Part shown: one piece after another, positions 1 through 64,000 of the stretch | How positions within the stretch are numbered: the stretch's first letter is position 1 | How the letters are laid out: every line of letters starts with the position of its first letter | Source: a bacterium | GTDB lineage: Bacteria > UBA8248 | Reading direction: 5' to 3' | Length of the DNA stretch: 64,000 nt | Assembly (NCBI GenBank): GCA_965221165.1 | Contig: CBDCRP010000003.1 | Location: 2,081,924 to 2,145,923, forward strand | Translations under genes and position numbers: made by a program | The notes under the pieces: generated by a model | What the model saw: the letters and a program-made list of their open reading frames with translations, nothing else | What the model was told of the DNA's origin: nothing | Database searches by the model: none

Positions 1-60
1 AGGTAGGGGGCAGGGCGTAGGCTCTCCCCCTGCGCGCGCGGAAAATTCCCCTCAAAACCC

Positions 61-90
61 TTGACAGAAACCCGTTTGGGGCTTATATAT
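61..90 (+). promoter_or_regulatory. Putative sigma70 promoter of the isc operon
   Basis: TTGACA at 61-66, 17-bp spacer, then TATATAT at 84-90, upstream of iscR. Confidence 0.6.
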
Positions 91-99
91 ACGACAAGA

Positions 100-128
100 T
101 AAATCGGCGACCATTTCGGTCGCATTTA
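100..128. promoter_or_regulatory. Palindromic operator, probable IscR/Rrf2 autoregulatory site
   Basis: TAAATcgGCGACC-atttc-GGTCGCATTTA dyad with a GAC-N7-GTC core resembling IscR type-1 sites, just downstream of the promoter. Confidence 0.5.
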
Positions 129-204
129 GCGGTGAAAAGACGCCGTCATCTACCAAAGGGTCGGTTTGGCCGATAACCCGGCATAATTCAAGGCGGTAAG
201 TGGG

Positions 205-630
205 ATGTTCACGATTGCCAAGCGCACGGATTACGGCTTGATGGCGCTCTCCTACCTTGCGGAGCAGGAAGAGGACGAGGCCATTACCTCGCGGGCCATC
301 GCGTGCAGGTTCCACATTCCCGCCGAACTGCTTGCGAAGACGATGCAGCTACTGGCCAAAAACGGACTCGTGGAGTCGCGAAACGGGCCCAAGGGCGGCT
401 ATGTTCTCTCTCGCCGGCCGGAGACGATTTCTGTGGCGGAGGTCATTCGGGCCATCGAGGGGCCCATCGCCATGGCGACGTGCCAGGCAGACGGCGTCTC
501 GGGGTGTGAACAATACGAGAAATGTACGATTTTTTATCCCATGGAAAGGATCCAGAAAAAGGTGACCGACGTGCTTGAGGGAATGACCCTTCAGGACATG
601 GTGGGTACGCCTGCAGGAGAGATCAGATGA
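205..630 (+). CDS. iscR: Rrf2-family Fe-S cluster regulator IscR
   Basis: Rrf2 motif [11 protein letters not shown], three Cys (C-x6-C-x5-C), first gene of the isc operon. Confidence 0.88.
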
Positions 631-1847
631 GCTTGAAGTTCCCCATTTACATGGATTACCAGGCGACGACGCCCATGGACCCCCGGGTCCTCGATGCGAT
701 GAATCCCTACTTCGGCGATAAGTTCGGCAACGCCGCGAGCCGCAACCACAGCTTCGGCTGGGAGGCGGAGAAGGCCGTGGACGACGCGCGGGAGCAACTC
801 GCCGCCGTCATCGGCGCGGACCCGCGCGAGATCATCTTCACGAGCGGCGCCACGGAGTCGGACAACATGGCGCTCAAGGGCGTCGCCGAGATGTACAAGA
901 AAAAAGGCAACCACGTCATCACCTCGGCGATCGAGCACAAGGCCATCATCGATTCCGCCAAGCGGCTCGAGACGTGGGGCTTCGACGTCACCTACATCGA
1001 GCCTCCCGAGAACGGCATCACGACGACGGAGATGGTCGAGAACGCCATGCGCGAGGACACCATTCTGGTCTCCATCATGGCGGCGAACAACGAGGTCGGC
1101 GTGCTGAACCCCATCGCCGAGATCGGGGCGCTGTGCCGCGGGCGGGGCGTTCTTTTCCACACGGACGCCACGCAGGGCTACGGCAAGATTCCCATCGACG
1201 TGGACGAGATGAACATCGACCTGCTCTCGGCCACGGCCCACAAAATCTACGGGCCCAAGGGCGTGGGAATGATTTACGTGCGCAGGCGCAGGCCGCGCGT
1301 TCGCCTTTCGGCCATCATCGACGGCGGCGGCCATGAGCGGGGAATGCGCTCGGGCACGCTGAACGTCTCGGGCATCGTCGGTTTCGGCAAGGCGGCCGAG
1401 TTGTGCATGGAGGAGATGGAAGAAGAGAACATCCGCTTGACGAACCTGCGGGACAAGTTCAAGTCCATCATGTTCGAGAGCCTGGAGGAGGTGTACGTGA
1501 ACGGCCATGAAACAGAGCGCCTCTCGGGCAACCTCAACCTGAGCTTCCCCTACGTGGAGGGAGAATCGCTCATCATGGGGCTGAGCGACGTGGCCGTATC
1601 CTCCGGCTCCGCCTGCACTTCGGCAAGCCTGGAGCCGAGCTACGTGCTCAAGGCCATGGGCCGGGGCGATGAGTTGGCGCATTCGTCGATTCGCTTCGGG
1701 TTCGGGCGTTTTTCCACCGAAGAGGAGATGGAATACGTGGCCGAGAAGACGACGGACATCGTGATCCGGCTTCGCGAGATGAGCCCGCTCTATGAGATGG
1801 TGAAAGAGGGCGTCGATCTCTCCAAGGTGGAATGGCAGTCGCATTAA
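627..1847 (+). CDS. iscS: Cysteine desulfurase IscS
   Basis: [12 protein letters not shown] lysine in [17 protein letters not shown] catalytic loop. Confidence 0.97.
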
Positions 1848-1931
1848 ATGAGTGCTTTGAGCATATTATGATATAGGGGCTGCGGCTCACGGAAACCTGG
1901 AATCGCAGCGACCGGGAAAAGGAGAACAAAA

Positions 1932-2342
1932 ATGGCTTACAGCGAAAAGGTGGTCGATCACTACAACAACCCCCGCAACGTCGGCTCGCTCGACAAGAGC
2001 GATCAGACGGTGGGCACGGGCATCGTCGGCGCGCCCGAGTGCGGCGACGTGATGAAGCTGCAGATCAAGGTGGACGAAGGAGGCCTCATCGAGGACGCGA
2101 AGTTCAAGACGTTCGGCTGCGGAAGCGCCATCGCCTCGAGTTCTCTGGCCACCGAGTGGCTCAAGGGCAAGACGGTGGACGAGGCCGAGGAAATCAAGAA
2201 CACGCAGATCGTCGAGGAGCTCAACCTCCCGCCCGTGAAGATTCACTGTTCCGTGCTGGCGGAAGACGCCATCAAAACCGCGCTGAACGATTTTCGCGAG
2301 AAGAACGGGGTGCCGGTCGTCGAGCGCAAGGGCCACCACTAG
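1932..2342 (+). CDS. iscU: Fe-S scaffold IscU
   Basis: GAPECGDVM, TFGCGSAIASSS, LPPVKIHC motifs. Confidence 0.97.
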   Translation: MAYSEKVVDHYNNPRNVGSLDKSDQTVGTGIVGAPECGDVMKLQIKVDEGGLIEDAKFKTFGCGSAIASSSLATEWLKGKTVDEAEEIKNTQIVEELNLPPVKIHCSVLAEDAIKTALNDFREKNGVPVVERKGHH

Positions 2343-2373
2343 GAGCGGGCGACTCGCCGGCAGGGAGTAGGAA

Positions 2374-2730
2374 ATGGAAACCGCTGCGAAAAAACTGAGC
2401 CTCGAAGTGACCGACAAGGCGGTGGACAACATGCGCCGCTTCATGGAGAAAGAGGGCAAGCAAGGCCATGTCCTCCGCGTCGGCGTGAAGGGCGGGGGCT
2501 GCTCCGGTCTTTCTTACGTCCTTCAGTTCGAGGGCGAGGAGCGCATCAACCCGCTGATGGACGAGGTGTTCGAAAAAAACGGCATCCGGGTGGTCGTGGA
2601 CAAGAAAAGCCTTTTTTTCCTGGCAGGCACCACGCTGGAGTATGAAGACGGGCTGACGGGCAAGGGTTTTACGTTCAAAAACCCCAACGCACGTCAGTCC
2701 TGTGGTTGCGGGGAAAGCTTTTCCGCGTAA
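2374..2730 (+). CDS. iscA: A-type Fe-S carrier IscA/HesB
   Basis: GGGCSG and NPNA..SCGCGESF motifs. Confidence 0.95.
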   Translation: METAAKKLSLEVTDKAVDNMRRFMEKEGKQGHVLRVGVKGGGCSGLSYVLQFEGEERINPLMDEVFEKNGIRVVVDKKSLFFLAGTTLEYEDGLTGKGFTFKNPNARQSCGCGESFSA

Positions 2731-2835
2731 CGCAACCGGGATGAAACGCGCCGCGCCCATGCACCGTGGGATAGCGACGCGTTTTTCTTTTGAGTTCATG
2801 GCGCCCGGCGGTTCATGCGGGCCTGGAATCGCGCG

Positions 2836-3477
2836 ATGAGCGAAGCGACGAAAGAAGAAGTCTTTTCCATTTTCGATGAAGAGGGCGGAATAGCGCCCAT
2901 CCCCGCCCAGGTCGATCATTTCGCCTTGTTGGGGTTTCAGCGGAAATTCAGGGTCGACGCCGAAGCGCTGGAAGCCAGGTTCTACGAACTGAACCGGAAA
3001 CTCCACCCCGATTTTTTCATGGATGCGCCCGTCGCGGTCCGAATCCGGAGCCTGGATGCGACCGCCCGCATCAACGAGGCCTATCAGACGCTCAAGGATC
3101 CGATAGCGCGCGTGGTGTATCTGGTGGAACTCGAAACCGGAAAGCTCGAGGAGAACGAGAGGACGCCCCCGCCCGAGTTGTTCGAGGAGATATTCGAAGC
3201 CCAGGAGGCGGCGGCGGAGTTTCAGTGCTGTGCGGACCAGGAGGAAGCCGAGAGTTTGCGGGAGCGTCTCCATGCGGCCATGGGGTGTTTTTCGGTGCTT
3301 CGCCACGGCCAGCGCACGGCGCTCGACAGGCTGGGCGCCGCCTGGGACGGAGCGATGGACAAAAACGAACCCGCCCCGCCCGAGGTCGTGAAGAAGATGC
3401 GCTCCATTCTCGGGCAGAGAAACTACATCGAGAACACCCTCACGAGCCTCAAGCGCGCCTTGGAGGAGAGTGAATGA
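2836..3477 (+). CDS. hscB: Co-chaperone HscB
   Basis: J-domain HPD, INEAYQTLKDP; position between iscA and hscA; start uncertain (2815 or 2836). Confidence 0.9.
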   Translation: MSEATKEEVFSIFDEEGGIAPIPAQVDHFALLGFQRKFRVDAEALEARFYELNRKLHPDFFMDAPVAVRIRSLDATARINEAYQTLKDPIARVVYLVELETGKLEENERTPPPELFEEIFEAQEAAAEFQCCADQEEAESLRERLHAAMGCFSVLRHGQRTALDRLGAAWDGAMDKNEPAPPEVVKKMRSILGQRNYIENTLTSLKRALEESE

Positions 3478-5309
3478 GCCAAATCGTCGGGATCGACCTG
3501 GGCACCACGAACAGCCTGGTCGCCTCCGTTTCGGAAGGTGAGCCGACGATCCTCGCGCCCGAGGACGAGCGTGGCATCGTGCCCTCCGTGGTGAGCTTTC
3601 GCGCCGATCGTGTTCTCGTTGGCGAGGAGGCGCAGGATGAGCGCGTCTCCAACAGCCGAAACACCATCTTTTCCATCAAGCGATTCATGGGCAGAGGCTA
3701 TGAGGACGTGAAAGACGAGATGCGCCGCCTGCCCTTCGATGCGGACCCCGGGGAGAAGGAAGTCGTTCACGTGCTGGCCCGGGGGCGATCCTACAGCGCA
3801 CCCGAAGTAAGCGCCCTGGTGCTCAGGCGCCTGAAGGCGAGGGCCGAGAAGGCGCTGGGGCGGCCCGTGCTCAGGGCGGTGGTCACGGTTCCTGCGTATT
3901 TCAACGACGCGCAGCGCCAGGCCACGAAAGACGCGGGCAAGCTCGCGGGCCTGGAAGTGCTCCGCATCATCAACGAACCCACGGCGGCTTCCCTGGCCTA
4001 TGGCCTTCATGAGCGAAACCGAGGCGTCATCGCGGTGTACGACTTGGGGGGAGGCACGTTCGACATCTCGCTCCTTAGAATCAAGGACGGCGTGTTCGAG
4101 GTGCTCTCCACCGGGGGGGACACCCATCTGGGCGGAGATGATTTCGATCAGGCGATTTCCCTCAACATACAGCAGGAAATCCTTGGGGCGCATGGCGTTG
4201 ATTTGGGCGAAACGCCCGAGGCTCTGGCCGAACTCACGGTTTTGGCCGAACGGGTCAAGAAAACGCTGTCAGAGCGCGATTCGGCGGAATATGGGCTGGA
4301 AAATCCGGGCGGCATCCCGCTCGCCCACAAGAGCAGCCTCACGCGTGAGGAGATGGAGGCGCTTCTCGCGCCGATCGCCGAGCGGACGCTGGCGCCTTGT
4401 AGGCGCGCGCTCGCAGACGCGGGCCTCACGCCCGATGAGGTGCATGAGATCGTTCTGGTGGGCGGGTCCACCCGCATGCCCCTCATCCGCCGCATGGTGG
4501 AGGATTTGTTCCAAAAACGCCCGCATGTGGACCTGGACCCCGACGAGGTGGTGGCCCTGGGCGCCGCGGTGCAGGCGGACATCCTCGCGGGCGGCAGAAA
4601 GGACATGCTGCTCCTGGACGTGACGCCGCTTTCTCTGGGCATCGAGACCATGGGCGGCGTCATGGGCTGGATAATTCCCCGCAACACCACCATCCCCACG
4701 AGCGCCAAGGAAACGTACACCACCTTCAAGGACAACCAGACGGGGGTGGACGTTCACGTGCTCCAGGGAGAGCGCGAACTGGTGAAGGACAACCGCTCGC
4801 TCGCGCGTTTTCGCCTGGCGGTCGACCCCGCGCCGGCCGGTCTCGCCCGTGTGGAGGTGACGTTTCTGCTCGACGCCAACGGCATTCTAAACGTGACGGC
4901 CCGGGATCTCAGGAGCGGCAAGGCGTCCTCGGTGGAAGTCCAGCCCTCCTACGGGCTGACGGACGAGCAGGTCGAGCGCATGCTGATCGAATCTTTCGAA
5001 CACGCGGAACAGGATATCCGCTCCCGCCAGGTTCTGGACGCGAGAACCGAGGCGGAAACCATTCTCATGGCGACGGCCCGCGCGATGAACGACTACGCGG
5101 AGGATGCGGTCTCTCCCTCGGAGCGCGCCAAGATTCATGAAGCGGTGAGCGCACTCGAGGAGTCCTGCCGGGGGGAAGACCCGGGACGGATTCGGGATAT
5201 GGTCGACGCGCTGAATGAAGTCACGATGCCGCTCGCGGAGCGGATGATGGATAACGTTTTGAAATCGGCCTTGGAAAACAAGAGGGTGAGCGAAGCCCTC
5301 AAAGACTAA
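3474..5309 (+). CDS. hscA: Fe-S chaperone HscA (Hsp70 family)
   Basis: [24 protein letters not shown] motif typical of HscA; isc context. Confidence 0.93.
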
Positions 5310-5348
5310 AAGCCGCAAGCAGTTTGCGCGGGGCGCAGGGGAAGAAAA

Positions 5349-5705
5349 ATGGCGAAACTTTATTTTACGGAAGAGAAGCAGACGATTGACATTCATGTGG
5401 GCGAGAACATTCTCGAAACGGCCCTCGAAAACGGCGTCGACCTGGATCATGCCTGCGGCGGCGTGTGCGCTTGCTCGACGTGTCACGTGAAAATCAGGAA
5501 CGGCGCGGATCTCTTCAACGAATCCACCGAAGATGAGGAAGATCAGCTCGACGACGCGCGCGACGTGAACCTCGACAGCCGGCTGGCCTGCCAGGCGACG
5601 CTGGAGAGAGAAACCGACGAGGTCATCGAAGTGGAGGTGCCGTTCTGGAACGTGAACCTGGTGCAGGAGGGTCCGGATGCCGCCAGGGAGCAAAGCGCTC
5701 ATTAG
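5349..5705 (+). CDS. fdx: ISC 2Fe-2S ferredoxin
   Basis: HACGGVCACSTCH and SRLACQ motifs. Confidence 0.93.
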   Translation: MAKLYFTEEKQTIDIHVGENILETALENGVDLDHACGGVCACSTCHVKIRNGADLFNESTEDEEDQLDDARDVNLDSRLACQATLERETDEVIEVEVPFWNVNLVQEGPDAAREQSAH

Positions 5706-5730
5706 GAATTTCGAGCCGGGAGAGGAAGCG

Positions 5731-5949
5731 GTGGAAACATTTGGCTGGGAGGACGCCGAGGACATCGGCATCGTGTTGTACGAAAAATTTCCGAAGATCG
5801 ACCCGCTCACCGTTCGTTTCACCGATCTGCACGACTGGGTGTGCGAACTGGAGGAGTTCGAGGACGACCCGATGACCTCGACGGAGGGCAAGCTCGAGGC
5901 CATCCAGATGGCGTGGCTCGAGGAATACAAGGATGCGCAGGAGGCTTGA
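5731..5949 (+). CDS. iscX: Fe-S assembly protein IscX
   Basis: W.D...IG..L.E..P..DP..VRFTDL..WV..L..F.DDP....E..LEAIQMAW pattern; GTG start after GAGG RBS. Confidence 0.92.
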   Translation: METFGWEDAEDIGIVLYEKFPKIDPLTVRFTDLHDWVCELEEFEDDPMTSTEGKLEAIQMAWLEEYKDAQEA

Positions 5950-6137
5950 GCTTTTCCCTCCTTTATGAAAAAGAGGGCGCGTGTCGCGACCGATTCAGGC
6001 TTACACTCCGGGCAGTATTCCAAAGATGCTCGAAGATTATGATTCAGAAAACTTTTGGTTCTTGAATGAAGACGGCGCACCGGAAGGCCGTGGCCTCCCG
6101 GGCGATGCGTTCTTGTCCATATTTCGAGGCGATTGAT

Positions 6138-6947
6138 GTGAGCGAACAAAGGCGAGCGGACGGAAAAATACGGCTCTCCCGAAAGGGCGCGGTGGCGACG
6201 ATTACGTTTCACGCGCCCGAGAGGTTGAACGCCATCGAATACGAGATGTGGGTGGAAATCGGAAGCCTCATGCCCGAACTCGACGCGGATGATTCTGTGC
6301 GCGTCGTCGTTTTCAGGGGCGCGGGCGAGCGCGCTTTTTCGGCCGGGGCGGACATCTCGCGCTTCAAGGAGGAGCGCTACAGCTCGGAGCAGGCGAAGCA
6401 TTTCTCGGAAACCGGGTTCTTGCGCGGCCTCGATGCGGTGGATGCGTTCTCAAAGCCCGTCTTGTGCCTCATCCGGGGCGCTTGTGTGGGAGGGGGCGTG
6501 GAACTCGCCGCCGCCACGGATTTGCGTGTCGCGGGCGAGAGCTCGCGCTTCGGGGTGCCGGTGGCCAAGCTCGGCCTGGTGGCGGGCTATTCCGAACTCA
6601 GGCGGTTCGTGCAGTCCATCGGCCCTGCGCGCACGCTGGACATGCTGCTCACGGCCAAACTCTTCACGGCGCAGGAAATGCTGGACGCGGGCTTTTTGGC
6701 GCGCGTCGTGCCGGATGAGGAAGTGGAGAAGACAACCTATGAGATGGCGGAGCGCATCGTCTCCCTGGCGCCCCTCGTTCACAAGTGGCACAAGGGCTTC
6801 GTGAAGAAGGTATTACTGGACCCGGGCCTTTCTTCTCTTACGGAGGAGGAGAAAATGCGCGAGGTCGCCTGTTTCGACACCGAAGATTTCAGAGAGGGCG
6901 TGGAGGCATTTCTGAACAAGCGCAACCCTGAGTTTCGAGGGAAATAA
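6138..6947 (+). CDS. Enoyl-CoA hydratase/crotonase family protein
   Basis: AFSAGADI, GACVGGG, EDFREGVEAF.KR.P motifs; start uncertain. Confidence 0.9.
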   Translation: MSEQRRADGKIRLSRKGAVATITFHAPERLNAIEYEMWVEIGSLMPELDADDSVRVVVFRGAGERAFSAGADISRFKEERYSSEQAKHFSETGFLRGLDAVDAFSKPVLCLIRGACVGGGVELAAATDLRVAGESSRFGVPVAKLGLVAGYSELRRFVQSIGPARTLDMLLTAKLFTAQEMLDAGFLARVVPDEEVEKTTYEMAERIVSLAPLVHKWHKGFVKKVLLDPGLSSLTEEEKMREVACFDTEDFREGVEAFLNKRNPEFRGK

Positions 6948-6952
6948 AACCG

Positions 6953-8155
6953 ATGAACCGAAAAACAGGCGGCCCCCTCGAGGGCGTCCGGGTGCTGGAG
7001 GTCTGCCAGGTCATGGCCGGGCCGTTCTGCGGAAGCCTGCTGGCGGATATGGGCGCGGACGTCATCAAGGTGGAAAACCCCGACGGCGGCGACAGCGCGC
7101 GCCATCTGGGGCGGTACTTCGACGGCGGCGAGGCGCACGGCTTCATGAACCTGAATCGCAACAAGCGCAGCGTGGTGGTGAACATAAAGGCGCCAGAAGG
7201 CGTCGCGCTCATGAAGGAGTTCGCGAAACAAGTCGACGTTTTCGTGGAGAACATACGGCCCGGAATCATGGCCAGGCTGGGTCTGGGATATGAGGATCTG
7301 AAAAAGATAAACCCAGGCCTCGTCTACGCCTCCATTTCCGGCTATGGCGACTCAGGCCCTTTCGCCGGCAAGGGCGGCTTCGATTTGGTCTCACAGGGCC
7401 TCTCCAGCCTCATGAGTTTCACGGGCGAACCCGGCGGCGCGCCCGCGAAGATACCCGTGCCGATATGCGATTTGAATGCGGGGATGTATACGGCGTTATC
7501 GATTCTCTCCGCCTATATCCACAAGCAGCGCACAGGCGAAGGCCAGCGCATCGACGTGGCGCTGACGGACTCCGGCCTCGGCTACACCTTCTGGCAGGCG
7601 TCGCAGTTTTTCCCCTCCGGCGAACCGCCCGAACCCTTAGGCTCAGCTCACGAGATGACGGCTCCCTACCAGGCCTTTCAGTGCAAGGACGGCTATCTGG
7701 CATTGGGAGCCGCCAACCAGAGGAACTGGGAGTTGTTCTGCGGTGCGATCGAGCGAGGAGACCTCTTAAGCCGTGAGGAATACGCCACCGACGGCCTAAG
7801 GCGCGAGAACTATCTGAAGCTTGCGGGTGAGCTGGAAGAAGTATTCGCCCAGAAAACGCGAGACGAATGGGTGGCGCTTTTGGATTCGGGCGGAATCCCC
7901 TGCGGGCCCATTCTGAACATGGCGGAAACTTTCGCGCATCCCCAAATCCAGGCGCGGGAGATGAGCGTGGAGATTGAGCATCCCGCAGCGGGCCGGATGC
8001 GGGTTCTGGGCTTCCCGCCCAAGTTGTCTGCGACGCCGGCCGGCGTGCGGTCGCCTGCGCCCTTGCTCGGGCAGCACACCGACGAGGTGCTCCGTGAGTT
8101 CGGAACGAGTGAGGATGAAATAAAAAGCCTGCGGGACTCTGGAGCCGTGGCCTGA
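6953..8155 (+). CDS. CaiB/BaiF family CoA-transferase (family III)
   Basis: LADMGADVIKVE, NRNKRS, GFDLVSQG, APLLGQHT motifs. Confidence 0.92.
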   Translation: MNRKTGGPLEGVRVLEVCQVMAGPFCGSLLADMGADVIKVENPDGGDSARHLGRYFDGGEAHGFMNLNRNKRSVVVNIKAPEGVALMKEFAKQVDVFVENIRPGIMARLGLGYEDLKKINPGLVYASISGYGDSGPFAGKGGFDLVSQGLSSLMSFTGEPGGAPAKIPVPICDLNAGMYTALSILSAYIHKQRTGEGQRIDVALTDSGLGYTFWQASQFFPSGEPPEPLGSAHEMTAPYQAFQCKDGYLALGAANQRNWELFCGAIERGDLLSREEYATDGLRRENYLKLAGELEEVFAQKTRDEWVALLDSGGIPCGPILNMAETFAHPQIQAREMSVEIEHPAAGRMRVLGFPPKLSATPAGVRSPAPLLGQHTDEVLREFGTSEDEIKSLRDSGAVA

Positions 8156-8159
8156 GCGA

Positions 8160-8873
8160 ATGGCCAAACCGCCGCCACCCCTCTCCCCCGGCGTCTATCT
8201 CGTCGCCACCCCGATTGGAAACCTCGAAGACGTCACCGAGCGCGCGCGCAGGGTGCTCGGCGAGTGCGACCTCATCGCGTGCGAGGACACCCGCCATACG
8301 GGCAGGCTGCTCTCACGCCTCGGGATAAAAAAACCGCTCGTAAGCTATCATGAACACAACGAGACGAAGCGGGCCGGCGAACTGGCCGAGCGCGCGCTTA
8401 AGGGCGAGCGGGTGGCCGTGGTGTCGGATGCGGGTACGCCTGGGGTCTCCGATCCCGCCTACCGGGTGGTGCGCGCCGCCATAGAGGCGGGTGTCGCCGT
8501 CGTTCCCGTGCCCGGCCCGTCTTCGGTTCTGGCCGCTTTGGTCGCCTCGGGCCTTCCCACCGACAGATTCGTTTTCGAGGGCTTTCTCCCGCCCAAGGGA
8601 CAAAAAAGACTTAAAAAAATTAAAACGCTGCTTGATGAGGAGCGCACGGTCGTCCTGTTCGAATCGCCGCACCGAATCGCGCGGCTCATCAGTGAAATCG
8701 CCGACTTGGCGCCCGCGCGGCCACTCGCCCTTGCGCGCGAGATCACGAAACTGCACGAGGAAATTTCAAGAGATACGGCGCGCGAGTTACACGAGAAACT
8801 CAAAGACAAAAAAATCAGGGGCGAGTGCGTTTTGCTCATCGGTCCCAAGCGGATGAAGGAGACGGAGGATTAA
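8160..8873 (+). CDS. rsmI: 16S rRNA C1402 2'-O-methyltransferase RsmI
   Basis: YLVATPIGNLED, CEDTR, SDAGTP, ESPHR, REITKLHEE motifs. Confidence 0.95.
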   Translation: MAKPPPPLSPGVYLVATPIGNLEDVTERARRVLGECDLIACEDTRHTGRLLSRLGIKKPLVSYHEHNETKRAGELAERALKGERVAVVSDAGTPGVSDPAYRVVRAAIEAGVAVVPVPGPSSVLAALVASGLPTDRFVFEGFLPPKGQKRLKKIKTLLDEERTVVLFESPHRIARLISEIADLAPARPLALAREITKLHEEISRDTARELHEKLKDKKIRGECVLLIGPKRMKETED

Positions 8874-8946
8874 AGCGGGCGAGGCGGTGCCGGGTGGTTT
8901 GTTGTATGATCGGCGTTTTCCCGCCACGCCTTCAGGAGATCATCTC

Positions 8947-9816
8947 ATGACGCGCCCAACCATCACCGGAATCGCAGCGCTCGCCCTCGCGGCATTTCTC
9001 GTTTTCGCCGCCGGCGCATCCGCCGCGCCCAAGAGCGATTCGTCTTCGTCCGAGAAGGCCGTCGTCGCATCCATTGGAGAGGAGCCGATAACGCTGGAAT
9101 CATTTTACGCCTTCATCAAGCAGTTGCCGGAAAACATGCAGATGCAGGCGCGGGCGGGAAAAGAAATGTTCCTGGAAGCATTGATCCAGCGCAGGCTCAT
9201 ACTTCGCTATGCGATCGACAATGATTTTCTCGCCGACGCGCGGGTGAAAATGGAGATGGAGCGCGCGCGGCGCGAGATTCTCATCGGCGAGGCCGTTCGC
9301 AGGGTCAAGGAGGGCGCAAAGCCCAAGGCGTCCGAGGTTCGCGCGGAGTATGAGGAGAACAAATCGAAATTCACCGAGGGCGATAAAGTCACCGCGTCCC
9401 ACATTATGGTGGCGTCTGAAAAAGAGGCGAAGGATTTGCTTGCCAAACTCGTGAAGGGAGAGGATTTCGCCGAACTGGCCAAAAAGTATTCCCTTGCGCC
9501 CGAGCGTCCGCGCGGCGGGAGCCTGGGCGCGATGAGCCGGGGCTACAGCCGGAGGACGGGCCTGCCCGAGATAATCGAGCAAACGGCGTTTTCGCTCAAA
9601 GCGGGCGCGCACAGCGGGGTGGTGAAGAGCATTTACGGCTGGCACGTCGTGAAAACGTCTAAAATGGAAAAAGGCAGACAACTCGGTTTCGATGACGTGA
9701 AGGAGAAAATCACCGAGGAGATGGGCGCGCGCAACAGAAGAGAGGCGATGCGAAAAATACTCTTAGATCTCTCCGCGCGATACGAGGTGAAAAGGTACCT
9801 GGAAAACCTGAAATAG
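8947..9816 (+). CDS. Exported PpiC/parvulin-type peptidyl-prolyl isomerase
   Basis: Signal peptide; ASHIMV, FAELAKKYS, GGSLG, YGWHVVK motifs. Confidence 0.88.
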   Translation: MTRPTITGIAALALAAFLVFAAGASAAPKSDSSSSEKAVVASIGEEPITLESFYAFIKQLPENMQMQARAGKEMFLEALIQRRLILRYAIDNDFLADARVKMEMERARREILIGEAVRRVKEGAKPKASEVRAEYEENKSKFTEGDKVTASHIMVASEKEAKDLLAKLVKGEDFAELAKKYSLAPERPRGGSLGAMSRGYSRRTGLPEIIEQTAFSLKAGAHSGVVKSIYGWHVVKTSKMEKGRQLGFDDVKEKITEEMGARNRREAMRKILLDLSARYEVKRYLENLK

Positions 9817-9828
9817 TGCGCCTGCCCG

Positions 9829-11133
9829 TTACGGCGTGAGGCCGTGTCTGGTCATGTATCCGTGCAGCCAGAGCGCCAGGGCTATCGAGAGGAACATGAA
9901 GCCGATGATGGTGGTGAACGGGATGAAGTAGCTTTTCGTGTAGTCGTACATGAAGCCAGCGAACGCAGGGCCGACGACGCCTCCCAGTCCGTAGCAGATC
10001 TCCATGAAGCCGATGATGACGCCGTAGGTGCGCCCCCCGAAACAATCCCCCGCCAGAGCGGAATAACACGCGCTCATGGCGCCGATGCCGACGCCGTACA
10101 CCAGCGCGAAGGTGTAGCCCGGCAGGATGCCCCCGCCGAAGTAGGGGATGAGGATCAGGAGCGTCAGGCCCGCCGCCGCCACTACTCCGGAGAGCGCCAC
10201 CCCGCGCCCTCGCCCGATGATGTCCCCCACCCATCCGCCGGCGATGCTGCCCAGCGTCCTGATGAAGCCGACGATGCCGAGGATGATCGCCGCAAGGGCG
10301 GTGCCGTATCCCACGTCGACGAGATAAAGCTGCAGCTGGCTCATGATGGTGTTGTTGTTGAGCCCGATGGCGAAGGTTATCAGGATGAGGCACCAAAAGC
10401 GCACGTCGTGCCTCACGACAGAGAAGACCTCCCGCACGCCCTTGCCCTCGCCTCCGTGGCCGACGCCCGATTGCGCCATCTCCTCGGGCGTGCGCGGCGG
10501 GCCGCCGTCCGGCCCCTGGCCCACGTCCTCGGGTATGTCGCGCAGGAGCAGAAAGGCCGAGGGCGCGACGACGCATAAAACCACCAGGCCGTAGATCATG
10601 TACGTGTAGCGCCAGCCCACCGAGGCGATGAGCCGCTCGATCAAGGGCGCGAGGATGAGGATGCCGATTCCGATGCCCGAGAGCGCGATACCCGTGGCGC
10701 GGCCACGTTTTCTGATGAACCAGCGCGGCATGATGGCGCTGTGCGTGGAGAAACCGCTCAGCGCGAGGCCGAAGCCGGCGAAAAGGCCGAACAGGACGTA
10801 GAGATGCCAGAGCGAGGACACGAAAAAGCACGCGATGAACGTCAGACCCAGTATCACCGACCCCCAGGGCATCAGGGCGCGCGGGCCTTTTTTCTCAAGA
10901 AGCGAGCCGGCAAACGGCGCGCCGAAGGCGTACGTGGCCATGGAAAGAGAGAACGCCCCGCTCAGAAGGCCCCGGCTCCAGCCGAATTCCTCGAGCAGGG
11001 GAACCTGGAAGATGCCGAAGGAAAACCGCGTGACGACGTGAAACGCCAGCGTGCCGAAAGACAGCCAGACGATGAGCCAGCCGTAGTAGAATTTCGGCTT
11101 GCTTGTGGGGCTGCTTTCTGAAAACCTGGGCAT
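9829..11133 (-). CDS. MFS transporter
   Basis: About 12 hydrophobic segments; YYGW, WF..KRGRATGI, GWVGD..GR motifs. Confidence 0.9.
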   Translation of the reverse strand: MPRFSESSPTSKPKFYYGWLIVWLSFGTLAFHVVTRFSFGIFQVPLLEEFGWSRGLLSGAFSLSMATYAFGAPFAGSLLEKKGPRALMPWGSVILGLTFIACFFVSSLWHLYVLFGLFAGFGLALSGFSTHSAIMPRWFIRKRGRATGIALSGIGIGILILAPLIERLIASVGWRYTYMIYGLVVLCVVAPSAFLLLRDIPEDVGQGPDGGPPRTPEEMAQSGVGHGGEGKGVREVFSVVRHDVRFWCLILITFAIGLNNNTIMSQLQLYLVDVGYGTALAAIILGIVGFIRTLGSIAGGWVGDIIGRGRGVALSGVVAAAGLTLLILIPYFGGGILPGYTFALVYGVGIGAMSACYSALAGDCFGGRTYGVIIGFMEICYGLGGVVGPAFAGFMYDYTKSYFIPFTTIIGFMFLSIALALWLHGYMTRHGLTP

Positions 11134-11227
11134 TCGCTTCCTTAGTTCTGATGAATCATGGGCAAGAGCAAATCACGGAAAACGGGGAGAGTATACACAC
11201 CGCCCGCGCTTCGGGCGAAGCGATATC

Positions 11228-12130
11228 TCAAACCTCCCAAAAGCAAAGCGCCGTCTGAAAGTGGACCTCCACCGTGTCCGCAGGGTTCAGGGCGTACCCG
11301 CCTCCGAGAGTGCCTGCAACGGGAATCCCGCGCGCGCGGCACTCTCCGAGAATATACGCATCGCGCCTTTTCAGGCCCTCTTCCGAGAGTTTGAGCGTTC
11401 CGAGCTGGTCTCCTGAATAAGGGTCCGCCCCCGCCTGGTACACCACCAGATCGGGCTTGTGCTCATCGAGTATCTTCGGGATGTGTTTTTCCAGATGAGG
11501 GAGGTATTCATCCTCGGTGGCGAGATCATACAAGCCGACATCGATGTCGCTCCTTTTCTTTTGGGGGTAGATGTTCTCCTGGTGGATGGAAAACGTGAAC
11601 ACGGTCTCGTCGCGCCGGAAGATGACGGCGGTGCCGTTTCCCTGGTGTAGGTCGCAGTCGATGACCGCAGCTTTTTTGATTGCGCCCTCTTTTTGGAGAA
11701 CGCGGACTGCGACCGCCAAATCGTTCACGTAGCAAAACCCCTCTGCCTGATCGGCGAAGGCATGGTGGAAGCCTCCCGTGAGGTTCAGTGCGCGGCCCCT
11801 TTTGAGCGCCTCGCGCGCGGCGAGAACCGTGCCGCCGGTCGCCAGAAAGCCCGCGTCTACGATCTCCTTGCTGATGGGAAGCTCGCTCGGTATCGTGCGC
11901 GCGGTGTGACGGCCCGAGCGCAAGTCCGCCAGATATTCGGCCGTGTGGACGAGGCCGAGTTCTTCTTCCTCCGCCATGCGGGGCTCGAGAAAAGCACTCT
12001 CGGGCAATCCGGCTTCGCGCAGTCTGGCGTGGGTCTTCTGGTATTTTTCGGCTTGCAGCACATGCTGGCCGATGTCGGCGTAGTAGTTCTTGTGAAACAC
12101 GAAAACGCAGTGCTCGGGAGGTTCTCTCAT
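11228..12130 (-). CDS. Histone deacetylase family protein
   Basis: GGFHHA, GFCYVND, DCDLHQGNGT, QAGADP, GGGY motifs. Confidence 0.92.
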   Translation of the reverse strand: MREPPEHCVFVFHKNYYADIGQHVLQAEKYQKTHARLREAGLPESAFLEPRMAEEEELGLVHTAEYLADLRSGRHTARTIPSELPISKEIVDAGFLATGGTVLAAREALKRGRALNLTGGFHHAFADQAEGFCYVNDLAVAVRVLQKEGAIKKAAVIDCDLHQGNGTAVIFRRDETVFTFSIHQENIYPQKKRSDIDVGLYDLATEDEYLPHLEKHIPKILDEHKPDLVVYQAGADPYSGDQLGTLKLSEEGLKRRDAYILGECRARGIPVAGTLGGGYALNPADTVEVHFQTALCFWEV

Positions 12131-12138
12131 CGCGGAGG

Positions 12139-13338
12139 CTAGATGACGCCCTTGTCTCTTAAACCCGATATGGCCGAGGGGTCGTAACCGATTCCTTCCA
12201 AAACCTCGTCGGTGTGCTTGCCTTTGGGAGGGCCCGCCCAGCGGATTGCGCCCGGTGAGCCGTTCAGCCTCGGGATCACGTTTTGCATCTGGATGGGGCC
12301 GAGTTCCTCATCCTCCACCGTGGTGATGGTCTCGCGCGCCTGCACGTGGGGGTCCGCCATCAGTTGGCCCACGTCGTAGATGGGACCCAGGGCGCCCTCG
12401 TATTTCTCGAAATGGGCTATCGTCTCCTCGAGCGTGTGCGCGCCCACCCAGCTTTGGATGGCGTCGTCGAGCTCGGCCATGTTCTCCACCCGGCCCGCCT
12501 GGGTGATCAGCCTGGGGTCCTCGCCCAAGTCCTCGCGGCCCACGGCGCGCATGACGCGCTTGAAGATGTTCTCCGCACTCGCTGAGAGCACGACGTAGCG
12601 GCCGTCCTTGCAGCGGTAGGCGTTTCTGGGCGCGGCGAAGGGAATGGCGTTTCCCGTGCGCATCTGGACGTAGCCCAACTGATCGTATTCGAGCGGCTGC
12701 GGGCCCAGCACAGTGGTGATGGGCTCATAGATCGCGATGTCGATCTCTTGGCCGGGCGCGTCGTGAACGTCGCGGTGGTAGAGCGCCATCATCACGGCGT
12801 AGGTGCCGCAAAGCGCGCTGATGCCGTCGGCCAGCGCGAAGGGCGGCAGCGTGGGCGGCCCGTCGGGAAAGCCCGTGATGTGCGCGAAGCCGCTCATCGC
12901 CTCGGCCAGCGTGCCGAAGCCGGGCCTTTGCGCATAAGGACCTTTTTGCCCGAAGCCGCTCGTTCGCGCGAGGATGAGCTTGGGGTTCAGGGCGTGGAGG
13001 CTCTCCCAGGAGAAGCCCCATCTCTCCATCGTGCCGGGGCGGAAGTTCTCCACCAGCACGTCCGCGTTCTCACACAGCTTGCGGACGATCTCCTGCCCTT
13101 CGGGCGAGGAGATGTTGCAGGTGATGGATTTCTTGTTCCGGCTCGCCAGCTTCCACCACAGCGAGACGCCGTCCTTCTGGGAGGCGAAGTTTCTCAAGGA
13201 ATCGCCGCGCGGGTGTTCGACCTTGATGACGTCCGCCCCGAAATCCGCCATGTAGGTGGCTATCCAGGGGCCGGCGAACAGGGTTCCTATGTCGATGACC
13301 CGCACGCCTTCGAGCGGCATTTTTTTGTGTTCGTTCAT
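12139..13338 (-). CDS. CaiB/BaiF family CoA-transferase
   Basis: ADFGADVIKVE, RNKKS, ENFRPG, PGFGTLAEA motifs. Confidence 0.92.
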   Translation of the reverse strand: MNEHKKMPLEGVRVIDIGTLFAGPWIATYMADFGADVIKVEHPRGDSLRNFASQKDGVSLWWKLASRNKKSITCNISSPEGQEIVRKLCENADVLVENFRPGTMERWGFSWESLHALNPKLILARTSGFGQKGPYAQRPGFGTLAEAMSGFAHITGFPDGPPTLPPFALADGISALCGTYAVMMALYHRDVHDAPGQEIDIAIYEPITTVLGPQPLEYDQLGYVQMRTGNAIPFAAPRNAYRCKDGRYVVLSASAENIFKRVMRAVGREDLGEDPRLITQAGRVENMAELDDAIQSWVGAHTLEETIAHFEKYEGALGPIYDVGQLMADPHVQARETITTVEDEELGPIQMQNVIPRLNGSPGAIRWAGPPKGKHTDEVLEGIGYDPSAISGLRDKGVI

Positions 13339-13585
13339 GGAATCGGCGCTTCCTCGGTTTTTGGGACCGGACGCCCTATGGCTCCCTGGGGATTCACGAA
13401 ATACGTTTCGCGGGACGCCCCGATGGTAGCAGAGGGCGGATGCGCCATCAACGATTCGGGCGGATTCTTCTCACCGAAGCCCATGCGCTTTTCGCGATGG
13501 ACTCAGGCTTCCAACCTTGGGATAATCCCGATTGTAGAAAAGCCCGCCTTTCTTTTTCGGGCCTGGCCGCTTTCGGAGGTTTCGC

Positions 13586-14701
13586 ATGAAGATTTTTCTC
13601 AGTCTTGGATTGTTCGCGTTGTTCTTTCTGGCCCCTGCGCACCTGGGCGCGCCGACGCGCACGCCGGAGGGCTTAAGCCTGGTGATGGAGCAAGCCGAGG
13701 CGAGGCGCTTCGGCGGCTTTCGCTCCTTCGGCTTTCGCGGCTCGCGGGGGTTCGGTGGTTTCGGGCGCAGAAGTTTTTCGAGGCGCTCGAACTTCGGCTC
13801 GCGCTCCCGCGCGCGAGGCTTTACGCGCAGGCCGTTTCAAAGACGCTCCTTCATGGGCGGCGGTTTGGGATCCGGCCTGTTCGCCGGCATCGGCGGGTTT
13901 TTGCTGGGCGGTATGCTCGGGCGCATGATGTTCGGCGGCATGGGCGGCATGGGAATGGGCGGCGGTTTCGGGCTTCTGGAAATTCTCCTGATAGGCGGGG
14001 TCATCTTCTTCATCTTCCGGATGATGCGCAACCGCGCCGCCGCCTCCCGCCAGGAACCCCGTTATTCGGGGAACCGCTACGCCGAGGCGGACCCCTACGG
14101 CGTGGGGGGATATGAGGAGGAGCCGCGCGAGAGGGATGAAGCGCCCGGCAGACACGAGAGGTCGGGCGGCGTGTATCGCGGCCCGGATATCGGTTCGGCG
14201 GGCGGCGCGACCCGTTCGGCGGGAACAACGGGCGGCGGCCCGCGCCGTGATTCCGCGAGCGACGCGGCGCTGCGCAAAATGGCCGAGAATGACGCTTCTT
14301 TCTCGGAACAGGCCTTCCTGGGTTTGGTGAAAGAAAACTTCATTCGCTTCCAGAACGCCTGGACGGCGCGCGACTTAGGCCCCGTCCGCGACCTGATGGA
14401 CAAGGAGATATTCACCGAGGTCGAGCGCGACATCGAGGGTCTCAGGAGCGAGGGCAAGATCAACAGGCTTGATGACGTGGATATCAAAGGGGCGGAGATC
14501 GTCGAGGTCTGGAACGAGGAGGGCTACGATTTCATCACCGTGCGTTATGAGGCGAGCCTTTGCGATTACGTGGTGGACGAGAGAAGCGGGGATATAGTCG
14601 AAGGCAGTCGCACGGAGCGGGTGAATTTCTCGGAGCACTGGACGTGGGTGCGGCCCGAGGGGCCGAATCAGTGGTTCCTATCCGCCATCGAGCAGGCGTG
14701 A
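13586..14701 (+). CDS. Tim44-domain membrane protein
   Basis: AEARRFGG..SFG.RG Gly/Arg-rich N-terminus, TM helix, C-terminal Tim44-like domain (FSEHWTW.R..W.LSAI.Q). Confidence 0.85.
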   Translation: MKIFLSLGLFALFFLAPAHLGAPTRTPEGLSLVMEQAEARRFGGFRSFGFRGSRGFGGFGRRSFSRRSNFGSRSRARGFTRRPFQRRSFMGGGLGSGLFAGIGGFLLGGMLGRMMFGGMGGMGMGGGFGLLEILLIGGVIFFIFRMMRNRAAASRQEPRYSGNRYAEADPYGVGGYEEEPRERDEAPGRHERSGGVYRGPDIGSAGGATRSAGTTGGGPRRDSASDAALRKMAENDASFSEQAFLGLVKENFIRFQNAWTARDLGPVRDLMDKEIFTEVERDIEGLRSEGKINRLDDVDIKGAEIVEVWNEEGYDFITVRYEASLCDYVVDERSGDIVEGSRTERVNFSEHWTWVRPEGPNQWFLSAIEQA

Positions 14702-14714
14702 AGCTCAAGGGATT

Positions 14715-15086
14715 TTACGGAGCCGAAACTCTATCCGAATCGGGAGTCGGGGCGTTCTCATCCTCCTCCTCGCCGTAGCGCCTCCCGCCTTCGAGATCCT
14801 TGAGTGACCACCAGAAGTAGATGATGCTGCCCAGAATGGCCGTCATGACGAGGGCGAAACCCACCAGAAAATACAAGGGCAATGCGGACCGGTAGGCGAC
14901 GGGCCGGGTCCCCGCAACTGTTGCCGCGCCCCCCGCCTTTTGCGCGGGCGCGGTAATGGTGGCCCGCGTCATCGTTTGCTCGGCTTGGAACGCGGTGTAG
15001 CCCCAATAGATCATTCCGCCCAGGAGCGCGAGAATGAGGACGGTGCAGACGGGCCATTTGATGCTCGTTTTTTTCGCCTCGCTCAA
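14715..15086 (-). CDS. Small two-TM membrane protein, unknown function
   Basis: Two hydrophobic helices; coupled to the upstream LLM gene (GGAGG RBS, overlapping stop). Confidence 0.6.
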   Translation of the reverse strand: MSEAKKTSIKWPVCTVLILALLGGMIYWGYTAFQAEQTMTRATITAPAQKAGGAATVAGTRPVAYRSALPLYFLVGFALVMTAILGSIIYFWWSLKDLEGGRRYGEEEDENAPTPDSDRVSAP

Positions 15087-16030
15087 TTGCTCACCTCCGG
15101 GATCACCTCTTCTGCGAGCAGCGCCATCTGATCCGTCTCCTCATCCGCCGGTCCTGCGTGCTTGAAGATGAAGTGCGTTGCGCCCGCCTCCTGGAACTCC
15201 GCTATCTGCTCCAGGCAGCGCTCGCGCGGCCCATAGAATAAATACTTTTGGGCGATGCCGTCAAAATCCATGTTGTAGCGCTTGGAGAGATTCTTTATCC
15301 CTTCGCGCAGGGCGTGTTCGGGATCCTCGTGAACGTAGATGAACGCATGGTGCGCGGGCGTCCACGCGCCACCTTCTGTGTCCAAGGGGCTTCCCGCTTC
15401 TTCCGCCCACCTCCTCATGTCCTCAAGGCCCCTGGCGAAGCGTGGTGCCGAGAACATGTAGGAGACGTAACCTTGGCAACGGAGCGCCGCTCTCTTGCGG
15501 GCGGCGTCGCTGCGTCCTCCCACCCAGATGGGCGGTCCGCCCGGAGTGGGTGGAGCGGGCGTCTGGCGCGCGTCGGTAAAACGCCAGAAACGCCCCTCGT
15601 GGCTCACCTTCTCGCCGCTCCAGAGTTTCCGCGCGATGTCGATGGATTCATCCGTACGCGCGCCCCTTTCCTTGACGGGCACGCCGCAGAGCTCGAACTC
15701 CGTTTTTCCCTCGCCGCCCACACCGACGCCGAAGACGAAGCGCCCCCCGCCCGTCAGGTAGTCCACCGTGGCCGCTGTCTTGGCGGCGATGGCGGGCCTT
15801 CTGAGCGGCAGGAGATACACGCCCGTGCCCAGCGTGATGCGGCTGGTCCTGGCCGCGAAGGCGGCCAGCGTGGTGAGGCTCTCGGTGTAATGGCCGTGAA
15901 AGGAAACGTGATCGCCGATCCACAGAGAGTCATAGCCCAGGTCTTCGGCGGATTCTGCGAACGCATACGATTCCTCCGGCGTATATATGCGCTCGGGGTG
16001 CATGCCGAAGCTGATGCCGAATTTCGTTTT
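15083..16030 (-). CDS. LLM-class flavin-dependent oxidoreductase
   Basis: GYDSLWIGDH, TSRITLGTGV, GRFVFGVGVG, PPIWVGG; start 16030 or 16060. Confidence 0.9.
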   Translation of the reverse strand, partial: KTKFGISFGMHPERIYTPEESYAFAESAEDLGYDSLWIGDHVSFHGHYTESLTTLAAFAARTSRITLGTGVYLLPLRRPAIAAKTAATVDYLTGGGRFVFGVGVGGEGKTEFELCGVPVKERGARTDESIDIARKLWSGEKVSHEGRFWRFTDARQTPAPPTPGGPPIWVGGRSDAARKRAALRCQGYVSYMFSAPRFARGLEDMRRWAEEAGSPLDTEGGAWTPAHHAFIYVHEDPEHALREGIKNLSKRYNMDFDGIAQKYLFYGPRERCLEQIAEFQEAGATHFIFKHAGPADEETDQMALLAEEVIPEVSN

Positions 16031-16194
16031 CATCCGCAGGCCCTTTTCTGCGAGCTTCATTATCGTGATTTGCCTGGTTCCCCCATCTCAGTGGGGAAAC
16101 TAGAGCACGTAACCGCCCGGGTCAACTCATGAGCCTGGAATCTCGAAGTAGACGTGGGGTCTTTTCAAAATGGACGCATCGTCGCGATCGTGTT

Positions 16195-16223
16195 TTGACA
16201 GCCCCCCCGCTCGACCTTAATAT
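16195..16223 (+). promoter_or_regulatory. Putative sigma70 promoter
   Basis: TTGACA-17bp-TAATAT upstream of the DUF1015 gene. Confidence 0.6.
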
Positions 16224-16268
16224 CCCCTCGCCACTGGTTCTGATCGTTTACTCGAAAGGGGGGTTTTC

Positions 16269-17582
16269 GTGGTTCAAGTTCGGGCGTTTCGTGCGTTGAT
16301 GTATTCGAATGTCGCACCGGATGAAATGGGAGAGGTCTCCTCCCCGCCCTATGACGTTTTTACGCCCGCGATAAGGCGTTCGTTTTATGAGCGCCACCCC
16401 CTGAACATCGTGCGGCTGATCCAGGGCGAAACCTTAGACGGCGAAGATGGAGACGCGGGCCGCGTGGGGCGCGCGGTCGAATATCTGAAAAACTGGCGCG
16501 AGAGCGGGGAGATGACCTTGGACGATACGCCCGCATTGTATCCCTACCGCCAGCGCTTCACGTTGCCCGATGGAACGCGCCTGGAGAGAAATGCGTTTTT
16601 TGCGGCGATGAAGCTCGAACCCTACGGCGCAGGCGAAATTCACCCCCACGAGCAGACCTTCCCCAAGCCCAAGGGTTATCTGTTCGACCTGTGGGGGAGA
16701 AGCGGCGCGCATCTGGGACCTATTTTCAGCTTTTACGACGACCCTCGGGAAACGGCGAACCACGCCCTCAAGAGTGTGGACAAAGGAGCGCCCATCGCTG
16801 ATTTCGAAGACGACGGCGTGCGCCATACCATGTGGCGGTGTGTTGACCCGGACGTCATCGCAATCGCGCAGGAATCGCTCCTGGATAGGGAGGCGTTCAT
16901 CGCCGACGGCCACCATCGCTATGAAACATCCTTGGACTTGAAAGACGCCGCCCGCGCGGAAGGCGCTCCCGAGGGAGGCGAGGCGGACTACACGCTCATG
17001 TGTCTGGCCAACGTCTCGGACCCGGGCATGGTGATTCTGCCCACGTACAGGCTGCTCAAGAAAGTATCCGCGGCGACCGAAGATGCGCTTGCCGTCCTGG
17101 CGGAGAAGTACGAGGTCTTGGAAGAAACAGCGCCGGAAGTCGGCGCCGGAGGCCGCGTAGCGGGGCGTCTGGCCGCCTTGTCCCGAGAAAACGGCGGAGC
17201 CGGTGTGTTTTGTCTCTACGATGGCGGCGAGAGCGTGAAGTATCTGATCGGCAGGCGCGGCGCCGAGGTCGCCTCGGTGGAGGAGGCCGTCGCCGCCCTC
17301 GACGTGAGCCGCCTGCATACGGACATCGTGGACGGCGCGTACGGCGCGTCTCATGAGGAAGGGAACATCGCCTTCACGCCCGACCCGGAACTGGCGCTGG
17401 CCTCCGCAAGAGGCGGTGAGTGCGCGGTGGCCCTTTTGCTGAACCCCACGCCCCTCGAATCGGTATGCGAGATAGCCAAGGCTGGCGGAAAGATGCCGCA
17501 CAAGTCCACCTATTTCTACCCCAAAGTGCGCACCGGCCTGGTCGTTCACGCATTCGCTCCCCCGGCGGGGGATTCCTCCTGA
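16269..17582 (+). CDS. DUF1015 family protein
   Basis: SPPYDV, PHEQT, IADGHHRYET, MPHKSTYFYPK motifs. Confidence 0.9.
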   Translation: MVQVRAFRALMYSNVAPDEMGEVSSPPYDVFTPAIRRSFYERHPLNIVRLIQGETLDGEDGDAGRVGRAVEYLKNWRESGEMTLDDTPALYPYRQRFTLPDGTRLERNAFFAAMKLEPYGAGEIHPHEQTFPKPKGYLFDLWGRSGAHLGPIFSFYDDPRETANHALKSVDKGAPIADFEDDGVRHTMWRCVDPDVIAIAQESLLDREAFIADGHHRYETSLDLKDAARAEGAPEGGEADYTLMCLANVSDPGMVILPTYRLLKKVSAATEDALAVLAEKYEVLEETAPEVGAGGRVAGRLAALSRENGGAGVFCLYDGGESVKYLIGRRGAEVASVEEAVAALDVSRLHTDIVDGAYGASHEEGNIAFTPDPELALASARGGECAVALLLNPTPLESVCEIAKAGGKMPHKSTYFYPKVRTGLVVHAFAPPAGDSS

Positions 17583-17592
17583 AGCCCCGGCC

Positions 17593-18219
17593 ATGAGAAT
17601 CCAAAGCGCCCGGTTCATCAAAAGCGCCGCCGAGCGTTCGGGCTGGCCGGGGGCCGCGCTGCCCGAGGTCGCCTTCGCGGGCAGGAGCAACGTCGGCAAA
17701 TCCTCGCTCATCAATTTCCTGACCAACCGGAAGAATCTGGCCAAGACCAGCGCGACGCCGGGCAAGACGCAGCTCGTCAATTTTTTCGGCGTGGACGGGA
17801 AGTTCGTGCTCGTGGATTTACCGGGCTACGGCTACGCGCAGGTGCCTCTTGCCGAAAGGGCCCGCTGGCGGCCCATGATCGAGACCTATCTCGAGCATCG
17901 TGAAACGCTCCAGGGCGTGGTGGTGCTCATCGATTCGCGCCGGGGAGCGCGGGAGATGGATTTGCACCTGCTCGAATGGCTCGCGGCGGTGAATCTGCCC
18001 GCGTGTCTGGTGCTCACCAAGGCGGACAAGCTGAAGCAAAACGAGCGGCGAAGCGTTCTGGACGCGCTCGTGAAGACCATGGTGGCCGGCGGCGGGCTGT
18101 ACGGGCGGTGGTCCGGGCCGATCCTTTGCAGCGCGAACACCGGGCTGGGCAAAAGAGAGATTCTCGCCCAGATGGCCGAGTGGCTGAGCGAGCCGCCCCG
18201 GGATGCGCCCGCCGCCTGA
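17593..18219 (+). CDS. engB: GTP-binding protein EngB/YihA
   Basis: GRSNVGKSS, TPGKT, DLPGYG, TKADK motifs. Confidence 0.95.
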   Translation: MRIQSARFIKSAAERSGWPGAALPEVAFAGRSNVGKSSLINFLTNRKNLAKTSATPGKTQLVNFFGVDGKFVLVDLPGYGYAQVPLAERARWRPMIETYLEHRETLQGVVVLIDSRRGAREMDLHLLEWLAAVNLPACLVLTKADKLKQNERRSVLDALVKTMVAGGGLYGRWSGPILCSANTGLGKREILAQMAEWLSEPPRDAPAA

Positions 18220-18339
18220 ATTTCGGGGAGGTTTCTCGCAGCATGCGCGCATATCTGCTAGAGTGGGCCATCGACCGCTTGAAAGAGCGATCCGACAAAA
18301 AAACAGCGCATTTGCACGATACATCTTCTGAGGACGAAC

Positions 18340-19359
18340 GTGCCGGAAAAGAAAGGGGCGGCTCCGAAGAGCGCCGCGAAAAAAACGACAACGAAAAAAA
18401 GAACGGCTAGCCCCAAGGCTGACGTTCGCGGCTGGGCGCCGGGGGTTCCCAAGGAAAAACCGAAGGGCAGAACCTATGACGGCCCCTTGGAGGTGAACGC
18501 GAAGCCCAAACGGGCGGACAGGATTTTCTTCGGCACGGGCGGGGTTCCGCATTCGGCCAAGCCCCAGACCCACCCGGCGGCGGTGCGCAGGCTGCACGAA
18601 CTGGGTCTGGGCGTTTACGAGATGGAGTTCGTCCACGGCGTGCGCATCAGGGAGCAGACCTGCGAGGAGGTGAGAGCCGCCCAGGCAGAAACGGGCGTTC
18701 ACATCACCGCGCACGGGCCCTATTACGTGAACCTCTATTCGCTGGAAGAGGAAAAAGTGGCGGCGAGCCGAAAGCGCGTTCTGGACACGGCGCGCGCCCT
18801 GGCGAAGTGCGGTGGTGACGGTGCGTGTTTTCACCCCGGGTTTTATCAGAAACGAGACCCCAAAGAGGTGTACGACTTCATCCAGAACCAGATAGGAGAG
18901 CTCGCCGACATCCTGGTGGATGAGGGCTGTCCGGTTCGTCTCGATCCCGAGACGACGGGCAAGGGCACCCAGTTCGGCTCACTCGAGGAAATCGCCGATA
19001 TGGGCGGCGCGCTTAAAGATAAGAACGTCGGCTTCACGATAGACTTCGCGCACATCCACGCGCGCTCGGCGGGGGCGCACAACACCTATGAGGAGTTCGG
19101 CGCCCAGCTCGAACTGCTGAAGAACAAGATGGGTGATGAGATTTTGAAAACCCTGCACATTCACCTCTCGGGCATCGCGTATTCCGACAAGGGCGAGGCG
19201 CATCACCTGGAGCTCGACGAGTCGGACATGAATTACAGGGACTTGTTCCGCGCGCTCATCGATTTCGGCGCCGAAGGCCGGGTGGTGTGCGAGAGTCCCG
19301 CGCTCGAATACGACGCGCTCATCATGCAGAAAGCATACAGAAAGCTGAACGGCGGCTAG
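18340..19359 (+). CDS. Endonuclease IV-like TIM-barrel protein (archaeal-type AP endonuclease 2) with basic N-terminal tail
   Basis: EMEFVHGV, HGPYYVNL, FHPG, ETTGK.TQFG, IDFAH.HAR, HIHLSGI, CESP motifs. Confidence 0.82.
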   Translation: MPEKKGAAPKSAAKKTTTKKRTASPKADVRGWAPGVPKEKPKGRTYDGPLEVNAKPKRADRIFFGTGGVPHSAKPQTHPAAVRRLHELGLGVYEMEFVHGVRIREQTCEEVRAAQAETGVHITAHGPYYVNLYSLEEEKVAASRKRVLDTARALAKCGGDGACFHPGFYQKRDPKEVYDFIQNQIGELADILVDEGCPVRLDPETTGKGTQFGSLEEIADMGGALKDKNVGFTIDFAHIHARSAGAHNTYEEFGAQLELLKNKMGDEILKTLHIHLSGIAYSDKGEAHHLELDESDMNYRDLFRALIDFGAEGRVVCESPALEYDALIMQKAYRKLNGG

Positions 19360-19447
19360 CCCGCGCCCGTTTCTCTTCGAAGGGACGGCGCGACGGGCCG
19401 GGCGATAAGACTTCCCCTAAAATCCGGTTCAACGAAGGAGCAAGTTC

Positions 19448-20818
19448 ATGACGATTGTGGAACAGATTGCGGCGTTCGCCGCGAACAGCAGTTTCGATGA
19501 TCTCACCGAAGATATGCGCGGACAGATAAAAACCCTCATGGTCGACACCATCGGCTGCGCCATCGGTTCGCTGGGCGAGGGGCCCGTTCGCTACCTGCGC
19601 GAGCAGGCGGATGATTTCGGCGGCGCGGCGCATTGCACGCTCATCGGCGGCGGCAAGAGCGCGCCCGACAGCGCTGCGTTCTACAACACCTCGCTGATCC
19701 GCTATCTCGATTTCAACGACGGCTTCATGGGGAAACTCGCCACCTCGCACCCGAGCGACAACGCGGGCGCCGTGATGGCGGCGGCCGAATACGCCGACGC
19801 GAGCGGGGCGGAGTTCATGACGGCCCTCGCCCTGGCCTATGAGGTGCAGTGCCGCCTGTGCGACAGCGCGCCCTATGAGAAAAGAGGGTTCGACCAGCCC
19901 ATGGCGGGCGCCTACGCCGTGGCGGCGGGCGCCTCGCGCGCCTTGGGATTGGACGCGGAGAAGACGGCCAACGCCGTCGCGCTCAGCGGCGTGCGCCAGA
20001 ATCCCCTGCTCATCACGCGCACGGGCGAGCTTTCCCACTGGAAGGGCTTCGCCTATGCGGCCGGCGGACACAGCGGGGTGCACTCGACGTTTCTGGCCAT
20101 GCGCGGGGTGACGGGCCCGCTTTTGTTGATGGAAGGCCCCCTGGGCGTTTTCGAGTCCGTGACGGGAGAGTTCGAGGTCGACTGGTCGGATACTTCCTTA
20201 AGCAAGATGCTCGAGATCAGCGTGAAGCGCTACAACGCAGGGCTTCACTCCCAGACGGCCATCGAGGGCGTCATCGACATGAAGCGCGAACACGGCTTCG
20301 GCCCCGAGGACATCGAGGAGGTCGAGATCGGGATTTATGAGCGCGCCTATTTCATCATGGGCGAGGGCAAGGCGGGGGCGCGCGAGCATGTGCTCAACAA
20401 GGAGACGGCGGACCACAGCCTGCCTTATGTGCTATCGGCGGCCATCATCGACGAGCAGGTTCTGCCCGCCCAGTACGAAGAAGAGAGAATCCGCGCGGAC
20501 GACGTGCAGACGCTCTTAAAGAAAGTGCGCACCACCAATTCCGATGAGATGACGGCCAGGTATCCCGCGCAATCACCCGTGCTGATTACCATCACGCTCA
20601 AGGACGGCACGGCCCACAAGCTGGACAAGCCCACCTGGGAGGGGCATTTCTCCACCCCGATGGGTTGGGGCACGGTGAACGAGAAGTTCGAGGCCTTGAG
20701 CGAAGCGCACACGGACGCCTCCTTGCGGGCGGAGATTGTGGACGCCGTCTCGAGGCTCGATTCGATCCGGATAAAAGAACTGACGGCCCTGCTGGAGAGG
20801 GTGAACACGCCCGGGTAG
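19448..20818 (+). CDS. MmgE/PrpD family protein (2-methylcitrate dehydratase-like)
   Basis: RYLDFND, HPSDN, RTGELSHWKG, ETADHSLPY motifs. Confidence 0.9.
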   Translation: MTIVEQIAAFAANSSFDDLTEDMRGQIKTLMVDTIGCAIGSLGEGPVRYLREQADDFGGAAHCTLIGGGKSAPDSAAFYNTSLIRYLDFNDGFMGKLATSHPSDNAGAVMAAAEYADASGAEFMTALALAYEVQCRLCDSAPYEKRGFDQPMAGAYAVAAGASRALGLDAEKTANAVALSGVRQNPLLITRTGELSHWKGFAYAAGGHSGVHSTFLAMRGVTGPLLLMEGPLGVFESVTGEFEVDWSDTSLSKMLEISVKRYNAGLHSQTAIEGVIDMKREHGFGPEDIEEVEIGIYERAYFIMGEGKAGAREHVLNKETADHSLPYVLSAAIIDEQVLPAQYEEERIRADDVQTLLKKVRTTNSDEMTARYPAQSPVLITITLKDGTAHKLDKPTWEGHFSTPMGWGTVNEKFEALSEAHTDASLRAEIVDAVSRLDSIRIKELTALLERVNTPG

Positions 20819-20911
20819 CGGAGATTTCCGCTTGGGGAAAAGCCGCCATATCCCGCGCCGCCTGAGCCGTGGCGCGGCGTCGATGGACGCTGGCTTTAAG
20901 GGAGATTGTCG

Positions 20912-21157
20912 ATGTCGGACTTGGAAGTGACGGTGTATTCATCATCCACGTGAGCGCCCTGTAAGGCGGTGAGAGAGTTTCTCTCCCATCATGGCGTGGC
21001 GTATACGGAAAAACTCGTCGATCAGGATGAACAGGCCCTGGAGGAATTATTCCAGAGGGCGGACATGCGGGCCACGCCCGTGATTTTCGTGGACGATGAG
21101 AAGGTGGTCGGCTTCGATCGGGCGAAGCTCGAAAAGCTGCTGGGGCTCGCCGCATGA
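20912..21157 (+). CDS. Putative selenoprotein: glutaredoxin/NrdH-like redoxin with UxxC (U-A-P-C), 81 aa
   Basis: AAGGGAG RBS, ATG 20912, MSDLEVTVYSSST-[TGA 20951-53]-APCKAVREFL...ATPVIFVDDEKVVGFD; the ORF track calls only the post-TGA part, which lacks strand beta1 and the active site. Confidence 0.88.
20968..20988 (+). promoter_or_regulatory. Putative bacterial SECIS hairpin for TGA 20951
   Basis: GAGAGA-GTT-TCTCTC stem-loop (20971-20985); loop starts with G, 23 nt after the UGA. Confidence 0.55.
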
Positions 21158-21453
21158 GCGAAAACCGCAGGACCCTCGCCTGTCCCGGCTGAGGGCAACG
21201 CATACCCGTCCCGTGGGATGCGAAAACGCGCGATCTGGTCGATTGCGAGAATTGTGCGGGGGTGAGATTCCGCTTGGGCCGAGCGGAGGGGGCGGAGGTT
21301 CTCACTATCGTGCAGATGGTTTCATGCCCCCTTTGTGGTGAATACATACCGGTGGATGAGGACACCCCCGCAGGTTCCGTTTTCGAGCACGACGGAAAAA
21401 AACTGCGCCTCGATAAGGAATTCGGCGCATTCGTCCTGGCGCCCGAGGAGTAG
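21154..21453 (+). CDS. Putative selenoprotein: tandem LysW-like zinc-ribbon protein with CxxU, 99 aa
   Basis: ATG overlaps the upstream stop (ATGA); MSENRRTLACPG-[TGA 21190-92]-GQRIPVP..DLVDCENC...VSCPLCGEYIPV...LAPEE, in frame with the tracked ORF 21262-21453. Confidence 0.8.
21199..21222 (+). promoter_or_regulatory. Putative bacterial SECIS hairpin for TGA 21190
   Basis: CGCAT-a-CCC-[GTCCCGT]-GGG-ATGCG; G-led loop 15 nt after the UGA. Confidence 0.5.
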
Positions 21454-21575
21454 GGGCGCGATTGGATTCAGGGAAGAAATTCCGAGGTCTGTTTCCTTCG
21501 CGGTGAGTTGTTGATAGAGTATCGGTGCGTTCAGCGAGAGCGCATCTGCAAGAAAGGATTGCACGGGAGCATGTG

Positions 21576-21968
21576 ATGGCTTCTCGACCACAGGCCACTA
21601 TACCGCTGGATCACGCCGACAAATTGAATCGGGACTTGCTCGCGCAATTGGAGGAGCTTGAAAAAACTCCCGAGGAGGATCGTTGGCCCGAAGCGGTGTG
21701 GCCTACCGCTCAAGCGTTTAAGGATGCGGAAATTTTCGTTCGGAAGCTGCCGCTGGGCTCGATTCCCATGCCCTATATAGGGCTGGCCGATGACGGGGAA
21801 GTCAATTTTCTATGGAAAAAAGATGGTGTTCATGTTGATCTTGGGTTCTATGGAACGCGTACTTATACTTACTTTGCGCACGGTAAAGATGGACACCCAA
21901 TCGACGGCGAAGATATTCCGGCATCCGAAGGATTGCCTTCCGAAATCGTAGAACTGTTCACGGTCTGA
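21576..21968 (+). CDS. Hypothetical acidic protein, possible antitoxin/immunity partner
   Basis: GGGAG RBS before ATG 21576; P.I...DGEV.F.W motif; AT-richer composition. Confidence 0.6.
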   Translation: MASRPQATIPLDHADKLNRDLLAQLEELEKTPEEDRWPEAVWPTAQAFKDAEIFVRKLPLGSIPMPYIGLADDGEVNFLWKKDGVHVDLGFYGTRTYTYFAHGKDGHPIDGEDIPASEGLPSEIVELFTV

Positions 21969-21975
21969 TACAACC

Positions 21976-22494
21976 TTGCAAGCTCCTTCTCCACATCTTG
22001 ACGAGGAAAAATGCGCCGCGCCGGGAATCTCTCCCGGGGTTGTCGAGGACGAGGAGTTTCTTCTTCGAGAGATGTTCAACCCACAGCATGTCCAGGATGG
22101 GGAAGTGCTTGAGACTGCGATACCAGCAAAGGACCTTTGGAAGAAAGGATTTTCTGTTCATCGGATGAAGTACGTTTCAGTTGAGTTCATAAAAAATGCG
22201 GTCGAAGTACGCCTGTCTCGTCCCAGAAAAGGCGAACCCTGGAAAGACGAGGGTGTGGCGAAGCTACAAACGCTATCTGTACGACAGCTTCTTACAGATG
22301 ACGACAAAAAGGCGTTTGTTGTTATTGATACGGCCACGGAAGACAACCCCGGACATGCCAGCATATATATGGCCGAGTATATTGCAGAGCCTAAAAAAGG
22401 CGAAAGACATGCAAGGAGATTCAGGCATTTGCTTCTGGATATTCTTCAAAACAGAATGACCATAGATGAGGCGTATGCCGGTGCGATCGGTTAG
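21976..22494 (+). CDS. Hypothetical protein with possible ADP-ribosyltransferase-like (Tse2/RES-like) fold
   Basis: LLR...P, GFSVHR and D....NPGHASI motifs (R-S-H arrangement); AT-richer composition. Confidence 0.5.
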   Translation: MQAPSPHLDEEKCAAPGISPGVVEDEEFLLREMFNPQHVQDGEVLETAIPAKDLWKKGFSVHRMKYVSVEFIKNAVEVRLSRPRKGEPWKDEGVAKLQTLSVRQLLTDDDKKAFVVIDTATEDNPGHASIYMAEYIAEPKKGERHARRFRHLLLDILQNRMTIDEAYAGAIG

Positions 22495-22548
22495 TCATTT
22501 GGAGCAACATTGTATATAATCCCTTTTCCTTAGTTCTGGAGATTCGTT

Positions 22549-23505
22549 TTGGCAGAACGTGATTTCGAAATCATCATCATCGGGGCCGGGCCTGCGGGGC
22601 TGACGGCGGGGCTTTATACGGCGCGTTCCAAGCTGAACGTGGTCTGCTATGAAAAACTCGCGCCCGGCGGCGAGATTCTCAACACCGAGCACGTGGAAGA
22701 CTACCCGGGCTTCGAACTGGTCGGCGGGCAGGAACTGGCGGCCAAGTTCACCGATCACGCCATGAAGTTCGGCTTGCGGATCGAGATGGAAGAAGTCTCC
22801 GAAGTGAGAAAGGACGGGGATGATTTCCTCGTCGTCACCGACATGGGCGAGCGCCGCTGCGGGGCGGTGATTTATACGCCCGGCGGCTATCCGAGAAAGC
22901 TCGCGATTCCGGGCGAGGAGAAATACGCGGGCAAGGGCGTCAGCTACTGCGCGCTTTGCGACGGCGCGTTTTTTCAGGATGAGGTGATCACCGTCGTGGG
23001 CGGCGGGAACAGCGCCGTGGAAGAGGGGCAGTTCCTCACGAAATACGGCACGAAGGTCTACCTCATTCACCGCCGCGATCAGTTCCGCGCCCATGCGGTC
23101 TTGATGGACAGGATTCGCGAGAATCCCAAGATGGAGATCATCACCGACCACGTGGCGGAAGAGGTGGTGGGCGATGACAGGGAGATGAAGAAGCTGCGCA
23201 TCAAGAATGTGAAGACAGGTGAGACGCAGGAACTCGACGCCACGGGCCTGTTCGTTTTCATCGGTTTTATTCCGAACACGGATTTGATAAAAGATCACGT
23301 AGAAAAGGACGATGCCGGCTTTATCCTCACGGATCAGAACATGGAGACGAATGTTCCGGGCCTGTTCGTGGCCGGTGATTGCAGAAGCCAGTTGATTCGC
23401 CAGATCACCAACGCATCGGGCGATGCGACGACGGCGGCGGTGGCGGCCGAGAAATATCTCGAAGCCCAGGTGGAGGCCAGGAAACAGGCCGCGGCGGCTT
23501 CCTAG
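22549..23505 (+). CDS. trxB: Thioredoxin-disulfide reductase
   Basis: GAGPAG, GVSYCALCDG, GGGNSA, HRRD, GLFVAGD motifs. Confidence 0.95.
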   Translation: MAERDFEIIIIGAGPAGLTAGLYTARSKLNVVCYEKLAPGGEILNTEHVEDYPGFELVGGQELAAKFTDHAMKFGLRIEMEEVSEVRKDGDDFLVVTDMGERRCGAVIYTPGGYPRKLAIPGEEKYAGKGVSYCALCDGAFFQDEVITVVGGGNSAVEEGQFLTKYGTKVYLIHRRDQFRAHAVLMDRIRENPKMEIITDHVAEEVVGDDREMKKLRIKNVKTGETQELDATGLFVFIGFIPNTDLIKDHVEKDDAGFILTDQNMETNVPGLFVAGDCRSQLIRQITNASGDATTAAVAAEKYLEAQVEARKQAAAAS

Positions 23506-23527
23506 GGTTCAAGGCGAGGAGAGGGAA

Positions 23528-24076
23528 ATGGAGTTCACCAGGGGGCTTCGGAAGTTTTTTCTCTGGGATATCGTGAAGGGCATGTCCGCCACACTGCGGC
23601 ACATGTTCAAAAAACCCGTCACGCTTCAATACCCGACGGAGCGCTGGGAGCCGCCCGAGCGTTATCGGGGCTTTTTGGGCTTGACGCGCGATTTCAAGAC
23701 GGGCGAGGAGCTTTGCATCGGCTGTCTGAACTGCGAGAAGGCCTGTCCGGTCGACTGCATCACCATCGTCACGGCGGGCAAGGGCCGCGAGATGTACGCC
23801 AAGGAGTTCTACATCGACTACATGCGGTGCATGTACTGCGGGCTTTGCGTGGAGGCGTGCCCCACGACGCCTAAATCCATCGTCCACACCCACCAGTACG
23901 AGACGACCGGCTATTTCCGCGAAGATCTCGTCTACGAGAAAGAGCGCCTCTACGACGTCTGGGAAAAAGAGATGAACTACACCGGCCCCCGTCCCTGGGG
24001 CAAGCTGTTCGGCCTAAGGAACCAGGAGGCGGACACACGGCCCGAAACCCCTGCCGAGACGGCGCCCGCCGAATAG
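23528..24076 (+). CDS. nuoI: NADH-quinone oxidoreductase subunit I-like 2x[4Fe-4S] protein
   Basis: VTLQYP.E, RYRG, CIGCLNCEKACP, F.IDY.RCMYCGLCVEACP. Confidence 0.85.
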   Translation: MEFTRGLRKFFLWDIVKGMSATLRHMFKKPVTLQYPTERWEPPERYRGFLGLTRDFKTGEELCIGCLNCEKACPVDCITIVTAGKGREMYAKEFYIDYMRCMYCGLCVEACPTTPKSIVHTHQYETTGYFREDLVYEKERLYDVWEKEMNYTGPRPWGKLFGLRNQEADTRPETPAETAPAE

Positions 24077-24101
24077 CGGGTTTCCCTGGCGGAATCCTCT
24101 T

Positions 24102-25274
24102 TTGAGTCTTTTTACCGCCGATTTCGACGACATCCGCTCAGGCAAGGTGACGGACGTCTATTTCGAGCGCACCCTCCAGATTCTGGAAGCCAGGGGAATC
24201 AAGAAAAACGTGCGTGCGGAATTCGCGGCCAAATCGCTTCCGGGCGGCTGGGGCGTATTCACGGGTTTAGAGGAGGTTCTGCGCCTTCTCGACGGCCTCC
24301 CGGTAAGCGTTCGCGCGGTGCCCGAGGGCACGGTTTTCAGGCCCTCCCAACCCGTTCTGGAAATTGCGGGAACCTACAACGATTTTTGCAGGCTGGAGAC
24401 CCCCGCCCTGGGGCTGATGTGCCAGGCGAGCGGCATCGCCACGAAAGCGGCGCGCTGCCGCATCGCGGCGGAGGGCAGAGGGCTCGTGAGTTTCGGCGCG
24501 CGGAGAATTCACCCCGCCATCGCGCCGATGGTCGAGCGCGCGGCCTATATAGGCGGCTGCGACGGCGTCGCTCTCGTCAAGGGAGCCGAGCTTCTGGAGA
24601 TTCCGGCGGTGGGCACGATGCCCCACGCGCTGGTGATTCTCATGGACGGCCTCGTGCCTGCGGTCAAAGCCTTCGATGAGGTGATTGCGCCGGAGGTGGG
24701 CCGCGTCGCGCTGGTGGACACGTTCGCGGACGAGAGATTCGAAGCCCTGGAAGTCGCGCGCGTGCTGACCGATCGCCTCTCGGCCGTGCGGGTGGATACA
24801 CCGGCGTCGCGGCGGGGGAATCTGTTCCAGATCCTGGAGGAAATCCGCTGGGAACTCGACCGCGCGGGATTCCCGCACGTGAAGCTCTTCGTGAGCGGGG
24901 GCCTGGATGAGGAGAAGATTCTCGAGCTGAACCCCGTGGTGGACGGCGGCTACGGCGTAGGCACGTCTATAAGCTCCGCGTCTACGATCGATTTTTCGAT
25001 GGACATCGTCGAGGTGGAGGGCGAGGCGGTGGCCAAGCGCGGCAAGCGTCCGGGTGCGAAGCATCTGCTGCGCTGCCGCGATTGCGGGGAGGAGCGCGTC
25101 ATCCCGATAGAGGAGCCTTACGGAGATTGCGCGTCCTGCGGCGGCGTGGTGGAGCAACTGCTCGCCGGCGTGATGGAAAACGGTGAACGGGAGGATTCAG
25201 GGTCTTCCGCGAAAGAGATCAGAAACTACGTTTTGCGCCAGATTCATCGTGTAAACCTCGAATCGTCCTCATGA
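24102..25274 (+). CDS. pncB: Nicotinate phosphoribosyltransferase with C-terminal Cys4 knuckle
   Basis: TDVYF, FGARR, GTMPH, VDTF, VSGGL, GVGT motifs; CRDC...CASC. Confidence 0.85.
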   Translation: MSLFTADFDDIRSGKVTDVYFERTLQILEARGIKKNVRAEFAAKSLPGGWGVFTGLEEVLRLLDGLPVSVRAVPEGTVFRPSQPVLEIAGTYNDFCRLETPALGLMCQASGIATKAARCRIAAEGRGLVSFGARRIHPAIAPMVERAAYIGGCDGVALVKGAELLEIPAVGTMPHALVILMDGLVPAVKAFDEVIAPEVGRVALVDTFADERFEALEVARVLTDRLSAVRVDTPASRRGNLFQILEEIRWELDRAGFPHVKLFVSGGLDEEKILELNPVVDGGYGVGTSISSASTIDFSMDIVEVEGEAVAKRGKRPGAKHLLRCRDCGEERVIPIEEPYGDCASCGGVVEQLLAGVMENGEREDSGSSAKEIRNYVLRQIHRVNLESSS

Positions 25275-26305
25275 GTACGGAGAAAAAAGAAAGCCGGGGC
25301 CGTTTTCAACCCTTGAGAGATTTCCTCGCACGCCACGAGCGCCTGTTGTTTCTCACCCACGTGGGGCCCGACGGAGACGGCCTGCTCGCGAGCATTGCGC
25401 TCAGCCGCTACCTCAAGCTTACCGGCAAGCAGGCCACGGTCGTCACCGAAGACAAGACGCCCGTCTTCACGGCACCCTTTGACCCTGAGGGTCTCGTGCG
25501 CTCGAGAGAGGAGCTTCTCGCGCAAGAGGACTGGGCGGCGCGCTTCGATGCGTGCCTCATTCTCGACACGGGGAAGATCAACCGGCTGGGCAGGCTCGAG
25601 GAGCCGGTGAAAGCCAGCGGCCTTCCCCTGGCGGTGGTCGATCACCACATCAGAGAAGAAGACAATATCGATTGTCCCTCCATCATCGACCCCGAGGCCG
25701 CCGCGGTCGGCGAGATGGTAGCCGATTACCTGAACGAGGAAGGCTACCCGTTCGACGACCCGCTCATCACCCGCGCGCTGATGGCGTGCCTCGTCTACGA
25801 CACGGGCCAGTTCCGCTTCACGAACACCTCGAGGCGCACCCTGAACTGGGCGGCGCGCCTGGTCGAACTCGGCGCGAGTGCCGGGGAGGCCTACTCGATT
25901 TTCTGGGAATCAAACGGCGCGGGCTCCGTGAAGCTGCTGGGTACGCTGATGAGCCGGATGAAGCTCGATTGCGGGGGACGCCTCGCCTGGTTCACCCTGA
26001 GCGCGATGGAACTCGAGCGCTTCGGGGTCTCGCGCTCCGAGACGGAGGAATACATTTCGGTTCCCCGCTCGATCGAATCCGTCGAGGTCATCGCTTTTTT
26101 GTCCGAACTCGAAAACGGGCGAATCCGCGTGAGCCTGCGCTCGAAGGGCCGGGTGGAGATTCACGACGTTGCCCGCATGTTCGGCGGCGGCGGCCACGCG
26201 TTCGCCGCAGGCGCGCGCATGCGGCCCCCGCTCGAGGAGGCGGCGAGGCTCATCACCGCCGCGCTCGCCGAAAAGATCAGAACCGTTCTGGGGCCTGATG
26301 AATAA
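25271..26305 (+). CDS. nrnA: DHH/DHHA1 phosphoesterase (nanoRNase NrnA-like)
   Basis: H..PDGD, DHH, DTG.F, SLRS, GGGGHAFAAG motifs. Confidence 0.88.
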   Translation: MSTEKKESRGRFQPLRDFLARHERLLFLTHVGPDGDGLLASIALSRYLKLTGKQATVVTEDKTPVFTAPFDPEGLVRSREELLAQEDWAARFDACLILDTGKINRLGRLEEPVKASGLPLAVVDHHIREEDNIDCPSIIDPEAAAVGEMVADYLNEEGYPFDDPLITRALMACLVYDTGQFRFTNTSRRTLNWAARLVELGASAGEAYSIFWESNGAGSVKLLGTLMSRMKLDCGGRLAWFTLSAMELERFGVSRSETEEYISVPRSIESVEVIAFLSELENGRIRVSLRSKGRVEIHDVARMFGGGGHAFAAGARMRPPLEEAARLITAALAEKIRTVLGPDE

Positions 26306-26308
26306 CGC

Positions 26309-26686
26309 CTAGATTCCCAGTTCGTTGAACACGCGCAGCGACTCATCCGTCGCGCCCACGGCGTTGGGAGCGCCCGCGTAGATCGCGCACACCATGATGA
26401 TCTCCTGAATATCCTCTTTCGTCATGCCGATGCGAAGCGCCGCCTTGGCGTGGTACCCGAACTCCCTGTCCCGGCCCATGGCGCACAGGACGGAGAGGAT
26501 CACCGTCTCGCGGGTCTTGTCGTCGATGCCGTCTCGCGCGTAGAGATCGCCGTACACGGCTTCGGTGACGAACTGCGCGAACGCGGGACTCGCCTTCGCG
26601 AAAGCCTGGCGCCTCTCCTCTCCTTCCTCGCCGAAGATCCTCGCGCGGGTTCTCAGTCCTCTCTCGAGACGTGTTTCTTCGCTCAT
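26309..26686 (-). CDS. Carboxymuconolactone decarboxylase family protein
   Basis: YGDLYAR.GID.KTRE, H...ALR.G, YAG.P motifs. Confidence 0.88.
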   Translation of the reverse strand: MSEETRLERGLRTRARIFGEEGEERRQAFAKASPAFAQFVTEAVYGDLYARDGIDDKTRETVILSVLCAMGRDREFGYHAKAALRIGMTKEDIQEIIMVCAIYAGAPNAVGATDESLRVFNELGI

Positions 26687-26829
26687 CAGATCGACCTCCT
26701 TGTGCGTGGACGGGCGTAAAGGCCCGTCCCGGGATGAATGCGCGCGGCCCCCTCCGGGGGCTCGCGGGTGGTTTTGCCGGAATGTTTCCTGAGGCTTATA
26801 TTGAATAGCGTATGTAAGAGCGCATTACC

Positions 26830-27111
26830 ATGCCATCAGGGAGATTCAACGTGAAACTCGACGCTGTGAAATTCGGCCTGGCCGCAGGCATCATCTACGG
26901 GGCCATGTTTTTCCTCTACGCCCTTTTGGGCGCGCTGTTCGGCGTGGGCGGGGAGATGCTGAGGATGATAGGCGATTTCTATCCGGGCGTTTCCCCCACC
27001 TACCCGGGCGCGATCATCGGAGCGGCCTGGGGGTTCGCGATAGGCTTTTTCTTCTTCACGCTCCTGGCGTGGATATACAACCGTCTTCTGGGACGGGGGG
27101 AATCGCCCTAG
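26830..27111 (+). CDS. Small membrane protein (DUF5676/putative holin-like family)
   Basis: KL....FGLA.G, YPG, GAIIG..WGF, AWIYN pattern with 2-3 TM helices. Confidence 0.6.
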   Translation: MPSGRFNVKLDAVKFGLAAGIIYGAMFFLYALLGALFGVGGEMLRMIGDFYPGVSPTYPGAIIGAAWGFAIGFFFFTLLAWIYNRLLGRGESP

Positions 27112-27560
27112 CCCAGGGACTTGGCGAGCGCCTCCCCCTGCGCGCGCATCTCGGGCGTCATGGATTCGTTATGCGGCAAAAACGCCATGGCGACGTATAT
27201 GTTCTCCACCCCGTCTCCCTTCGAGAGATTGCGGTATAAGGGCTGGGGGTAGAAGTCGTTCATGGGCTCCGCGTGGCCGATTCGCTCGTCGTTTCTCGCG
27301 AAGTGATATGCGACCACCGCCCTCGGGGGAACCCAGCGCTCCCGCTCCTCGCCTTCCGCGTCTACGTCGCGCACCACGCCGCCGAAGCCGTTGGTGAACG
27401 CGTCGCCGAACACGAAATGCGCGACAGTCGCCTCATCGCAGGTGTCCGTTTCCGCGAGCTGGATGTAGAGGGCTTCGTTCGGGTCGCCCGGATCCTCGAA
27501 GGGCAGTTCATTTTTTCCGCACGCGGGGCAGATGAAGGTGACGTTTTGGTTTTCGGCCAT
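27108..27560 (-). CDS. Hypothetical acidic protein with N-terminal CPAC
   Basis: AGGA RBS, GC-rich codon usage typical of the window, no recognised family. Confidence 0.65.
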   Translation of the reverse strand: MAENQNVTFICPACGKNELPFEDPGDPNEALYIQLAETDTCDEATVAHFVFGDAFTNGFGGVVRDVDAEGEERERWVPPRAVVAYHFARNDERIGHAEPMNDFYPQPLYRNLSKGDGVENIYVAMAFLPHNESMTPEMRAQGEALAKSLG

Positions 27561-27627
27561 GTCGGTGTTCCTGTGCTGGCGCGCCGGGGAGAGTCTCCGG
27601 GCCGGCGCGTTGTCATGTAATTTGTGT

Positions 27628-27787
27628 GTCCCGCCGAAATCGAATCGTGCCAGAGGTCACCCTCCGGCGCAAGGATGAAAGCGGGTTTGAACTCATCCTG
27701 CAAGAGGCGCAGAGACAGCCGGAGAAGACGGGTTTCGTCGCGAGTCCGGTTTCGGTCCGAGAGGTTCGATGGCCTGAGCGGCGGGGC
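27628..27787. other. Long nested intergenic hairpin (palindromic element or structured RNA)
   Basis: Nested pairings GTCCCGCCG/CGGCGGGGC, ATCGAATC/GGTTCGAT, CTCCGGC/GCCGGAG, GCAAGGATGA/TCATCCTGC. Confidence 0.45.
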
Positions 27788-27789
27788 TG

Positions 27790-28662
27790 TTACCCCCGCG
27801 CCCGTGGGTCCAGTGCGTCGCGCAGCCCGTCGCCCACGTAGTTGATGCTCAGCACGGTGAGCGAAATCGCGAGGCCGGGCCACAGGACGCGCTCGGGGTA
27901 TTGCTGGAGGTAATCGGTCGAATCGTAGAGCAGCCTTCCCCAGGTGGGGAAATCCGGGGGAAAACCCAGCCCCAGGAACGAGAGCGCCGATTCGGTGATG
28001 ATGGCGTCGCCCACCCCGAGGGCCGCGGAGATCATGATGGGCGAGACGACGCCCGGCAGGACGTGGCGGATGATGATGCGCCGCGTGGGCGCTCCGAGCG
28101 CGTTCGAGGCGACCACGAATTCGCGCTCTTTGAGAGCGAGTACCTCTCCGCGCACGATGCGGGCGGTCTTCATCCAGGAGGTCGCGCCGATGACCGAGGC
28201 GATGAGGATGAAGATGCCGGTCTCCGGACCGAAGGCGCTTCTGAGAGCGTCGCGGAACAGCGCGATGATGACGAGCAAAAGGGGCAGGAGCGGCAGCGCC
28301 AGGAAGAGATCCGTCAGCCGCATGAGCGGGCCGTCCAGCCGCCTGAAGTAGCCCGACGCCACGCCGACCACCGCGCCCAGGGAGAGGGCGAGGCCCATGG
28401 CGGCGCCCGCCACCGCGAGCGAGACCCGCCCGCCCGCGAGCATGCGGGCCAGGGTGTCCCGGCCCAGGCGGTCGGCGCCGAGCGGGTGGGCGAGGCCTGC
28501 GCCCTGATTGCGCGCGCGGATGTCGATGAGGTGCGGGTCGATGCTCCACAGATGGGGGCCGAAGACCACGGCGAGCGCTGCGATGAGCAGAATCCCCGCC
28601 CCTATCATCGCCCCCCGGTGGGTGCGGAACTGCGCCCATACCCCGCGCCGCGCGCTAGTCAT
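27790..28662 (-). CDS. Peptide/nickel ABC transporter permease (DppC-like)
   Basis: HPLG.D.LGRD, ESALSFLGLG, GDGLRDALDP motifs. Confidence 0.93.
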   Translation of the reverse strand: MTSARRGVWAQFRTHRGAMIGAGILLIAALAVVFGPHLWSIDPHLIDIRARNQGAGLAHPLGADRLGRDTLARMLAGGRVSLAVAGAAMGLALSLGAVVGVASGYFRRLDGPLMRLTDLFLALPLLPLLLVIIALFRDALRSAFGPETGIFILIASVIGATSWMKTARIVRGEVLALKEREFVVASNALGAPTRRIIIRHVLPGVVSPIMISAALGVGDAIITESALSFLGLGFPPDFPTWGRLLYDSTDYLQQYPERVLWPGLAISLTVLSINYVGDGLRDALDPRARG

Positions 28663-29662
28663 AGCGGATGGTGGGGTCCAGAACCCCGTAGAGGATGTCG
28701 GCGAGGAGGTTGAACGCCACGATCAGCCCCGCGAAGATGAAGGTCAGCGTCTGTACGGTCGGCAGATCGCCGCCCTGAATGGCGACGATGAGCAGTTGTC
28801 CCAGCCCGTTCACCTTGAATATCTGCTCGGTGATGATCGCACCTCCGAACACCTGCGGCACGCCCAGCGCGATGATGGTGACGACGGGAATCATCGAATT
28901 GCGCAGGACGTGGATGAAGAGAATCCGCCGCTCGTGAAAGCCCTTGCCCCGGGCGGTGCGCACGTAGTCCTGGCCGAGATTATCGAGCATGGAGGCGCGC
29001 ATGAAGCGGCTGATTTGTGCTGCGTTGTACAGGGCGAGCACGAAGACCGGCATGGCCATTTGCCGCACCTGGACGAGAAAACTGCTCCAGTCCGTCACGC
29101 GGTGCGTGGTGTCATAGATGGAGGGGAACCAACCGAGTCCCACCGAGAAGACCACGATCAGCAGCACGCCGGTGAAAAACGTCGGCACCGAGAACCCCAC
29201 GGTGGAGACGAAGGTCCCGATCTGGTCGAACCAGCTGTATTGGCGATAGGCCGAGAAGATGCCGATGGGGATCGCGATCAAGACGCCGATGACGTAGGAG
29301 AGCCCTACGACCCAAAGGGTCTGCGGCAGGCGCTCGACGATGAGGTCGACGACCGGGGAGCGCGTCTGCCAGCTCAGCACGCGGAGCCGCTCCCCGCTGT
29401 CGGGGCGGCCGAGCAGGGCGTCGAGCACGTTCAGCGGTTCGTTGATGAAAAACTGCTTGCACCACAACAGATAGCGGATGTGGATGGGCTCGCCCAGTCC
29501 TAGGGACTCGCGGATTTTCTGGCGCACCTCGGGCGGAATCGTGAGGGGCAGGTTCGCCGTCGGGTCGCTGGGCGCCAGGTCTAAAAGCAGGAAGATGACG
29601 AGGCTGATGAAGATGAGCGTGGGAACGGCGATGAGCAGCCGCCTCACGGTGTAGGTCGTCAT
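28655..29662 (-). CDS. Peptide/nickel ABC transporter permease (DppB-like)
   Basis: DYVRTARGKG, H.LRN, NLLADILY..LDP motifs. Confidence 0.93.
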   Translation of the reverse strand: MTTYTVRRLLIAVPTLIFISLVIFLLLDLAPSDPTANLPLTIPPEVRQKIRESLGLGEPIHIRYLLWCKQFFINEPLNVLDALLGRPDSGERLRVLSWQTRSPVVDLIVERLPQTLWVVGLSYVIGVLIAIPIGIFSAYRQYSWFDQIGTFVSTVGFSVPTFFTGVLLIVVFSVGLGWFPSIYDTTHRVTDWSSFLVQVRQMAMPVFVLALYNAAQISRFMRASMLDNLGQDYVRTARGKGFHERRILFIHVLRNSMIPVVTIIALGVPQVFGGAIITEQIFKVNGLGQLLIVAIQGGDLPTVQTLTFIFAGLIVAFNLLADILYGVLDPTIRYD

Positions 29663-29700
29663 CGCCGGCAAGCCTCGGTGGCCCTAAGCGGAGCGCGGGC

Positions 29701-31398
29701 CTATTTGACGCGGCGCCAGTCGGCGATGTTCCACAATTCCGAATCCCAGGTGTTGAGAACCACGCCGCCCAGCGTTTTGGCATGGGCCGATACGCGGCCT
29801 CGGTCGACAAGCGGAATGAGGGCGTAGGCCTGCATCAGCATGTCGTTCATGGCCTTGGCGAGGCGGGCCCGCTCGCTGAGCGCGCCGGCCTTCGCCATCT
29901 TGGCGACGAGCGCGTCGTAGGCGGCGTCGCAGTAGCGCGGCACGTTGTTGCCCTGCCACTGTGTGGCGGGCCGCGGCGCTTCCTTGCACGCCCAGTTCGC
30001 CATGTAGGATTCGGGGTCCGTGCCGTCGAAGTTGTTGGCGTACATCTGCGCGTCGGCGCGGAATTTCTGAAACGTGTCCCCGCTGCCCGGGTCGCCGCCG
30101 AAAAACACCGAGGCGCTGATGTTGCGAAGTTCGGTCTCGACCCCGATCTTGGACCACCACTGCTTGATGAGCGCCTGAAAATCCTGACGCACGGCGTTGG
30201 TGGAAGTCTGGTAGAGAATCGAGATCTTGACACCGTTTTTGCGCCGCACGCCGTCTTCCCCGCGCTTCCAGCCCGCAGAATCGAGCAGCTTGTTCGCGCC
30301 GGGGATGTCCTGTTTGAGACACCCATCGTTGGCGGTGGATTTATAGATGGCGGGCGCGGGGAGAATGTTGCACGTCGGCCTGCCCGCTGCGCCGTAGCCG
30401 ATCTCCACGAGCAGCTTGCGGTCGATGGCCATCGAAAGCGCCTTTCGTACGCGCGCGTCTGCGAGAAACGGATGGGGGTATTTCGCGGTGGAGCGTTCCT
30501 TGCCGAGTTTGGGATCGGGATTCGTGAGGTTCACGACGATGCGCTCGACCAGCGTGCCGAACGAGGAGATGACCACCCCCTTGCCCGCTCTTTTCATGTT
30601 CGCCAGTACGTCGGGGGCGAGTTGCAGGTTCCAGGCGTAGTCGAACTCACCGGTTTCGAGCACCGAGCGGCCCGCCGCCGCCGCACCGCCGCCTCCCTTG
30701 AAGGTCACCCGCGCGAAGGCCGGCTTGGCCGGGTCGCGGTAGTTGCGGTTGGCGACGAAGGAGATGACGTCGTTGGGACGAAACTCGGAGACGGAAAACG
30801 GGCCCGTGCCCACGGGCTTGAAATTGGCGGAAGTGCACCGGGGCGCCTTGGCGCCCAGGCAGTCGGCGAACTGCGCGGCCTGGATGATCGGAGCCTGCGC
30901 GCCGACGAACGGCCCGTAGGGAAAGGGTTTCGCGACGCCGAAGGTCACGCGCACCGTTCGCGGGTCGAGAGCCTCCACGTTTTTCACGTCGTTGTATTTC
31001 TCGCTCTGGGAGCAACCCCCTTGGGGATGCGTGCAGTATTTCCACGTGAAAACCACGTCCTTTGCGGTGAGGGGCGTTCCGTCCGCCCATTTGACCCCGC
31101 TCTTGAGCTTCCAGGTGATGCTGCGCAAATCCGCCGCCACGCCGCCGTTTTCCAGCGTGGGAACTTCTACGGCGAGCCAGGGCCTCATGTTTCCGTTCTG
31201 GTCGTAGCGCGCGAGGGGCTCCAAAACCAGCGATGCGGCCTCTATCTCCTTCGTGCCGCCCGAGAGATAGGGGTTCATGGTGGAGGGCGCCTGCCAGTAG
31301 ATGATGCGCAGGTGCCCGTCCGCGCCGCGCGCGGCCTGCGTAGCCTGCGCGATGAATAAACTGATGATGGCAATGATGAGTGTGAATGTGGTTTTCAC
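29701..31398 (-). CDS. Peptide ABC transporter substrate-binding protein (family 5)
   Basis: Signal peptide, WKLK.GVKW.DG.P.TA.DV.FT, PVGTGPF; GTG start after GAGG. Confidence 0.92.
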   Translation of the reverse strand: MKTTFTLIIAIISLFIAQATQAARGADGHLRIIYWQAPSTMNPYLSGGTKEIEAASLVLEPLARYDQNGNMRPWLAVEVPTLENGGVAADLRSITWKLKSGVKWADGTPLTAKDVVFTWKYCTHPQGGCSQSEKYNDVKNVEALDPRTVRVTFGVAKPFPYGPFVGAQAPIIQAAQFADCLGAKAPRCTSANFKPVGTGPFSVSEFRPNDVISFVANRNYRDPAKPAFARVTFKGGGGAAAAGRSVLETGEFDYAWNLQLAPDVLANMKRAGKGVVISSFGTLVERIVVNLTNPDPKLGKERSTAKYPHPFLADARVRKALSMAIDRKLLVEIGYGAAGRPTCNILPAPAIYKSTANDGCLKQDIPGANKLLDSAGWKRGEDGVRRKNGVKISILYQTSTNAVRQDFQALIKQWWSKIGVETELRNISASVFFGGDPGSGDTFQKFRADAQMYANNFDGTDPESYMANWACKEAPRPATQWQGNNVPRYCDAAYDALVAKMAKAGALSERARLAKAMNDMLMQAYALIPLVDRGRVSAHAKTLGGVVLNTWDSELWNIADWRRVK

Positions 31399-31667
31399 TC
31401 TTCTATCCTCGCGTTTTAGGAAGGCTGACGGGTTCGTGCGCGGGTGCGCGCAAACGCGGAATATCCTAGAAGGCGAGGCGGGGAATTGCAACAGGAATCA
31501 TAAAATATTGCTGCTCACAACCCCATTTCAGAAGGAATGCGCCACCTTCTTCAATTCAACCCGAACACCGGATCTGACAGTAACCTAAGTCTCTTCGGGC
31601 CGTTCGATGAATCCATTGAGAGTCGTCCTCGTCCAATGGCAAACTCAATCCGACGGGCGTTGACAAA

Positions 31668-32150
31668 TCAAGGCAATGAAAGATGCTTCCGCACCCTTTT
31701 AATACCGCTTTGGCCGAGTCGCCGGAATTGAGGAGAATTCTTGGGAATATTGACACGAGAACTGGCAATCCACACAAAACGAATGTCGTCTTTGGCGAAA
31801 AATGTCATCTTCTTGAGTTGCTTGGCTTCGCTATTCAACCAGTCCCGCAACCACTGCAGTTTGTTGAGAACCGCAGAAACTTCCCTTGTCGTGGCCGAGT
31901 GCACTTCTACCCATACCGCGTGTTCCCGTCCGTTCTCTGGCTTGTAGCCGAGACCGTAATCCCAACGCGGTTTATCGGCATATCCCGGCTCTTGCGCCAA
32001 AGCCGAGTCCAGATAGATGCTCCCTGTCAGCCGTAGTGAATCTGTGCATGTTACTAGTCTGCGATGCCTATTCTCCAAAGCCTGTTTTCCGGGACAATAC
32101 GCGAGATTCACCGGGGGCGTCGCGGCCACGACCGCCTTCTTGAAGGTCAT
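31668..32150 (-). CDS. Hypothetical basic protein, possible PD-(D/E)xK-like nuclease
   Basis: RWDY...WVEVH.A....V..K motif; ATGA-coupled to the upstream ATPase; AT-richer composition. Confidence 0.55.
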   Translation of the reverse strand: MTFKKAVVAATPPVNLAYCPGKQALENRHRRLVTCTDSLRLTGSIYLDSALAQEPGYADKPRWDYGLGYKPENGREHAVWVEVHSATTREVSAVLNKLQWLRDWLNSEAKQLKKMTFFAKDDIRFVWIASSRVNIPKNSPQFRRLGQSGIKRVRKHLSLP

Positions 32151-33322
32151 GACGCATCGGTCGGCAGGCGGTTAGCGACTTCAGCGACAATGTCCCCTAT
32201 ATTGCCGGAGAATTCGGTAAGACCACCCCAGCCTCCTTCAGCGATATCATCCGATCCGGGATCGAGGTCGGATATGTCATGAACAAAGCCGTCCCGTTTG
32301 AAATAATATGTTCTGAACTCGCTCTTGAGAGCAGTACCTGCTAAATCCCGTGTTTTGTTAGTGCGAGGAAGGCCGAGAAGCTTCAGTACATCTCTGATTT
32401 CTCCGCCGTTCTCCTGAAAGAAGCGCAGCGCCCATACGACATCGAGGACATGGGGCGAATGAGTGGAGATGCAAACGCGGTATCCGCGTAACCGCAATTC
32501 CATGACAAGGTTGAGTACCGCGCCGATTCCGTTCGGATGCAGCCCCATTTCCGGTTCTTCGATCACAACCCATTCAATATCGTCACGGATCGGTACTCTG
32601 GATGGCGGTAGAAGCCAATACAGCCCAAGCAACAGCGGCACAAATTCACGCTGCCCGGCCGACCATACGAGGTAAGGTAGAACGCGATCGTGACCTGTAC
32701 TCGGATTCAGAACCAGACGCCCCTGGTGCCCAGAAGTATCCGTGCGCAGCCCGAAACCTCCAAAAATATGTCTTTCCAAAGGCTTTCGCAGGGTCGCCGC
32801 CAAGCGTTGTCGGCGCGGGAAGACATCTTCATCGAGACCGATTTCGTTTTGCACGATGCCGTGGAGCTTTTCACTGAAATCCCGCAGAACGAAGGGGTCA
32901 CCTGCCCGGTAATCCGTAAACGGACGGGTCATGCCGTCGCGCAGGCTCATGACCCGTTGAGCGGGAATATAAAACAGTTTTTCCGAAACATCGGACCGGC
33001 CTGGGCGTGTATAGTCCGTCAGGTCGGTAGGCTTACCCGACTGCCCCAGGATCAGGCTGCTGTTCTCCTCCGACCAGATCGATGCCATGCCTTCGCCGAA
33101 ATACAGATCGAAAAAGGTACTCGCATTGCCGCGGCCGCGCTGCGCCAAGCCGAAGTGCTTCATGGTCTTGTGTATTGCAATTTTGTCTACAAGTAGTTTC
33201 AGGAGTTGCAAGAAGATACTTTTTCCGGTCGCCTGGGGCCCAACGAATATTGTAACGTCGCCGAAGCGGATGTCCGCTTCATTGACTGGCCCGATTTTCT
33301 TTGCTCTTATTCGCTCGACCAT
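32147..33322 (-). CDS. AAA_21/AbiEii-like ABC-type ATPase
   Basis: Walker A GPQATGKS, YIPAQR, signature SAGQ, Walker B IEEPE..LHP, H-loop STHS; no TM segments. Confidence 0.85.
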   Translation of the reverse strand: MVERIRAKKIGPVNEADIRFGDVTIFVGPQATGKSIFLQLLKLLVDKIAIHKTMKHFGLAQRGRGNASTFFDLYFGEGMASIWSEENSSLILGQSGKPTDLTDYTRPGRSDVSEKLFYIPAQRVMSLRDGMTRPFTDYRAGDPFVLRDFSEKLHGIVQNEIGLDEDVFPRRQRLAATLRKPLERHIFGGFGLRTDTSGHQGRLVLNPSTGHDRVLPYLVWSAGQREFVPLLLGLYWLLPPSRVPIRDDIEWVVIEEPEMGLHPNGIGAVLNLVMELRLRGYRVCISTHSPHVLDVVWALRFFQENGGEIRDVLKLLGLPRTNKTRDLAGTALKSEFRTYYFKRDGFVHDISDLDPGSDDIAEGGWGGLTEFSGNIGDIVAEVANRLPTDAS

Positions 33323-33580
33323 GCCCAAGCTGCCTTCGAGTTAACCGTTTCTACTCATCATGAGCACCACTATTATTATGCTATTGTGTCAAAAAACCTG
33401 GCGTTCTACCAACCTTGCTCAACTTTGAAATCGATTTCCCAGTTCAAGGTTGGAATCCAGAACCGATGCGTTTCTCGTCCGCCTAGTCAACCTTGCGGTT
33501 GCCACCAGCGTGCGCCGGAATGACGGTTTCTTCGTTCGTCTTTTGGTTCGGTGATAAGAAGTTCGATCCTTGCCGCTCCT

Positions 33581-33646
33581 GTAGGGGCCGTTCACAAGAA
33601 CGGCCCACGTTCACAAGAACGGCCCACGTTCGCGAACGGCCCCTAC
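33581..33646. repeat. GTAG-type REP palindrome with internal 19-bp tandem duplication
   Basis: GTAGGGGCCGTTC...GAACGGCCCCTAC 13-bp inverted ends; CGTTCACAAGAACGGCCCA x2 (33589-33626). Confidence 0.8.
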
Positions 33647-33726
33647 TTTTCTCTGGTTGTGTTAGAAAAGGGGAGACAATTCTCGCCTTTTGAGCGTTCA
33701 CGATGCTTCGACACCGTAAGAACCAA

Positions 33727-34542
33727 ATGGCAATCGCCGTTTTCCTGGCACTCGTTTGGATGGCGGCTTGGGGTGACGCTGCGCCGGGCGCGGGGCTGCC
33801 CAGGCGCATCATCGGCTCAGACGGAGCGCCCTTGGTCCTCGTGCCTGCGGGGGAATTCGTGATGGGCTCGCCTCCGGGCGGGTATATTTTCGGTGATAAC
33901 GAAACGCCTCTCCGCCGGATTTTCCTGAAAGCCTTCTACATTGACAAGTACGAGATAACCAACCGGCGCTTCCGCAAGTTTTTAAGACCCGTGGAGCGCT
34001 ACGCGGGCTCGTTCGAGGAGCCCGGCCAGCCCGTGGTGGGCGTCACCTGGTTCCAGGCGCGCGATTATTGCGCGCGCGTGGGCAGGCGCCTGCCCACCGA
34101 GGCGCAGTGGGAGAAGGCGGCGCGCGGGGCGGATGGGCGCATCTACCCGTGGGGGGATGAGCGGGCGACGTGCGCGCGGGCCGTCATGGGCGGTGAGATT
34201 CCCTCCTGCCGCAAGGGGTTCGCCACCTGGAGCGTGGGGAGCAGGCCGCTGGGCGCGAGCCCCTACGGCGCGATGGACATGGCGGGAAACGCCACGGAAT
34301 GGGTGGCGGACTGGTACCGGGGGAATTTCTACGCGCACATGCCCCGGAAAAACCCGAAAGGCCCGGGTGCCGGAAGCCTTAAAGTTTTACGAGGCGGCGC
34401 GTGGTTCAACAGCCGCTTTTTGATGCGCTCCGCCTTTCGCACCGGTTTTGCGCCCTATGAGTCGAACCACGGGGTGGGGTTCCGCTGCGCCCGACCGGCT
34501 GTTGTGGGCCTGGTGCAAAGGGCTGGCCGACAAGGGGGGTGA
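33727..34542 (+). CDS. Formylglycine-generating enzyme (SUMF1/FGE-sulfatase) domain protein, exported
   Basis: FVMGS, IDKYEITN, RLPTEAQWEKAARG, DMAGN..EW, RGGAW, GFRC motifs; signal peptide. Confidence 0.9.
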   Translation: MAIAVFLALVWMAAWGDAAPGAGLPRRIIGSDGAPLVLVPAGEFVMGSPPGGYIFGDNETPLRRIFLKAFYIDKYEITNRRFRKFLRPVERYAGSFEEPGQPVVGVTWFQARDYCARVGRRLPTEAQWEKAARGADGRIYPWGDERATCARAVMGGEIPSCRKGFATWSVGSRPLGASPYGAMDMAGNATEWVADWYRGNFYAHMPRKNPKGPGAGSLKVLRGGAWFNSRFLMRSAFRTGFAPYESNHGVGFRCARPAVVGLVQRAGRQGG

Positions 34543-34551
34543 TGCGCAGTT

Positions 34552-34701
34552 GTAGGGTCAGACATATATGTCTGCCACCTGCGTGTCCGCCCGCAACGGA
34601 AAGGTCCCCGACTGCCTAAAGGCGAACGAGAAGAATACGAACCGCGTCTAAACAAACTGGGCGAAAACATAATCAGGGCGGACACGCAGGTCCGCCCCTA
34701 C
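34552..34701. repeat. Inverted pair of GTAG-type REP hairpins (REPIN-like)
   Basis: GTAGGGTCAGACATATATGTCTGCC at 34552 and GGGCGGACACGCAGGTCCGCCCCTAC ending at 34701. Confidence 0.65.
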
Positions 34702-34900
34702 CCAAAACCCGGGTTCCCACCCACCCTCCATACGATAAGCGCTCGGCGATGATGGTTCGATTCTCGCCATCTTTATGGCAGGGACAGCCCCTTCTCGGGG
34801 CCGTCCCACAGGTCGCGACCCGTTCCTTCGGAGTGTTCCTTCTTTCTTTGGCTGAGATTGCCGTCATTCCGGTGTGAATTCCGACCGCGCCAGGCGCGCC

Positions 34901-35320
34901 TCAGGGCTCGGGCAGCCTCCATATGCGAGGCGATGCCAGCTCCACGCTGTTGCCGGCCGGGTCTCTGAAGTAGATGGAGCGTCCGCCGCCGGGCCAGTCG
35001 ACCTCTTTTTCGATCTCCACGTTCTGTGCGGCCAGCCGCTCCCGCCAGGAGGCCATCTCGGCCTCGCGGATGGAGAACGTCACGTGCCCCGGCCCCACCG
35101 CGCCGTGCGTCGGTACGCCGAGCTTCATGTCGGGCCGGGAGGTCGCCTCCGGGTTGAAGACGAGAAAGACCGCATGCGGCCCGCAATGAAAGAAAACGTG
35201 CCGACCGGGCGCTTTCTGGAACGCTTCGAGCCCCAAAACGGAGTGGTAGAACGCCTCCGCCGCTTCGAGATCCTCGGCGTAGACGCACGTTTCCAGGACG
35301 CCCGAGACTATGAGGCTCAA
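34901..35320 (-). CDS. VOC/glyoxalase family protein
   Basis: LETCVY..DL.AAE.FY..VLGL, HG..G.GH, SIYFRDPAGN.VEL; start probably TTG 35320. Confidence 0.88.
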   Translation of the reverse strand: MSLIVSGVLETCVYAEDLEAAEAFYHSVLGLEAFQKAPGRHVFFHCGPHAVFLVFNPEATSRPDMKLGVPTHGAVGPGHVTFSIREAEMASWRERLAAQNVEIEKEVDWPGGGRSIYFRDPAGNSVELASPRIWRLPEP

Positions 35321-35321
35321 C

Positions 35322-36098
35322 TCATCTGCCCTTCCATTCGGGTTTTCTCTTCTCCAGAAAAGCGCGGAGCCCCTCCACCTTGTCCTCGGTTTCACACAGC
35401 GCGCCCTGCGCGAATTTCTCGAGCGCCAGACCCGCCGTCATGCTGCCCTCCATGCCGAAGTGCACCATGGCCTTCATGAACTGGGGCACGAAAGGAGCGT
35501 AGCCCGCCAGTTTTGCGGTCATCTTCCTGACGGTGGGCATGAGTTCCTCAGGCTCGACCAGCCGGGTGATGAGGCCGACCTCGAGTGCGCGCTTTGCGTC
35601 GAGGGTTTCTCCCATCAGGAGCATTTCCATCGCCCAGGCCCGCCCGATGAGGCGGGGCAGGCGCTGCGTGGCGCCGCCGCCCGGGATGATGCCGATTCTT
35701 CCCTCCGGCGTGGCGAACTTGGACTGGGGCGTCGCGATCCGCAGGTCGCAGCCGAGCGCCACCTCGAGACCCCCGCCCATGCAATAGCCGTTGATGGCGG
35801 CAATCGTCGCCTTGGGCGTTCTCTCCAGACGCTCCGCCACTCCCTGCACGAGAGGAGTGAGCGCGATTGCGAGATTCCTGTGTTCGACTTCCCCCAAATC
35901 GGAACCCGAGGCGAAAGCCTTCCCGCCCGCTCCGGTGATGGCGATGGCGCGGACGGCCTCGTCCCCTGCCGCCTCTGCGATCGTGGCGTGCAGATCATCC
36001 AGCGTGGCCAGGGATATGGCATTATGCCGCTCGGGGCGGTTGATGGTGATCAGGGCGAGAGGCCCATCGACTTCATACAGCACGTTTTCGTATGGCAT
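35322..36098 (-). CDS. Enoyl-CoA hydratase/crotonase family protein
   Basis: INRPE..NA, AINGYCMGGGLE, PGGGATQRL, FLEKRKP motifs. Confidence 0.92.
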   Translation of the reverse strand: MPYENVLYEVDGPLALITINRPERHNAISLATLDDLHATIAEAAGDEAVRAIAITGAGGKAFASGSDLGEVEHRNLAIALTPLVQGVAERLERTPKATIAAINGYCMGGGLEVALGCDLRIATPQSKFATPEGRIGIIPGGGATQRLPRLIGRAWAMEMLLMGETLDAKRALEVGLITRLVEPEELMPTVRKMTAKLAGYAPFVPQFMKAMVHFGMEGSMTAGLALEKFAQGALCETEDKVEGLRAFLEKRKPEWKGR

Positions 36099-36161
36099 GT
36101 CCGTCCTTTCTCGTAAGTGGCTTGGGGCTATTGTATTTCTCTTTTTGGGAGAAGGAAAAGC

Positions 36162-36689
36162 ATGCCGCCTGAAAAGGTGAGGGAGGTGACGCGATGCGCC
36201 CCCATGAAATACGGGCGGTACCGGTATTTTCTGGAGGTGCGGATTTCAGAAAACCCCACGCGCACACTCGCCGTCGTCTTAAAGAACCCATCCACGGCGT
36301 CGGTTGAGAGAAGCGACCCCACCGTGGGGAAAGTGGAGGCCTGGGCGCGTAGGAACAGATTCGGACGCATCCGGTACGTGAATCTCTTCGCGCTTCGCTC
36401 CCCTTATCCCAAGGAGTTGAATGTCCACCCATACCGGGTGATGGTGGGCAGGGAGAACGACCCCTGGATAGAAAGGAGCATCGAGGGCGCGGACGTGGTG
36501 TTGGCCGCCTGGGGGAACCCGAACGGAATCGACCTGAAGAAATACGACATGAGAATCGCCCAAGTCTCGCGCCTGCTCGATGAGACTTGTGTCCGCGCCC
36601 TGGGGCCTCCCACCAGACTCGGCTACCCCCGGCACGGCCTCATGTGGAACGGGAGGTTGAAATTGCGCAGATGGCCGCTCAAGAATTAA
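36162..36689 (+). CDS. DUF1643 family protein
   Basis: YRY.L, NPSTA....DPT, NLFALRS..P, END, AAWG, PRH motifs. Confidence 0.82.
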   Translation: MPPEKVREVTRCAPMKYGRYRYFLEVRISENPTRTLAVVLKNPSTASVERSDPTVGKVEAWARRNRFGRIRYVNLFALRSPYPKELNVHPYRVMVGRENDPWIERSIEGADVVLAAWGNPNGIDLKKYDMRIAQVSRLLDETCVRALGPPTRLGYPRHGLMWNGRLKLRRWPLKN

Positions 36690-37678
36690 GCGTCTCTCAC
36701 AATCTTGTTTTTCAGGACCCCGATTCCCTCGATTTCCAGTTCGATGACGTCGCCGGGCCTTATCCATTTGTCCAGATCCGCCCCGCAGCCCGTGGCCACG
36801 GTGCCCGAGCCGAACATCTCGCCCGGAACGAGTTCTTCTTCCATCGATGCGTACTCGATCATCTTCGTCCAGGAGTAGTAGGCGTCGCCCGCGTTGCCCC
36901 GGCTCCATTCCTCGCCGTTGACGCGGGCGATCATCACCGCGTCGGCCGGGTCGAACGCATCCGCCGTGACGACGCACGGGCCTATGGCCGTGCCGAAATC
37001 CTTGCCCTTGTGCGGCCCGAGCCAGTTCTTCATCTCGTTGATCTGGATGTCGCGCGCGCTGAAGTCGTTCAGCACGCTGAAGCCGAAAACGTGATCCATG
37101 GCGTCTTCCTGGCTGATGTCCTTGCCGCGCTTTCCGATGAACATGGCGAGTTCGAGTTCATAGTCGAGCTTTTCGGTGTAGTGCGGCCATGGGAGTTCAT
37201 CCCCGGGACCGATGATGGTCAGGCGGTTTCCCTTGTAGCAGGAGGGAAGCTCGTACCAGATGGGGTCGATCGCCGTGTTCCGCCGCCGCGCGCCCGCGGC
37301 CTTGTGGCCTTCATGTATGAGAAAATCACGAAACGTAACGGGTTGCGGCACCGGGGGGCGCAACCGCGCTTCGGAAAGGGGGAAGGTGAGCTGTTCCCCG
37401 CCCGGCCCGCGCTTTGTGGGGTTCGCCAGGATGAACCCCTGCGCCGCCCGGGCGGCGTCCAGGGATGGCGCACCGCCCGCTATGAGTGCGCACATGTCCT
37501 GGGGAAGCCTGAAGTCGGCATATTCACGAAAACGAGGCTCCTCGCCCTCTTCCTGAAGGAGCGCGGCGTAGCCGTGGGCGAGGTCCAAGGCGATTTGGCC
37601 GCCTGAGCCTTCCGCCAGAGCGCCGACGCGCGAGACGTTTCCAAGGGGGGTGGGGACTTCAAACGTAACGAATTTCAT
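36686..37678 (-). CDS. Fumarylacetoacetate hydrolase family protein
   Basis: LDYELEL, NDFSARD.Q, KGKDF, GSGT motifs. Confidence 0.92.
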   Translation of the reverse strand: MKFVTFEVPTPLGNVSRVGALAEGSGGQIALDLAHGYAALLQEEGEEPRFREYADFRLPQDMCALIAGGAPSLDAARAAQGFILANPTKRGPGGEQLTFPLSEARLRPPVPQPVTFRDFLIHEGHKAAGARRRNTAIDPIWYELPSCYKGNRLTIIGPGDELPWPHYTEKLDYELELAMFIGKRGKDISQEDAMDHVFGFSVLNDFSARDIQINEMKNWLGPHKGKDFGTAIGPCVVTADAFDPADAVMIARVNGEEWSRGNAGDAYYSWTKMIEYASMEEELVPGEMFGSGTVATGCGADLDKWIRPGDVIELEIEGIGVLKNKIVRDA

Positions 37679-37828
37679 TGCGCTCTCCATGAATGAGGCC
37701 GGTGATGTGAAAGTTTTCAGATTGTCTGGAAAATAGCATAATTCCCCTCGCGCGAGGAGGCGAAGCGCGCCGAATGCTCCAGACCAAACATCGTGAATCC
37801 AAGAAGTTATAAAAAATCCCGCAAGGGC

Positions 37829-37857
37829 TTGACTTCAGTTATGGCTGCGGTTAGCTT
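37829..37857 (+). promoter_or_regulatory. Putative sigma70 promoter of the atp operon
   Basis: TTGACT-17bp-TAGCTT. Confidence 0.5.
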
Positions 37858-38000
37858 TAAGCGTTTTTCGGGGCCGGAGATCAAGCCATGTCCCTGAAAA
37901 TCATGCGAATTCATACGCCATTCCCCGACGGTTTTCGTGGCAGAGCCTGAACCTTCCGGGGATGGGTTTGTGTCCTGTACGGATGATGGCAGAGGGAGCG

Positions 38001-38579
38001 ATGGTCCGCCTTTTTCTTTTGAAACGATTCGCGCTCGGTTTGACGCCCGTTCTCATGCTTCTGGCCGTACCGTCCATTTCCTGGGCGGCGAGCGCCCCGC
38101 AGAGCGGATTCGGCGCCTGGCTCACGAGCTTCAACGTGGGAAGCGGCGCTCTCATCATCAACCCGATCGTCATCCTGGTTCAATGGGCCAATTTTCTGAT
38201 CCTTCTGGTCGTCCTCAATAAAATTCTGATTAAACCCCTGATGAACCACATGGAATCGCGCGATGCCCAGATATCCGGCGATCTCGAAGCCGCCGAGCGC
38301 GACAGGAGCGAGGCGACCGGTTACATCAGCCAGTACGAGGATGCCCTGGCGGAAATTCAGCGCGAGAACACCGAAGCCCTCATCGCGCTCCAGCAGGAGA
38401 TGACCGAGGCGAGCCGCAGGCGCCTCGATGAGATTCGCGAGAGAACAGGCCGCGAGATTGAGGAAACGCGCCAGTCCATAGCGGTGCAGGCGAAGCAGGC
38501 GGCTTCCGAACTCGAGAGCGGCGCCGGCCGGTTGGCGGGTGAAATCGCCACCAGGCTTGCGGGCCGCAGCATCGGATAA
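38001..38579 (+). CDS. ATP synthase F0 subunit b'
   Basis: QWANFLILLVVLNKILIKP..R followed by coiled coil; first of two b-type genes. Confidence 0.88.
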   Translation: MVRLFLLKRFALGLTPVLMLLAVPSISWAASAPQSGFGAWLTSFNVGSGALIINPIVILVQWANFLILLVVLNKILIKPLMNHMESRDAQISGDLEAAERDRSEATGYISQYEDALAEIQRENTEALIALQQEMTEASRRRLDEIRERTGREIEETRQSIAVQAKQAASELESGAGRLAGEIATRLAGRSIG

Positions 38580-38594
38580 AGGATACCAAGAGCC

Positions 38595-39197
38595 GTGTTT
38601 TCAGAAAAAAAATATGATGGCCTTTTAGGTCTTTTGGTTGTAGCGGCGGCCCTGCTTTCGGCAGAGTGGGCTCTGGCCGCAGAAGCCGGCGCGCATCATA
38701 AGGCGTTCAGCTTCACCGAGGAACTCTTCAAGCTCGTCAACACGCTCATCGTCGTGGCGATCCTTTACAAGTTCGCGTTCAATCCCATCAAGAATTTCCT
38801 GAAAGACAGGAGGGAAGGGATTCACAAGGCGCTCGAAGAATCCCAGGCGGCCCGCGAGGAGGCCGAAAAGCAGCTTGCCGAGCAGAGAGCCAAGGTAGCC
38901 GACCTGGAAGCCGAACTCGTCCGCGTTCGCGAGCAGGGTGCGAAAGAGCGCGGCGCGATGCGGGAAAGACTCGAAGAAGAACAGGAAAACCAGGCGCGGC
39001 GCCTGCTCGAGCAGACAAAGACGACCATCGAACTCGAGGCGTCTAAGGCGCGCGCGGAGCTTCAAAGCCAGGCGGCGAGTCTGGCGGTGGGCCTGGCCGA
39101 GGAGATGCTCAAAAAAGAGCTGGGCGAGGCGGATCAGAAAAGGTTCGTCGAGAATTACCTCGCCAAAATCGACGATAGAAACGGAGGTTCACGGTGA
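38595..39197 (+). CDS. atpF: ATP synthase F0 subunit b
   Basis: TM helix, PIKNFL.DR..GI, coiled coil; precedes the delta subunit. Confidence 0.88.
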   Translation: MFSEKKYDGLLGLLVVAAALLSAEWALAAEAGAHHKAFSFTEELFKLVNTLIVVAILYKFAFNPIKNFLKDRREGIHKALEESQAAREEAEKQLAEQRAKVADLEAELVRVREQGAKERGAMRERLEEEQENQARRLLEQTKTTIELEASKARAELQSQAASLAVGLAEEMLKKELGEADQKRFVENYLAKIDDRNGGSR

Positions 39198-39736
39198 CTG
39201 GTGGCGAGGCGCCGCGCCGCTACGCGCGGGCATTGGTGGACATCGCCGAGAGCCGGGACGCTCTGGATGAGACCGGAGAGGCGCTGGCGGAGATAGCGAA
39301 TCAATTTCAGGGAAATCAGGAGTTGCGGCGCGTTTTGCTCAACCCGCGTTTCGCGCGAAGCGAGCGGGTGAAGATACTGGACGAAATCATGACCGCATCG
39401 GGCGCGAGCGAGTTGTTGCGCAATTTCGTGCGCGTGGTGGCCGAAAAAGACCGAATCGGCGAATTATCCGACATGGCGCACAGCTACCGGCAGCTTGCGG
39501 ATGAAAAGCGCGGCCGCGTTCGCGCCCATGTGAGGGCGGCGTACGACCTGGACCCCGAGGCCGCCGAGAGGCTGCGAGAAAAACTCTCCGAGATCACCGG
39601 CGGCGAGGTGCTCATGGAAGTGGAGACGGATGAAAAACTGATTGGCGGGCTGGTCTGCCACGTGGGCGGCGTCCTCATGGACGGCAGCGTCAGCAACCAG
39701 CTTCGCAACTTAAGGAATACGTTGATTACGAGTTGA
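39194..39736 (+). CDS. atpH: ATP synthase F1 delta
   Basis: RRYARAL, LIGG...DGSV..QL motifs. Confidence 0.93.
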
Positions 39737-39777
39737 TACTCTCTGAAGAACCAGTTGAAGGATCAAGGGGGCAATCC

Positions 39778-41316
39778 ATGCAGATTCGCGCCGAAGAAAT
39801 CAGCCAGATCATTCAGAAACAAATCGAGGGGTTCGACGCCTCGGTGGAACTCGCCGAAACCGGCACCGTCATTTCGGTGGGCGACGGCATCGCCCGCGTC
39901 TATGGCCTGGAGAAGTGCATGGCCGGTGAGTTGTTGGCCTTTCCCGGCGATTTGTACGGGATGGCGCTCAACCTGGAGACCGACAACGTCGGCGCCGTGC
40001 TCTTAGGCGATGATCGCGCCATCAAAGAGGGCGACGAGGTCCGGCGCACGGCCCGCATCGTTCAGGTGCCGGTCGGCAAGGCGCTGGCCGGCCGCGTCGT
40101 GAACGCGCTGGGCCAGCCCATCGACGGAAAAGGCCCCATCGAAACCGAGGATTCGCAAAACCTCGAGGTCATCGCCCCCGGCGTGGTCGATCGCCAGCCC
40201 GTGAAGGAGCCTCTACAGACCGGGATCAAGGCGATTGACGGCATGGTGCCGATCGGCCGAGGGCAGCGCGAACTCATCATCGGCGACAGGCAGACCGGCA
40301 AAACCGCCATCGCGATCGACGCCATCATCAACCAGAAGAGCACCGACGTGTATTGCATCTACGTCTGCACCGGCCAGAAGCGCTCCACGCTCGCGCAGGT
40401 GGTGGGCACACTGGAGGAATACGGCGCGATGGACTACACCGTCGTCGTGGCGGCCACGGCGTCCGACCCGGCGCCCTTGCAGTACATTTCGCCGTATGCG
40501 GGTTGCGCCATCGGCGAGTATTTCCGCGACAACGGCATGCACGCGCTGATCATCTACGACGATCTCTCGAAACAGGCGGCGGCCTATCGCCAGCTTTCCC
40601 TGATGCTCAGGCGTCCGCCGGGCCGCGAAGCCTATCCCGGAGACGTCTTCTACCTGCATTCCCGCTTGCTGGAGCGGGCGGCCAAGCTCAGCGACGGCCT
40701 CGGAGGCGGCTCGCTGACGGCCCTGCCCATCATCGAAACGCAGGCGGGAGACGTGTCGGCCTATATTCCCACGAACGTGATTTCCATCACCGACGGGCAG
40801 ATTTATCTCGAATCCGCACTGTTCCACTCGGGCATCCGGCCGGCCATCAACGTGGGCCTGTCCGTCTCTCGCGTGGGCGGCGCCGCCCAGAACAGGGCCA
40901 TGAAAAAAGTGGCCGGCACCTTGCGCCTCGATTTGGCGCAGTACCGCGAAATGGCGGCGTTCGCGCAGTTCGGCTCGGAGCTCGACGCGGCCACGCAGGC
41001 GCAGCTCGCCCGGGGTTCGCGCCTGACGGAGTTGCTCAAGCAGCCCCAGTATGCGCCCGAGGTGGTGCATCGCCAGATCATGTCGATCTTCCTCGGCACG
41101 CAAGGCTATCTCGACAGCGTGGATATCGATGACATCGAGAAGGTGAACAACGACTTCCTGACCTACATGGAGACGAGCCACGCGCAGTTGGTGAGCGACC
41201 TGGCGGAAAAACGCGAGTTGACCGACGAGATCACCGAGGGCTTGCGGGCCGCGTGCAAGGAATTCATGAAAACGCTCCAGACTGCGGAGCCCGAAGCCGC
41301 CGCCGTAGCGGAATAG
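39778..41316 (+). CDS. atpA: ATP synthase F1 alpha
   Basis: [29 protein letters not shown]. Confidence 0.98.
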
Positions 41317-41323
41317 GTAGAAA

Positions 41324-42205
41324 ATGGCGTCTACAAGAGATTTCAAGCGCCGCATACGCAGCGTCAAGAATACCCAGCAGATTACGCGCGCCATGAAGCT
41401 CGTGGCGGCTTCGAAGGTGCGGAGAGCACAGGAGCGCATCGAAAGCGCCCGGCCCTACAGCGAGAAGATGGAAGAGTTGGTGAATTCCCTGGCCGCCAAA
41501 GTGGCGGCGGACACACACCCCCTTCTTCGGGACGACATGAAGGACGACAGTGTGCTTCTGCTCGTCATCACCTCGGACAAGGGCCTATGCGGGGGATACA
41601 ACACGAACCTGCTTCGCCAGGCCTTTCAGTTCCTGAGGAAGCGCGAGGACGAGGGCAAGGAAACCGAAATCATCGTCGTCGGCCGCAAGGGCCGGGATTT
41701 CCTGGCGCGCAGGGAGTTTGCGTTCAAAGAGCAGTTCACGGACGTTTACGGAAAAATCGACTTCGCCCTCGCCTCCCAACTGGCCGAAATCATGACCAGG
41801 GCGTACCTCGAAGAGAGTTTCGATGAGGTCCACATCATCACCACGGAGTTCAGGACGATTCTGAGCCAAAGCCCGAGGCTCTCGCGTCTCCTGCCCCTGG
41901 CCCCTCCGGCGCCCGAGTCGGTCGACGCGCAAGGAGAGCCCGTGGCGGCGGAGTATATTTATGAACCCTCGATGGAGGGTGTGCTGGACAGCATCTTGCC
42001 GAGACATTTGCGGGTGCAGGTTTACAGGTCGCTTCTCGACGCGGAGGCGAGCGAGTTCGGCGCCCGGATGACGGCGATGGACAACGCGTCCAGAAACGCG
42101 GAGGAGATGATCGGGACGCTGACGTTGCAGATGAACCGCGTGCGCCAGGCGTCGATCACCACGGAGTTGCTCGAAGTGGTCGCCGGCGCCGAGGCGTTGG
42201 CGTAA
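41324..42205 (+). CDS. atpG: ATP synthase F1 gamma
   Basis: [32 protein letters not shown]. Confidence 0.97.
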
Positions 42206-42234
42206 AGGATTCGAAAGCGAGAAAACATCCCTGA

Positions 42235-43713
<1,479 letters not shown>

Positions 43714-43714
43714 A

Positions 43715-44140
43715 ATGGTTGAAGGTAAGATGATGCTCGACATCGTAACGCCGGAGCGCAAGCTCGTCTCCGCAGAAGTGGATGAAGTGACGGCCCCCGG
43801 GTTTTACGGTGAATTCGGCGTATTGCCCCAGCACACGCCCTACCTGTGCCAGCTCGGCGTCGGCGTGCTCAGCTACCGCACGGCTAGCGCCAGGTATTTC
43901 GTCTCGATCATCGAGGGATACGCCGAGGTGGGACCCGAGAAGATAACCATCCTCGCGGAGAGCGCCGAGCGGGCGGAAGACATCGATACACCGCGCGCGG
44001 AGGAATCGCGCCAGCGCGCGCAGGAGCGCATGGGGGGTCAGAAGACCGGGGAGGAACTCGATTTCGCTCGGACCGAGTTGTCCTTGAAGCGCGCCATCGC
44101 CCGCATTTCCGTGGCGAACCAAAGCGGCCTCAACAACTAG
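43715..44140 (+). CDS. atpC: ATP synthase F1 epsilon
   Basis: IVTPE, GEFGVLP.H.P, C-terminal helical hairpin. Confidence 0.95.
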   Translation: MVEGKMMLDIVTPERKLVSAEVDEVTAPGFYGEFGVLPQHTPYLCQLGVGVLSYRTASARYFVSIIEGYAEVGPEKITILAESAERAEDIDTPRAEESRQRAQERMGGQKTGEELDFARTELSLKRAIARISVANQSGLNN

Positions 44141-44154
44141 CGGATTTCTCGCAT

Positions 44155-44201
44155 GAGGGCTGTCGCTTACCCGAGGGGGTGAATGACAGCCCTCTTTTTT
44201 T
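44155..44201 (+). terminator. Rho-independent terminator of the atp operon
   Basis: GAGGGCTGTC...GACAGCCCTC followed by a T run. Confidence 0.8.
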
Positions 44202-44316
44202 GTCATATACCTGAGTCTGAGGCCGAAAACCGCGCCTTGAGCAGATGGTGCAGCGGGCGTGGCCACCCCCGATACGCCGTCTCAAGTGGACGTTTTGTTT
44301 CATAGGAGATGATGTC

Positions 44317-44760
44317 ATGAAAACCTTGTCCCTCGTTGTTATCGCGTTCGTGATGTCGCTCGCCCTGGCGGCGCCCTCCCACCCGGCGGGCGACCCCAAG
44401 CCCGAAATGGCCGGACAGAACTATTCTCAAGGAGAGGAAAAAGCGCGGCAGGGAAAATGGGAAGAAGCGGCGGCTCTGTTCCGAAAGGTGATCGAAGAAG
44501 ACGGGCAGCATTACAAGGCCTTGAACATGCTGGGCTACTCCTTGCGGAAGATGGGCAAGGCGAAAGAGGCCATCGCCGCCTACGATAGGGCGCTCTCCAT
44601 CAAGCCCGACTATGCGCCCGCCCTCGAATACAGGGGCGTCGCCCACGTCATGGCCGGGAACAGGGCGGCCGCCCTGGCGGATTTGCAAAAGCTCAAGAGT
44701 CTGGGTTCTCCCCTCGCCGAGGATTTGGGGAAGAAGATCGCGGCCATGCCTGCCAACTGA
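44317..44760 (+). CDS. Exported TPR protein
   Basis: AGGAG RBS, signal peptide, TPR repeats (LNMLGY..R..G...EA..AY..AL...PDY). Confidence 0.85.
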   Translation: MKTLSLVVIAFVMSLALAAPSHPAGDPKPEMAGQNYSQGEEKARQGKWEEAAALFRKVIEEDGQHYKALNMLGYSLRKMGKAKEAIAAYDRALSIKPDYAPALEYRGVAHVMAGNRAAALADLQKLKSLGSPLAEDLGKKIAAMPAN

Positions 44761-44777
44761 TTTTTGGAATCGCAAGA

Positions 44778-44813
44778 GCCGCCCCGCGGGATTATCCAGC
44801 GGGGCGGTTTTTT
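44778..44813. terminator. Hairpin terminator between convergent genes
   Basis: GCCGCCCCGC..GCGGGGCGGT followed by a T run. Confidence 0.65.
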
Positions 44814-46002
44814 ATATGCGCATGAACTTCATGGGAAATTTCTGGAGAGCGCGCGCGCCGGTCTTGGTGACTTCCACGAGGTTTCCCACCTGAAGGCCCC
44901 GTTTGCCGTCCGCCGTGCAGACGTTGGGCTGAATCACCATGAGCATCCCTTCCGTGAAGGTGATCTCGTTCTGCGGGCGCTTGAGAATGGTGGCGCCCAC
45001 GTCGACGCGGGGGTTTTCGATGAGCAGGCCCCACCCGTGAAAAGTGGTGTCGAAGGTGGTGAAGCCCTCCTCCTCGATGATGGCGCCCGCGCGCTTTATG
45101 TCCTCATGCGTGTTGCCTGGTTTGAGCGCCTTGAATATCCGCTCGTAGGCCTCGACGGCCACCTCGTAGAGTTTCCGGTAGATGGGCGTCGGCGCAACCC
45201 CTACGGAAATGGGCCGGTGCGCCTGGCCGGGGTGCATTTCATAATCGGCGGATAGCTCCGTCAGCACGATGTCGCCTTTTCTGATCTTCCGGTGGGAGGG
45301 GAACTGGTTGGGGAAAATCAGTTGGGGTCTCGCCATGGAGGTCGAACCCACGAAAATAAGTTGCGGGCTTCCTCCCCTGGGCACGTATGCTCCGGAGATG
45401 ACGGCGGCGAGTTCGAACTCGCTCATGCCTATCTTCGCTTTTTCGTCCAGGGCCTCGAAGGCCAGATCCGTCAAGGCCGCCCCGCGCCTGAACCACTTGA
45501 GTTCTTCTGCGCTCTTGGTGAGCCGCACTTCGGCCAGAATATCGGAAGCGTCGGTGAAGCTCGCGCCTTTCAAGGTTTTTCGCCAGTGGTCCACCACGCT
45601 GAACGGCATGGACACGGGCAGAATGCCGCGAAAGCCGACCAGGCCGATGGTTCCTTTCTCAAGCCCCAGTTCGCGAATACGGCCTTCGACCTTGAGGCCC
45701 GGCTCATAATCCACGGCTTCTGTTTTCTTGATGACGCTCATCTTTTTCGCGTAGGGGAGATAGAGCCGGTTCGACATGAAAAGGGCGGGTGCGCCCCTGA
45801 GGGGAAAGACGAAAAAACTGCTCACCGGGTCCTTGTAGTTCGTGACGTATTTGAGGTTGGCCTGGTTGCCGCCCTGCATGCCCGAATCCCCGTAGAATAT
45901 GAGCGCATCGATTCCCCCCGCGCGCATCCTTTTTCTGATCGCACGGTAGCGTCGGGCGTATTCGGCTTTCGGGTAGCGGGGGTGGTCTTTCAGCGAGGCC
46001 AT
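44812..46002 (-). CDS. M24 (Xaa-Pro peptidase/creatinase-like) family protein
   Basis: EY.RRY..IR..M, KS.EEL, HGWG, EGM...QPN; canonical metal ligands are atypical. Confidence 0.8.
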   Translation of the reverse strand: MASLKDHPRYPKAEYARRYRAIRKRMRAGGIDALIFYGDSGMQGGNQANLKYVTNYKDPVSSFFVFPLRGAPALFMSNRLYLPYAKKMSVIKKTEAVDYEPGLKVEGRIRELGLEKGTIGLVGFRGILPVSMPFSVVDHWRKTLKGASFTDASDILAEVRLTKSAEELKWFRRGAALTDLAFEALDEKAKIGMSEFELAAVISGAYVPRGGSPQLIFVGSTSMARPQLIFPNQFPSHRKIRKGDIVLTELSADYEMHPGQAHRPISVGVAPTPIYRKLYEVAVEAYERIFKALKPGNTHEDIKRAGAIIEEEGFTTFDTTFHGWGLLIENPRVDVGATILKRPQNEITFTEGMLMVIQPNVCTADGKRGLQVGNLVEVTKTGARALQKFPMKFMRI

Positions 46003-46033
46003 TTTGGTATCTCCTTTCGGGTTCGGGAGCGTC

Positions 46034-47041
46034 CTATGCTTTCAGCGCGGGCATGAGTTCGTCGGAAATGAGCCGCGCGCTTTCCAGTGCCGAGGAGGCG
46101 GGCATGCCGATCCAGTGTGTGCGGATGATGAGGTGGTTCACGCCCATATCCTTGTAGGGTTTCAGTTCCTCGTAGCAATCCTCCGGCGAGCCGATGACGA
46201 AGCGGTCCTTCAGCAACTCCTCGAAAGGCTGGTCGAAGGTCTCATCCTCGGGCAGAGCCTTATCCTGCCCCCAGCGGGCGTAATCCTTGTATTTCTGGCC
46301 GAGGTAGGGGCCGGCGAGCTCCAGCGCCGTTTTCCTGTCCTTGGCGCAAAAGACCTCCTTCATGCAGGGAAGATCCTCAGGCATGGGTTTACCCGCCTCC
46401 GCCAGGCCTTCGCGGTAGACGTCCATCTGGCGCGCGATGGTCCCCGTGGTGGCGTGGGGGTTGATGAGAAGCGTGTCGCCCATGTGCGCCGCGCGTTTTA
46501 CGGCCGGGTCGCTGTTCGCCGCGAACCAGATGGGGGGATGGGGCTTTTGCACGGGGCGCATGTTCATGCGCACGTCTTCGAGCGTGCAGTATTCGCTCTT
46601 AAACGATACGGATTCTTCCGTCCAGAGGCGCTTCACCAGTTCGAGACAGTCCACGAAGCGCTTCACCCGCTCGCCCCGCCTCACGCCGAAGGCGTCGAAC
46701 TCCACGTCGCGGTAGCCCAGGCCTACGCCGAACGCCATGTTGCCCTCGGCGATGACGTCCATGGTGGCGACGGTCTCCGCCACGTAGACCGGGTTGTGCA
46801 GGTTGATGAGCAAAACGCCGATGCCGAGCATCATATAGCCGGCCTCGGCCTTTAAGCGCGCCAGAAAGGGCAGGTTCTGTAAGTGCTGCACGTTGCCCTC
46901 GCTCAAGTAGTGCTGGCCGGTGAAAAAAGAATCCCAACCCTTGTCGCGCGTCAGGCGAACCAGGTCGATTTGAGAGCGGAACGCGTCGAGCAGATTGGCG
47001 TCCAGGGTCTGCTGTGCGGACAGAAAGATGCCGAATTTCAT
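46034..47041 (-). CDS. LLM-class flavin-dependent oxidoreductase
   Basis: NPV.VAE..AT.D, GVGLGYR..EF, PVQKPHPPIW, IGSPE motifs. Confidence 0.9.
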   Translation of the reverse strand: MKFGIFLSAQQTLDANLLDAFRSQIDLVRLTRDKGWDSFFTGQHYLSEGNVQHLQNLPFLARLKAEAGYMMLGIGVLLINLHNPVYVAETVATMDVIAEGNMAFGVGLGYRDVEFDAFGVRRGERVKRFVDCLELVKRLWTEESVSFKSEYCTLEDVRMNMRPVQKPHPPIWFAANSDPAVKRAAHMGDTLLINPHATTGTIARQMDVYREGLAEAGKPMPEDLPCMKEVFCAKDRKTALELAGPYLGQKYKDYARWGQDKALPEDETFDQPFEELLKDRFVIGSPEDCYEELKPYKDMGVNHLIIRTHWIGMPASSALESARLISDELMPALKA

Positions 47042-47079
47042 GTCTGAACCTCAGAAAAAGCGTTTTATCCGTGAAGGTG

Positions 47080-47116
47080 TAAAAAAACCGCGGGGGCGTT
47101 CAGCCACCCCCCGCGG
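47080..47116 (-). terminator. Rho-independent terminator after the substrate-binding protein gene
   Basis: CCGCGGGGG...CCCCCGCGG with an A run on the + strand (U run on -). Confidence 0.7.
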
Positions 47117-47139
47117 CGTGATGCAGTGAAAACACCCGC

Positions 47140-48669
47140 TTAGTTCATGCCGAGCACTCCGATCTCCCAGGGGAGGAGCGTCTCGTCGTGGCGCGGGATC
47201 CATTTCAGGTTCGAGCCATGGCCGAGCACGTCGTGGATTTTCACGACGATCTTGTGCGTGGCCAACGCTTTCATCTTGTCGGTCACGCCCTCGAATGCCA
47301 TCTGCTGTTTTTTCGGGTCGACGGTGGCCGTGGCCGCGTCGATCGCCTTATCCAGCTCCTTGAAGCACATGCCGCTCCAGGGGCCTTTGCAGCTCGACGT
47401 TCCGCGAAGCACGGAGGTGGAATCGCCCTGGCCGTTGCCGAAGCCCATGTAGTAGGCCGCAGCGCCTTTTCTCTTGCCGGCCTTATAAGCGCGGTGCAGC
47501 TTTTTGAAGAGCGGGAAGCGCTGGGAGTTACACGTGGCGTTCACGCCGACTTTCTTGATCATGCCGGCAATGGCTTCGCACGTGGGCTTGTCGCCCGGGT
47601 AACGGCCGTTCGTGGCGATGAGTTCCATCTTGAAGCCCTTGCCGTAGCCGGCTTCCTTCAAGAGGGCTTTGGCCTTGGCCGGGTCGTGGCCGTACCATTT
47701 TTTCTTCGGGTTATAGCCCGAGTAGTTCCAGGGGTGGAGCATCTGACCGAAGAGGTCGGCGCGTCCGCCCAGGATGGTCGTGCGAATGGCTTCCGCGTCG
47801 ATGGCGTAGTTGATCGCCTTGCGTACTTTCACGTTGGCCATCGGGCCGCCGTGTTTCGTGAAGAAGCCCATGTGCATGATGCGCACGGCGGGGACGACGG
47901 CGACTTTCGTCTTCGGGTTTTTCTCGAGCTGGGGGATGAATTGCGGCATGATGCCCCAGGCCACGTCGATCTCGCCCGCCTGAAGCGCCTTGGCGCGCGT
48001 GGCGCTCTCGCGGATGCGGCGGAGGATGACGCGCTGCGGCCGTTTCGGGAAGTTCTTGTTGTTCCACCAGTTCGGGTTCGCGTCGAACACCATCTTCTGA
48101 CCCTTGGTCCAGGATTTGAGGACGTAGGGGCCCGTGCCGTAGGTGTTGCGAGAGATGTGGGCGAGTTCCATGCCCTTGGTCTTCAGGCTGATGGGGCCGG
48201 CCCAGCGGGTCAGACGGTTCCACATGCCGCCGTCGTGTTCTTTGTTGTGATAGATGAAGGTGTTGTCGTCGATGACTTCGATTTTATCGATGTTCTTGAA
48301 GTACTGCCTTTGCCGCGCGGATTTCATGATGCGGCTGATGGTGTACTTGAAACTCTCCGCCGTGAAGGGCGTGCCATCCGAGAACTTGACGCCCTTTCTC
48401 AGATGGAACTTCCATTTCAGGGGGGTGAGTTGAACCCACTTCGTGGCGAGCCAGGGCTTTTTCGCGCCCGTTCCGGTCTCAGAATGAAGAAGGGTATCAT
48501 AGCTCCAACGCCAGACCATAGCACCAACGAAGTTCGAGACGCGGTGCGGGTCCATCGTCGGGGGTTCGCCCGTCAAGGCGATGGTGACGGTGCTTTTCGC
48601 ATGAGCCGTCATGGGCGCGCCCACCGCCAGAATGGCGAAGACGGCCAGGATTACAAGAAACTTGCGCAT
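47140..48669 (-). CDS. ABC transporter substrate-binding protein (family 5)
   Basis: Signal peptide, F.LRKGVKFSDGTPFTA, GTGPY, VRKAINYAID. Confidence 0.92.
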   Translation of the reverse strand: MRKFLVILAVFAILAVGAPMTAHAKSTVTIALTGEPPTMDPHRVSNFVGAMVWRWSYDTLLHSETGTGAKKPWLATKWVQLTPLKWKFHLRKGVKFSDGTPFTAESFKYTISRIMKSARQRQYFKNIDKIEVIDDNTFIYHNKEHDGGMWNRLTRWAGPISLKTKGMELAHISRNTYGTGPYVLKSWTKGQKMVFDANPNWWNNKNFPKRPQRVILRRIRESATRAKALQAGEIDVAWGIMPQFIPQLEKNPKTKVAVVPAVRIMHMGFFTKHGGPMANVKVRKAINYAIDAEAIRTTILGGRADLFGQMLHPWNYSGYNPKKKWYGHDPAKAKALLKEAGYGKGFKMELIATNGRYPGDKPTCEAIAGMIKKVGVNATCNSQRFPLFKKLHRAYKAGKRKGAAAYYMGFGNGQGDSTSVLRGTSSCKGPWSGMCFKELDKAIDAATATVDPKKQQMAFEGVTDKMKALATHKIVVKIHDVLGHGSNLKWIPRHDETLLPWEIGVLGMN

Positions 48670-48935
48670 TGGTTTTCCTCCTTTGGGAAAAGAACAGGTT
48701 CCAAAACCTTACCCTTTCGAAGATGGGCAATCCATCTTCTTTCATCAATCACCGAACCTGTGATGATTTTGTATTTTGACTACCGGATATCCGAATTTAT
48801 CATGGTTGCGAATATAGCGTCAAAGCGAAAAAGGGTTTTTCACACCGCGTGGTTTCCTTGTGAACGCACAGGCGTTGCATGTATGTTCCTCGCATTGCGA
48901 AATTCATGAATTATAAGAAGAATAGGAGGCTTTTC

Positions 48936-49220
48936 ATGGCGGCGGAGAACATCATCGGCTCGTGGTTCCGGTATTTTCCGGAGCATTATCTGTGGTCGCA
49001 GTCGATGAGCGGGCAGATCTGCATCACCCACGGGCAGGACGACGACATCGTGCCGGTCGAGATGGCCCACAGGCTGTATGATGCGTGCGGCTCCAAAGAG
49101 AAAGAACTCAAAATTTTCACCGTCGAGGACGGCGGGAGCCAGCATTGCGTGTTCGACAATCTGGCGATGTGCGGCGGCTGGATTGCGGATTGGTGGATGG
49201 ACAGGTTCGAGGCGGCGTAG
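48936..49220 (+). pseudogene. Internally deleted alpha/beta hydrolase remnant
   Basis: Strong AGGAGG RBS; N-terminal WFRYFP.HY.WS joined directly to the C-terminal HG..D..VP...LKIFT..DGG..HC..DN segment; no nucleophile elbow. Confidence 0.65.
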
Positions 49221-49232
49221 GACTGCTTTTTC

Positions 49233-49268
49233 AGGCGGGGGTTTACTATCTCAGAAACCCCCGCCTTT
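49233..49268. terminator. Hairpin/terminator
   Basis: AGGCGGGGGTTT...AAACCCCCGCCT. Confidence 0.6.
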
Positions 49269-49296
49269 ATCTTGTTCGAATTACAAGGAGAAGAAA

Positions 49297-49704
49297 ATGG
49301 CGGAGGAAACGAGAGAAGAAAAGGTAAGGCGCATCACGGAGAAAATTCATGGGGACAGGGGGTTCGTGTATGACGTGCTCGGCTTCGGCGCGCAACTGGA
49401 CCCGGATTATTTCGAGGTCTACTCGGAGATGCACTGGGGGTTTTTCAAGGAGAAGCCGCGCCATCTGGAGCCCAAGACGCGCGAACTCATCGAAATCGGC
49501 CTGCTCGCCTTCAAGGGCATGAAGCACGAGGTCTACACCCACACGAAAAAGGCGCTGCGCCTCGGCGCGACGATGGAAGAGGCGCTCGAGGCGTTCGAGG
49601 TGGCGAGCATCGGAGGCGGTGCGCCCGTGCTGATGGAGGGCCTCTATGCGCTTAAGCGCATCGCCGACGAGCAGGCCGAAGAGGAGAAGGCGAATTCCGG
49701 CTGA
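49297..49704 (+). CDS. CMD/AhpD family protein
   Basis: AAGGAG RBS; L.PKTRELI, H.K.ALRLGAT.EE, GG.P motifs. Confidence 0.85.
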   Translation: MAEETREEKVRRITEKIHGDRGFVYDVLGFGAQLDPDYFEVYSEMHWGFFKEKPRHLEPKTRELIEIGLLAFKGMKHEVYTHTKKALRLGATMEEALEAFEVASIGGGAPVLMEGLYALKRIADEQAEEEKANSG

Positions 49705-49789
49705 GCGCTGGCCCGACGGGGTGATTTGTGAGAGTCTTGAGATCTCCGGACGAGAAAAAACCATCCTCCCGCGTGAAGGAGAATACCTT

Positions 49790-50758
49790 TTGGCTGAAGA
49801 AAAAGCGCCTTTGAGCGATGAGCGCATGCAGGTTATGTACCGCGACATGCTGCGCATACGAAGGTTCGAGGAAACGGCGTTCGAGTTGTTCGATAAGGGG
49901 GAGGTCGTGGGCGGCATCCACGTGAGCGTCGGGCAGGAAGGCTGTTCGGTCGGCGCGTGCAGCGCGCTTAGGGAAGACGATGCGATTCTCACCACCCACC
50001 GGGGCCACGGCCATTCCATCGCCAAGGGCACGCGCCTGCCCGAGATGATGGCGGAGCTTCTGGGCAAGGCGACCGGCCTTTGCCACGCCAAGGGTGGCTC
50101 CATGCACATCGCCGACGTGTCGAAGGGCCACTACGGCGCGCATTCCATCGTCGGCTCGAACATGCCCATGGCGGTGGGCATCGGCTTGGCCTTTCATTTC
50201 GAGGGGAAAGGACAGGTGGCCGTCGTCTTCTTCGGCGACGGCGCAGCGAACGAGGGCAGCTTTCACGAGTCGGTGAATCTGGCCTCGATATGGAAACTCC
50301 CCGTCATCTTCTTTTGCGAGAACAACCACTTCGCCTCGAGCACCCGGGTGGGGTACGCCACCTCGGTGGCGGACATCAGCGCGCGGGCGGGGGGGTATGA
50401 CATTCCCGGCGTGACGGTGGACGGCATGGACGTGCTGGCGGTTCACGAGGTGATGGTCGAGGCAGTGGACCGCGCGAGGAGGGGGCTTGGACCCAGCCTG
50501 ATTGAGGCGAAAACCTATCGGTATTTCGGCCATTCGAGAAAAGACCCGCAGTTCGGGCCGTACAGGACGGAGGATGAGTGGAACGAGTGGAAGGCGAAAG
50601 ACCCCCTGCTCGTGGCGGAGGAAATACTCGGCGTGAGCGATGCGCAGAAAAAAGCGCACCTCGACGCGGTGGAGGATGAACTGAAAGATGCGCTCGCCTT
50701 CGCGCGGCAAAGTCCCGAGCCCGAACCCGATGATGTGTATGAGGATCTATATGCCTGA
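49790..50758 (+). CDS. TPP-dependent dehydrogenase E1 alpha subunit, copy 1
   Basis: HRGHGH, GGSMH, GDGA...ENN, TYRYFGHS; TTG start after AAGGAG. Confidence 0.92.
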   Translation: MAEEKAPLSDERMQVMYRDMLRIRRFEETAFELFDKGEVVGGIHVSVGQEGCSVGACSALREDDAILTTHRGHGHSIAKGTRLPEMMAELLGKATGLCHAKGGSMHIADVSKGHYGAHSIVGSNMPMAVGIGLAFHFEGKGQVAVVFFGDGAANEGSFHESVNLASIWKLPVIFFCENNHFASSTRVGYATSVADISARAGGYDIPGVTVDGMDVLAVHEVMVEAVDRARRGLGPSLIEAKTYRYFGHSRKDPQFGPYRTEDEWNEWKAKDPLLVAEEILGVSDAQKKAHLDAVEDELKDALAFARQSPEPEPDDVYEDLYA

Positions 50759-50765
50759 GGTGAAG

Positions 50766-51737
50766 ATGCGCACTATTTCATACGCGACTGCGATTAACGA
50801 GGCGCTCCATGAGGAAATGGAGCGCGATGAAAAAGTATTCCTGATGGGTGAGGACGTGGCGCTTTCTTCCATCTCTCCCGCCTCGGCGGGCCTGGGCGAC
50901 AGGTTCGGCCATGAGCGCGTGCGCAACACGCCCATCAGCGAACTGGGCTTCACCGGAGCTGCCGTCGGCGCCGCGATGGCGGGCTACCGGCCCGTGCTCG
51001 ACATACGGCGCATCGATTTCATGATGCTGGCCATCGACCCCATCGCGAACCAGGCGGCCAAGCTGCGCTACATGCTCGGCGGCCAGGTGAGCGTGCCCCT
51101 GGTGATCAGGGCGCCCGAGGGCGGCGGTTCCCAGAACGGCCCGACGCACAGCCAGTGTCTCGAGGCCTGGTTCATCCAGGTGCCGGGTCTGCGCGTCATC
51201 GTGCCGAGCGACCCGGCGGATGTGAAGGGGCTTTTGAAATCCGCCATCAGGGAGGATAACCCCGTGCTCTTCGTGGAGTACCGCGCGCTCTACTCCCTGG
51301 AAGGCCCCGTGCCGGAGGGGGATCATACCGAGCCCATCGGGGTGGCGGCGGTGAAAAGAGAGGGCTCGGACATCACGCTCATCGGGGTGGGAAGCCAGGC
51401 GCGCAATTGCCTCGAAGCGGCGGATTTACTCGCCGGGGAGGGCGTCCACGCCGAGGTGGTGGATCCCAGAACCATCAATCCCCTGGACGCGGAAGGGCTT
51501 GCGGCCTCTGTCCGGAAAACGGGGAGGTGCGTGGTAGCCGAAGAAGGACACAAAAGCGGCGGAGTGGGCGCCGAGATCGCGGCCTCGGTTCAGGAAGCTG
51601 CTTTCGGCGCGCTCAAGGCGCCCGTCACCCGCGTGGCGGCTCTCGACGTGCCCGTGCCCGTTCACGCGAAACTAGAAGCCATCGTCCTGCCCAGCACGGA
51701 GAAAATCGTGGCGGCGGCGAAAAAGATACTTTCATAG
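50766..51737 (+). CDS. TPP-dependent dehydrogenase E1 beta subunit, copy 1
   Basis: MGEDV, NTPISE, HSQ.LE, EDNPV motifs. Confidence 0.92.
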   Translation: MRTISYATAINEALHEEMERDEKVFLMGEDVALSSISPASAGLGDRFGHERVRNTPISELGFTGAAVGAAMAGYRPVLDIRRIDFMMLAIDPIANQAAKLRYMLGGQVSVPLVIRAPEGGGSQNGPTHSQCLEAWFIQVPGLRVIVPSDPADVKGLLKSAIREDNPVLFVEYRALYSLEGPVPEGDHTEPIGVAAVKREGSDITLIGVGSQARNCLEAADLLAGEGVHAEVVDPRTINPLDAEGLAASVRKTGRCVVAEEGHKSGGVGAEIAASVQEAAFGALKAPVTRVAALDVPVPVHAKLEAIVLPSTEKIVAAAKKILS

Positions 51738-51747
51738 AGGGTTTGTC

Positions 51748-52716
51748 TTGGCGAAGTCGGCTTCCGGGTTGTCCCGAAAACGCTTGGGTGAAATCTACCG
51801 CACCATGCTCAGAATCCGCCGCTTCGAGGAGACGGCGGACGATCTCTACATGGCGGGCAAGGTGGTGGGCGGCGTGCATGTGAGCATCGGGCAGGAGGCG
51901 TGCTCCGCCGGCGTGTGCGCGGCCCTGAGAGAGGATGACGCCGTGCTCACCACCCACCGGGGGCATGGCCATTCCATCGCCAAGGGAACGCGCCTGCCCG
52001 AGATGCTGGCCGAACTGATGGGCAAGGTGACCGGCCTTTGCCGCTCCAAGGGCGGCTCGATGCACATCGCCGACGTGTCGAAGGGCCACTACGGCGCGCA
52101 TTCCATCGTGGGCGCCAACATGCCGATGGCGGCGGGCATCGGCCTCGCCTTTCAACTCGAGGGCAAAGACCGGGTGGCGGTGGTCTTCTTCGGCGACGGG
52201 GCTTCGAACAACGGGGCGTTTCACGAGTCGATGAACCTGTGCGCCATCTGGAAGCTGCCGGTCGTCTTTTTCTGTGAGAACAACCAGTACGCCGTCAGCG
52301 TGCCGGCGGAGTATTCCACGTCGGTCGACGACATCAGCGTGCGCTCGAAAGGCTATGACGCCCCCGGCCTTACGGTGGACGGCATGGACGCGGTGGCGGT
52401 CTACGAGGCGAGCCGCGCAGCCGTGGCCCACGCGCGGCGCGGCTCAGGACCAAGCCTTATCGAAGCGAAAACCTACCGGTTTTTCGGCCACTCGCGCGGC
52501 GATCCGCACTACGGCATGTACCGGACGAAAGAGGAATGGCAGGGCTGGAAAGAAAGAGACCCCCTCATCTTGTGCGAGAAAATGCTCAAGATGACGAAAA
52601 AAGAGAAAAAAGCGCATGCGGATGCGGTGGAAGCGGAGATAAGCCAAGCGGTTAAATTTGCGGAGAACAGCCCCGAGCCCGAAGAAAGCGTGGCGCTCGA
52701 GGACATTTTCGCCTGA
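51748..52716 (+). CDS. TPP-dependent dehydrogenase E1 alpha subunit, copy 2
   Basis: HRGHGH, GGSMH, GDGA...ENN, TYRFFGHS. Confidence 0.92.
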   Translation: MAKSASGLSRKRLGEIYRTMLRIRRFEETADDLYMAGKVVGGVHVSIGQEACSAGVCAALREDDAVLTTHRGHGHSIAKGTRLPEMLAELMGKVTGLCRSKGGSMHIADVSKGHYGAHSIVGANMPMAAGIGLAFQLEGKDRVAVVFFGDGASNNGAFHESMNLCAIWKLPVVFFCENNQYAVSVPAEYSTSVDDISVRSKGYDAPGLTVDGMDAVAVYEASRAAVAHARRGSGPSLIEAKTYRFFGHSRGDPHYGMYRTKEEWQGWKERDPLILCEKMLKMTKKEKKAHADAVEAEISQAVKFAENSPEPEESVALEDIFA

Positions 52717-52727
52717 GGGAATCCGAG

Positions 52728-53711
52728 ATGCCTGAACGCACATACGTCGAAGCCCTGAACGAGGCGCTCCACGAAGAGATGGAGCGCGATGAGAAGGTGT
52801 TCCTCATGGGCGAGGACGTGGCGTTCGATTATTTCGGCGTGTGCGCGGGGCTGGCCGATCGGTTTGGCCGGGATCGGGTGCGCGATACGCCCATCTGCGA
52901 ACTCGGCTTCACGGGGGCGGGGGTGGGCGCCGCGATGGCGGGCTACCGGCCCATCGTGGACTTGCGCTTCATGGATTTCGCCACCTACGCGCTCGACCCC
53001 ATCGTGAACCAGGCGGCGAAACTCCGCTACATGCTGGGTGGGCAGCTTTCCGTTCCCATGGTGGCGAGGATACCCAGCGGCGCGGGTCTTCAGTACGGCG
53101 CGACGCACGGGCAATCGCTCGAAGCGTGGTTCATGCAGGTGCCGGGCCTGAAAGTCCTGTATCCAAGCAGCCCGCCCGACGCCAAGGGGCTCCTGAAGAC
53201 GGCCGTTCGCGACGACAATCCGGTCATGTTCATCGAGCACAGATTGCTCTATGCGCAAAAGACGAAACAAATGGTGCCCGAGGGCGATTACACCATCCCC
53301 ATCGGGGTGGCCGACGTGAAGCGGGAAGGAGGCGACGTCACCATCGTGGGAATCGGCTACCAGATGCGCCATTGCCTGGCGGCGGCGGAGGCTCTGGCGG
53401 AAGAGGGGATCGACTGCGAAGTGCTCGACCCGCGTTCGCTCTCGCCTTTGGACGTTGCGTCCATCACGGATTCCGTGCGCAAGACGAGCCGCTGCGTCAT
53501 CGTGGAGGAAGGCCACTTGAGAAGCGGAGTGGGCGCAGAGATTTCAGCCGCCATACAGGAATCGGTTTTTGAATACCTCGACGCCCCCATCGGCCGCGTC
53601 GCCGCGCTCATGGCGCCCATACCCGTTCAGACGAAACTCGAAAAATTCGTGCTCCCGAGCACGGAGAAGGTCATCACCGCCGTCCGCAAGGCGCTTGGCG
53701 TTCCCGCCTGA
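52728..53711 (+). CDS. TPP-dependent dehydrogenase E1 beta subunit, copy 2
   Basis: MGEDV, DTPICE, HGQSLE, DDNPV motifs. Confidence 0.92.
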   Translation: MPERTYVEALNEALHEEMERDEKVFLMGEDVAFDYFGVCAGLADRFGRDRVRDTPICELGFTGAGVGAAMAGYRPIVDLRFMDFATYALDPIVNQAAKLRYMLGGQLSVPMVARIPSGAGLQYGATHGQSLEAWFMQVPGLKVLYPSSPPDAKGLLKTAVRDDNPVMFIEHRLLYAQKTKQMVPEGDYTIPIGVADVKREGGDVTIVGIGYQMRHCLAAAEALAEEGIDCEVLDPRSLSPLDVASITDSVRKTSRCVIVEEGHLRSGVGAEISAAIQESVFEYLDAPIGRVAALMAPIPVQTKLEKFVLPSTEKVITAVRKALGVPA

Positions 53712-53718
53712 TGGTTTT

Positions 53719-54702
53719 TCAGTCCTGAGCGACGATGGGATTTCTGAGAATCCCTACGTGCTCGACCTCGCATTCCACCACGTCTCCCGGCTTGAGAAGA
53801 AACGGTTCGGGGTCTTCCTGCTCCAGGGCCACGCCGCAGAACGTGCCCGATGAGATGATGTCTCCGGGTTCCAACGACATCTGGCTGTAGAAGGCGATGA
53901 GCTCGGGTATCTTGAAGATCATGTCGGTCAACAGTTCATCCTGGCGCGTCTCGCCGTTCACCCGGCATTGCACGCGCAGCGATTCGGGGTTCGGCACCTC
54001 GTCCGACGTGACGATGTAGGGGCCGATGGGGTTGGTGGTGTCGAAGTTTTTCCCGAGGAACACGCCGCCCAGAGCGGGGGTGCGCTGCACCTCGCGCGCC
54101 GTGATGTCGTTGTAGACCGTATAGCCCATGATGACGTCGAAGGCGTTTTCGAGCTTCACGTCCTTGCAGTATTTACCGATGATGATGCCGACCTCCACCT
54201 CGTAATCGAGCATACGGGTTTGCTTCGGGTAGAGCACCGGCTCCTCGTGGCCGACGAGCGAGGAATCGAAGCGCGGCGCGCCCGGCACGTTTTCGGGAAC
54301 CGTATGGCCCGTGTTCGCGACGTGTTTGTTCGAGTTGAGACCGGTGTGGAAAAACTTGCCGGGGTGGGGAATCGGCGCCCTCAAGCGCACGTGCCTGTCT
54401 TTAAGAGCGGCGAGTTCTCCATCCGGCCCCACAGGTTCTCCGCCTGAGGCGATAATCGCCTCCGCATGGCCGAGCGCCGCGCCCGCTGCGGCGAGGGCCG
54501 GTTCCCCGCCGCAGAGAAAATCGCGCATGTTCCGGGGAATCCGCGCGTTCGCCATGGCGTAGGGGCGTCCTTCGCCCTCTTTTTCCACGAGATAGCTCGC
54601 GTAGGCGAGCCGCAGGTCGAGGGTTCTCCCGTCGGCCAGGACGGCTCCCAGGCGGTCTCCGGTAGCTCCCGGCGAGAGGTTCCTGTAGGTGGCGAGTTTC
54701 AT
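53719..54702 (-). CDS. Fumarylacetoacetate hydrolase family protein
   Basis: LDYEVE, NDITARE.Q, GKNFD, GDII.SGT motifs. Confidence 0.92.
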   Translation of the reverse strand: MKLATYRNLSPGATGDRLGAVLADGRTLDLRLAYASYLVEKEGEGRPYAMANARIPRNMRDFLCGGEPALAAAGAALGHAEAIIASGGEPVGPDGELAALKDRHVRLRAPIPHPGKFFHTGLNSNKHVANTGHTVPENVPGAPRFDSSLVGHEEPVLYPKQTRMLDYEVEVGIIIGKYCKDVKLENAFDVIMGYTVYNDITAREVQRTPALGGVFLGKNFDTTNPIGPYIVTSDEVPNPESLRVQCRVNGETRQDELLTDMIFKIPELIAFYSQMSLEPGDIISSGTFCGVALEQEDPEPFLLKPGDVVECEVEHVGILRNPIVAQD

Positions 54703-54968
54703 GGAGGTCTCCTTTTCATTACGGAAAGATGAAGAATCGCGCATGTATGGGGGGACGCGCATCGCAATTTCCGCATCCTACAGAACGAAAGCGCGGATTG
54801 TCCATGAAGCGCGGAGCCGCCCGGGATATGGGGGTTTGAGGGATTCTGGCTCCGCGCAAAGGGCATGACACAAGACGAATGGCTCTTGACGAGCCGGGGA
54901 AAGAGAGGGATAAATATTACTTCACATAAAGTCGGTGTTTTCAATCGTTTTTCAGTCAAGGTTTCGCC

Positions 54969-55988
54969 ATGCGCACTTATATCATAAGACGCTGCCTGCA
55001 AAGCTTCATCGTGTTCGCGGCGATACTGGTCATCGTGTTCTCGATGCTCCAGATCACCGGAAACCCCGCAGCCGTCCTGATGCCGCTCGATTCCACGGAA
55101 GAGGACATCCAGGCCTTCAGCAAGGAGATGGGCTTCGACCAGCCCCTGCCGATTCAGTTCGCCAAGTTCATGCTGGGCTCGGATTTGGTGGACGACTTGC
55201 TCGGCTCCGAAAGACCGAAAAATCAGGTCGATGAACTCGAACGCGACCCCGACGCGCCCAAAATCGTCAGGACCAAGGGCGTTATTCGAGGAGATTTCGG
55301 TTTTTCCTACCGCCACGAGATTCCGGCGATGGGCCTCGTGCTGGAGCATTTCCCCAACACGGTTCTCCTCGCCCTGGTGGCGGTGCTCATCGCCGTGGTG
55401 ATCTCCATACCCGCAGGCGTTCTCTCGGCCACCTTCCGCAACACGTGGATCGACTACACCAGTTCGGTCGGCGCGATGTTCGGCCAGTCGATGCCGAACT
55501 TCTGGCTCGGCCTTGTGCTCATCATCGTCTTCGCCGTCTACCTGGGCTGGCTGCCCACGTCGGGTTTCGAAGCCTGGTATTACATTATTCTGCCGGCGGT
55601 CACGGCGGGCCTGTACGCCACCGCGCGCATCACGCGCCTGGTGCGCTCCCAGATGCTCGACGTGCTGGGCATGGACTACGTGCGCACGGCGCGCTCGAAG
55701 GGAATCGTGGAGTGGCTCGTGGTGGTTCGCCACGCCCTGAAGAACGCATCGATTCCGGTCGTCACCCTGGTGGGTTTCGAACTGGGTATTCTGCTCGGCG
55801 GCACGGTGGTGACCGAAGCCGTCTTCGCGTGGCCGGGCGTGGGCTTTCTGGTGGTGGACGCCATCAACAACCAGGACTACCCCATCGTTCAGGCGGCGGT
55901 GGCCCTGCTGGCGTTCGTGTTCGTTTTCGTGAATCTCGTGGTGGACATACTCTACGCATGGCTCGACCCGAGAATTTCCTATGGCTAA
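54969..55988 (+). CDS. ABC transporter permease (DppB-like)
   Basis: GDFG.S, PNFWLG, DYVRTARSKG, LDPRI. Confidence 0.93.
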   Translation: MRTYIIRRCLQSFIVFAAILVIVFSMLQITGNPAAVLMPLDSTEEDIQAFSKEMGFDQPLPIQFAKFMLGSDLVDDLLGSERPKNQVDELERDPDAPKIVRTKGVIRGDFGFSYRHEIPAMGLVLEHFPNTVLLALVAVLIAVVISIPAGVLSATFRNTWIDYTSSVGAMFGQSMPNFWLGLVLIIVFAVYLGWLPTSGFEAWYYIILPAVTAGLYATARITRLVRSQMLDVLGMDYVRTARSKGIVEWLVVVRHALKNASIPVVTLVGFELGILLGGTVVTEAVFAWPGVGFLVVDAINNQDYPIVQAAVALLAFVFVFVNLVVDILYAWLDPRISYG

Positions 55989-56004
55989 GGTGTAAGGACG
56001 GTTT

Positions 56005-56934
56005 ATGGTTGTCGACGACAGGGCGGCGACGCTCAACATCGAAATCGATGAGGACATGGAACGCGGGCCGAGCGACTTTCAGCTCGCCATGATGGAGTTA
56101 AAGCGCAGGCCGCCTGCGATCTTCGGCGCGTTTTTCGTCTCCCTCGTCATCATCTTCGCCCTCGTGCCCGGGTTGTTCTCCCCGCTGGACCCGCTCTCGC
56201 AGGATTTGGGGCGCTACCTCAAGGCGCCCGGCTTCGTCGACAAGGCGGGCGACGTGTACTGGCTGGGCACGGACCAGCAGGGCCGCGACATTCTGAGCCG
56301 CATCATCTGGGGTTCGCGCATCTCGCTCATCGTCGGCATCGCCGCAGTCGTCGTGAGCGGACTCATCGGCATCACGGTCGGTATTTTCGCAGGCTATTTC
56401 GGCGGCTGGGTGGACACCGTCATCAGCCGCATCATCGATACGGCCCTGGCCGTTCCCTTCATCCTGCTGGCCATCAGCCTTGTGGCGATACTGGGGCCGA
56501 GCCTTCAGAACATCGTCTTGGTCATCGCGCTGAGGACCTGGCTCGTCTACGCGCGGGTAGTGCGCGCGGAGGTTCTCTCCATCAAGGAGAACGAGTTCGT
56601 CACCGGAGCGAAGGCGACGGGCTGCGGCACGTTGCGGATTCTGTTCATCTATCTTTTCCCGAACGTGGCTTCTACGACCATCGTCATCGCCACCCTGTAC
56701 CTGGGCCGGATGATCATCATCGAATCCGCTCTCTCCTTCCTGGGGCTGGGCGTGCCGCCCCCCACGCCGACGTGGGGCGGAATGCTCGCCGACGGCAGGA
56801 GTTTTCTCGACACGGCCTGGTGGATAGCACTCTTCCCCGGCCTCATCCTCATGCTCACGGTCTTGAGCGTGAACCTTCTGGGCGACTGGCTGCGCGACGT
56901 GCTCGACCCGAGAATGAAGCGCCTGGCCGAGTAG
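56005..56934 (+). CDS. ABC transporter permease (DppC-like)
   Basis: LGTD..GRD, ESALSFLGLG, GDWLRDVLDP. Confidence 0.93.
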   Translation: MVVDDRAATLNIEIDEDMERGPSDFQLAMMELKRRPPAIFGAFFVSLVIIFALVPGLFSPLDPLSQDLGRYLKAPGFVDKAGDVYWLGTDQQGRDILSRIIWGSRISLIVGIAAVVVSGLIGITVGIFAGYFGGWVDTVISRIIDTALAVPFILLAISLVAILGPSLQNIVLVIALRTWLVYARVVRAEVLSIKENEFVTGAKATGCGTLRILFIYLFPNVASTTIVIATLYLGRMIIIESALSFLGLGVPPPTPTWGGMLADGRSFLDTAWWIALFPGLILMLTVLSVNLLGDWLRDVLDPRMKRLAE

Positions 56935-56959
56935 CGCCCCTGACGGGAGGATACTCTCC

Positions 56960-57952
56960 ATGTCGAACCCCGAACTTCCCCCGAGCGTTCTCGTGCGCGA
57001 CGTCGTCATGCGCGACGGCATCCAGAACCTGAAACAGGTGCTGCCCACGGAACTCAAAGTCGAGATCATCGAAGGGCTCGCGGATGCGGGAATTCGCCGC
57101 ATCGAGGCCACGAGCTTCATGAACCCCAAGGCGGTGCCCGCCACGGCCGACGCGGACGAGGTGATGCGCCGCATCAAGAGAAAGCCGGGCGTCACTTACG
57201 AGTGCCTGGTAGCCAACGAGCGCGGCGCGCGCCGGGCGGTGGACGCAGGGAGCGACGGGGTGCAGCAGGTCATCTCCATCACGGACGTGCACAACCGCGC
57301 GAACGTGAACCGCTCGGTGAAGCAAAGCCTCGATGAGATGGCTAAAATCTCGAAAATCGTGAAGGGCGCGGGCATCCCCTTCAGCGGGGCGATAAGCCTC
57401 TCGACGGGGTGTCCCTACACCGGGCGCGTGGCCGAAGAAGTGATCTACGACATCGCCGAAAAATACGACGGGCTGGGCGTGGACGAGTTCTTCCTGTGCG
57501 ATTCGATGGGCATGGGCGACCCCGCGCGGATGGGCCGGATGGTGAGCGAACTTAAAGCTCGCTGGCCGGATAAGGGCCTTGTGGTCCACCTGCACAACAC
57601 GCGCGGCATGGGCCTCGCCAACGCCCTGGCCTCGATGCAGGCGGGAGCGGACGTGCTCGACGCCTCTCTGGGCGGCATCGGCGGGTGCCCCTTCGCGCCG
57701 AACGCTTCGGGCAACATATCGACCGAAGATCTGGCCCACATGCTCTGGCTGATGGAGGTGGAAACGGGAGTGGACGTGGACGCCCTGATCGGCCTGGCGA
57801 AAAAGCTGGCCGACGCCATGGAAGCGCCCTTACACGGCACGGTGTTAAAGGCGGGCAAGAGCTTCAAGAAGACGCCTACGCCCGAGTGGCTTCTGGTGGA
57901 TGAGGACGCCCGCACCACCCAGGCGGTGGATGAGCTGGCCGTGCGTTTCTAG
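56960..57952 (+). CDS. Hydroxymethylglutaryl-CoA lyase family protein
   Basis: RDGIQN, H.HNTRG, GGIGGCPFAP..SGN..TED. Confidence 0.9.
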   Translation: MSNPELPPSVLVRDVVMRDGIQNLKQVLPTELKVEIIEGLADAGIRRIEATSFMNPKAVPATADADEVMRRIKRKPGVTYECLVANERGARRAVDAGSDGVQQVISITDVHNRANVNRSVKQSLDEMAKISKIVKGAGIPFSGAISLSTGCPYTGRVAEEVIYDIAEKYDGLGVDEFFLCDSMGMGDPARMGRMVSELKARWPDKGLVVHLHNTRGMGLANALASMQAGADVLDASLGGIGGCPFAPNASGNISTEDLAHMLWLMEVETGVDVDALIGLAKKLADAMEAPLHGTVLKAGKSFKKTPTPEWLLVDEDARTTQAVDELAVRF

Positions 57953-57977
57953 GAAGCGTGGGGGGGCCGCCACTCCA

Positions 57978-59189
57978 TCAACCCAAATCGATTCCCTCAC
58001 GTTTAAGCTTTTCTTCCGTGTAGCCCAGGCGTTCCATCAACACCTCGCGGTTGCTCCTCCCCAGAGGCTCGCCCGCGTGGCGGACCTTGCCGGGCGTGCG
58101 TGAGAGTTTCCCGAAGGCCTCCTGCATCCGCACCGGGCCGCCCAGTTCCTTATCTTCGACTTCCGTGATGTTCCCGCGCGCGACCACCTGTTCGTTCTCG
58201 ACCACCATCTTCACGCTGTTGATGGGGGTGGCCGCGCCCTCGAACTCGGTCAGCCGCTCCATCACCTCATCCAGCGTCAGGGTCTTTAAGGTCTTCTGGA
58301 GTTCTTCCTCGATGGCGTCCGCGTTTTTCATGCGCTCGCGGTTGTCGGCGAACCTGGGGTCGGCGATTAAATCCGCACGCCCCAGACCCTTGCAGATGTT
58401 CTCGAAGATGGACTGGTTCGAACCCGCGATGAGCACCCACTGGCCGTCTTTGGTCTGAAAGTTGTTCCGGGGCACCGCGAACTCGAGCCGCGAACCGCTC
58501 CTGCCCTGGATGAAGCCCAACTGATCGTAATAGATCACCTGGGGACCCAGCATGGTGAGCAACTGCTCGTAAATCGCCAGGTCTATCTGCTGGCCCGCGC
58601 CGCCCCTCCGCTCGCGCTCCAAGAGCGCGACCATCACCAGAAACGCCGCGCCGATGCCTGTTGAGCAATCGCCCAGCCCCCAGGAGGGGCTCAGGGGCGG
58701 GCCGTCGGGGTAGCCGTTGATGTGGCTGAAGCCCGCGAAGGCCTCGGCCAGAGAGCCGAAACCGGGGCGGTTCTTATACGGCCCCGTTCTGCCGAACCCC
58801 GTGATGGAGAGCATGATGACGGCGGGGTTCACCTCTTTTAGATTTTCGTAGTCGAGTCCCCATTTTTCGAGCACGCCGGTGCGGTAGTTCTCCACTACGA
58901 CGTCGGCCTCGGCCACGAGTTTTTTCACCGCCTCGACGCCGAAGGGTGTTCTGAGGTCGAGCGTCACGCTCTTCTTGTTGCGGTTGATCATCTTGTAGTA
59001 GAGGCCCACGCCGTTTTTGTTGTGGCCCCAAAGGCGCATGGGGTCGCCGCCCCTGGGATTTTCGATCTTGACGACGTCCGCGCCGTAGTCTGCGAGATAC
59101 ATGGTGCAGAGCGGCCCCGCCAGGTAGTTCGATATGTCCACGACCCGCACGCCCGCAAGCGGCATGCGCGCAGTTTGTTCATCGTTCAT
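57978..59189 (-). CDS. CaiB/BaiF family CoA-transferase
   Basis: LADYGADVVKIE, NRNKKS, PGFG.LAEA motifs. Confidence 0.92.
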   Translation of the reverse strand: MNDEQTARMPLAGVRVVDISNYLAGPLCTMYLADYGADVVKIENPRGGDPMRLWGHNKNGVGLYYKMINRNKKSVTLDLRTPFGVEAVKKLVAEADVVVENYRTGVLEKWGLDYENLKEVNPAVIMLSITGFGRTGPYKNRPGFGSLAEAFAGFSHINGYPDGPPLSPSWGLGDCSTGIGAAFLVMVALLERERRGGAGQQIDLAIYEQLLTMLGPQVIYYDQLGFIQGRSGSRLEFAVPRNNFQTKDGQWVLIAGSNQSIFENICKGLGRADLIADPRFADNRERMKNADAIEEELQKTLKTLTLDEVMERLTEFEGAATPINSVKMVVENEQVVARGNITEVEDKELGGPVRMQEAFGKLSRTPGKVRHAGEPLGRSNREVLMERLGYTEEKLKREGIDLG

Positions 59190-59296
59190 GGAAAATCCTC
59201 ACGAGAAAATATTCGCCGGCGTGTTCAGGAAACGGGGAGAATGCTATCATCCGGCGAAATCTTTTGAAATCACGCGAGGCATCGCAGGAGAAAGTC

Positions 59297-60409
59297 ATGG
59301 GCTACCGGGGAATGCACGTCGTGGACGCCGACGCGCACTATCTCGAGGAAATTCGCGATTTCGCCAAGTACCTGAAGGGCCCCGCAGCCGAGCGCTTCGC
59401 CGACTGGAGCGGGCAGTACCACATGCCCGCCCTGGTGGGGGATCAGTACGACGTCATGCTGCACGGCCGCACGGTGCGGGGCGCGGAGGCCGGCAAGGGG
59501 GATCAGGACGAGATGCTCGGCATGTCGAGTCCCGCCGACATCCCCCTCGTGATGGAGCGCTTCGGCATCGACACCATCGTCATGATCCCCACCTACATGC
59601 TCATGGTCGAGTTCGTGCGCAACCCGAACCACGCCATGGACATCTGCAACGGCTACATTGACTACATGCTGGACGGCGTGTGCGCGCCCGATGCGGGCGT
59701 CTACACGCTGCTGGTGGCCGCAGGGCGCGACCCTGCGCGCGCGGCGAAGATGATAGACCGCGTGGCGGGCGCGCCCGCCGTCTGCGGGGTGGGGATGCTC
59801 GGCAGCGTGGAGCTTCCCCTGGGCGCCGAGGCGTACAACCCCATCTACGAGGCGGCGCAGCACCACGGCCTCCCCATCATCTTGCACGCGAACTTTTTAG
59901 GACCCGACCTTTCGAGCTTCGCCAAGTTTCCCTCCTTCCTCGAGAGCCACGCGCTGGACATGACCTGGTGCAACCAGGCGCAACTCGTGAGCATGGTGAT
60001 GGAAGGCGTGCCCGAGCGGTTCCCGGACCTCAAGATCGTCTTTCAGGAAAGCGGCATCACCTGGGTGGCGGGCCTCATGTACCGCCTCGACACCGAATAC
60101 ATGAGGCGGCGCGTGGAAGCCCCCCTCCTCCGGAAGCTGCCCAGCGAATACATCAAGGAGTTTTACTTCGGCACACAGCCGATGGAGGAGATGCCGAGAA
60201 AACAACTCAGGATGTTCTTCGAGATGCTCGATGCGGAGAACACCTTTTTGTTCGCGAGCGACTGGCCCCATTTCGATTACGACGAACCCTCGGCCATCGC
60301 CGACCTCCCGTTCCTGAGCGATGCGGGCCGCCGCAAGATCATGGGCGAGAACGCCCTGGGCGTCTTCCGCTTCACCGAGCAGACGGTGAACCTGGAAGTG
60401 AGCGCTTGA
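59297..60409 (+). CDS. Amidohydrolase_2-fold protein, possible dimetal monooxygenase subunit
   Basis: DADAH, ESHA, FQESG, TQPME, SDWPHFDYD motifs; coupled to a Rieske gene. Confidence 0.85.
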   Translation: MGYRGMHVVDADAHYLEEIRDFAKYLKGPAAERFADWSGQYHMPALVGDQYDVMLHGRTVRGAEAGKGDQDEMLGMSSPADIPLVMERFGIDTIVMIPTYMLMVEFVRNPNHAMDICNGYIDYMLDGVCAPDAGVYTLLVAAGRDPARAAKMIDRVAGAPAVCGVGMLGSVELPLGAEAYNPIYEAAQHHGLPIILHANFLGPDLSSFAKFPSFLESHALDMTWCNQAQLVSMVMEGVPERFPDLKIVFQESGITWVAGLMYRLDTEYMRRRVEAPLLRKLPSEYIKEFYFGTQPMEEMPRKQLRMFFEMLDAENTFLFASDWPHFDYDEPSAIADLPFLSDAGRRKIMGENALGVFRFTEQTVNLEVSA

Positions 60410-60786
60410 TGGCGAGGCGGCTATGGGCGGCTCGCGCGTCCGAGATAGGCCCCGGCGAACGGATTCGCCTGGAGCTCGGCGGGCTTAAACTCGGCATCTT
60501 TAGGCTGAGCGATGGATTTTTCGCGCTCGAGGATAAGTGCCCCCACCAGCAGGGCCCCGTCTGTAGCGGCAATCTCTTTCGCGAGGTCACGGCTTACGTT
60601 CAAGATGACGGCAGGGTGTGCGAGGATTACGCACGCGATGAGGCGGACGTTATCGCGTGTCCCATGCACGGCTGGGAGTTTGCGATACGAACGGGGGAAT
60701 GCCTCGCGAACCGAAAGAGAAAAGTCCAGCGCTTTCCCGTGGAAGTCGACGGGGAGGACGTCTACGTCATCCTGCCGGGGGGTTGA
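60409..60786 (+). CDS. Rieske [2Fe-2S] ferredoxin
   Basis: ATG overlaps the upstream stop (TGATG); CPHQ.GP and CPMHGWEF motifs. Confidence 0.9.
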   Translation: MARRLWAARASEIGPGERIRLELGGLKLGIFRLSDGFFALEDKCPHQQGPVCSGNLFREVTAYVQDDGRVCEDYARDEADVIACPMHGWEFAIRTGECLANRKRKVQRFPVEVDGEDVYVILPGG

Positions 60787-60858
60787 GCGGGAGGGGTTTT
60801 ATTCGCACGCGGCCCATGCCTTGAGACTGATTTCTATCCCAATCGTAAATCTGCCTTC

Positions 60859-60889
60859 TTGACAACGCAGCCTGAAACGCCTCTATAAT
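60859..60889 (+). promoter_or_regulatory. Putative promoter with 19-bp spacer
   Basis: Perfect TTGACA (60859) and TATAAT (60884) separated by 19 bp. Confidence 0.5.
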
Positions 60890-60924
60890 TTACGTTATAT
60901 CCACAGTTTTACCGGAAACAGGCG

Positions 60925-60948
60925 AGAGGACGTAAAGGTCCTCTTTTT
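60925..60948 (+). terminator. Terminator-like hairpin upstream of the VOC gene
   Basis: AGAGGAC-gtaaag-GTCCTCT followed by TTTT. Confidence 0.5.
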
Positions 60949-60975
60949 CGGCTCACTATTTCTGGAGGGGAAAAG

Positions 60976-61368
60976 ATGTCCATGCCCACCTACGGTTACG
61001 ATCATCTGCACTTTCGGAGCGAAGACCCCCACGCCGCCAGAAAATTCTGGGAGGAGATGTTCGGGGCCCGGGTGGTGGACGAGGGCGACCTGGGCGGTTC
61101 GCCTCTATTCAGTCTCGATCTGAACGGAATGCACTTTCTGGTCTCGGGAAGGGCGGAGGGCGAAAACCCCGTCCACACGACCAGCGACCCCCGCTACGGG
61201 CTGGATCATTTCGGTCTCGTCGTCGACGACATGGACAGGGCCGAGAGCGACCTGCGCGCGAAAGGGGCCGATTTTATCTGCGACCCCTGGGAGATCGGGC
61301 CGGGGACCAAGATCGCCTTCATCCGGGGGCCGGACGACATCAGCATCGAGCTCGTCTCGCGGGGGTAG
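60976..61368 (+). CDS. VOC/glyoxalase family protein
   Basis: DHLH, F..MFGA, GLDHFG..V.D, AFI.GPD...IEL. Confidence 0.9.
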   Translation: MSMPTYGYDHLHFRSEDPHAARKFWEEMFGARVVDEGDLGGSPLFSLDLNGMHFLVSGRAEGENPVHTTSDPRYGLDHFGLVVDDMDRAESDLRAKGADFICDPWEIGPGTKIAFIRGPDDISIELVSRG

Positions 61369-61756
61369 GCGGGGGTCTCCTCCGGGAAATAGCAGTCTGC
61401 CGGGCGGTAGGCCACCTGGATACTGCCGAAAAGCGGAAAATTTGACAGCCCGGGGAAACCCTGCTAGGGTTTTTCCATACTTGCAAGACCATGTAAGGTT
61501 GTTAGAGGATTTATCGAACGCCGGAGAGTGGGAATCGCGAACCGGTAACATCGTCTCCTCCAGGACCTTCTTGACCCGTTTCGCCTCCTGGCTGGGGAAC
61601 GCAACCTCCCATCTCTTCGCCTTATTATCCGAGTAAACCGAGAGACCCGGATTAGGGTTTCTGATTTGACGTTGTGATTTGGTTCTGCCCCCGATGGCGG
61701 ATCGCCCGTGCCACGGGGAGCGCAAGTTCTCCTTGGGCGACGATGGAGGGTTGACC

Positions 61757-63094
61757 ATGAAAGAACTCGGATTGAGTCGTCGGAAACTCCTTCGCAATGC
61801 CGCACTGGGAACGGCCGCCCTGGCCTTGCCCGTCTCGCGGGCGACGCCCTCGGCGGCGATGGTGAAAACGCTCAACTTCTACAGTTGGACCTACGGCATC
61901 AGCTTCGTGAAGCAGCGCATCGCCGAATTCGAAAAGCGCGCCAAGGTCAAGATCAACTACGGCAACACGCCCGGCAGCAAGTACCACGACACACTGGTCG
62001 TCAAGTTCACGGGTAAAGCCCCCCTGGACGTCATCTACATGATCGACGGGCATCTCGCCGAATTCGTGGAGGCGGGCTGGCTGTACCCCATCGACGAGTT
62101 CCCGAGGGTGGACGAGTACAGAAAAGAATTCATCGGCCCGACCGCCGAGGCGCTCACCTACGAGGGTAAGCTCTACGGCCTGCCCTACTACGTGGGCCAC
62201 ATGGCGTTCTTGTACAACGAGGAGCATCTGGAGAAAGCGGGCATCGGCGCTCCTCCCAAGACCTGGGACGAGGTGGTCCAGCAGAGTCTCCAGATCAAGA
62301 GCAAGGGGATTCAGGAGTATCCTTTCTTACAGTTCCTGAAAGCCGATTTCTGGATGGGCGAGGTGCTCTTCACCATGATGTACAGCCGGGGCGGGAGGTT
62401 CGTCGACGAGAAATACAACGTCATGAACTACGACAAGGAGGGCTCCGCCGCGGCGCAGTCGATTCAGTGGATCATCGACGCGGCGAAGAAGCACAAGATC
62501 ACGCAGCCCGGCTTCATGGAGCTCAACGAAGTCGCCGCGCTCAAGGCTTTCAGCAGCGGCACGGGCAGTTTCGCCATTCTCCCGAACTACAGGCTGCGGG
62601 CCGCGAACGAACCCAAATCCTCCAAGGTGGCCGGCAAGATCAAGATGGCGCTCATACCCACCGCCAACAACTCCAAGCCACACGTCTGCGGCTGGACGCG
62701 GTGCTACAGCATGACCGCCTCTGCCGCGAAGGACCCCGCGCGCAAGGCGATGGCCTGGAAGATGGTGGACTTCCTGGGCGGCAAGGACAAGTCGGGCACC
62801 TACCGCACCGCGAAGAAGTGGTTCACCGAGTTCGGGCTGGGCTTCGGCCACGCGCCGCTGTTCAAGGACCCCGACATCATCGCGGCGGCGAACAACTGGG
62901 GCGAGGCGAAGCTGTTCGAGAGCCAGATGGCGCTGAGCAAGCCCAAGGACGGGCAGAAGGCCGTCTGGTACGCCGAGTGGGATCAGTACATGCGTCCGCG
63001 CGTCCACAAGGCGATCCTGGGTCAGTCCGACATCGTGGGTACGCTCAAGACCTTGACCAAGCAGTGGAACAGACTTAAACGGCGCTACAGTTAA
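61757..63094 (+). CDS. Carbohydrate-type ABC substrate-binding protein (family 1), Tat signal
   Basis: SRRKLL twin-arginine motif, G.LYGLPY, YN...L.KAGI..PP.TWDE. Confidence 0.88.
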   Translation: MKELGLSRRKLLRNAALGTAALALPVSRATPSAAMVKTLNFYSWTYGISFVKQRIAEFEKRAKVKINYGNTPGSKYHDTLVVKFTGKAPLDVIYMIDGHLAEFVEAGWLYPIDEFPRVDEYRKEFIGPTAEALTYEGKLYGLPYYVGHMAFLYNEEHLEKAGIGAPPKTWDEVVQQSLQIKSKGIQEYPFLQFLKADFWMGEVLFTMMYSRGGRFVDEKYNVMNYDKEGSAAAQSIQWIIDAAKKHKITQPGFMELNEVAALKAFSSGTGSFAILPNYRLRAANEPKSSKVAGKIKMALIPTANNSKPHVCGWTRCYSMTASAAKDPARKAMAWKMVDFLGGKDKSGTYRTAKKWFTEFGLGFGHAPLFKDPDIIAAANNWGEAKLFESQMALSKPKDGQKAVWYAEWDQYMRPRVHKAILGQSDIVGTLKTLTKQWNRLKRRYS

Positions 63095-63181
63095 TCACAG
63101 GTTACCGCCTCCCTCGGCGGTGTGCTGCCGGGGGAGGCGCGATGGAGGTTTTCTTTGGCGAATTCCCTGTCCGCCGAAAGC

Positions 63182-64000
63182 ATGGAACCCGCCGCCGCAA
63201 CGGGTGTGAGAGGCTGGTTCGCCCAGCGTATGCAGACCGAAGGCGGAATTGCGATGTTCTTCGTGGGGCCGGCGCTGCTCCTGATGGTCCTGCTCAACAT
63301 CTATCCCATCCTGCATTCCTTCTACGTGAGCGTCCACGTCTATAACCTGAAGCGGCCCCACAGAAACCCCTACGTGGGTTTTGAGAACTACATCATGTTC
63401 CTGGAGAGCGAGGATTTCTACAACGCGTTCACGAACACGATCGTCTTCGTCGTGGTGTCGGTGATCGCGGTGGCCCTGCTCGGTCTCGTTTTCGCCCTGG
63501 CGCTCAATGAACTGGGCTCCGGTGTTCGCAGGTGGGTGGTGCCGCTCATCCTCGTTCCCTGGGCAGTGCCCTACGTGGCGAACGGCCTCATCTGGGAGTG
63601 GATCTACCATTCCGACTACGGGGTGCTGAACGGGCTTCTGGTCGCCATCGGCGCTATCGACAAATATCAGACATGGCTCAGCAACCCTGCACGCGCTCTC
63701 TACACCCTTGTGAACGCGTTCGTCTGGAAAGAGGTTCCACTCGCCACCGTCTTGTTCCTCACGGCGCTCCAGGCGATCCCCGAGGATCTCTACAGCGCGG
63801 CGAAGGTGGATCAGGCCGGCGCGTCGAGGCGTTTCATGCACATCACCCTGCCTGCGCTCAAACTGGCCTTTCTGCTGGTGCTGGTCTACTCCTCGATCAT
63901 CTCCATCAAGACCTTCGACCTCGTCTACATCCTGACCGAGGGAGGGCCGGGGGACGCGACCGCCCTCGTCTCCTGGTACACCTACGTGGAGACCTTCCGG
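63182..64000 (+). CDS. Carbohydrate ABC transporter permease (partial, runs off window)
   Basis: ATG 63182; YVGFENY, LQAIP.DLY.AAKVD.A EAA-type loop, FDLVY.LT.GGPG. Confidence 0.88.
   Translation, partial: MEPAAATGVRGWFAQRMQTEGGIAMFFVGPALLLMVLLNIYPILHSFYVSVHVYNLKRPHRNPYVGFENYIMFLESEDFYNAFTNTIVFVVVSVIAVALLGLVFALALNELGSGVRRWVVPLILVPWAVPYVANGLIWEWIYHSDYGVLNGLLVAIGAIDKYQTWLSNPARALYTLVNAFVWKEVPLATVLFLTALQAIPEDLYSAAKVDQAGASRRFMHITLPALKLAFLLVLVYSSIISIKTFDLVYILTEGGPGDATALVSWYTYVETFR

Follow-up and report, generated by a model that had tools for sequence, protein, structure and literature searches.

A mis-annotated gene for a probable selenocysteine-containing redoxin of the glutaredoxin fold, upstream of a thioredoxin reductase gene

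Layout of the locus

The window analyzed here is a 64,000-nucleotide stretch of a genome that consists of three contigs and is 96.3% complete, with 8.5% contamination. It contains a short reading frame that is interrupted by an in-frame TGA and followed immediately by a second gene of the same kind (Table 1). The frame runs from an ATG start codon (20912-20914) through MSDLEVTVYSSST, the internal TGA (20951-20953) and APCKAVREFLSHHG and closes with another TGA at 21155-21157. Read through, with selenocysteine (Sec, U) at the internal TGA, the product begins MSDLEVTVYSSSTUAPCKAV and carries U-A-P-C at residues 14-17, T-P at residues 55-56 and V-G-F at residues 66-68; we refer to it as the redoxin. 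A first-pass annotation, made from the sequence alone, had claimed a ribosome-binding site and an ATG at 20912, a TGA falling exactly on the first Cys of a CxxC, and TP and VGF motifs downstream. Sequence and translation show the layout to be as claimed, and both motifs are present.

The same annotation held that standard gene callers shorten this gene to 62 aa, and this is what we found. A plain listing of open reading frames, in which the TGA is taken as a stop, yields a frame of that length from a GTG at 20969. The 14 closest database proteins are all N-terminally truncated, at 55-72 aa, and 11 of the 14 are 62 aa long (66-88% identity). The error is thus systematic: the closest public entries are without the redoxin active site, and the full frame given here corrects them. 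A promoter and terminator scan of 20600-23700 returned nothing informative near the redoxin gene; it placed one terminator-like site inside coding sequence.

Table 1. Features of the redoxin locus, in window coordinates
Feature	Positions	Strand	Basis or remark
MmgE/PrpD-family gene	19448-20818		upstream of the redoxin gene
Shine-Dalgarno-like AAGGGAGA	20898..20905	+	read from the sequence; 6-nt spacer to the ATG
Predicted full Sec-redoxin CDS, 81 codons, 81 aa, U14	20912..21157	+	translation, PF00462, AlphaFold model
UGA predicted to be read as Sec, codon 14, first position of U-A-P-C	20951..20953	+	aligned with the leading CxxC cysteine of Cys homologues; kept in relatives
Predicted bacterial SECIS, extended hairpin from the first base after the UGA	20954..21002	+	fold, conservation
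TGT, putative resolving Cys17 of UxxC	20960..20962	+	alignment column C17 invariant
62-aa GTG ORF, artefact of the UGA taken as stop	20969..21157	+	plain ORF list; 62-aa database entries
Apical stem-loop GAGAGA / GUU / UCUCUC	20971..20985	+	GAGAGA 20971-20976, GTT 20977-20979, TCTCTC 20980-20985
Pro56 codon, putative (cis-)proline of the thioredoxin fold	21077..21079	+	P56 invariant; just before strand 57-60 of the model
g2, 99 aa, LysW-like zinc ribbon, unannotated, predicted selenoprotein gene	21154..21453	+	PF21344, 28.8 bits (cut-off 27)
Two ORFs without significant family match	21525-21968, 21976-22494		between g2 and TrxR
Thioredoxin-disulfide reductase (TrxR)	22549..23505	+	TIGR01292, 361.5 bits (cut-off 343.45)
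NuoI-like ferredoxin gene, then quinolinate phosphoribosyltransferase-like gene			after TrxR

The start of g2 overlaps the stop of the redoxin gene by 4 nt (ATGA), and g2 has an in-frame TGA of its own at 21190-21192, within C-P-G-U. We compared the gene order with that of 20 close loci, the nearest of the relatives described below. The TrxR gene lies downstream of the redoxin gene in 19 of the 20 and a PrpD-like gene lies upstream in 14; g2 was likewise found in 14, with truncated remnants visible in two of the other six. The two ORFs without a family match occur in only eight of the 20 loci, which suggests that they were inserted into a redoxin-g2-TrxR unit that is older.

Conservation of the in-frame TGA

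A word-indexed protein search with the redoxin gave 34 hits. The 14 truncated proteins are followed by 11 hits of full length (77-84 aa, 38-45% identity), each with a C-x-x-C. The full-length Cys homologues match V-T-V-Y-S-x-x-x-U-x-x-C residue for residue, in an alignment that used 18 of the 34 hits. We also built an alignment of 17 rows, in which the window protein and the read-through translations of six loci stand beside 10 of these 11 Cys homologues; its column at residue 14 is invariantly C or U.

At the DNA level, a scan limited to one genome per species produced 31 related loci. The aligned codon 14 is TGA in 25 of them and TGT or TGC in the remaining six, which is the Cys/TGA pairing at residue 14 that the first-pass annotation had proposed to look for. 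The TGA loci comprise 20 close relatives (60-87% identity), of which seven are titled Nitrospinota or Nitrospinaceae and the others 'bacterium', together with two loci from Bacillota, one from Desulfobacteraceae and two from Terriglobia. The loci with TGT or TGC come from one Chloroflexi genome, four of the Woesebacteria or Patescibacteria group, and one uncultured bacterium. A deeper clade of the family has U-P-P-C at the active site. Phylum-wide, 43 of 51 species genomes, the window's own included, contain a match to the redoxin at E <= 1e-8. An in-frame TGA is present in all 44 of these matches, counted anywhere in the match and not individually placed at codon 14; 42 matches have one TGA, one has a TGA and a TAG, and one has two TGAs.

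Coding conservation extends to both sides of the TGA. Across the window and the 20 close loci (21 sequences), the nine codons before the TGA have 5, 4 and 9 variable columns at codon positions 1, 2 and 3, and the 36 codons after it have 14, 16 and 31. The peptide that precedes the TGA is kept as (E/K)V(T/I)(V/L)(Y/F)(S/A)S, with Val and Ser codons that change synonymously.

A sequencing error had been named in the first-pass annotation as something that would overturn its reading, and we found no sign of one, either in the relatives, where the TGA is conserved, or in other contigs. Contigs from two runs of one sample, which is possibly the source sample and so not independent, span 20850-21018 without a differing letter. 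A contig from another study begins its match exactly at the TGA, and the loose letters that precede the match encode the ...VYSSTF of the relatives. Among the contig matches listed, none differs at 20951-20953.

A predicted SECIS hairpin after the TGA

The hairpin that the first-pass annotation had reported, GAGAGA-GTT-TCTCTC with a G-led loop 23 nt after the TGA, is present as described and is conserved; its stem begins 17 nt after the TGA. Counted from the UGA, 60 nt fold into one extended hairpin of -21.3 kcal/mol. For the 66-nt stretch at 20945-21010 the folding energy is -26.1 kcal/mol (z = -2.66), and 3 of 200 shuffled sequences were as stable. [quoted passage not shown] The redoxin hairpin agrees with all four, having a GUU loop with G first, a 6-bp stem, a spacing of 23 nt and the energy given above. 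A scan of the whole window at the Rfam gathering thresholds gave 0 matches; none of the curated SECIS families fits.

Conservation of the hairpin was measured on an ungapped alignment of 26 Sec forms. None of the 26 lacks any of the six apical pairs, and the consensus is GARAGA-GUU-UCUYUC. One of these pairs is A-U in 18 forms and G-C in eight and is unbroken throughout; on the 19 distinct rows the counts are 11 and 8. The two bases are the second base of a Lys/Arg codon and the third base of a (synonymous) Leu codon, and because the relatives are kin the swap may reflect one or two events. Taking all 18 pairs of the structure together, the share of paired cells is 81.6%, as against 77.5% in shuffles (a level reached by 0 of 500) and 33-63% when the partners are slid. 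On two of the five measures of covariation ('further pair types' and 'pairs with a change on both sides') the alignment did not rise above shuffles. The lower stem (helix 1) is paired in 74.3% of cells and is poorly kept outside the close relatives.

As a further comparison we examined the equivalent place in the Cys forms, where the hairpin is missing in six of six; this is an imperfect control, since the genomes with Cys forms are A+T-rich and fold more weakly. The codons of a conserved (K/R)-E-F-L-S motif make up the apical hairpin, which is common to Sec forms of several phyla. A SECIS encoded in (K/R)EFLS and recognizable across phyla provides a handy search signature.

Selenocysteine machinery and use of TGA

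The search for selA, selB, selC and selD proposed in the first-pass annotation found all four in the source genome. The protein components score 564.2 bits (selA), 383.8 bits (selB) and 329.8 bits (selD), each above its curated cut-off, and selD has one in-frame TGA at its ...GG*GSK... site. The tRNA-Sec (selC) reaches 75.9 bits (gathering score 47) and is called by ARAGORN as tRNA-SeC with anticodon tca. It lies outside the 64-kb window, in which a tRNA scan found none. Within the window, TGA ends 20 of the 42 non-overlapping ORFs of at least 200 aa; it is a normal stop there, and a reassigned genetic code therefore does not fit.

Protein family and fold

Family searches were run with C in place of U. 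The redoxin matches the Pfam Glutaredoxin family PF00462 with E = 1.1e-15 and 58 bits (cut-off 22.9). Its best NCBIfam model is the YruB family TIGR02196, at 78.2 bits; because the cut-off is 88.55, the protein falls outside formal equivalog membership. Of the label 'glutaredoxin/NrdH-like' that the first-pass annotation had given, the glutaredoxin part stands on the Pfam match, and the NrdH part does not stand: the NrdH model TIGR02194 gives 50.6 bits against 85.75, the protein has no C-[VIM]-Q-C (C-V-Q-C) motif, and there is no nrd operon. Where classical glutaredoxins have C-P-[YFW]-C, the redoxin has U-A-P-C. The UXX-star selenoproteins (NF041212 and relatives) were also considered and rejected, with scores of 24-45 bits, each under the cut-off of its model (44.7 against 66 for NF041212), and with Sec at residue 14 of 81; in those families, as the name suggests, Sec lies three residues from the C-terminus.

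An AlphaFold model of the redoxin has a mean pLDDT of 93.5 and a pTM of 0.82. Its elements (E6-10, H15-26, E32-35, H40-50, E57-60, E63-66, H70-76) follow the order beta-alpha-beta-alpha-beta-beta-alpha, the glutaredoxin version of the thioredoxin fold. In the model residue 14 stands at the N-terminus of helix 1 (15-26) and Pro56 just before strand 3. A Foldseek search of the PDB with this model gave a probability of 1.00 to Grx/BC3987 structures, with BC3987 and cGrx1 ranking first.

The best solved relative is cGrx1 of Clostridium oremlandii (7C10), a dithiol Grx1 of the same fold and length (TM 0.86, rmsd 1.1 A, 52% identity by Foldseek), which also ranks best by sequence (E = 1.2e-18). The paper on 7C10 describes cGrx1 as natively a selenoprotein whose site is U(or C)PXC and in which Cys took the place of Sec for crystallography; its Sec opens the U-x-x-C motif, as in the redoxin (PMC7642778). 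As the first-pass annotation had stated, then, UxxC selenoproteins of the thioredoxin fold exist; Sec glutaredoxins of this type are known and one has been solved. The two proteins share V(K/R)EFLS and VVGFDR(A/D)K motifs but differ in the active-site dipeptide, A-P in the redoxin and P-H in cGrx1, and they come from different phyla and different gene neighborhoods. The role proposed for cGrx1 is the reduction of an MsrA that contains Sec, whereas both MsrA genes of our source genome are without an in-frame stop.

Three Cys proteins provide further comparisons. Cp9 (YruB) of Clostridium pasteurianum, the founder of TIGR02196, is like the redoxin a small redoxin of the glutaredoxin fold whose gene adjoins that of a TrxR-type flavoenzyme, and it is described as passing electrons from that enzyme to a peroxiredoxin (PMC3720550, citing Reynolds et al. 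2002). Cp9 uses Cys and its gene sits between those of the reductase and the peroxiredoxin; the redoxin has Sec, and the ORFs scanned at 1-41316 include no peroxiredoxin. BC3987 of Bacillus cereus (3ZIJ; TM 0.84-0.85, rmsd 1.0 A, 41-42% identity) has, as the redoxin does, an [IV]-x-[ILV]-[YF]-[ST] strand before the active site, and its C-P-P-C resembles the U-P-P-C of the redoxin's deeper clade. Unlike the redoxin it is a Cys protein whose gene is not linked to a TrxR gene in its own genome; it is treated as a thioredoxin, and both it and Cp9 are described as TrxR-type redoxins (PMC3720550). NrdH-redoxin of E. coli (1H75) has a small glutaredoxin fold, is thioredoxin-like and TrxR-dependent, and aligns at TM 0.78 but only 25% identity; the redoxin has neither its C-V-Q-C motif nor nrd genes alongside, its neighbors being the PrpD-like gene, g2 and TrxR. 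We conclude that the redoxin is a YruB/Cp9/cGrx1-type protein of the glutaredoxin fold and is not an NrdH in the strict sense.

The redoxin gene adds a new member, so far annotated wrongly, to a known family of selenoproteins, and does so in a lineage whose richness in Sec had already been noted. Sec-containing glutaredoxin (PF00462, UxxC) is a tabulated prokaryotic selenoprotein family (PMC13188914) and had been recorded by 2006 in Geobacter (for example, Geobacter sulfurreducens), Moorella and Alkaliphilus (tables of PMC1794560). As far as the family listings of these two surveys go, no Nitrospinota-type member is named, and 'Nitrospin' does not occur in the review PMC13188914. In the BSepDB paper of 2026, genomes labeled Nitrospinota rank among the bacteria richest in selenoprotein genes, of which they have 48-54 (PMC13326102); the word 'glutaredoxin' does not occur in its main text. 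To a lineage so listed, our analysis adds a phylum-wide and apparently fixed Sec-glutaredoxin. It is unlike the surveyed Sec glutaredoxins in that the Sec form is fixed throughout the phylum and its gene is coupled to that of a second selenoprotein.

Decoding of the TGA, reductant and substrate

Judging by the sequence and its relatives, the frame at 20912-21157 is very probably a genuine Sec-redoxin gene with Sec at position 14 of U-A-P-C. Three other accounts of the TGA have to be set against this one. The gene might be just the 62-aa ORF from the GTG at 20969, the 13 upstream codons and the TGA forming an untranslated leader to a fragment without an active site. A plain ORF listing does produce that frame, and all 14 of the closest entries were called short at the N-terminus; but its product has neither strand 1 nor the CxxC and for that reason cannot form the fold. 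The upstream peptide, moreover, is conserved with third-position variation and aligns with the full-length Cys homologues, and a good Shine-Dalgarno sequence precedes the ATG at 20912, so that we consider the short frame a very improbable gene. UGA might instead be reassigned to Trp or Gly, as happens in some uncultured lineages, or be read through unspecifically, in which case residue 14 would not be Sec. Against this, 20 of the 42 long window ORFs, and the redoxin gene itself, stop at TGA, codon 14 aligns with a catalytic Cys and not with Trp or Gly, and the genome has a full Sec apparatus to go with a hairpin at the appropriate position; such a reading appears extremely improbable. Lastly, the frame might be an ordinary CxxC redoxin gene that a Cys-to-stop nonsense mutation has made a pseudogene, or that was misread in sequencing or assembly; either would take a single base change, TGA being one base from TGT and TGC. 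However, the same TGA occurs in 25 independent assemblies with at least four phylum labels, a TGA is present in 44 of 44 matches from 43 genomes within the phylum, the reading frame is undisturbed before and after the codon, and the contigs over 20850-21018 from the two runs of one (possibly the source) sample do not differ. Conservation effectively refutes this last account, to which we assign next to no probability.

If the TGA is decoded as Sec, the established bacterial pathway suggests how: SelB carrying Sec-tRNA(Sec) would bind the hairpin directly after the UGA, and Sec would be inserted in place of termination. The selenolate of U14, at the N-terminus of helix 1, would attack an oxidized substrate, and Cys17 would resolve the mixed intermediate to give an intramolecular selenylsulfide. 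The oxidized redoxin would then most probably be re-reduced by the neighboring NADPH-dependent TrxR and not by glutathione. We favor TrxR with NADPH as the reductant, though by no more than a modest degree of belief. This TrxR is the sole match in the genome over the TIGR01292 cut-off, and a canonical thioredoxin is encoded on another contig; as the only TrxR of the genome it is a housekeeping enzyme, and this and the separate thioredoxin weigh against TrxR as the reductant of the redoxin. A true Sec redoxin could also be recycled, in the manner of a classical glutaredoxin, by a low-molecular-weight, glutathione-like thiol. The redoxin falls in the Pfam family Glutaredoxin, GSH is given as the recycling agent of its closest solved relative, cGrx1 (PMC7642778), and the source genome has a GCS2-family ligase, on account of which a thiol of the gamma-glutamylcysteine type is possible. 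Against thiol recycling, this 96% complete genome contains no glutathione synthetase (gshB) or glutathione reductase over the cut-offs (best scores 75.5 bits against 299 and 268 bits against 556) and no match to the PF04262 gamma-glutamylcysteine ligase (GshA). The linkage of redoxin and TrxR in 19 of 20 close loci argues in the same direction, as does the x-Pro dipeptide (A-P, or P-P in the deeper clade), which resembles thioredoxin and BC3987 and not the C-P-[YW]-C of glutaredoxins (PMC3720550). We regard recycling by such a thiol as rather unlikely, but as an alternative to be reckoned with.

Candidate substrates, by analogy with the characterized relatives, are a peroxiredoxin or a methionine sulfoxide reductase; the co-translated g2 product is another candidate. 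As a linked substrate we rejected both Sec-MsrA and peroxiredoxin: none of the 47 ORFs scanned at window positions 1-41316 encodes a peroxiredoxin, and an in-frame stop is absent from the MsrA genes of the genome. A bolder proposal is that TrxR, the Sec-redoxin and g2 constitute a dedicated, phylum-wide selenium relay of three genes, running from NADPH through TrxR and the redoxin to g2. Under this proposal g2 would belong to a previously undescribed family of LysW-like zinc-ribbon selenoproteins, translationally coupled to the redoxin, in which Sec replaces one or two of the four knuckle cysteines, and the redoxin would serve not general thiol homeostasis but the reduction or loading of a Se-containing metal or redox site in g2. 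We think this quite improbable as a whole. The more interesting lead at the locus is nevertheless g2 itself, a coupled and unannotated zinc-ribbon selenoprotein candidate beside the redoxin. Among the relatives of g2, C-P-G-U is fixed in most, and C-x-N-U is found in 9 of 14.

The coupled downstream gene

The ATG of g2, the gene directly downstream of the Sec-containing redoxin gene, overlaps the redoxin stop codon (as ATGA), and its product matches the PF21344 profile with a score of 28.8 bits, where the cut-off is 27. Its first knuckle contains a TGA in the window; of the 14 related loci that carry g2, 12 share this TGA and 2 have Cys. A second knuckle Cys, part of C-x-N-C in the window, is TGA at 9 of these 14 loci. 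We consider g2 a second selenoprotein candidate beside the redoxin, so far without annotation. Its database relatives are 12 unnamed proteins, most of them 63-aa truncated calls.

The two ORFs that follow g2 look like an inserted two-gene cassette. They were found in only 8 of the 20 close loci, their identity among relatives is 59-88%, a conservation well below that of their neighbours, and Pfam and NCBIfam searches returned no significant match for either.

Features of the window and of the genome containing it (G000; contigs C2 and C3)
Feature	Location	Strand	Remarks
g2	window 21154-21453	+	99 aa; LysW-like zinc ribbon, PF21344
In-frame TGA of g2	window 21190-21192	+	First knuckle, C-P-G-U
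ORF, 147 aa	window 21525-21968	+	Between g2 and the thioredoxin-disulfide reductase gene
ORF, 172 aa	window 21976-22494	+	Between the same two genes
AhpD-like ORF	window 26309-26686	-	Carboxymuconolactone decarboxylase family; PF02627, 67.3 bits
ISC-type iron-sulfur cluster assembly genes	window 205-5949		Family matches
selD (locus L011)	G000:C2:975065-976027	-	In-frame TGA within ...GG*GSK...
MsrA gene	G000:C2:974487-974927
Thioredoxin-like match	G000:C3:2058032-2058313	-	TIGR01068, 39.9 bits, under cut-off; one in-frame TGA

Other proposed selenoprotein genes and neighbours

The selD gene is itself a selenoprotein gene, directly adjoined by one of the two MsrA genes in the genome. Approximately 24 kb ahead of the window, the thioredoxin-like match is a further candidate for a thioredoxin-fold selenoprotein. 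Within the window, the AhpD-like ORF belongs to a family for which entries in selenoprotein survey tables record Sec forms. The ISC-type cluster comprises Rrf2/IscR-like, NifU_N/IscU, Hsp70/HscA-like, Fer2 and Fe-S_assembly proteins.

Follow-up and report, generated by a model that had tools for sequence, protein, structure and literature searches.

The window, by which we mean the whole stretch of 64,000 nucleotides that was analysed, contains on its forward strand two overlapping small genes, followed by a low-GC insert and by trxB (Table 1). The first gene is predicted to encode a redoxin and the second a zinc-ribbon protein, hereafter called the ribbon. As the original prediction had described, each of the two carries a single in-frame TGA at a cysteine position of a CxxC motif, at codon 14 of the redoxin and codon 13 of the ribbon, and they share the sequence ATGA (21154-21157), a 4-nt overlap between the stop codon of the former and the start codon of the latter. 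For comparison 13 related genome loci (numbered L001 to L013; Nitrospinota where labelled) were used, which represent one narrow lineage. The redoxin and ribbon genes adjoin with the 4-nt overlap at every one of these loci, and conservation of the pair, which had been left to a neighbourhood analysis, was thereby established for this lineage. Judged from this arrangement, the two genes are translationally coupled.

Table 1. Features of the redoxin-ribbon-trxB region, in window coordinates.
Feature	Position	Strand	Details
Redoxin gene (gene 1)	20912..21157	+	ATG 20912 to TGA stop 21155-21157; 81 sense codons
In-frame TGA read as Sec, redoxin codon 14	20951..20953	+	First Cys position of CxxC
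SECIS-like hairpin, redoxin site	20968..20987	+	8 pairs, bulged U, GUU loop starting 23 nt after UGA; RNAalifold consensus
Ribbon gene (gene 2)	21154..21453	+	ATG 21154 to TAG 21451-21453; 99 sense codons
In-frame TGA read as Sec, ribbon codon 13 (ligand site 1, C-P-G-U)	21190..21192	+	Alignment with relatives
Candidate SECIS region, ribbon site 1	21202..21237	+	Two alternative weak hairpins
TGT, Cys34 of ribbon (ligand site 2)	21253..21255	+	Same codon is TGA (Sec) in 9/13 relatives
Hairpin after ribbon site 2	21269..21287	+	8 pairs, GGC loop; kept in window though codon now Cys
insA, first ORF of low-GC insert, 130 aa	21576..21968	+	Without family
insB, second ORF of low-GC insert, 172 aa	21976..22494	+	Without family
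Promoter-like site upstream of trxB	22492..22520	+	TAGTCA, 17 nt, TATAAT; 10/12 consensus matches, consensus match only
trxB, low-Mr thioredoxin-disulfide reductase	22549..23505	+	TIGR01292 361.5 bits, cut-off 343.45

The in-frame TGA of the redoxin gene was present in the window and in all 13 related loci, where the redoxin is conserved with 70-88 % identity. At position 13 of the ribbon the codon is TGA in the window and at 11/13 loci, and TGT in L001 and L013; at position 34, nine loci have TGA and the window and the other four loci a Cys codon (TGT or TGC). The combinations of residues at sites 1 and 2 in the 14 sequences (C, Cys; U, Sec) were CC once, UC four times, CU once and UU eight times. 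Both sites are invariably Cys in 22/22 members of the wider all-Cys family; the in-frame TGAs of the ribbon are aligned with Cys in homologues. The codons immediately 5' of the TGAs differ synonymously among the loci (TCC/TCT, ACG/ACT, TGT/TGC and GGC/GGG), which implies that the N-terminal pieces are under selection at the protein level. TGA is the stop codon of 24 of the 59 genes picked in the window, and with TGA as a usual stop the code is not reassigned. The persistence of the redoxin TGA at 13/13 loci, the exchanges between TGA and Cys codons at the ribbon ligands, the invariant Cys in the wider family and the use of TGA as an ordinary stop together make Sec recoding well supported, and both TGAs in the window are best read as Sec. 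This is the reading that had been preferred over two independent nonsense mutations. L013 has a further gene in which two TGAs coincide with a Cys-Cys motif, and MAGs labelled Nitrospinota, the lineage to which the window's organism may belong, are listed with 48-54 selenoprotein genes in the accessible part of the BSepDB description (PMC13326102).

The hairpin downstream of the redoxin TGA has 97.2 % of its cells paired, and both bases of one pair are exchanged, A-U becoming G-C, in two of the nine distinct rows, a result that was reached by 19 of 500 shuffles. Support for this hairpin as SECIS-like is modest, and the z-score of the 60-nt fold after the TGA was only -1.68. The hairpin after ribbon site 2 has 94.6 % of its cells paired over the 14 sequences; a double change, from C-G to U-A by two synonymous substitutions, occurs solely in the window and was matched by 77 of 500 shuffles, which is not significant. 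Both hairpins are stable and have a loop that begins with G 22-23 nt after the UGA, with weak covariation. A clear SECIS was not found for ribbon site 1, either in the RNAalifold consensus (only -9.5 kcal/mol, no compensatory pairs) or in the single-sequence fold, which placed a hairpin at 21199-21222. There was no match in Rfam. Together with the absence of tRNA-Sec, selA, selB and selD from the 64-kb window, this lack of a match could be taken to mean that the pair consists of nonsense-mutated pseudogenes or of short separate ORFs, rather than of selenoproteins. However, such genes would not be expected to retain their TGAs over 13 genomes while neighbouring codons change synonymously, to have relatives with Cys codons at exactly the ribbon TGA positions and to be accompanied by hairpins 3' of two of the three sites, and the pseudogene reading is close to refuted. 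That the pair is invisible to standard annotation was borne out by the database relatives of the ribbon, 12/12 of which begin after the first knuckle.

The predicted product of gene 1 is an 81-aa glutaredoxin-fold redoxin selenoprotein of the Cp9/YruB/NrdH-like type with the active site U-A-P-C, in the context S-S-T-U-A-P-C. Residues 6-63 match Pfam Glutaredoxin PF00462 with 58.1 bits (cut-off 22.9), so that both marks of a glutaredoxin selenoprotein, PF00462 above cut-off and a UxxC site, are present; Sec-glutaredoxin thus defined is an experimentally verified entry in a review table (PMC13188914). The top NCBIfam match was the YruB family TIGR02196 (78.4 bits, 4.4e-22), below its cut-off of 88.55, and the NrdH model TIGR02194 gave 50.7 bits (1.5e-13), below its cut-off of 85.75. 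For Cp9/YruB the accessible part of PMC3720550 names an N-terminal [IV]-x-[ILV]-[YF]-[ST], a conserved Pro, Gly-Phe, the site C-[PGI]-[PYWQ]-C and a gene placed between a TrxR gene and a peroxiredoxin gene. Features of the kind named there for the Cp9/NrdH group (V-T-V-Y-S, T-P and G-F) are all found in the redoxin and a TrxR gene is nearby; its U-A-P-C falls outside the C-[PGI]-[PYWQ]-C pattern, and a peroxiredoxin gene was not found near it in the Pfam and NCBIfam scans. The same part of that paper gives C-[VMI]-Q-C as the active site of NrdH and places its gene in an nrdHIEF operon. The redoxin had originally been taken as NrdH-type, and it does belong to the NrdH/Cp9(YruB)-like group. NrdH itself is ruled out: the C-[VMI]-Q-C motif is lacking, the score is below the cut-off and the gene lies outside any nrd operon, a Pfam scan of the window proteins having revealed no ribonucleotide reductase genes near it.

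In Clostridium pasteurianum the system Cp34-Cp9-Cp20 consists of a thioredoxin-reductase-like flavoprotein, a YruB-type redoxin and a peroxiredoxin, and Cp9 sits between thioredoxin reductase and peroxiredoxin and ferries electrons between both (PMC3720550, in its accessible part, as below). The window resembles it in that the gene for a small YruB-like redoxin with a glutaredoxin fold lies close to that for a low-Mr thioredoxin reductase, and Cp9 carries electrons to a neighbouring target, as is proposed for the redoxin. Unlike Cp9, the redoxin of the window has Sec as the attacking residue, U-A-P-C instead of C-P-[YW]-C and a score below the YruB cut-off, and the putative target encoded next to it is a zinc-ribbon protein rather than a peroxiredoxin. 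The characterized members of the NrdH/Cp9(YruB) group are fed by thioredoxin reductases (PMC3720550). Sec-glutaredoxins are already known, as is the step from thioredoxin reductase to a small Cp9/NrdH-type redoxin.

Gene 2 is, from its predicted translation, a gene for a 99-aa selenoprotein of two LysW-like zinc-ribbon domains. The predicted ligands are C10, U13, C31 and C34 at the N-terminal site and C58, C61 and H79 at the C-terminal site; the knuckles beyond C-P-G-U are C-E-N-C (31-34) and C-P-L-C (58-61). As in LysW and ArgW, a zinc-ribbon globular domain is present: PF21344 matched with 28.8 bits (cut-off 27), a PDB profile search returned LysW 3vpb_E (E 0.0046) and the same entry came first in the PDB fold search (target TM 0.80, probability 1.00, but E 0.041); the AlphaFold model of the ribbon had a pLDDT of 82.5. 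No NCBIfam cut-off was reached; NF041070 matched in two stretches with 41.1 bits (1.3e-10; cut-off 75). The wider family comprises 643 clusters, and all-Cys members were found in the soil phyla Rokubacteria and Methylomirabilota, which are not known to be Sec-rich.

The LysW-like fold and Pfam domain, together with a last residue that is Glu in the window and at 11/13 loci, would fit a LysW/ArgW-type amino-group carrier that works via its C-terminal glutamate. LysW-type carriers end in an acidic EDWGE-type tail, whereas the ribbon lacks such an end and has a short tail of variable sequence (PEE, PVE, TAE, RTL and, in L013, an extended form). The tandem domains and the Sec at ligand positions are likewise unlike LysW and ArgW, ATP-grasp LysX/ArgX-like genes were absent among the 55 window proteins scanned, and the NF041070 score is well short of its cut-off. 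A role as amino-group carrier is disfavoured and has only a slight chance of being correct.

Sec at the Cys positions of small Cys-rich metal-type motifs is also found in catalogued selenoproteins, namely the FmdB zinc ribbon (TIGR02605, UxxU), the dual-CXXC protein (NF041197), MbdU and Sec-MerT (PF02411) (Table 1 of PMC13188914). An identification of the ribbon with the FmdB-family or dual-CXXC selenoproteins was rejected: its motif is CxxU per knuckle rather than UxxU, TIGR02605 gave 14.4 bits (cut-off 31.3), and NF041197 was not among its NCBIfam matches at E up to 0.1. The 119-family table of the review has no LysW-like entry (PMC13188914), and the ribbon is the new part of the locus, apparently uncatalogued. 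The description of the locus as an undescribed module holds for the ribbon only; Sec-glutaredoxin and redoxins fed by TrxR are known, and the link of the pair to trxB is circumstantial.

This link was considered at all loci. As had been noted, trxB lies downstream on the same strand, starting 1095 nt past the ribbon stop, and the two-gene insert in between is AT-richer, with a GC content of 0.51 (insA) and 0.49 (insB) against 0.57-0.60 in the flanking genes and 0.61 in the window; the corresponding GC3 values are 0.50 and 0.47 against 0.77-0.85. insA, which recurs at 7/13 loci with 66-81 % identity, had no match in Pfam, NCBIfam or PHROGs and only one of E 0.014 in PADLOC. No match was obtained for insB in Pfam, NCBIfam, PADLOC or PHROGs; its nearest Atlas clusters are unnamed hypotheticals and its AlphaFold model (pLDDT 36) was unusable. 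The gap between ribbon and trxB is an insertion hot-spot, with three unrelated inserts in different genomes: the window and seven loci have insA/insB, L013 has a mer-like cluster and L012 a restriction/PIN/ImmA island. At 12/13 loci trxB is found at most 2.1 kb downstream of the ribbon; within 6 kb of the pair in L012 there is none. Where an insert is absent (L002, L005, L006 and L010), trxB follows the ribbon after about 120-130 nt, as had been anticipated for such relatives. However, all 13 loci belong to one narrow lineage with shared synteny (PrpD 86-96 % and TrxB 82-98 % identical), so that the adjacency may reflect inheritance of gene order rather than function. trxB also has a promoter-like site of its own and resembles the housekeeping enzyme. 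Its product, which presumably uses NADPH, as we read from an HRRD motif, is a candidate reductant of the redoxin.

Our leading interpretation, to which we give somewhat less than an even chance, is that the products of the locus are two genuine selenoproteins, translationally coupled and acting as a pair, in which the Sec-redoxin reduces the Cys/Sec metal centre of the ribbon and a low-Mr thioredoxin reductase recharges the redoxin. The attacking residue of the redoxin would be the Sec of U-A-P-C. The N-terminal four-ligand centre of the ribbon, in which Sec is the second residue of one knuckle (window) or of both (most relatives), would hold a metal ion, and its selenols would be easily oxidized to a selenenylsulfide or diselenide. 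The Sec-redoxin would then serve as the dedicated reductant of the ribbon, its selenol attacking selenium, and would be recharged by a low-Mr NADPH thioredoxin reductase, for which the neighbouring trxB is the obvious candidate on circumstantial grounds. A distant ribbon relative (P0049) has an N-terminal piece that aligns weakly to redoxin residues 31-60 (hhalign probability 36 %, E 3.9e-4; Pfam E 5e-4, below cut-off).

For the 'tandem use of selenocysteine' that Kim et al. described in 2011 in Clostridium sp. OhILAs, the glutaredoxin is reportedly glutathione-linked. The proposed pair is comparable in that the Sec-glutaredoxin of that organism, which has a Sec-methionine sulfoxide reductase A, is proposed as adapted to reduce another selenoprotein (PMC13188914, accessible part). 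There the target is an enzyme; in the window the genes are translationally coupled and the putative target is a metal-site protein. It is also conceivable, though rather unlikely, that the pair is real and trxB merely a housekeeping neighbour, the redoxin being recharged by glutathione or another reductase. The Pfam family of the redoxin (Glutaredoxin), the promoter-like site of trxB's own, the variable inserts that part trxB from the pair and the situation in L012 are in line with this, whereas the proximity of trxB at 12/13 loci is not, nor are the best NCBIfam matches, which are to YruB and NrdH, types for which thioredoxin reductases serve as reductants of the members studied (PMC3720550).

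The four-ligand ribbon might instead bind selenium, e.g. as a selenotrisulfide after reduction of selenite by redoxin/TrxB, and pass it to Sec synthesis in a selenoprotein-rich organism. A thioredoxin system is reported to reduce selenite (PMC8538045, accessible part) and MAGs labelled Nitrospinota, the lineage to which the window's organism may belong, are listed as very selenoprotein-rich; the stoichiometry is our own idea. However, selD, selA and selB are not nearby, no feature of the sequence is specific to selenium cargo, and the all-Cys members occur in Rokubacteria and Methylomirabilota. Selenium handling is very unlikely.

A different lead was provided by L013, the locus with the all-Cys ribbon. 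Its mer-like cluster begins 3 nt after the ribbon stop at 6351. It comprises merE (PF05052, 41.7 bits, cut-off 22.8), a gene resembling merT (PF02411, 42.9 bits, cut-off 32.9) in which two TGAs in succession occupy the Cys-Cys position, a gene for a membrane protein that contains Cys, and a gene for a MerR, for which the mercury regulator TIGR02051 was the top match (138 bits). In addition, in a distant family member of 230 aa (P0063) the ribbon is joined by fusion to, or simply runs on into, a membrane domain that resembles MerT and has Cys-Cys. These observations raise the possibility that handling of soft, mercury-type metals is primary: the ribbon would accept or sequester, in the cytoplasm, Hg(II)-like ions passed on by MerT/MerE-type importers, Sec would raise its affinity, and the Sec-redoxin would exchange or strip metal rather than simply donate electrons. 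MerP, NmerA (the MerA N-terminal domain) and archaeal MerH have metallochaperone-type roles in mercury handling, and in L013 the ribbon is, like them, a small Cys-rich predicted metal-binding protein beside MerT/MerE and MerR. The review table has entries for MerT with Sec and for other selenoproteins that bind metals (PMC13188914). On the other hand, the ribbon has no sequence relation to MerP, NmerA or MerH, mer genes occur at one of the 13 loci and not in the window, and in an insertion hot-spot their adjacency may be accidental. The MerT match of P0063 (20.6 bits, E 4.7e-4) is below the Pfam cut-off of 32.9 and the protein may be a gene-call run-through, merA was not seen, including in the L013 cluster, and a plasmid-borne relative was not found. 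Mercury-type handling as the primary role is doubtful, but it deserves more weight than the housekeeping view of trxB. A more far-reaching version is clearly unlikely: the ribbon as a natural Cys2Sec2 (or Cys3Sec) tetrahedral metal centre, a very high-affinity Hg(II)-type sink fed by MerT/MerE-like importers and maintained by its own Sec-redoxin. It would provide selenium-based metal protection in a symbiont with roughly 50 selenoproteins that would be unusually mercury-vulnerable, and the CC/UC/CU/UU series would reflect ongoing tuning.

With the ribbon comes an additional selenoprotein family, to which homology-driven catalogues are blind, as BSepDB, according to its accessible part, covers previously reported families only (PMC13326102) and the 119-family table lacks a LysW-like entry. 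Standard annotation mis-calls or misses both genes of the pair as well as the double-Sec merT-like gene of L013. In the ribbon, Sec occupies predicted ligands of a zinc-ribbon metal site rather than a thioredoxin-fold active site, and the combinations CC, UC, CU and UU form a natural allelic series at two ligand positions in close relatives, a ready-made experiment on Sec versus Cys. A redoxin and its probable client that both contain Sec would give a second example of 'tandem' selenium use. Should the mercury lead prove correct, it would connect selenium use with the handling of metals in bacteria with relatives whose records bear Nitrospinota labels.

The TGA of the redoxin gene is codon 14, in the motif S-S-T-U-A-P-C, and that of the second gene, which encodes a double LysW-like zinc ribbon, is codon 13 in C-P-G-U, followed by C-E-N-C (residues 31-34) and C-P-L-C (58-61). 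The two reading frames overlap by ATGA, so that the proposed arrangement of two coupled genes, each with one TGA at a cysteine position, was confirmed. The redoxin has a glutaredoxin fold (Pfam PF00462, 58.1 bits vs a cut-off of 22.9). Its top NCBIfam matches were the YruB-type (4.4e-22) and NrdH (1.5e-13) models, neither of which reached its cut-off. Membership of NrdH, the label used in the original prediction, was rejected, partly because of this score.

Coordinates of the features in the window and, where prefixed with L, in the related locus L013
Feature	Position	Strand	Description
Gene 1, redoxin	20912-21157	+	81 codons; one in-frame TGA
Gene 2, ribbon	21154-21453	+	99 codons; one in-frame TGA
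insA	21576.. (cassette 21576-22494)	+	130 aa; first ORF
insB	..22494 (cassette 21576-22494)	+	172 aa; second ORF
trxB	22549-23505	+	361.5 bits vs equivalog cut-off 343.45
merE	L013:6355-6573		PF05052 41.7 bits vs 22.8; NF010310 2.3e-12
merT-like gene	L013:6593-6943	+	read-through PF02411 42.9 bits vs 32.9
MerR-type regulator	L013:7369-7773		TIGR02051 (mercury regulator) 138 bits, just below cut-off 150.85

Relatives of the pair were collected by a contig scan with one genome per species, in which 77 pattern matches yielded 13 confirmed loci (L001-L013), all from MAGs labelled Nitrospinota, Nitrospinaceae or 'bacterium'. The redoxin gene lies directly 5' of the ribbon gene with an identical 4-nt overlap in 13/13 loci, and its TGA is kept in all of them. 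At ribbon ligand codon 13 (site 1) the window and 11 loci have TGA, and L001 and L013 have TGT. Codon 34 (site 2) is TGA in nine loci, whereas the window, L003, L011, L012 and L013 have TGT or TGC there. With U for TGA and C for a Cys codon, the site 1/site 2 combinations in the 14 sequences are thus CC (1), UC (4), CU (1) and UU (8). In a midpoint-rooted tree of the pair, which has good support on only 2 of its 11 inner branches, L013 (CC) is the outgroup to the eight UU sequences and a well-supported clade of five that consists of the window, L003, L011 and L012 (all UC) and L001 (CU). This distribution implies that several switches between Sec and Cys are needed. Synonymous differences between the genomes are found in the codons immediately 5' of the TGAs, and when 22 full-length all-Cys members of the wider family are aligned, Cys is invariant at both ribbon Sec positions.

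A pseudogene reading was rejected, since the TGAs are conserved and relatives have Cys codons at the same ribbon sites. Global reassignment of TGA was likewise rejected: it is the ordinary stop of 24 of the 59 genes picked in the window, which therefore uses the standard code. Consequently, it is very likely that the TGAs of the pair are recoded as Sec, as was originally predicted from the window alone. The ribbon gene is missed by annotation, as had also been claimed, because the database gene calls of its close relatives begin 3' of the first knuckle in 12/12 cases. Scans of the window for tRNAs and Rfam families returned neither, and selA, selB and selD were not among the 55 window proteins scanned; a CMD-family gene (26309-26686) that was examined for a hidden Sec has none. 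The BSepDB entries for three MAGs labelled Nitrospinota, Nitrospinaceae or Nitrospinae (GTDB UBA8248) count 48-54 selenoprotein genes each (PMC13326102).

The redoxin UGA is followed by an 8-pair hairpin with a bulged U, whose GUU loop begins 23 nt downstream. In the window and L012 both partners of one A-U pair are replaced to give G-C, a covariation that was matched by 19 of 500 shuffles, and the 60-nt fold 3' of the TGA has a z-score of only -1.68. Site 2 is followed, at equal spacing, by an 8-9-pair hairpin with a GGC loop (21253-21287 region), in which 94.6 % of cells are paired across the 14 sequences. Its sole double change, C-G to U-A by two synonymous substitutions in the window, was matched by 77/500 shuffles. 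Site 2 of the window is TGT, yet the hairpin of the Sec-bearing relatives is retained downstream of it, which is consistent with a recent replacement of Sec by Cys or with another role for the hairpin. For site 1 no convincing hairpin shared across the relatives was found. The redoxin and site 2 hairpins are compatible with SECIS elements, although proof by covariation is beyond what such closely similar sequences allow. The case for Sec lies mainly in the Cys/Sec comparisons.

The ribbon matches the LysW zinc-ribbon domain (PF21344, 28.8 bits, cut-off 27) and, over two stretches and under the cut-off, NF041070 (1.3e-10). No NCBIfam cut-off was reached, and the FmdB and dual-CXXC models were unmatched. 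An AlphaFold model based on the 14-sequence alignment (pLDDT 82.5) is all-beta with two successive ribbon units. A Foldseek search of the PDB gave nothing at E <= 0.001; the best match was LysW of Sulfolobus tokodaii (3vpb_E; E 0.041, probability 1.00, target-normalised TM 0.80, rmsd 1.6 over 54 columns), and Thermus LysW ranked 28. In a PDB profile search residues 55-96 aligned with 3vpb_E (E 0.0046). The N-terminal domain is predicted to have two knuckles with four Cys/Sec ligand positions. C58, C61 and H79 are retained in the C-terminal domain, where this lineage has Asp at a further Cys position of the wider family. A function as LysW carrier was rejected, as the protein falls below the NCBIfam cut-off, its tail is variable and no LysX-type gene is among the 55 window proteins scanned.

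Among 1.84 billion representative proteins, 48 ribbon relatives were retrieved by profile search at E <= 0.001, and the wider family comprises 643 clusters at E <= 1e-5 from 3475 candidates. Its source names are generic or hypothetical, the few named ones including Rokuibacteriota and Vicinamibacterales. The Atlas, queried with a natural all-Cys relative, gave look-alike clusters of 54-167 members with PF21344, most frequent in Rokuibacteriota and Methylomirabilota. Comparison of one relative, P0049, with the redoxin gave a weak match by profile only (BLASTP E 25, not significant). In a ribbon sub-lineage (L013, 6286-6351; proteins P0013 and P0022) the C-terminal tail is longer and includes an additional Cys, in P-G-C or P-V-C, whereas the other ribbons end in a short P-x-E. 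Three chimeric database ORFs (P0054, P0059 and P0048) join distant ribbon relatives to siroheme-synthase-like, aminotransferase and IS integrase pieces, and are probably gene-call run-throughs into neighbours.

The gene trxB was found, as described at the outset, on the same strand 1095 nt past the ribbon stop, beyond two ORFs (insA and insB) whose GC and GC3 are lower. The GC3 of these is about 0.5 vs about 0.8 in the neighbours. The cassette occupies the same spot in 7/13 loci (L001, L003, L004, L007, L008, L009 and L011), in each of which trxB lies past it, and is more diverged (60-88 %) than the flanking genes. Neither ORF matched Pfam, NCBIfam or PHROGs; the sole PADLOC hit is a weak one to insA (E 0.014), the AlphaFold model of insB has a pLDDT of 36, and Atlas look-alikes are all unnamed and commonest in Pseudomonadota. 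In L012 an island (6426-12041, minus strand) stands directly past the ribbon gene in place of trxB; from the translations we take its genes to encode a 1047-aa type I restriction R subunit-like protein, PIN-like and ImmA/IrrE-like (with HTH) proteins and others. The 3' flank of the ribbon gene is a recurrent insertion site. L004 has an insertion on the 5' side too, since its PrpD-family gene lies about 2.1 kb (3646-5758) rather than about 90 nt from the redoxin gene.

The window pair has a PrpD-family gene upstream; downstream are a nuoI-like gene and what are, judging from their translations, presumably nicotinate phosphoribosyltransferase-like and NrnA-like genes. Elsewhere in the window, two minus-strand ORFs of low GC3 (31668-33328; GC3 0.58-0.59), one matching AAA_21 (AbiEii-like ATPase), are probably a further acquired island. 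An iron-sulfur cluster assembly row (205-5705, plus strand) contains genes for an Rrf2-family regulator, a class V aminotransferase (IscS-like), NifU_N (IscU-like), Hsp70 (HscA-like) and a 2Fe-2S ferredoxin.

A mercury-type gene cluster begins at 6355 in L013, close behind the ribbon stop at 6351; the ribbon of this locus is all-Cys. The merT-like gene has two consecutive in-frame TGAs exactly at the Cys-Cys pair of MerT, and for the regulator TIGR02051 outranks the ZntR, CueR and CadR models. A Cys-bearing membrane protein and a SHOCT-domain ORF complete the 2.1-kb cluster, which is followed by trxB. Found independently of L013, P0063 joins the ribbon to a membrane domain with a Cys-Cys motif; it is the sole longer ribbon relative (one match at E <= 0.001 among 7999 scored candidates), and its membrane domain resembles MerT weakly and below the cut-off (E 4.7e-4). 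These findings keep a soft-metal, mercury-type role of the ribbon alive as an alternative, albeit the less likely one: the mer genes occur in 1/13 loci and not in the window, they sit at the insertion hot-spot, and no merA was seen beside them. Plasmids searched with a distant relative gave no match.

The predicted link between the pair and trxB held in part. In the four insert-free loci (L002, L005, L006 and L010) trxB adjoins the ribbon gene at about 120-130 nt, whereas in L012 it was not seen within 6 kb. The linkage could be inherited, since the loci share a wider gene order and TrxB is 82-98 % identical. The window has a consensus-matching TAGTCA-17-TATAAT site immediately 5' of trxB, and by inspection a TGTTAGAAT-like stretch occupies this place in the insert-free loci; judged from these promoter-like stretches, trxB probably has its own promoter. 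Redoxins of this type (YruB/NrdH group) are described in PMC3720550 as receiving electrons from thioredoxin reductases. Hence TrxB is by analogy a plausible electron donor of the redoxin, whether or not the adjacency is meaningful. Electrons would then pass from NADPH via TrxB and the redoxin to the ribbon, a chain that we tentatively consider a reasonable variant of known TrxR-redoxin-target systems.

The module is not undescribed in its entirety. In the table of 119 prokaryotic selenoprotein families in a 2026 review (PMC13188914), Glutaredoxin (UxxC) is experimentally verified, and the redoxin is a member of this already known family. The same table lists Sec forms of MerT, of several metal-binding proteins and of an FmdB-family zinc ribbon; the latter differs in its UxxU motif, and the window ribbon fails the FmdB model. 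A LysW-like ribbon has no entry among the 119 families, the selenoprotein-operon section of the review does not name the redoxin-ribbon pair, and a full-text literature search gave no prior account of a zinc-ribbon/LysW-like selenoprotein or of a link between LysW and mercury. Provisionally, the ribbon therefore represents a new selenoprotein family with Sec at predicted metal-ligand positions.

What the first reader, a model, noticed from the sequence alone, without database searches (positions are those of the whole stretch)
21154..21453. Hidden selenoprotein 2: tandem LysW-like zinc ribbon with CxxU (Sec as a probable metal ligand), possibly a new selenoprotein family
Seen: the ATG overlaps the redoxin stop (ATGA). 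The frame reads MSENRRTLA-CPG[TGA]G-QRIPVPWDAKTRDLVD-CENC-AGVRFRL...VS-CPLCG-EYIPVDEDTPAGSVFEHDGKKLRL...LAPEE. The internal repeat (CPGUGQRIPV vs CPLCGEYIPV) shows directly that the TGA sits at a Cys position. A G-led hairpin (21199-21222) follows the UGA. Known: LysW carrier proteins have CPxCG..x(~17)..CxxC and end in APEE-x-EDWGE; this protein ends at LAPEE and lacks EDWGE, so it is not a LysW carrier. Most characterised selenoproteins use Sec as a redox or catalytic residue. Inference: Sec in a Zn/Fe-binding knuckle suggests a redox-switchable metal site or a rubredoxin-like carrier. I do not recognise it as a described selenoprotein family.
Basis: partly seen in the sequence, partly recalled or inferred. 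Interest (0 to 1): 0.92.

Follow-up and report, generated by a model that had tools for sequence, protein, structure and literature searches.

The report
Selenocysteine zinc-ribbon protein paired with seleno-glutaredoxin
This small gene very probably encodes a real, previously uncatalogued selenoprotein: two LysW-like zinc-ribbon domains with selenocysteine at a metal-binding cysteine position, always encoded next to a selenocysteine glutaredoxin and, in relatives, inside mercury-resistance-like gene clusters.

Summary
ORF 21154-21453 has one in-frame TGA (21190-21192) at the second Cys of a CxxC knuckle, and its ATG overlaps the stop of an upstream glutaredoxin-like gene.

It is very probably a true selenoprotein.
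- Thirty of 51 Nitrospinota genomes carry an orthologue. Residue 13 is TGA in 17 and Cys in 13.
- A second ligand Cys (residue 34, Cys here) is TGA in 10. Nine have both.
- The other four conserved Cys are never TGA.
- The genome has tRNA-Sec, SelA, SelB and SelD.

Each half has the LysW fold, but the protein fails the LysW carrier tests.

The gene always follows a UxxC glutaredoxin-like selenoprotein (30 of 30). In this genus it lies before thioredoxin reductase. All-Cys relatives in soil metagenomes sit in a conserved merR / merB-like / Sec-glutaredoxin / ribbon / merT-like cluster, and other Nitrospinota have MerR, MerT, MerE or CopZ-type neighbours.

My reading is a reactive Cys3Sec soft-metal-binding or redox site serviced by the Sec-glutaredoxin and thioredoxin reductase. 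The metal and the chemistry are inferred, not shown.

The family is absent from a 2026 catalogue of 119 prokaryotic selenoprotein families. Predicted Sec in other zinc ribbons (FmdB family) is a precedent.

The parts
21154..21453 (+). Ribbon selenoprotein gene: 99 codons plus a TAG stop. It encodes two tandem LysW-like zinc-ribbon domains.
   Evidence: Translation. Pfam PF21344. AF2 model with pLDDT 84.8, all-beta. Foldseek top hit LysW 3vpb_E. Orthologues in 30 of 51 Nitrospinota genomes.
21190..21192 (+). In-frame UGA, codon 13, read as selenocysteine. It is the second Cys position of the first CxxC knuckle.
   Evidence: This column is TGA in 17 of 30 orthologues and TGT/TGC in 13 of 30. It is invariant as Cys/Sec in alignment A1.
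21199..21222 (+). Candidate bacterial SECIS hairpin downstream of UGA13. An alternative register is a 5-bp stem at 21207-21220 with loop CGUG.
   Evidence: Fold (-11.1 kcal/mol). It fits the published bSECIS rules quoted (4-nt loop, G in the first two loop positions, spacing 16-37 nt, MFE <= -7.5). It is not distinguishable from shuffles and has no alignment-wide consensus.
21181..21255 (+). N-terminal ribbon with four invariant ligand positions: C10, U13, C31, C34.
   Evidence: Invariant columns in A1 and in the wider family alignment A2.
21253..21255 (+). Codon 34, TGT (Cys) in this window. It is the second Sec site in relatives.
   Evidence: TGA in 10 of 30 orthologues. Related contigs in four public runs show T>A at 21255.
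21268..21288 (+). Hairpin retained after codon 34, equivalent to the SECIS of the Sec34 forms.
   Evidence: -13.6 kcal/mol here, against -14.4 to -17.4 in all 10 Sec34 forms. Consensus hairpin of -14.2 kcal/mol with one compensatory pair.
21325..21393 (+). C-terminal ribbon: C58, C61, H79 and D80. The second knuckle is degenerate here. The wider family has [C/H]-C at these positions.
   Evidence: A1 and A2. PDB profile alignment to LysW 3vpb_E over residues 56-97.
20912..21157 (+). Partner gene: a glutaredoxin-like selenoprotein with a UxxC site (UGA at 20951-20953). Its stop overlaps the ribbon gene's start.
   Evidence: TIGR02196 YruB family at 78.3 bits, below the cut-off of 88.55. It lies directly upstream of the ribbon gene in 30 of 30 loci, with Sec in 30 of 30.
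22549..23505 (+). Thioredoxin-disulfide reductase (TrxB), the likely reductant of the glutaredoxin-like protein.
   Evidence: TIGR01292 at 361.5 bits against a cut-off of 343.45. It is found within the fetched flank in 15 of 30 loci. It directly follows the glutaredoxin gene where the ribbon gene is absent.

Best explanation
The gene encodes a 99-residue cytosolic selenoprotein made of two tandem LysW-fold zinc ribbons.

- The UGA at codon 13 is decoded as selenocysteine by the genome's SelA/SelB/SelD/tRNA-Sec system. This is very likely.
- The N-terminal ribbon is the functional site: a four-ligand knuckle pair. It is Cys3Sec here and Cys2Sec2, Cys3Sec or Cys4 in relatives. Sec occurs only at the second position of either knuckle. 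From recalled rubredoxin-type knuckle geometry, those are the two more exposed, mutually adjacent ligands.
- The protein is made together with a UxxC glutaredoxin-like selenoprotein (overlapping stop and start) and is inferred to work with it. That protein is in turn probably kept reduced by the neighbouring thioredoxin reductase. By recall, NrdH-type glutaredoxin-like proteins are reduced by thioredoxin reductase.
- Inferred mechanism: the Sec/Cys site binds a thiophilic metal ion (Hg(II)-like, or Cu, Cd or Zn) and passes it on by ligand exchange, or it cycles through a selenenylsulfide or diselenide that the Sec-glutaredoxin resolves.
- The metal reading rests on relatives. All-Cys homologues lie in a conserved merR / merB-like / Sec-glutaredoxin / ribbon / merT-like cluster, and other Nitrospinota place MerR, MerT, MerE or CopZ-type genes just downstream.

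Shown: the sequence, the Sec/Cys pattern, the fold, the gene partnerships and the Sec machinery.
Inferred: Sec insertion itself, metal binding, which metal, and the interaction with the glutaredoxin.
For: Sec decoding:
- The own genome has tRNA-Sec at 75.9 bits, SelA at 507 bits, a SelB wing domain at 73.9 bits next to SelA, and SelD at 329.8 bits.

Orthology across the TGA:
- 30 of 51 Nitrospinota genomes carry an orthologue.
- The alignment is continuous from residue 1. C10, C13, C31, C34, C58 and C61 are invariant.
- TGA is at residue 13 in 17 of 30, at residue 34 in 10 of 30, at both in 9 of 30, and never at the other four Cys.
- The tree needs at least 6 state changes, so Sec and Cys have interchanged repeatedly.
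- Gene callers truncate the protein: 9 of 12 database hits are 63-residue fragments that start after the TGAs.

SECIS:
- All 10 Sec34 forms have an 8-9 bp hairpin (-14.4 to -17.4 kcal/mol), with one compensatory pair.
- In genus g9 the Sec34 form L036 has the full hairpin. Its Cys siblings have a weaker one.
- The window's UGA13 hairpin meets the published bSECIS rules.

Fold:
-.

Partnership with the glutaredoxin-like selenoprotein:
- A UxxC glutaredoxin gene lies directly upstream in 30 of 30 Nitrospinota loci.
- It does so in 73 of 80 soil-metagenome loci; the other 7 have no room upstream. Sec is present in 61 of 62 readable sites.

Metal context:
- Soil clade: MerT-like downstream in 71 of 71 loci with room, MerB-like upstream in 46 of 47, divergent MerR in 43 of 44.
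- Nitrospinota outside the window's genus: 9 of 17 loci have MerR, MerT, MerE or zf_CopZ genes just downstream.

TrxB:
-.
Against: - There is no direct evidence of Sec insertion or of any bound metal.
- No RNA run holds the stretch.
- The UGA13 hairpin is not better than shuffles, shows no covariation, and hairpin energy after codon 13 does not separate Sec forms from Cys forms (mean -9.8 against -11.5 kcal/mol).
- The window's own genome shows no MerT, zf_CopZ, MerB or HgcA match. Its best MerA-like hit is below the cut-off, 368 against 454 (completeness 96%). The mercury-type context therefore comes from relatives at 32-60% identity, not from this locus.
- Several mer-like matches are below the curated cut-offs: MerT 25-29 bits against 32.9 in most loci, SaoL/MerB NCBIfam 57-62 bits against 140, MerR 132.7 bits against 150.85.
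- The glutaredoxin-TrxB pair exists without the ribbon gene in 13 of 43 genomes that have the glutaredoxin. The ribbon protein is therefore dispensable and may be only one of several clients.
- A purely structural Zn site cannot be excluded for the C-terminal ribbon.
Confidence: 0.6

Rival explanations
1. It is a real selenoprotein, but the site is a redox switch or electron carrier and not a toxic-metal handler. The N-terminal knuckles would hold Zn (released on oxidation, as in Hsp33- or RsrA-type switches) or Fe (as in rubredoxin). The protein would then be a client or electron acceptor of the TrxB / Sec-glutaredoxin pair in oxidative-stress defence.
For: - In the window's genus the only conserved neighbours are the Sec-glutaredoxin and TrxB.
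- The own genome lacks mer genes.
- Loci L029, L039 and L040 have AhpC/TSA-type redoxins next to the pair.
- Sec/Cys interchange at CxxC positions is the usual signature of redox-active Cys, according to the text of review PMC13188914.
Against: - The conserved merR / merB-like / merT-like context holds in 71 of 71, 46 of 47 and 43 of 44 soil loci. MerR, MerT, MerE or CopZ neighbours occur in 9 of 17 other Nitrospinota loci. Both point to metal handling.
- No rubredoxin family appears among the 25 Pfam rows shown of 39.
Confidence: 0.25
2. It is a LysW/ArgW-type amino-group carrier protein, duplicated in tandem, in which Sec is only a structural Zn ligand.
For: - Best family matches are LysW: PF21344 at 28.8 bits, NF041070 at 41.1 bits, PDB 3vpb_E.
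- The C-terminus ends in acidic residues (LAPEE).
Against: - NF041070 is below its cut-off of 75.
- The EDWGE tail is missing (sequence; the motif itself is recalled).
- No LysX reaches its cut-off in the genome: the best is 143.1 against 275.6, and it lies more than 100 kb away.
- The neighbours are redox and metal genes, never lysine or arginine biosynthesis genes.
- The only LysW-like hits in the genome are the two halves of this gene.
Confidence: 0.03
3. It is not a selenoprotein. The TGA terminates a 12-codon leader or marks a decaying gene, and any product starts downstream, for example at the GTG at 21262, which would give 63 residues.
For: - Automatic gene calls give the 63-residue form.
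- The UGA13 hairpin is not significant.
- The gene is dispensable, and one genome (G032) holds only a 16-codon remnant.
Against: - A 63-residue product would lack the whole invariant N-terminal ribbon.
- Codons before and after the TGA are conserved in frame across 30 genomes down to 32% identity.
- TGA occurs only at two of six Cys columns, and nowhere else in the orthologue reading frames from the start to about residue 95.
- The Sec machinery is present.
Confidence: 0.07

Closest known systems
LysW/ArgW amino-group carrier protein (Pfam PF21344, NCBIfam NF041070; PDB 3vpb chain E, 3wwn chain B)
   Same: Each half has the LysW globular zinc-ribbon fold: CPxCG, about 17 residues, then a second knuckle. 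Foldseek gives TM 0.81 and rmsd 1.5 A over 54 columns. The profile hit is E = 2.2e-5 to residues 56-97.
   Different: - There are two domains in tandem.
- There is no EDWGE tail.
- The NCBIfam score is below the cut-off.
- There is no LysX partner and no lysine or arginine genes nearby.
- Sec sits at ligand positions.
- The partner genes are a Sec-glutaredoxin, TrxB and mer-like genes.
FmdB-family zinc ribbon (TIGR02605), listed as a predicted UxxU selenoprotein in Table 1 of PMC13188914
   Same: It is a small CxxC...CxxC zinc ribbon in which Sec replaces ligand Cys. Forms with two Sec exist.
   Different: - P0001 scores 14.4 bits against a cut-off of 31.3, so it is not a member.
- In FmdB both Sec lie in one knuckle (UxxU). 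Here Sec is the second residue of either or both knuckles (CxxU...CxxU).
- This protein has a tandem LysW-type architecture and a fixed Sec-glutaredoxin partner.
[quoted passage not shown]
   Same: They are small Cys-rich predicted selenoproteins with a presumed metal or redox role.
   Different: Neither model matches at E <= 0.1, and the Sec motifs differ (RxU, GxU and CU).
Mercury hand-off proteins of mer operons (MerP, the N-terminal domain of MerA) and the MerB-like/SaoL organometallic systems of Haft and Gwadz (bioRxiv 10.1101/2022.07.06.499078, passages seen)
   Same: Relatives are encoded between a MerB-like gene and a MerT-like gene under a divergent MerR. They use Cys/Sec pairs suited to soft metals. 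The preprint argues that Sec in such systems contacts a heavy metal.
   Different: - The fold is not HMA and there is no GMTCxxC motif.
- No MerA lies within the 3-kb flanks.
- The preprint's text has no occurrence of 'ribbon', 'LysW' or 'zinc'.
- The window's own genome lacks the mer genes.
Rubredoxin and zinc redox switches (Hsp33, RsrA); recalled, not tested
   Same: They have a four-Cys knuckle-pair metal site whose ligands can be redox active.
   Different: No family match was found, and the metal and redox behaviour are unknown here.

Membership tests
Bacterial selenoprotein (UGA decoded as Sec) | The in-frame UGA aligns with Cys in homologues (a Sec/Cys pair). | tested here: met
   Residue 13 is TGA in 17 of 30 and Cys in 13 of 30. 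Residue 34 is TGA in 10 of 30 and Cys in 20 of 30.
Bacterial selenoprotein (UGA decoded as Sec) | The genome encodes tRNA-Sec, SelA, SelB and SelD. | tested here: met
   75.9 bits; 507 bits; 73.9 bits; 329.8 bits.
Bacterial selenoprotein (UGA decoded as Sec) | A bSECIS hairpin lies just downstream of the UGA. The rules in PMC13188914 Fig. 2 are a 3-9 nt loop, G in the first two loop positions, 16-37 nt spacing, and MFE <= -7.5 kcal/mol. | tested here: inconclusive
   The window's hairpin at 21199-21222 (-11.1 kcal/mol; alternative loop CGUG with spacing 19) fits the rules. It is not better than shuffles and has no consensus across Sec13 forms. The site-34 hairpin in relatives is strong and conserved.
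Bacterial selenoprotein (UGA decoded as Sec) | Selenium is present in the protein. | not testable with these tools
   This needs 75Se labelling, ICP-MS or peptide mass spectrometry.
LysW/ArgW amino-group carrier | Zinc-ribbon globular domain of the LysW type. | tested here: met
   PF21344 at 28.8 bits against a cut-off of 27. 3vpb_E with TM 0.81.
LysW/ArgW amino-group carrier | Reaches the NCBIfam NF041070 cut-off of 75 bits. | tested here: not met
   41.1 bits.
LysW/ArgW amino-group carrier | C-terminal acidic tail ending in EDWGE, which carries the amino acid.
   The protein ends ...FVLAPEE followed by the stop. No orthologue has the motif.
LysW/ArgW amino-group carrier | A LysX/ArgX ATP-grasp ligase and lysine or arginine pathway genes as partners. 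| tested here: not met
   The best LysX-model hit is 143.1 bits against a cut-off of 275.6, more than 100 kb away. The neighbours are PrpD, Grx and TrxB.
FmdB-family zinc ribbon selenoprotein (TIGR02605) | Reaches the model cut-off of 31.3 bits. | tested here: not met
   14.4 bits, E = 0.029.
Dual CXXC motif small selenoprotein (NF041197) | Matches the family model. | tested here: not met
   Not among the families with E <= 0.1.
mer-operon metal hand-off protein (works-like claim only) | Encoded within a MerR-controlled cluster together with MerT and MerB homologues. | tested here: inconclusive
   Met for soil-clade relatives (71 of 71, 46 of 47 and 43 of 44) and for 9 of 17 other Nitrospinota loci. 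Not met at the window's own locus or genome.
mer-operon metal hand-off protein (works-like claim only) | Binds and transfers Hg(II) or another soft metal. | not testable with these tools
   This needs biochemistry.

The most novel reading that the evidence does not exclude
The ribbon protein and its Sec-glutaredoxin partner form a previously unrecognised selenium-dependent module for handling mercury-type soft metals. Selenocysteine would itself be the metal ligand at the two exposed positions of a rubredoxin-like knuckle site. It would accept Hg(II), or an organomercurial product, from MerT- or MerB-like proteins and pass it on by selenol/thiol ligand exchange, with thioredoxin reductase as the driver in place of MerA. 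The module occurs in marine Nitrospinota. Papers found (listing and abstracts only) name Nitrospina-like bacteria as potential ocean mercury methylators. It also occurs in abundant soil bacteria, probably Methylomirabilota/Rokubacteria (lead).
Probability: 0.3. Interest if true: 0.85.

Novelty: new variant of a known kind. Interest (0 to 1): 0.68.

Why it matters
- It would add a selenoprotein family that automatic annotation misses. Nine of 12 database entries are 63-residue stumps.
- Sec would sit at metal-ligand positions of a zinc-ribbon fold and not in a thioredoxin-fold active site.
- Natural Cys4, Cys3Sec and Cys2Sec2 variants of one site exist in close relatives. That is a ready-made series for asking what selenium does at a metal site.
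- The fixed pairing with an always-Sec glutaredoxin-like protein, and the mer-like operons of relatives, define a conserved and untested module. It may bear on mercury or other soft-metal handling in marine nitrite oxidisers and soil bacteria.
- The practical lesson is that gene finders should read through TGA in these loci.

Tried and rejected
A natural all-Cys relative, P0016, returned only LysW-like clusters from Rokuibacteriota/Methylomirabilota. That is a lead on taxonomy, not on function.
- Expression: no RNA holder is listed for 20850-21500. Laying contigs showed presence only.
- The first metagenome scan with the broad alignment A2 failed for lack of a conserved stretch. The narrower alignment A3 worked.
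- The genome-contig scan found only 8 loci, all Nitrospinota or unnamed MAGs.
- Papers by Haft and Tolstoy 2025 and Haft and Gwadz 2023 are not held under their PMC ids. The 2022 preprint of the latter was searched by terms only.
- The BSepDB family list (111 families) is on a website or in supplements that I could not see. It could contain this family.
- A C-terminal TGA just after residue 98 in eight orthologues was considered as a possible third Sec. I judged it a stop, because the downstream frame in L025 and L027 holds further TGAs and the position does not align with the extra Cys of the extended forms. This was not tested further.
- PADLOC, Pfam and NCBIfam gave nothing for orf147 and orf172.
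- CDF efflux as part of the soil operon was rejected: 1 of 43 loci with room.
Full report
**1. The observation**

The window at 21154-21453 (+) reads as one frame of 99 codons with a single in-frame TGA at 21190-21192. It ends at TAG. The ATG is the first three bases of ATGA, whose last three bases are the stop of the upstream ORF 20912-21157.

The two halves of the protein are homologous: 35% identity over 43 residues, E = 6e-7. In that alignment the TGA codon falls on Cys61 of CPLCG.

The stretch around it folds no better than shuffled sequence (z = -0.21), so the hairpin alone proves nothing.

**2. Is it a selenoprotein?**

The genome (3 contigs, 3.69 Mb, 96% complete) has the full Sec machinery:
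- tRNA-Sec above the Rfam cut-off;
- SelA;
- a SelB-specific wing domain 3 kb from SelA;
- SelD, which itself has an in-frame TGA.

A six-frame search of all 51 species genomes of the phylum found one orthologue in each of 30. Record titles name the phylum as Nitrospinota.

Read through TGA, the 30 proteins align from the first residues to the end. C10, C13, C31, C34, C58 and C61 are invariant, and H79 is nearly so.

| Ligand column | TGA | Cys codon |
|---|---|---|
| Residue 13 | 17 of 30 | 13 of 30 |
| Residue 34 (TGT in the window) | 10 of 30 | 20 of 30 |
| Both 13 and 34 | 9 of 30 | n/a |
| C10, C31, C58, C61 | 0 of 30 each | 30 of 30 each |

A maximum-likelihood tree needs at least six changes among the four states, so Sec and Cys have been exchanged repeatedly.

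Related contigs in four public runs carry T>A at 21255, that is, TGA at codon 34.

Automatic gene calls miss all this. Nine of the 12 proteins found by word search are 63-residue stumps that begin after both TGAs.

**3. SECIS evidence**

After codon 34, every one of the 10 Sec forms has an 8-9 bp hairpin (-14.4 to -17.4 kcal/mol). The consensus fold is -14.2 kcal/mol with one compensatory pair.

In genus g9 the single Sec34 form (L036) has the complete hairpin. Its four Cys34 siblings have a weaker one.

The window keeps this hairpin (21268-21288, -13.6 kcal/mol) although its codon 34 is TGT. That suggests a recent Sec/Cys switch.

After codon 13 the picture is weaker.
- Each Sec form has a hairpin whose loop lies about 19-24 nt from the UGA.
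- The window's hairpin fits the published rules (loop length, G in the first two loop positions, spacing 16-37 nt, MFE <= -7.5; rules read).
- The registers differ between genera and there is no consensus structure.
- Cys forms fold as well as Sec forms.

I count the SECIS criterion as inconclusive for the window's own UGA.

**4. What the protein is**

- Pfam places residues 9-34 in Zn_ribbon_LysW, just above the cut-off.
- A profile of the 30 sequences hits LysW of Sulfolobus tokodaii (3vpb_E) over residues 56-97.
- An AlphaFold model (pLDDT 84.8, all-beta) has LysW as its top Foldseek hit: TM 0.81, rmsd 1.5 A, probability 1.00. The E-value is 0.047, as expected for so small a domain.

The protein is not a LysW carrier.
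- NF041070 scores 41.1 bits against a cut-off of 75.
- The EDWGE tail (recalled motif) is absent.
- No LysX reaches its cut-off in the genome.
- The only LysW-like matches in the genome are the two halves of this gene.

In the wider family the C-terminal ribbon has CPxC plus [C/H]-C. In Nitrospinota it is CPxC plus H-D. The N-terminal four-ligand site is therefore the constant, and presumably functional, one.

**5. Partners**

A glutaredoxin-like gene with a UxxC site lies immediately upstream in 30 of 30 loci, and the U is TGA in all 30. It is closest to the YruB and NrdH glutaredoxin-like families but below their cut-offs.

Across the phylum this gene occurs in 43 of 51 genomes, and every match has the in-frame TGA. 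Thirteen genomes therefore have it without the ribbon gene. In four such genomes that I fetched, the order is PrpD, Grx, TrxB with nothing in between. A fifth (G032) keeps a 16-codon remnant of the ribbon gene.

The ribbon gene is thus an accessory inserted between a Sec-glutaredoxin and thioredoxin reductase. TrxB lies within the fetched flank in 15 of 30 loci.

**6. Context in relatives**

A profile search of 1.84 billion representatives found 95 relatives at E <= 1e-3, of which 39 are at E <= 1e-10. Sources name them only 'hypothetical protein'.

A scan of metagenome contigs with a sub-alignment found at least 470 loci. I examined the 80 that were kept. They form a high-G+C soil clade, probably Methylomirabilota/Rokubacteria (lead).

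| Feature in the soil clade | Count |
|---|---|
| Ribbon protein all-Cys at the ligand positions | 79 of 80 (L129 has TGA at the residue-34 equivalent) |
| Glutaredoxin-like gene upstream | 73 of 80 (the other 7 have no room) |
| Sec in readable glutaredoxin active sites | 61 of 62 |
| MerB-domain gene upstream | 46 of 47 with room |
| MerT-like membrane protein downstream | 71 of 71 with room |
| Divergent MerR-family regulator | 43 of 44 with room |

The MerT-like protein carries the LCCLLP motif. Several of these matches are below the curated cut-offs.

Within Nitrospinota outside the window's genus, 9 of 17 loci have MerR, MerT (38.7 bits against 32.9 in L027), MerE (38.9 bits against 22.8 in L030) or zf_CopZ genes just downstream on the same strand. 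Three of these nine are Sec forms (L030, L031, L037).

The window's own genome shows none of these genes and no HgcA.

**7. How it most likely works**

Shown:
- the gene structure;
- the Sec/Cys pattern, confined to the second residue of each N-terminal knuckle;
- the fold;
- the fixed Sec-glutaredoxin neighbour, and TrxB;
- the mer-like operons of relatives.

Inferred:
- Sec13 (and Sec34 in relatives) are ligands of a soft metal at an exposed, exchange-competent site, or they form a selenenylsulfide or diselenide.
- The Sec-glutaredoxin performs ligand exchange or reduction on that site.
- TrxB regenerates the glutaredoxin.

My estimates are about 0.9 that the protein is a real selenoprotein, about 0.75 that it works with the glutaredoxin-like protein, about 0.45 that its business is soft-metal handling, and about 0.25-0.3 that it is a redox switch or carrier without a toxic-metal role.

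**8. Comparison with what is known, and novelty**

I read Table 1 of the 2026 review PMC13188914 in full. It lists 119 prokaryotic selenoprotein families. None is LysW-like or PF21344.

The nearest entries are:
- the FmdB-family zinc ribbon (UxxU);
- the 'Dual CXXC motif small protein' (NF041197);
- MbdU.

Full-text searches found nothing relevant: 'selenoprotein' + 'zinc ribbon' + 'selenocysteine', 'Nitrospina' + 'selenoprotein', and related terms. The Haft and Gwadz preprint has no occurrence of 'ribbon', 'LysW' or 'zinc'.

I could not see the BSepDB family list, or Haft and Tolstoy 2025 beyond what the review's table takes from it.

On this basis it is a new selenoprotein family within a known kind of thing. 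Sec in zinc ribbons has a conceptual precedent. The gene module, by contrast, appears undescribed.

Noticed in passing
window 20912-21157 (+), UGA at 20951-20953: The upstream glutaredoxin-like protein is itself a selenoprotein (STUAPC). Sec is kept in every copy examined: 30 of 30 loci, every match in 43 of 51 Nitrospinota genomes, and 61 of 62 soil-clade loci. I found no Cys form, which is unusual for a UxxC redoxin.
   Followed up: partly
window 21525-21968 and 21976-22494 (+): Two ORFs (147 and 172 aa) lie between the ribbon gene and TrxB. They have no convincing Pfam, NCBIfam or PADLOC match (one weak below-cut-off Pfam row, DMPK_coil, E = 0.023). They are present in only some genomes of the genus. 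L014, L018, L019 and L022 go straight from the ribbon gene to TrxB. They look like an inserted two-gene cassette.
   Followed up: partly
L132 (G032:C1) 1942-1989, minus strand: This is a 16-codon remnant of the ribbon gene (VSERRKALSCPGCGQF, then a stop) after an intact Sec-glutaredoxin gene. The ribbon gene has decayed in this genome.
   Followed up: yes
window 21255: Related contigs in four public runs, two of them labelled sponge metagenomes, carry T>A here. That turns codon 34 from TGT into TGA, so co-occurring relatives are Sec34 forms.
   Followed up: partly
L050-L129 (soil metagenome contigs), e.g. L129 1504-3911: A conserved cluster has the order merR (divergent), merB-like, Sec-glutaredoxin, double ribbon, merT-like. 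No MerA lies within the 3-kb flanks. L129 alone has TGA at the residue-34-equivalent Cys, followed by a local hairpin that its siblings lack.
   Followed up: partly
L025 1134-1829, L027 789-1244, L033 440-907, L035 2564-2995: Proteins with the zf_CopZ zinc-binding domain lie next to the ribbon gene. CopZ-family 2Fe-2S proteins are themselves on the review's selenoprotein list. I did not check these copies for in-frame TGA.
   Followed up: no
L024, L026, L028, L029, L030, L034 (C-terminal ends of the ribbon orthologues): Some orthologues have a 15-25 residue C-terminal extension. Five of the six carry an extra Cys there (motif R/K/S-P-x-C; L026 has Leu at that position). Eight others have TGA directly after about residue 98. 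I took the TGA as a stop. A third Sec site was not excluded.
   Followed up: partly
G000:C2:975065-976027 (-): The genome's SelD has one in-frame TGA, so it is a selenoprotein form of SelD.
   Followed up: no
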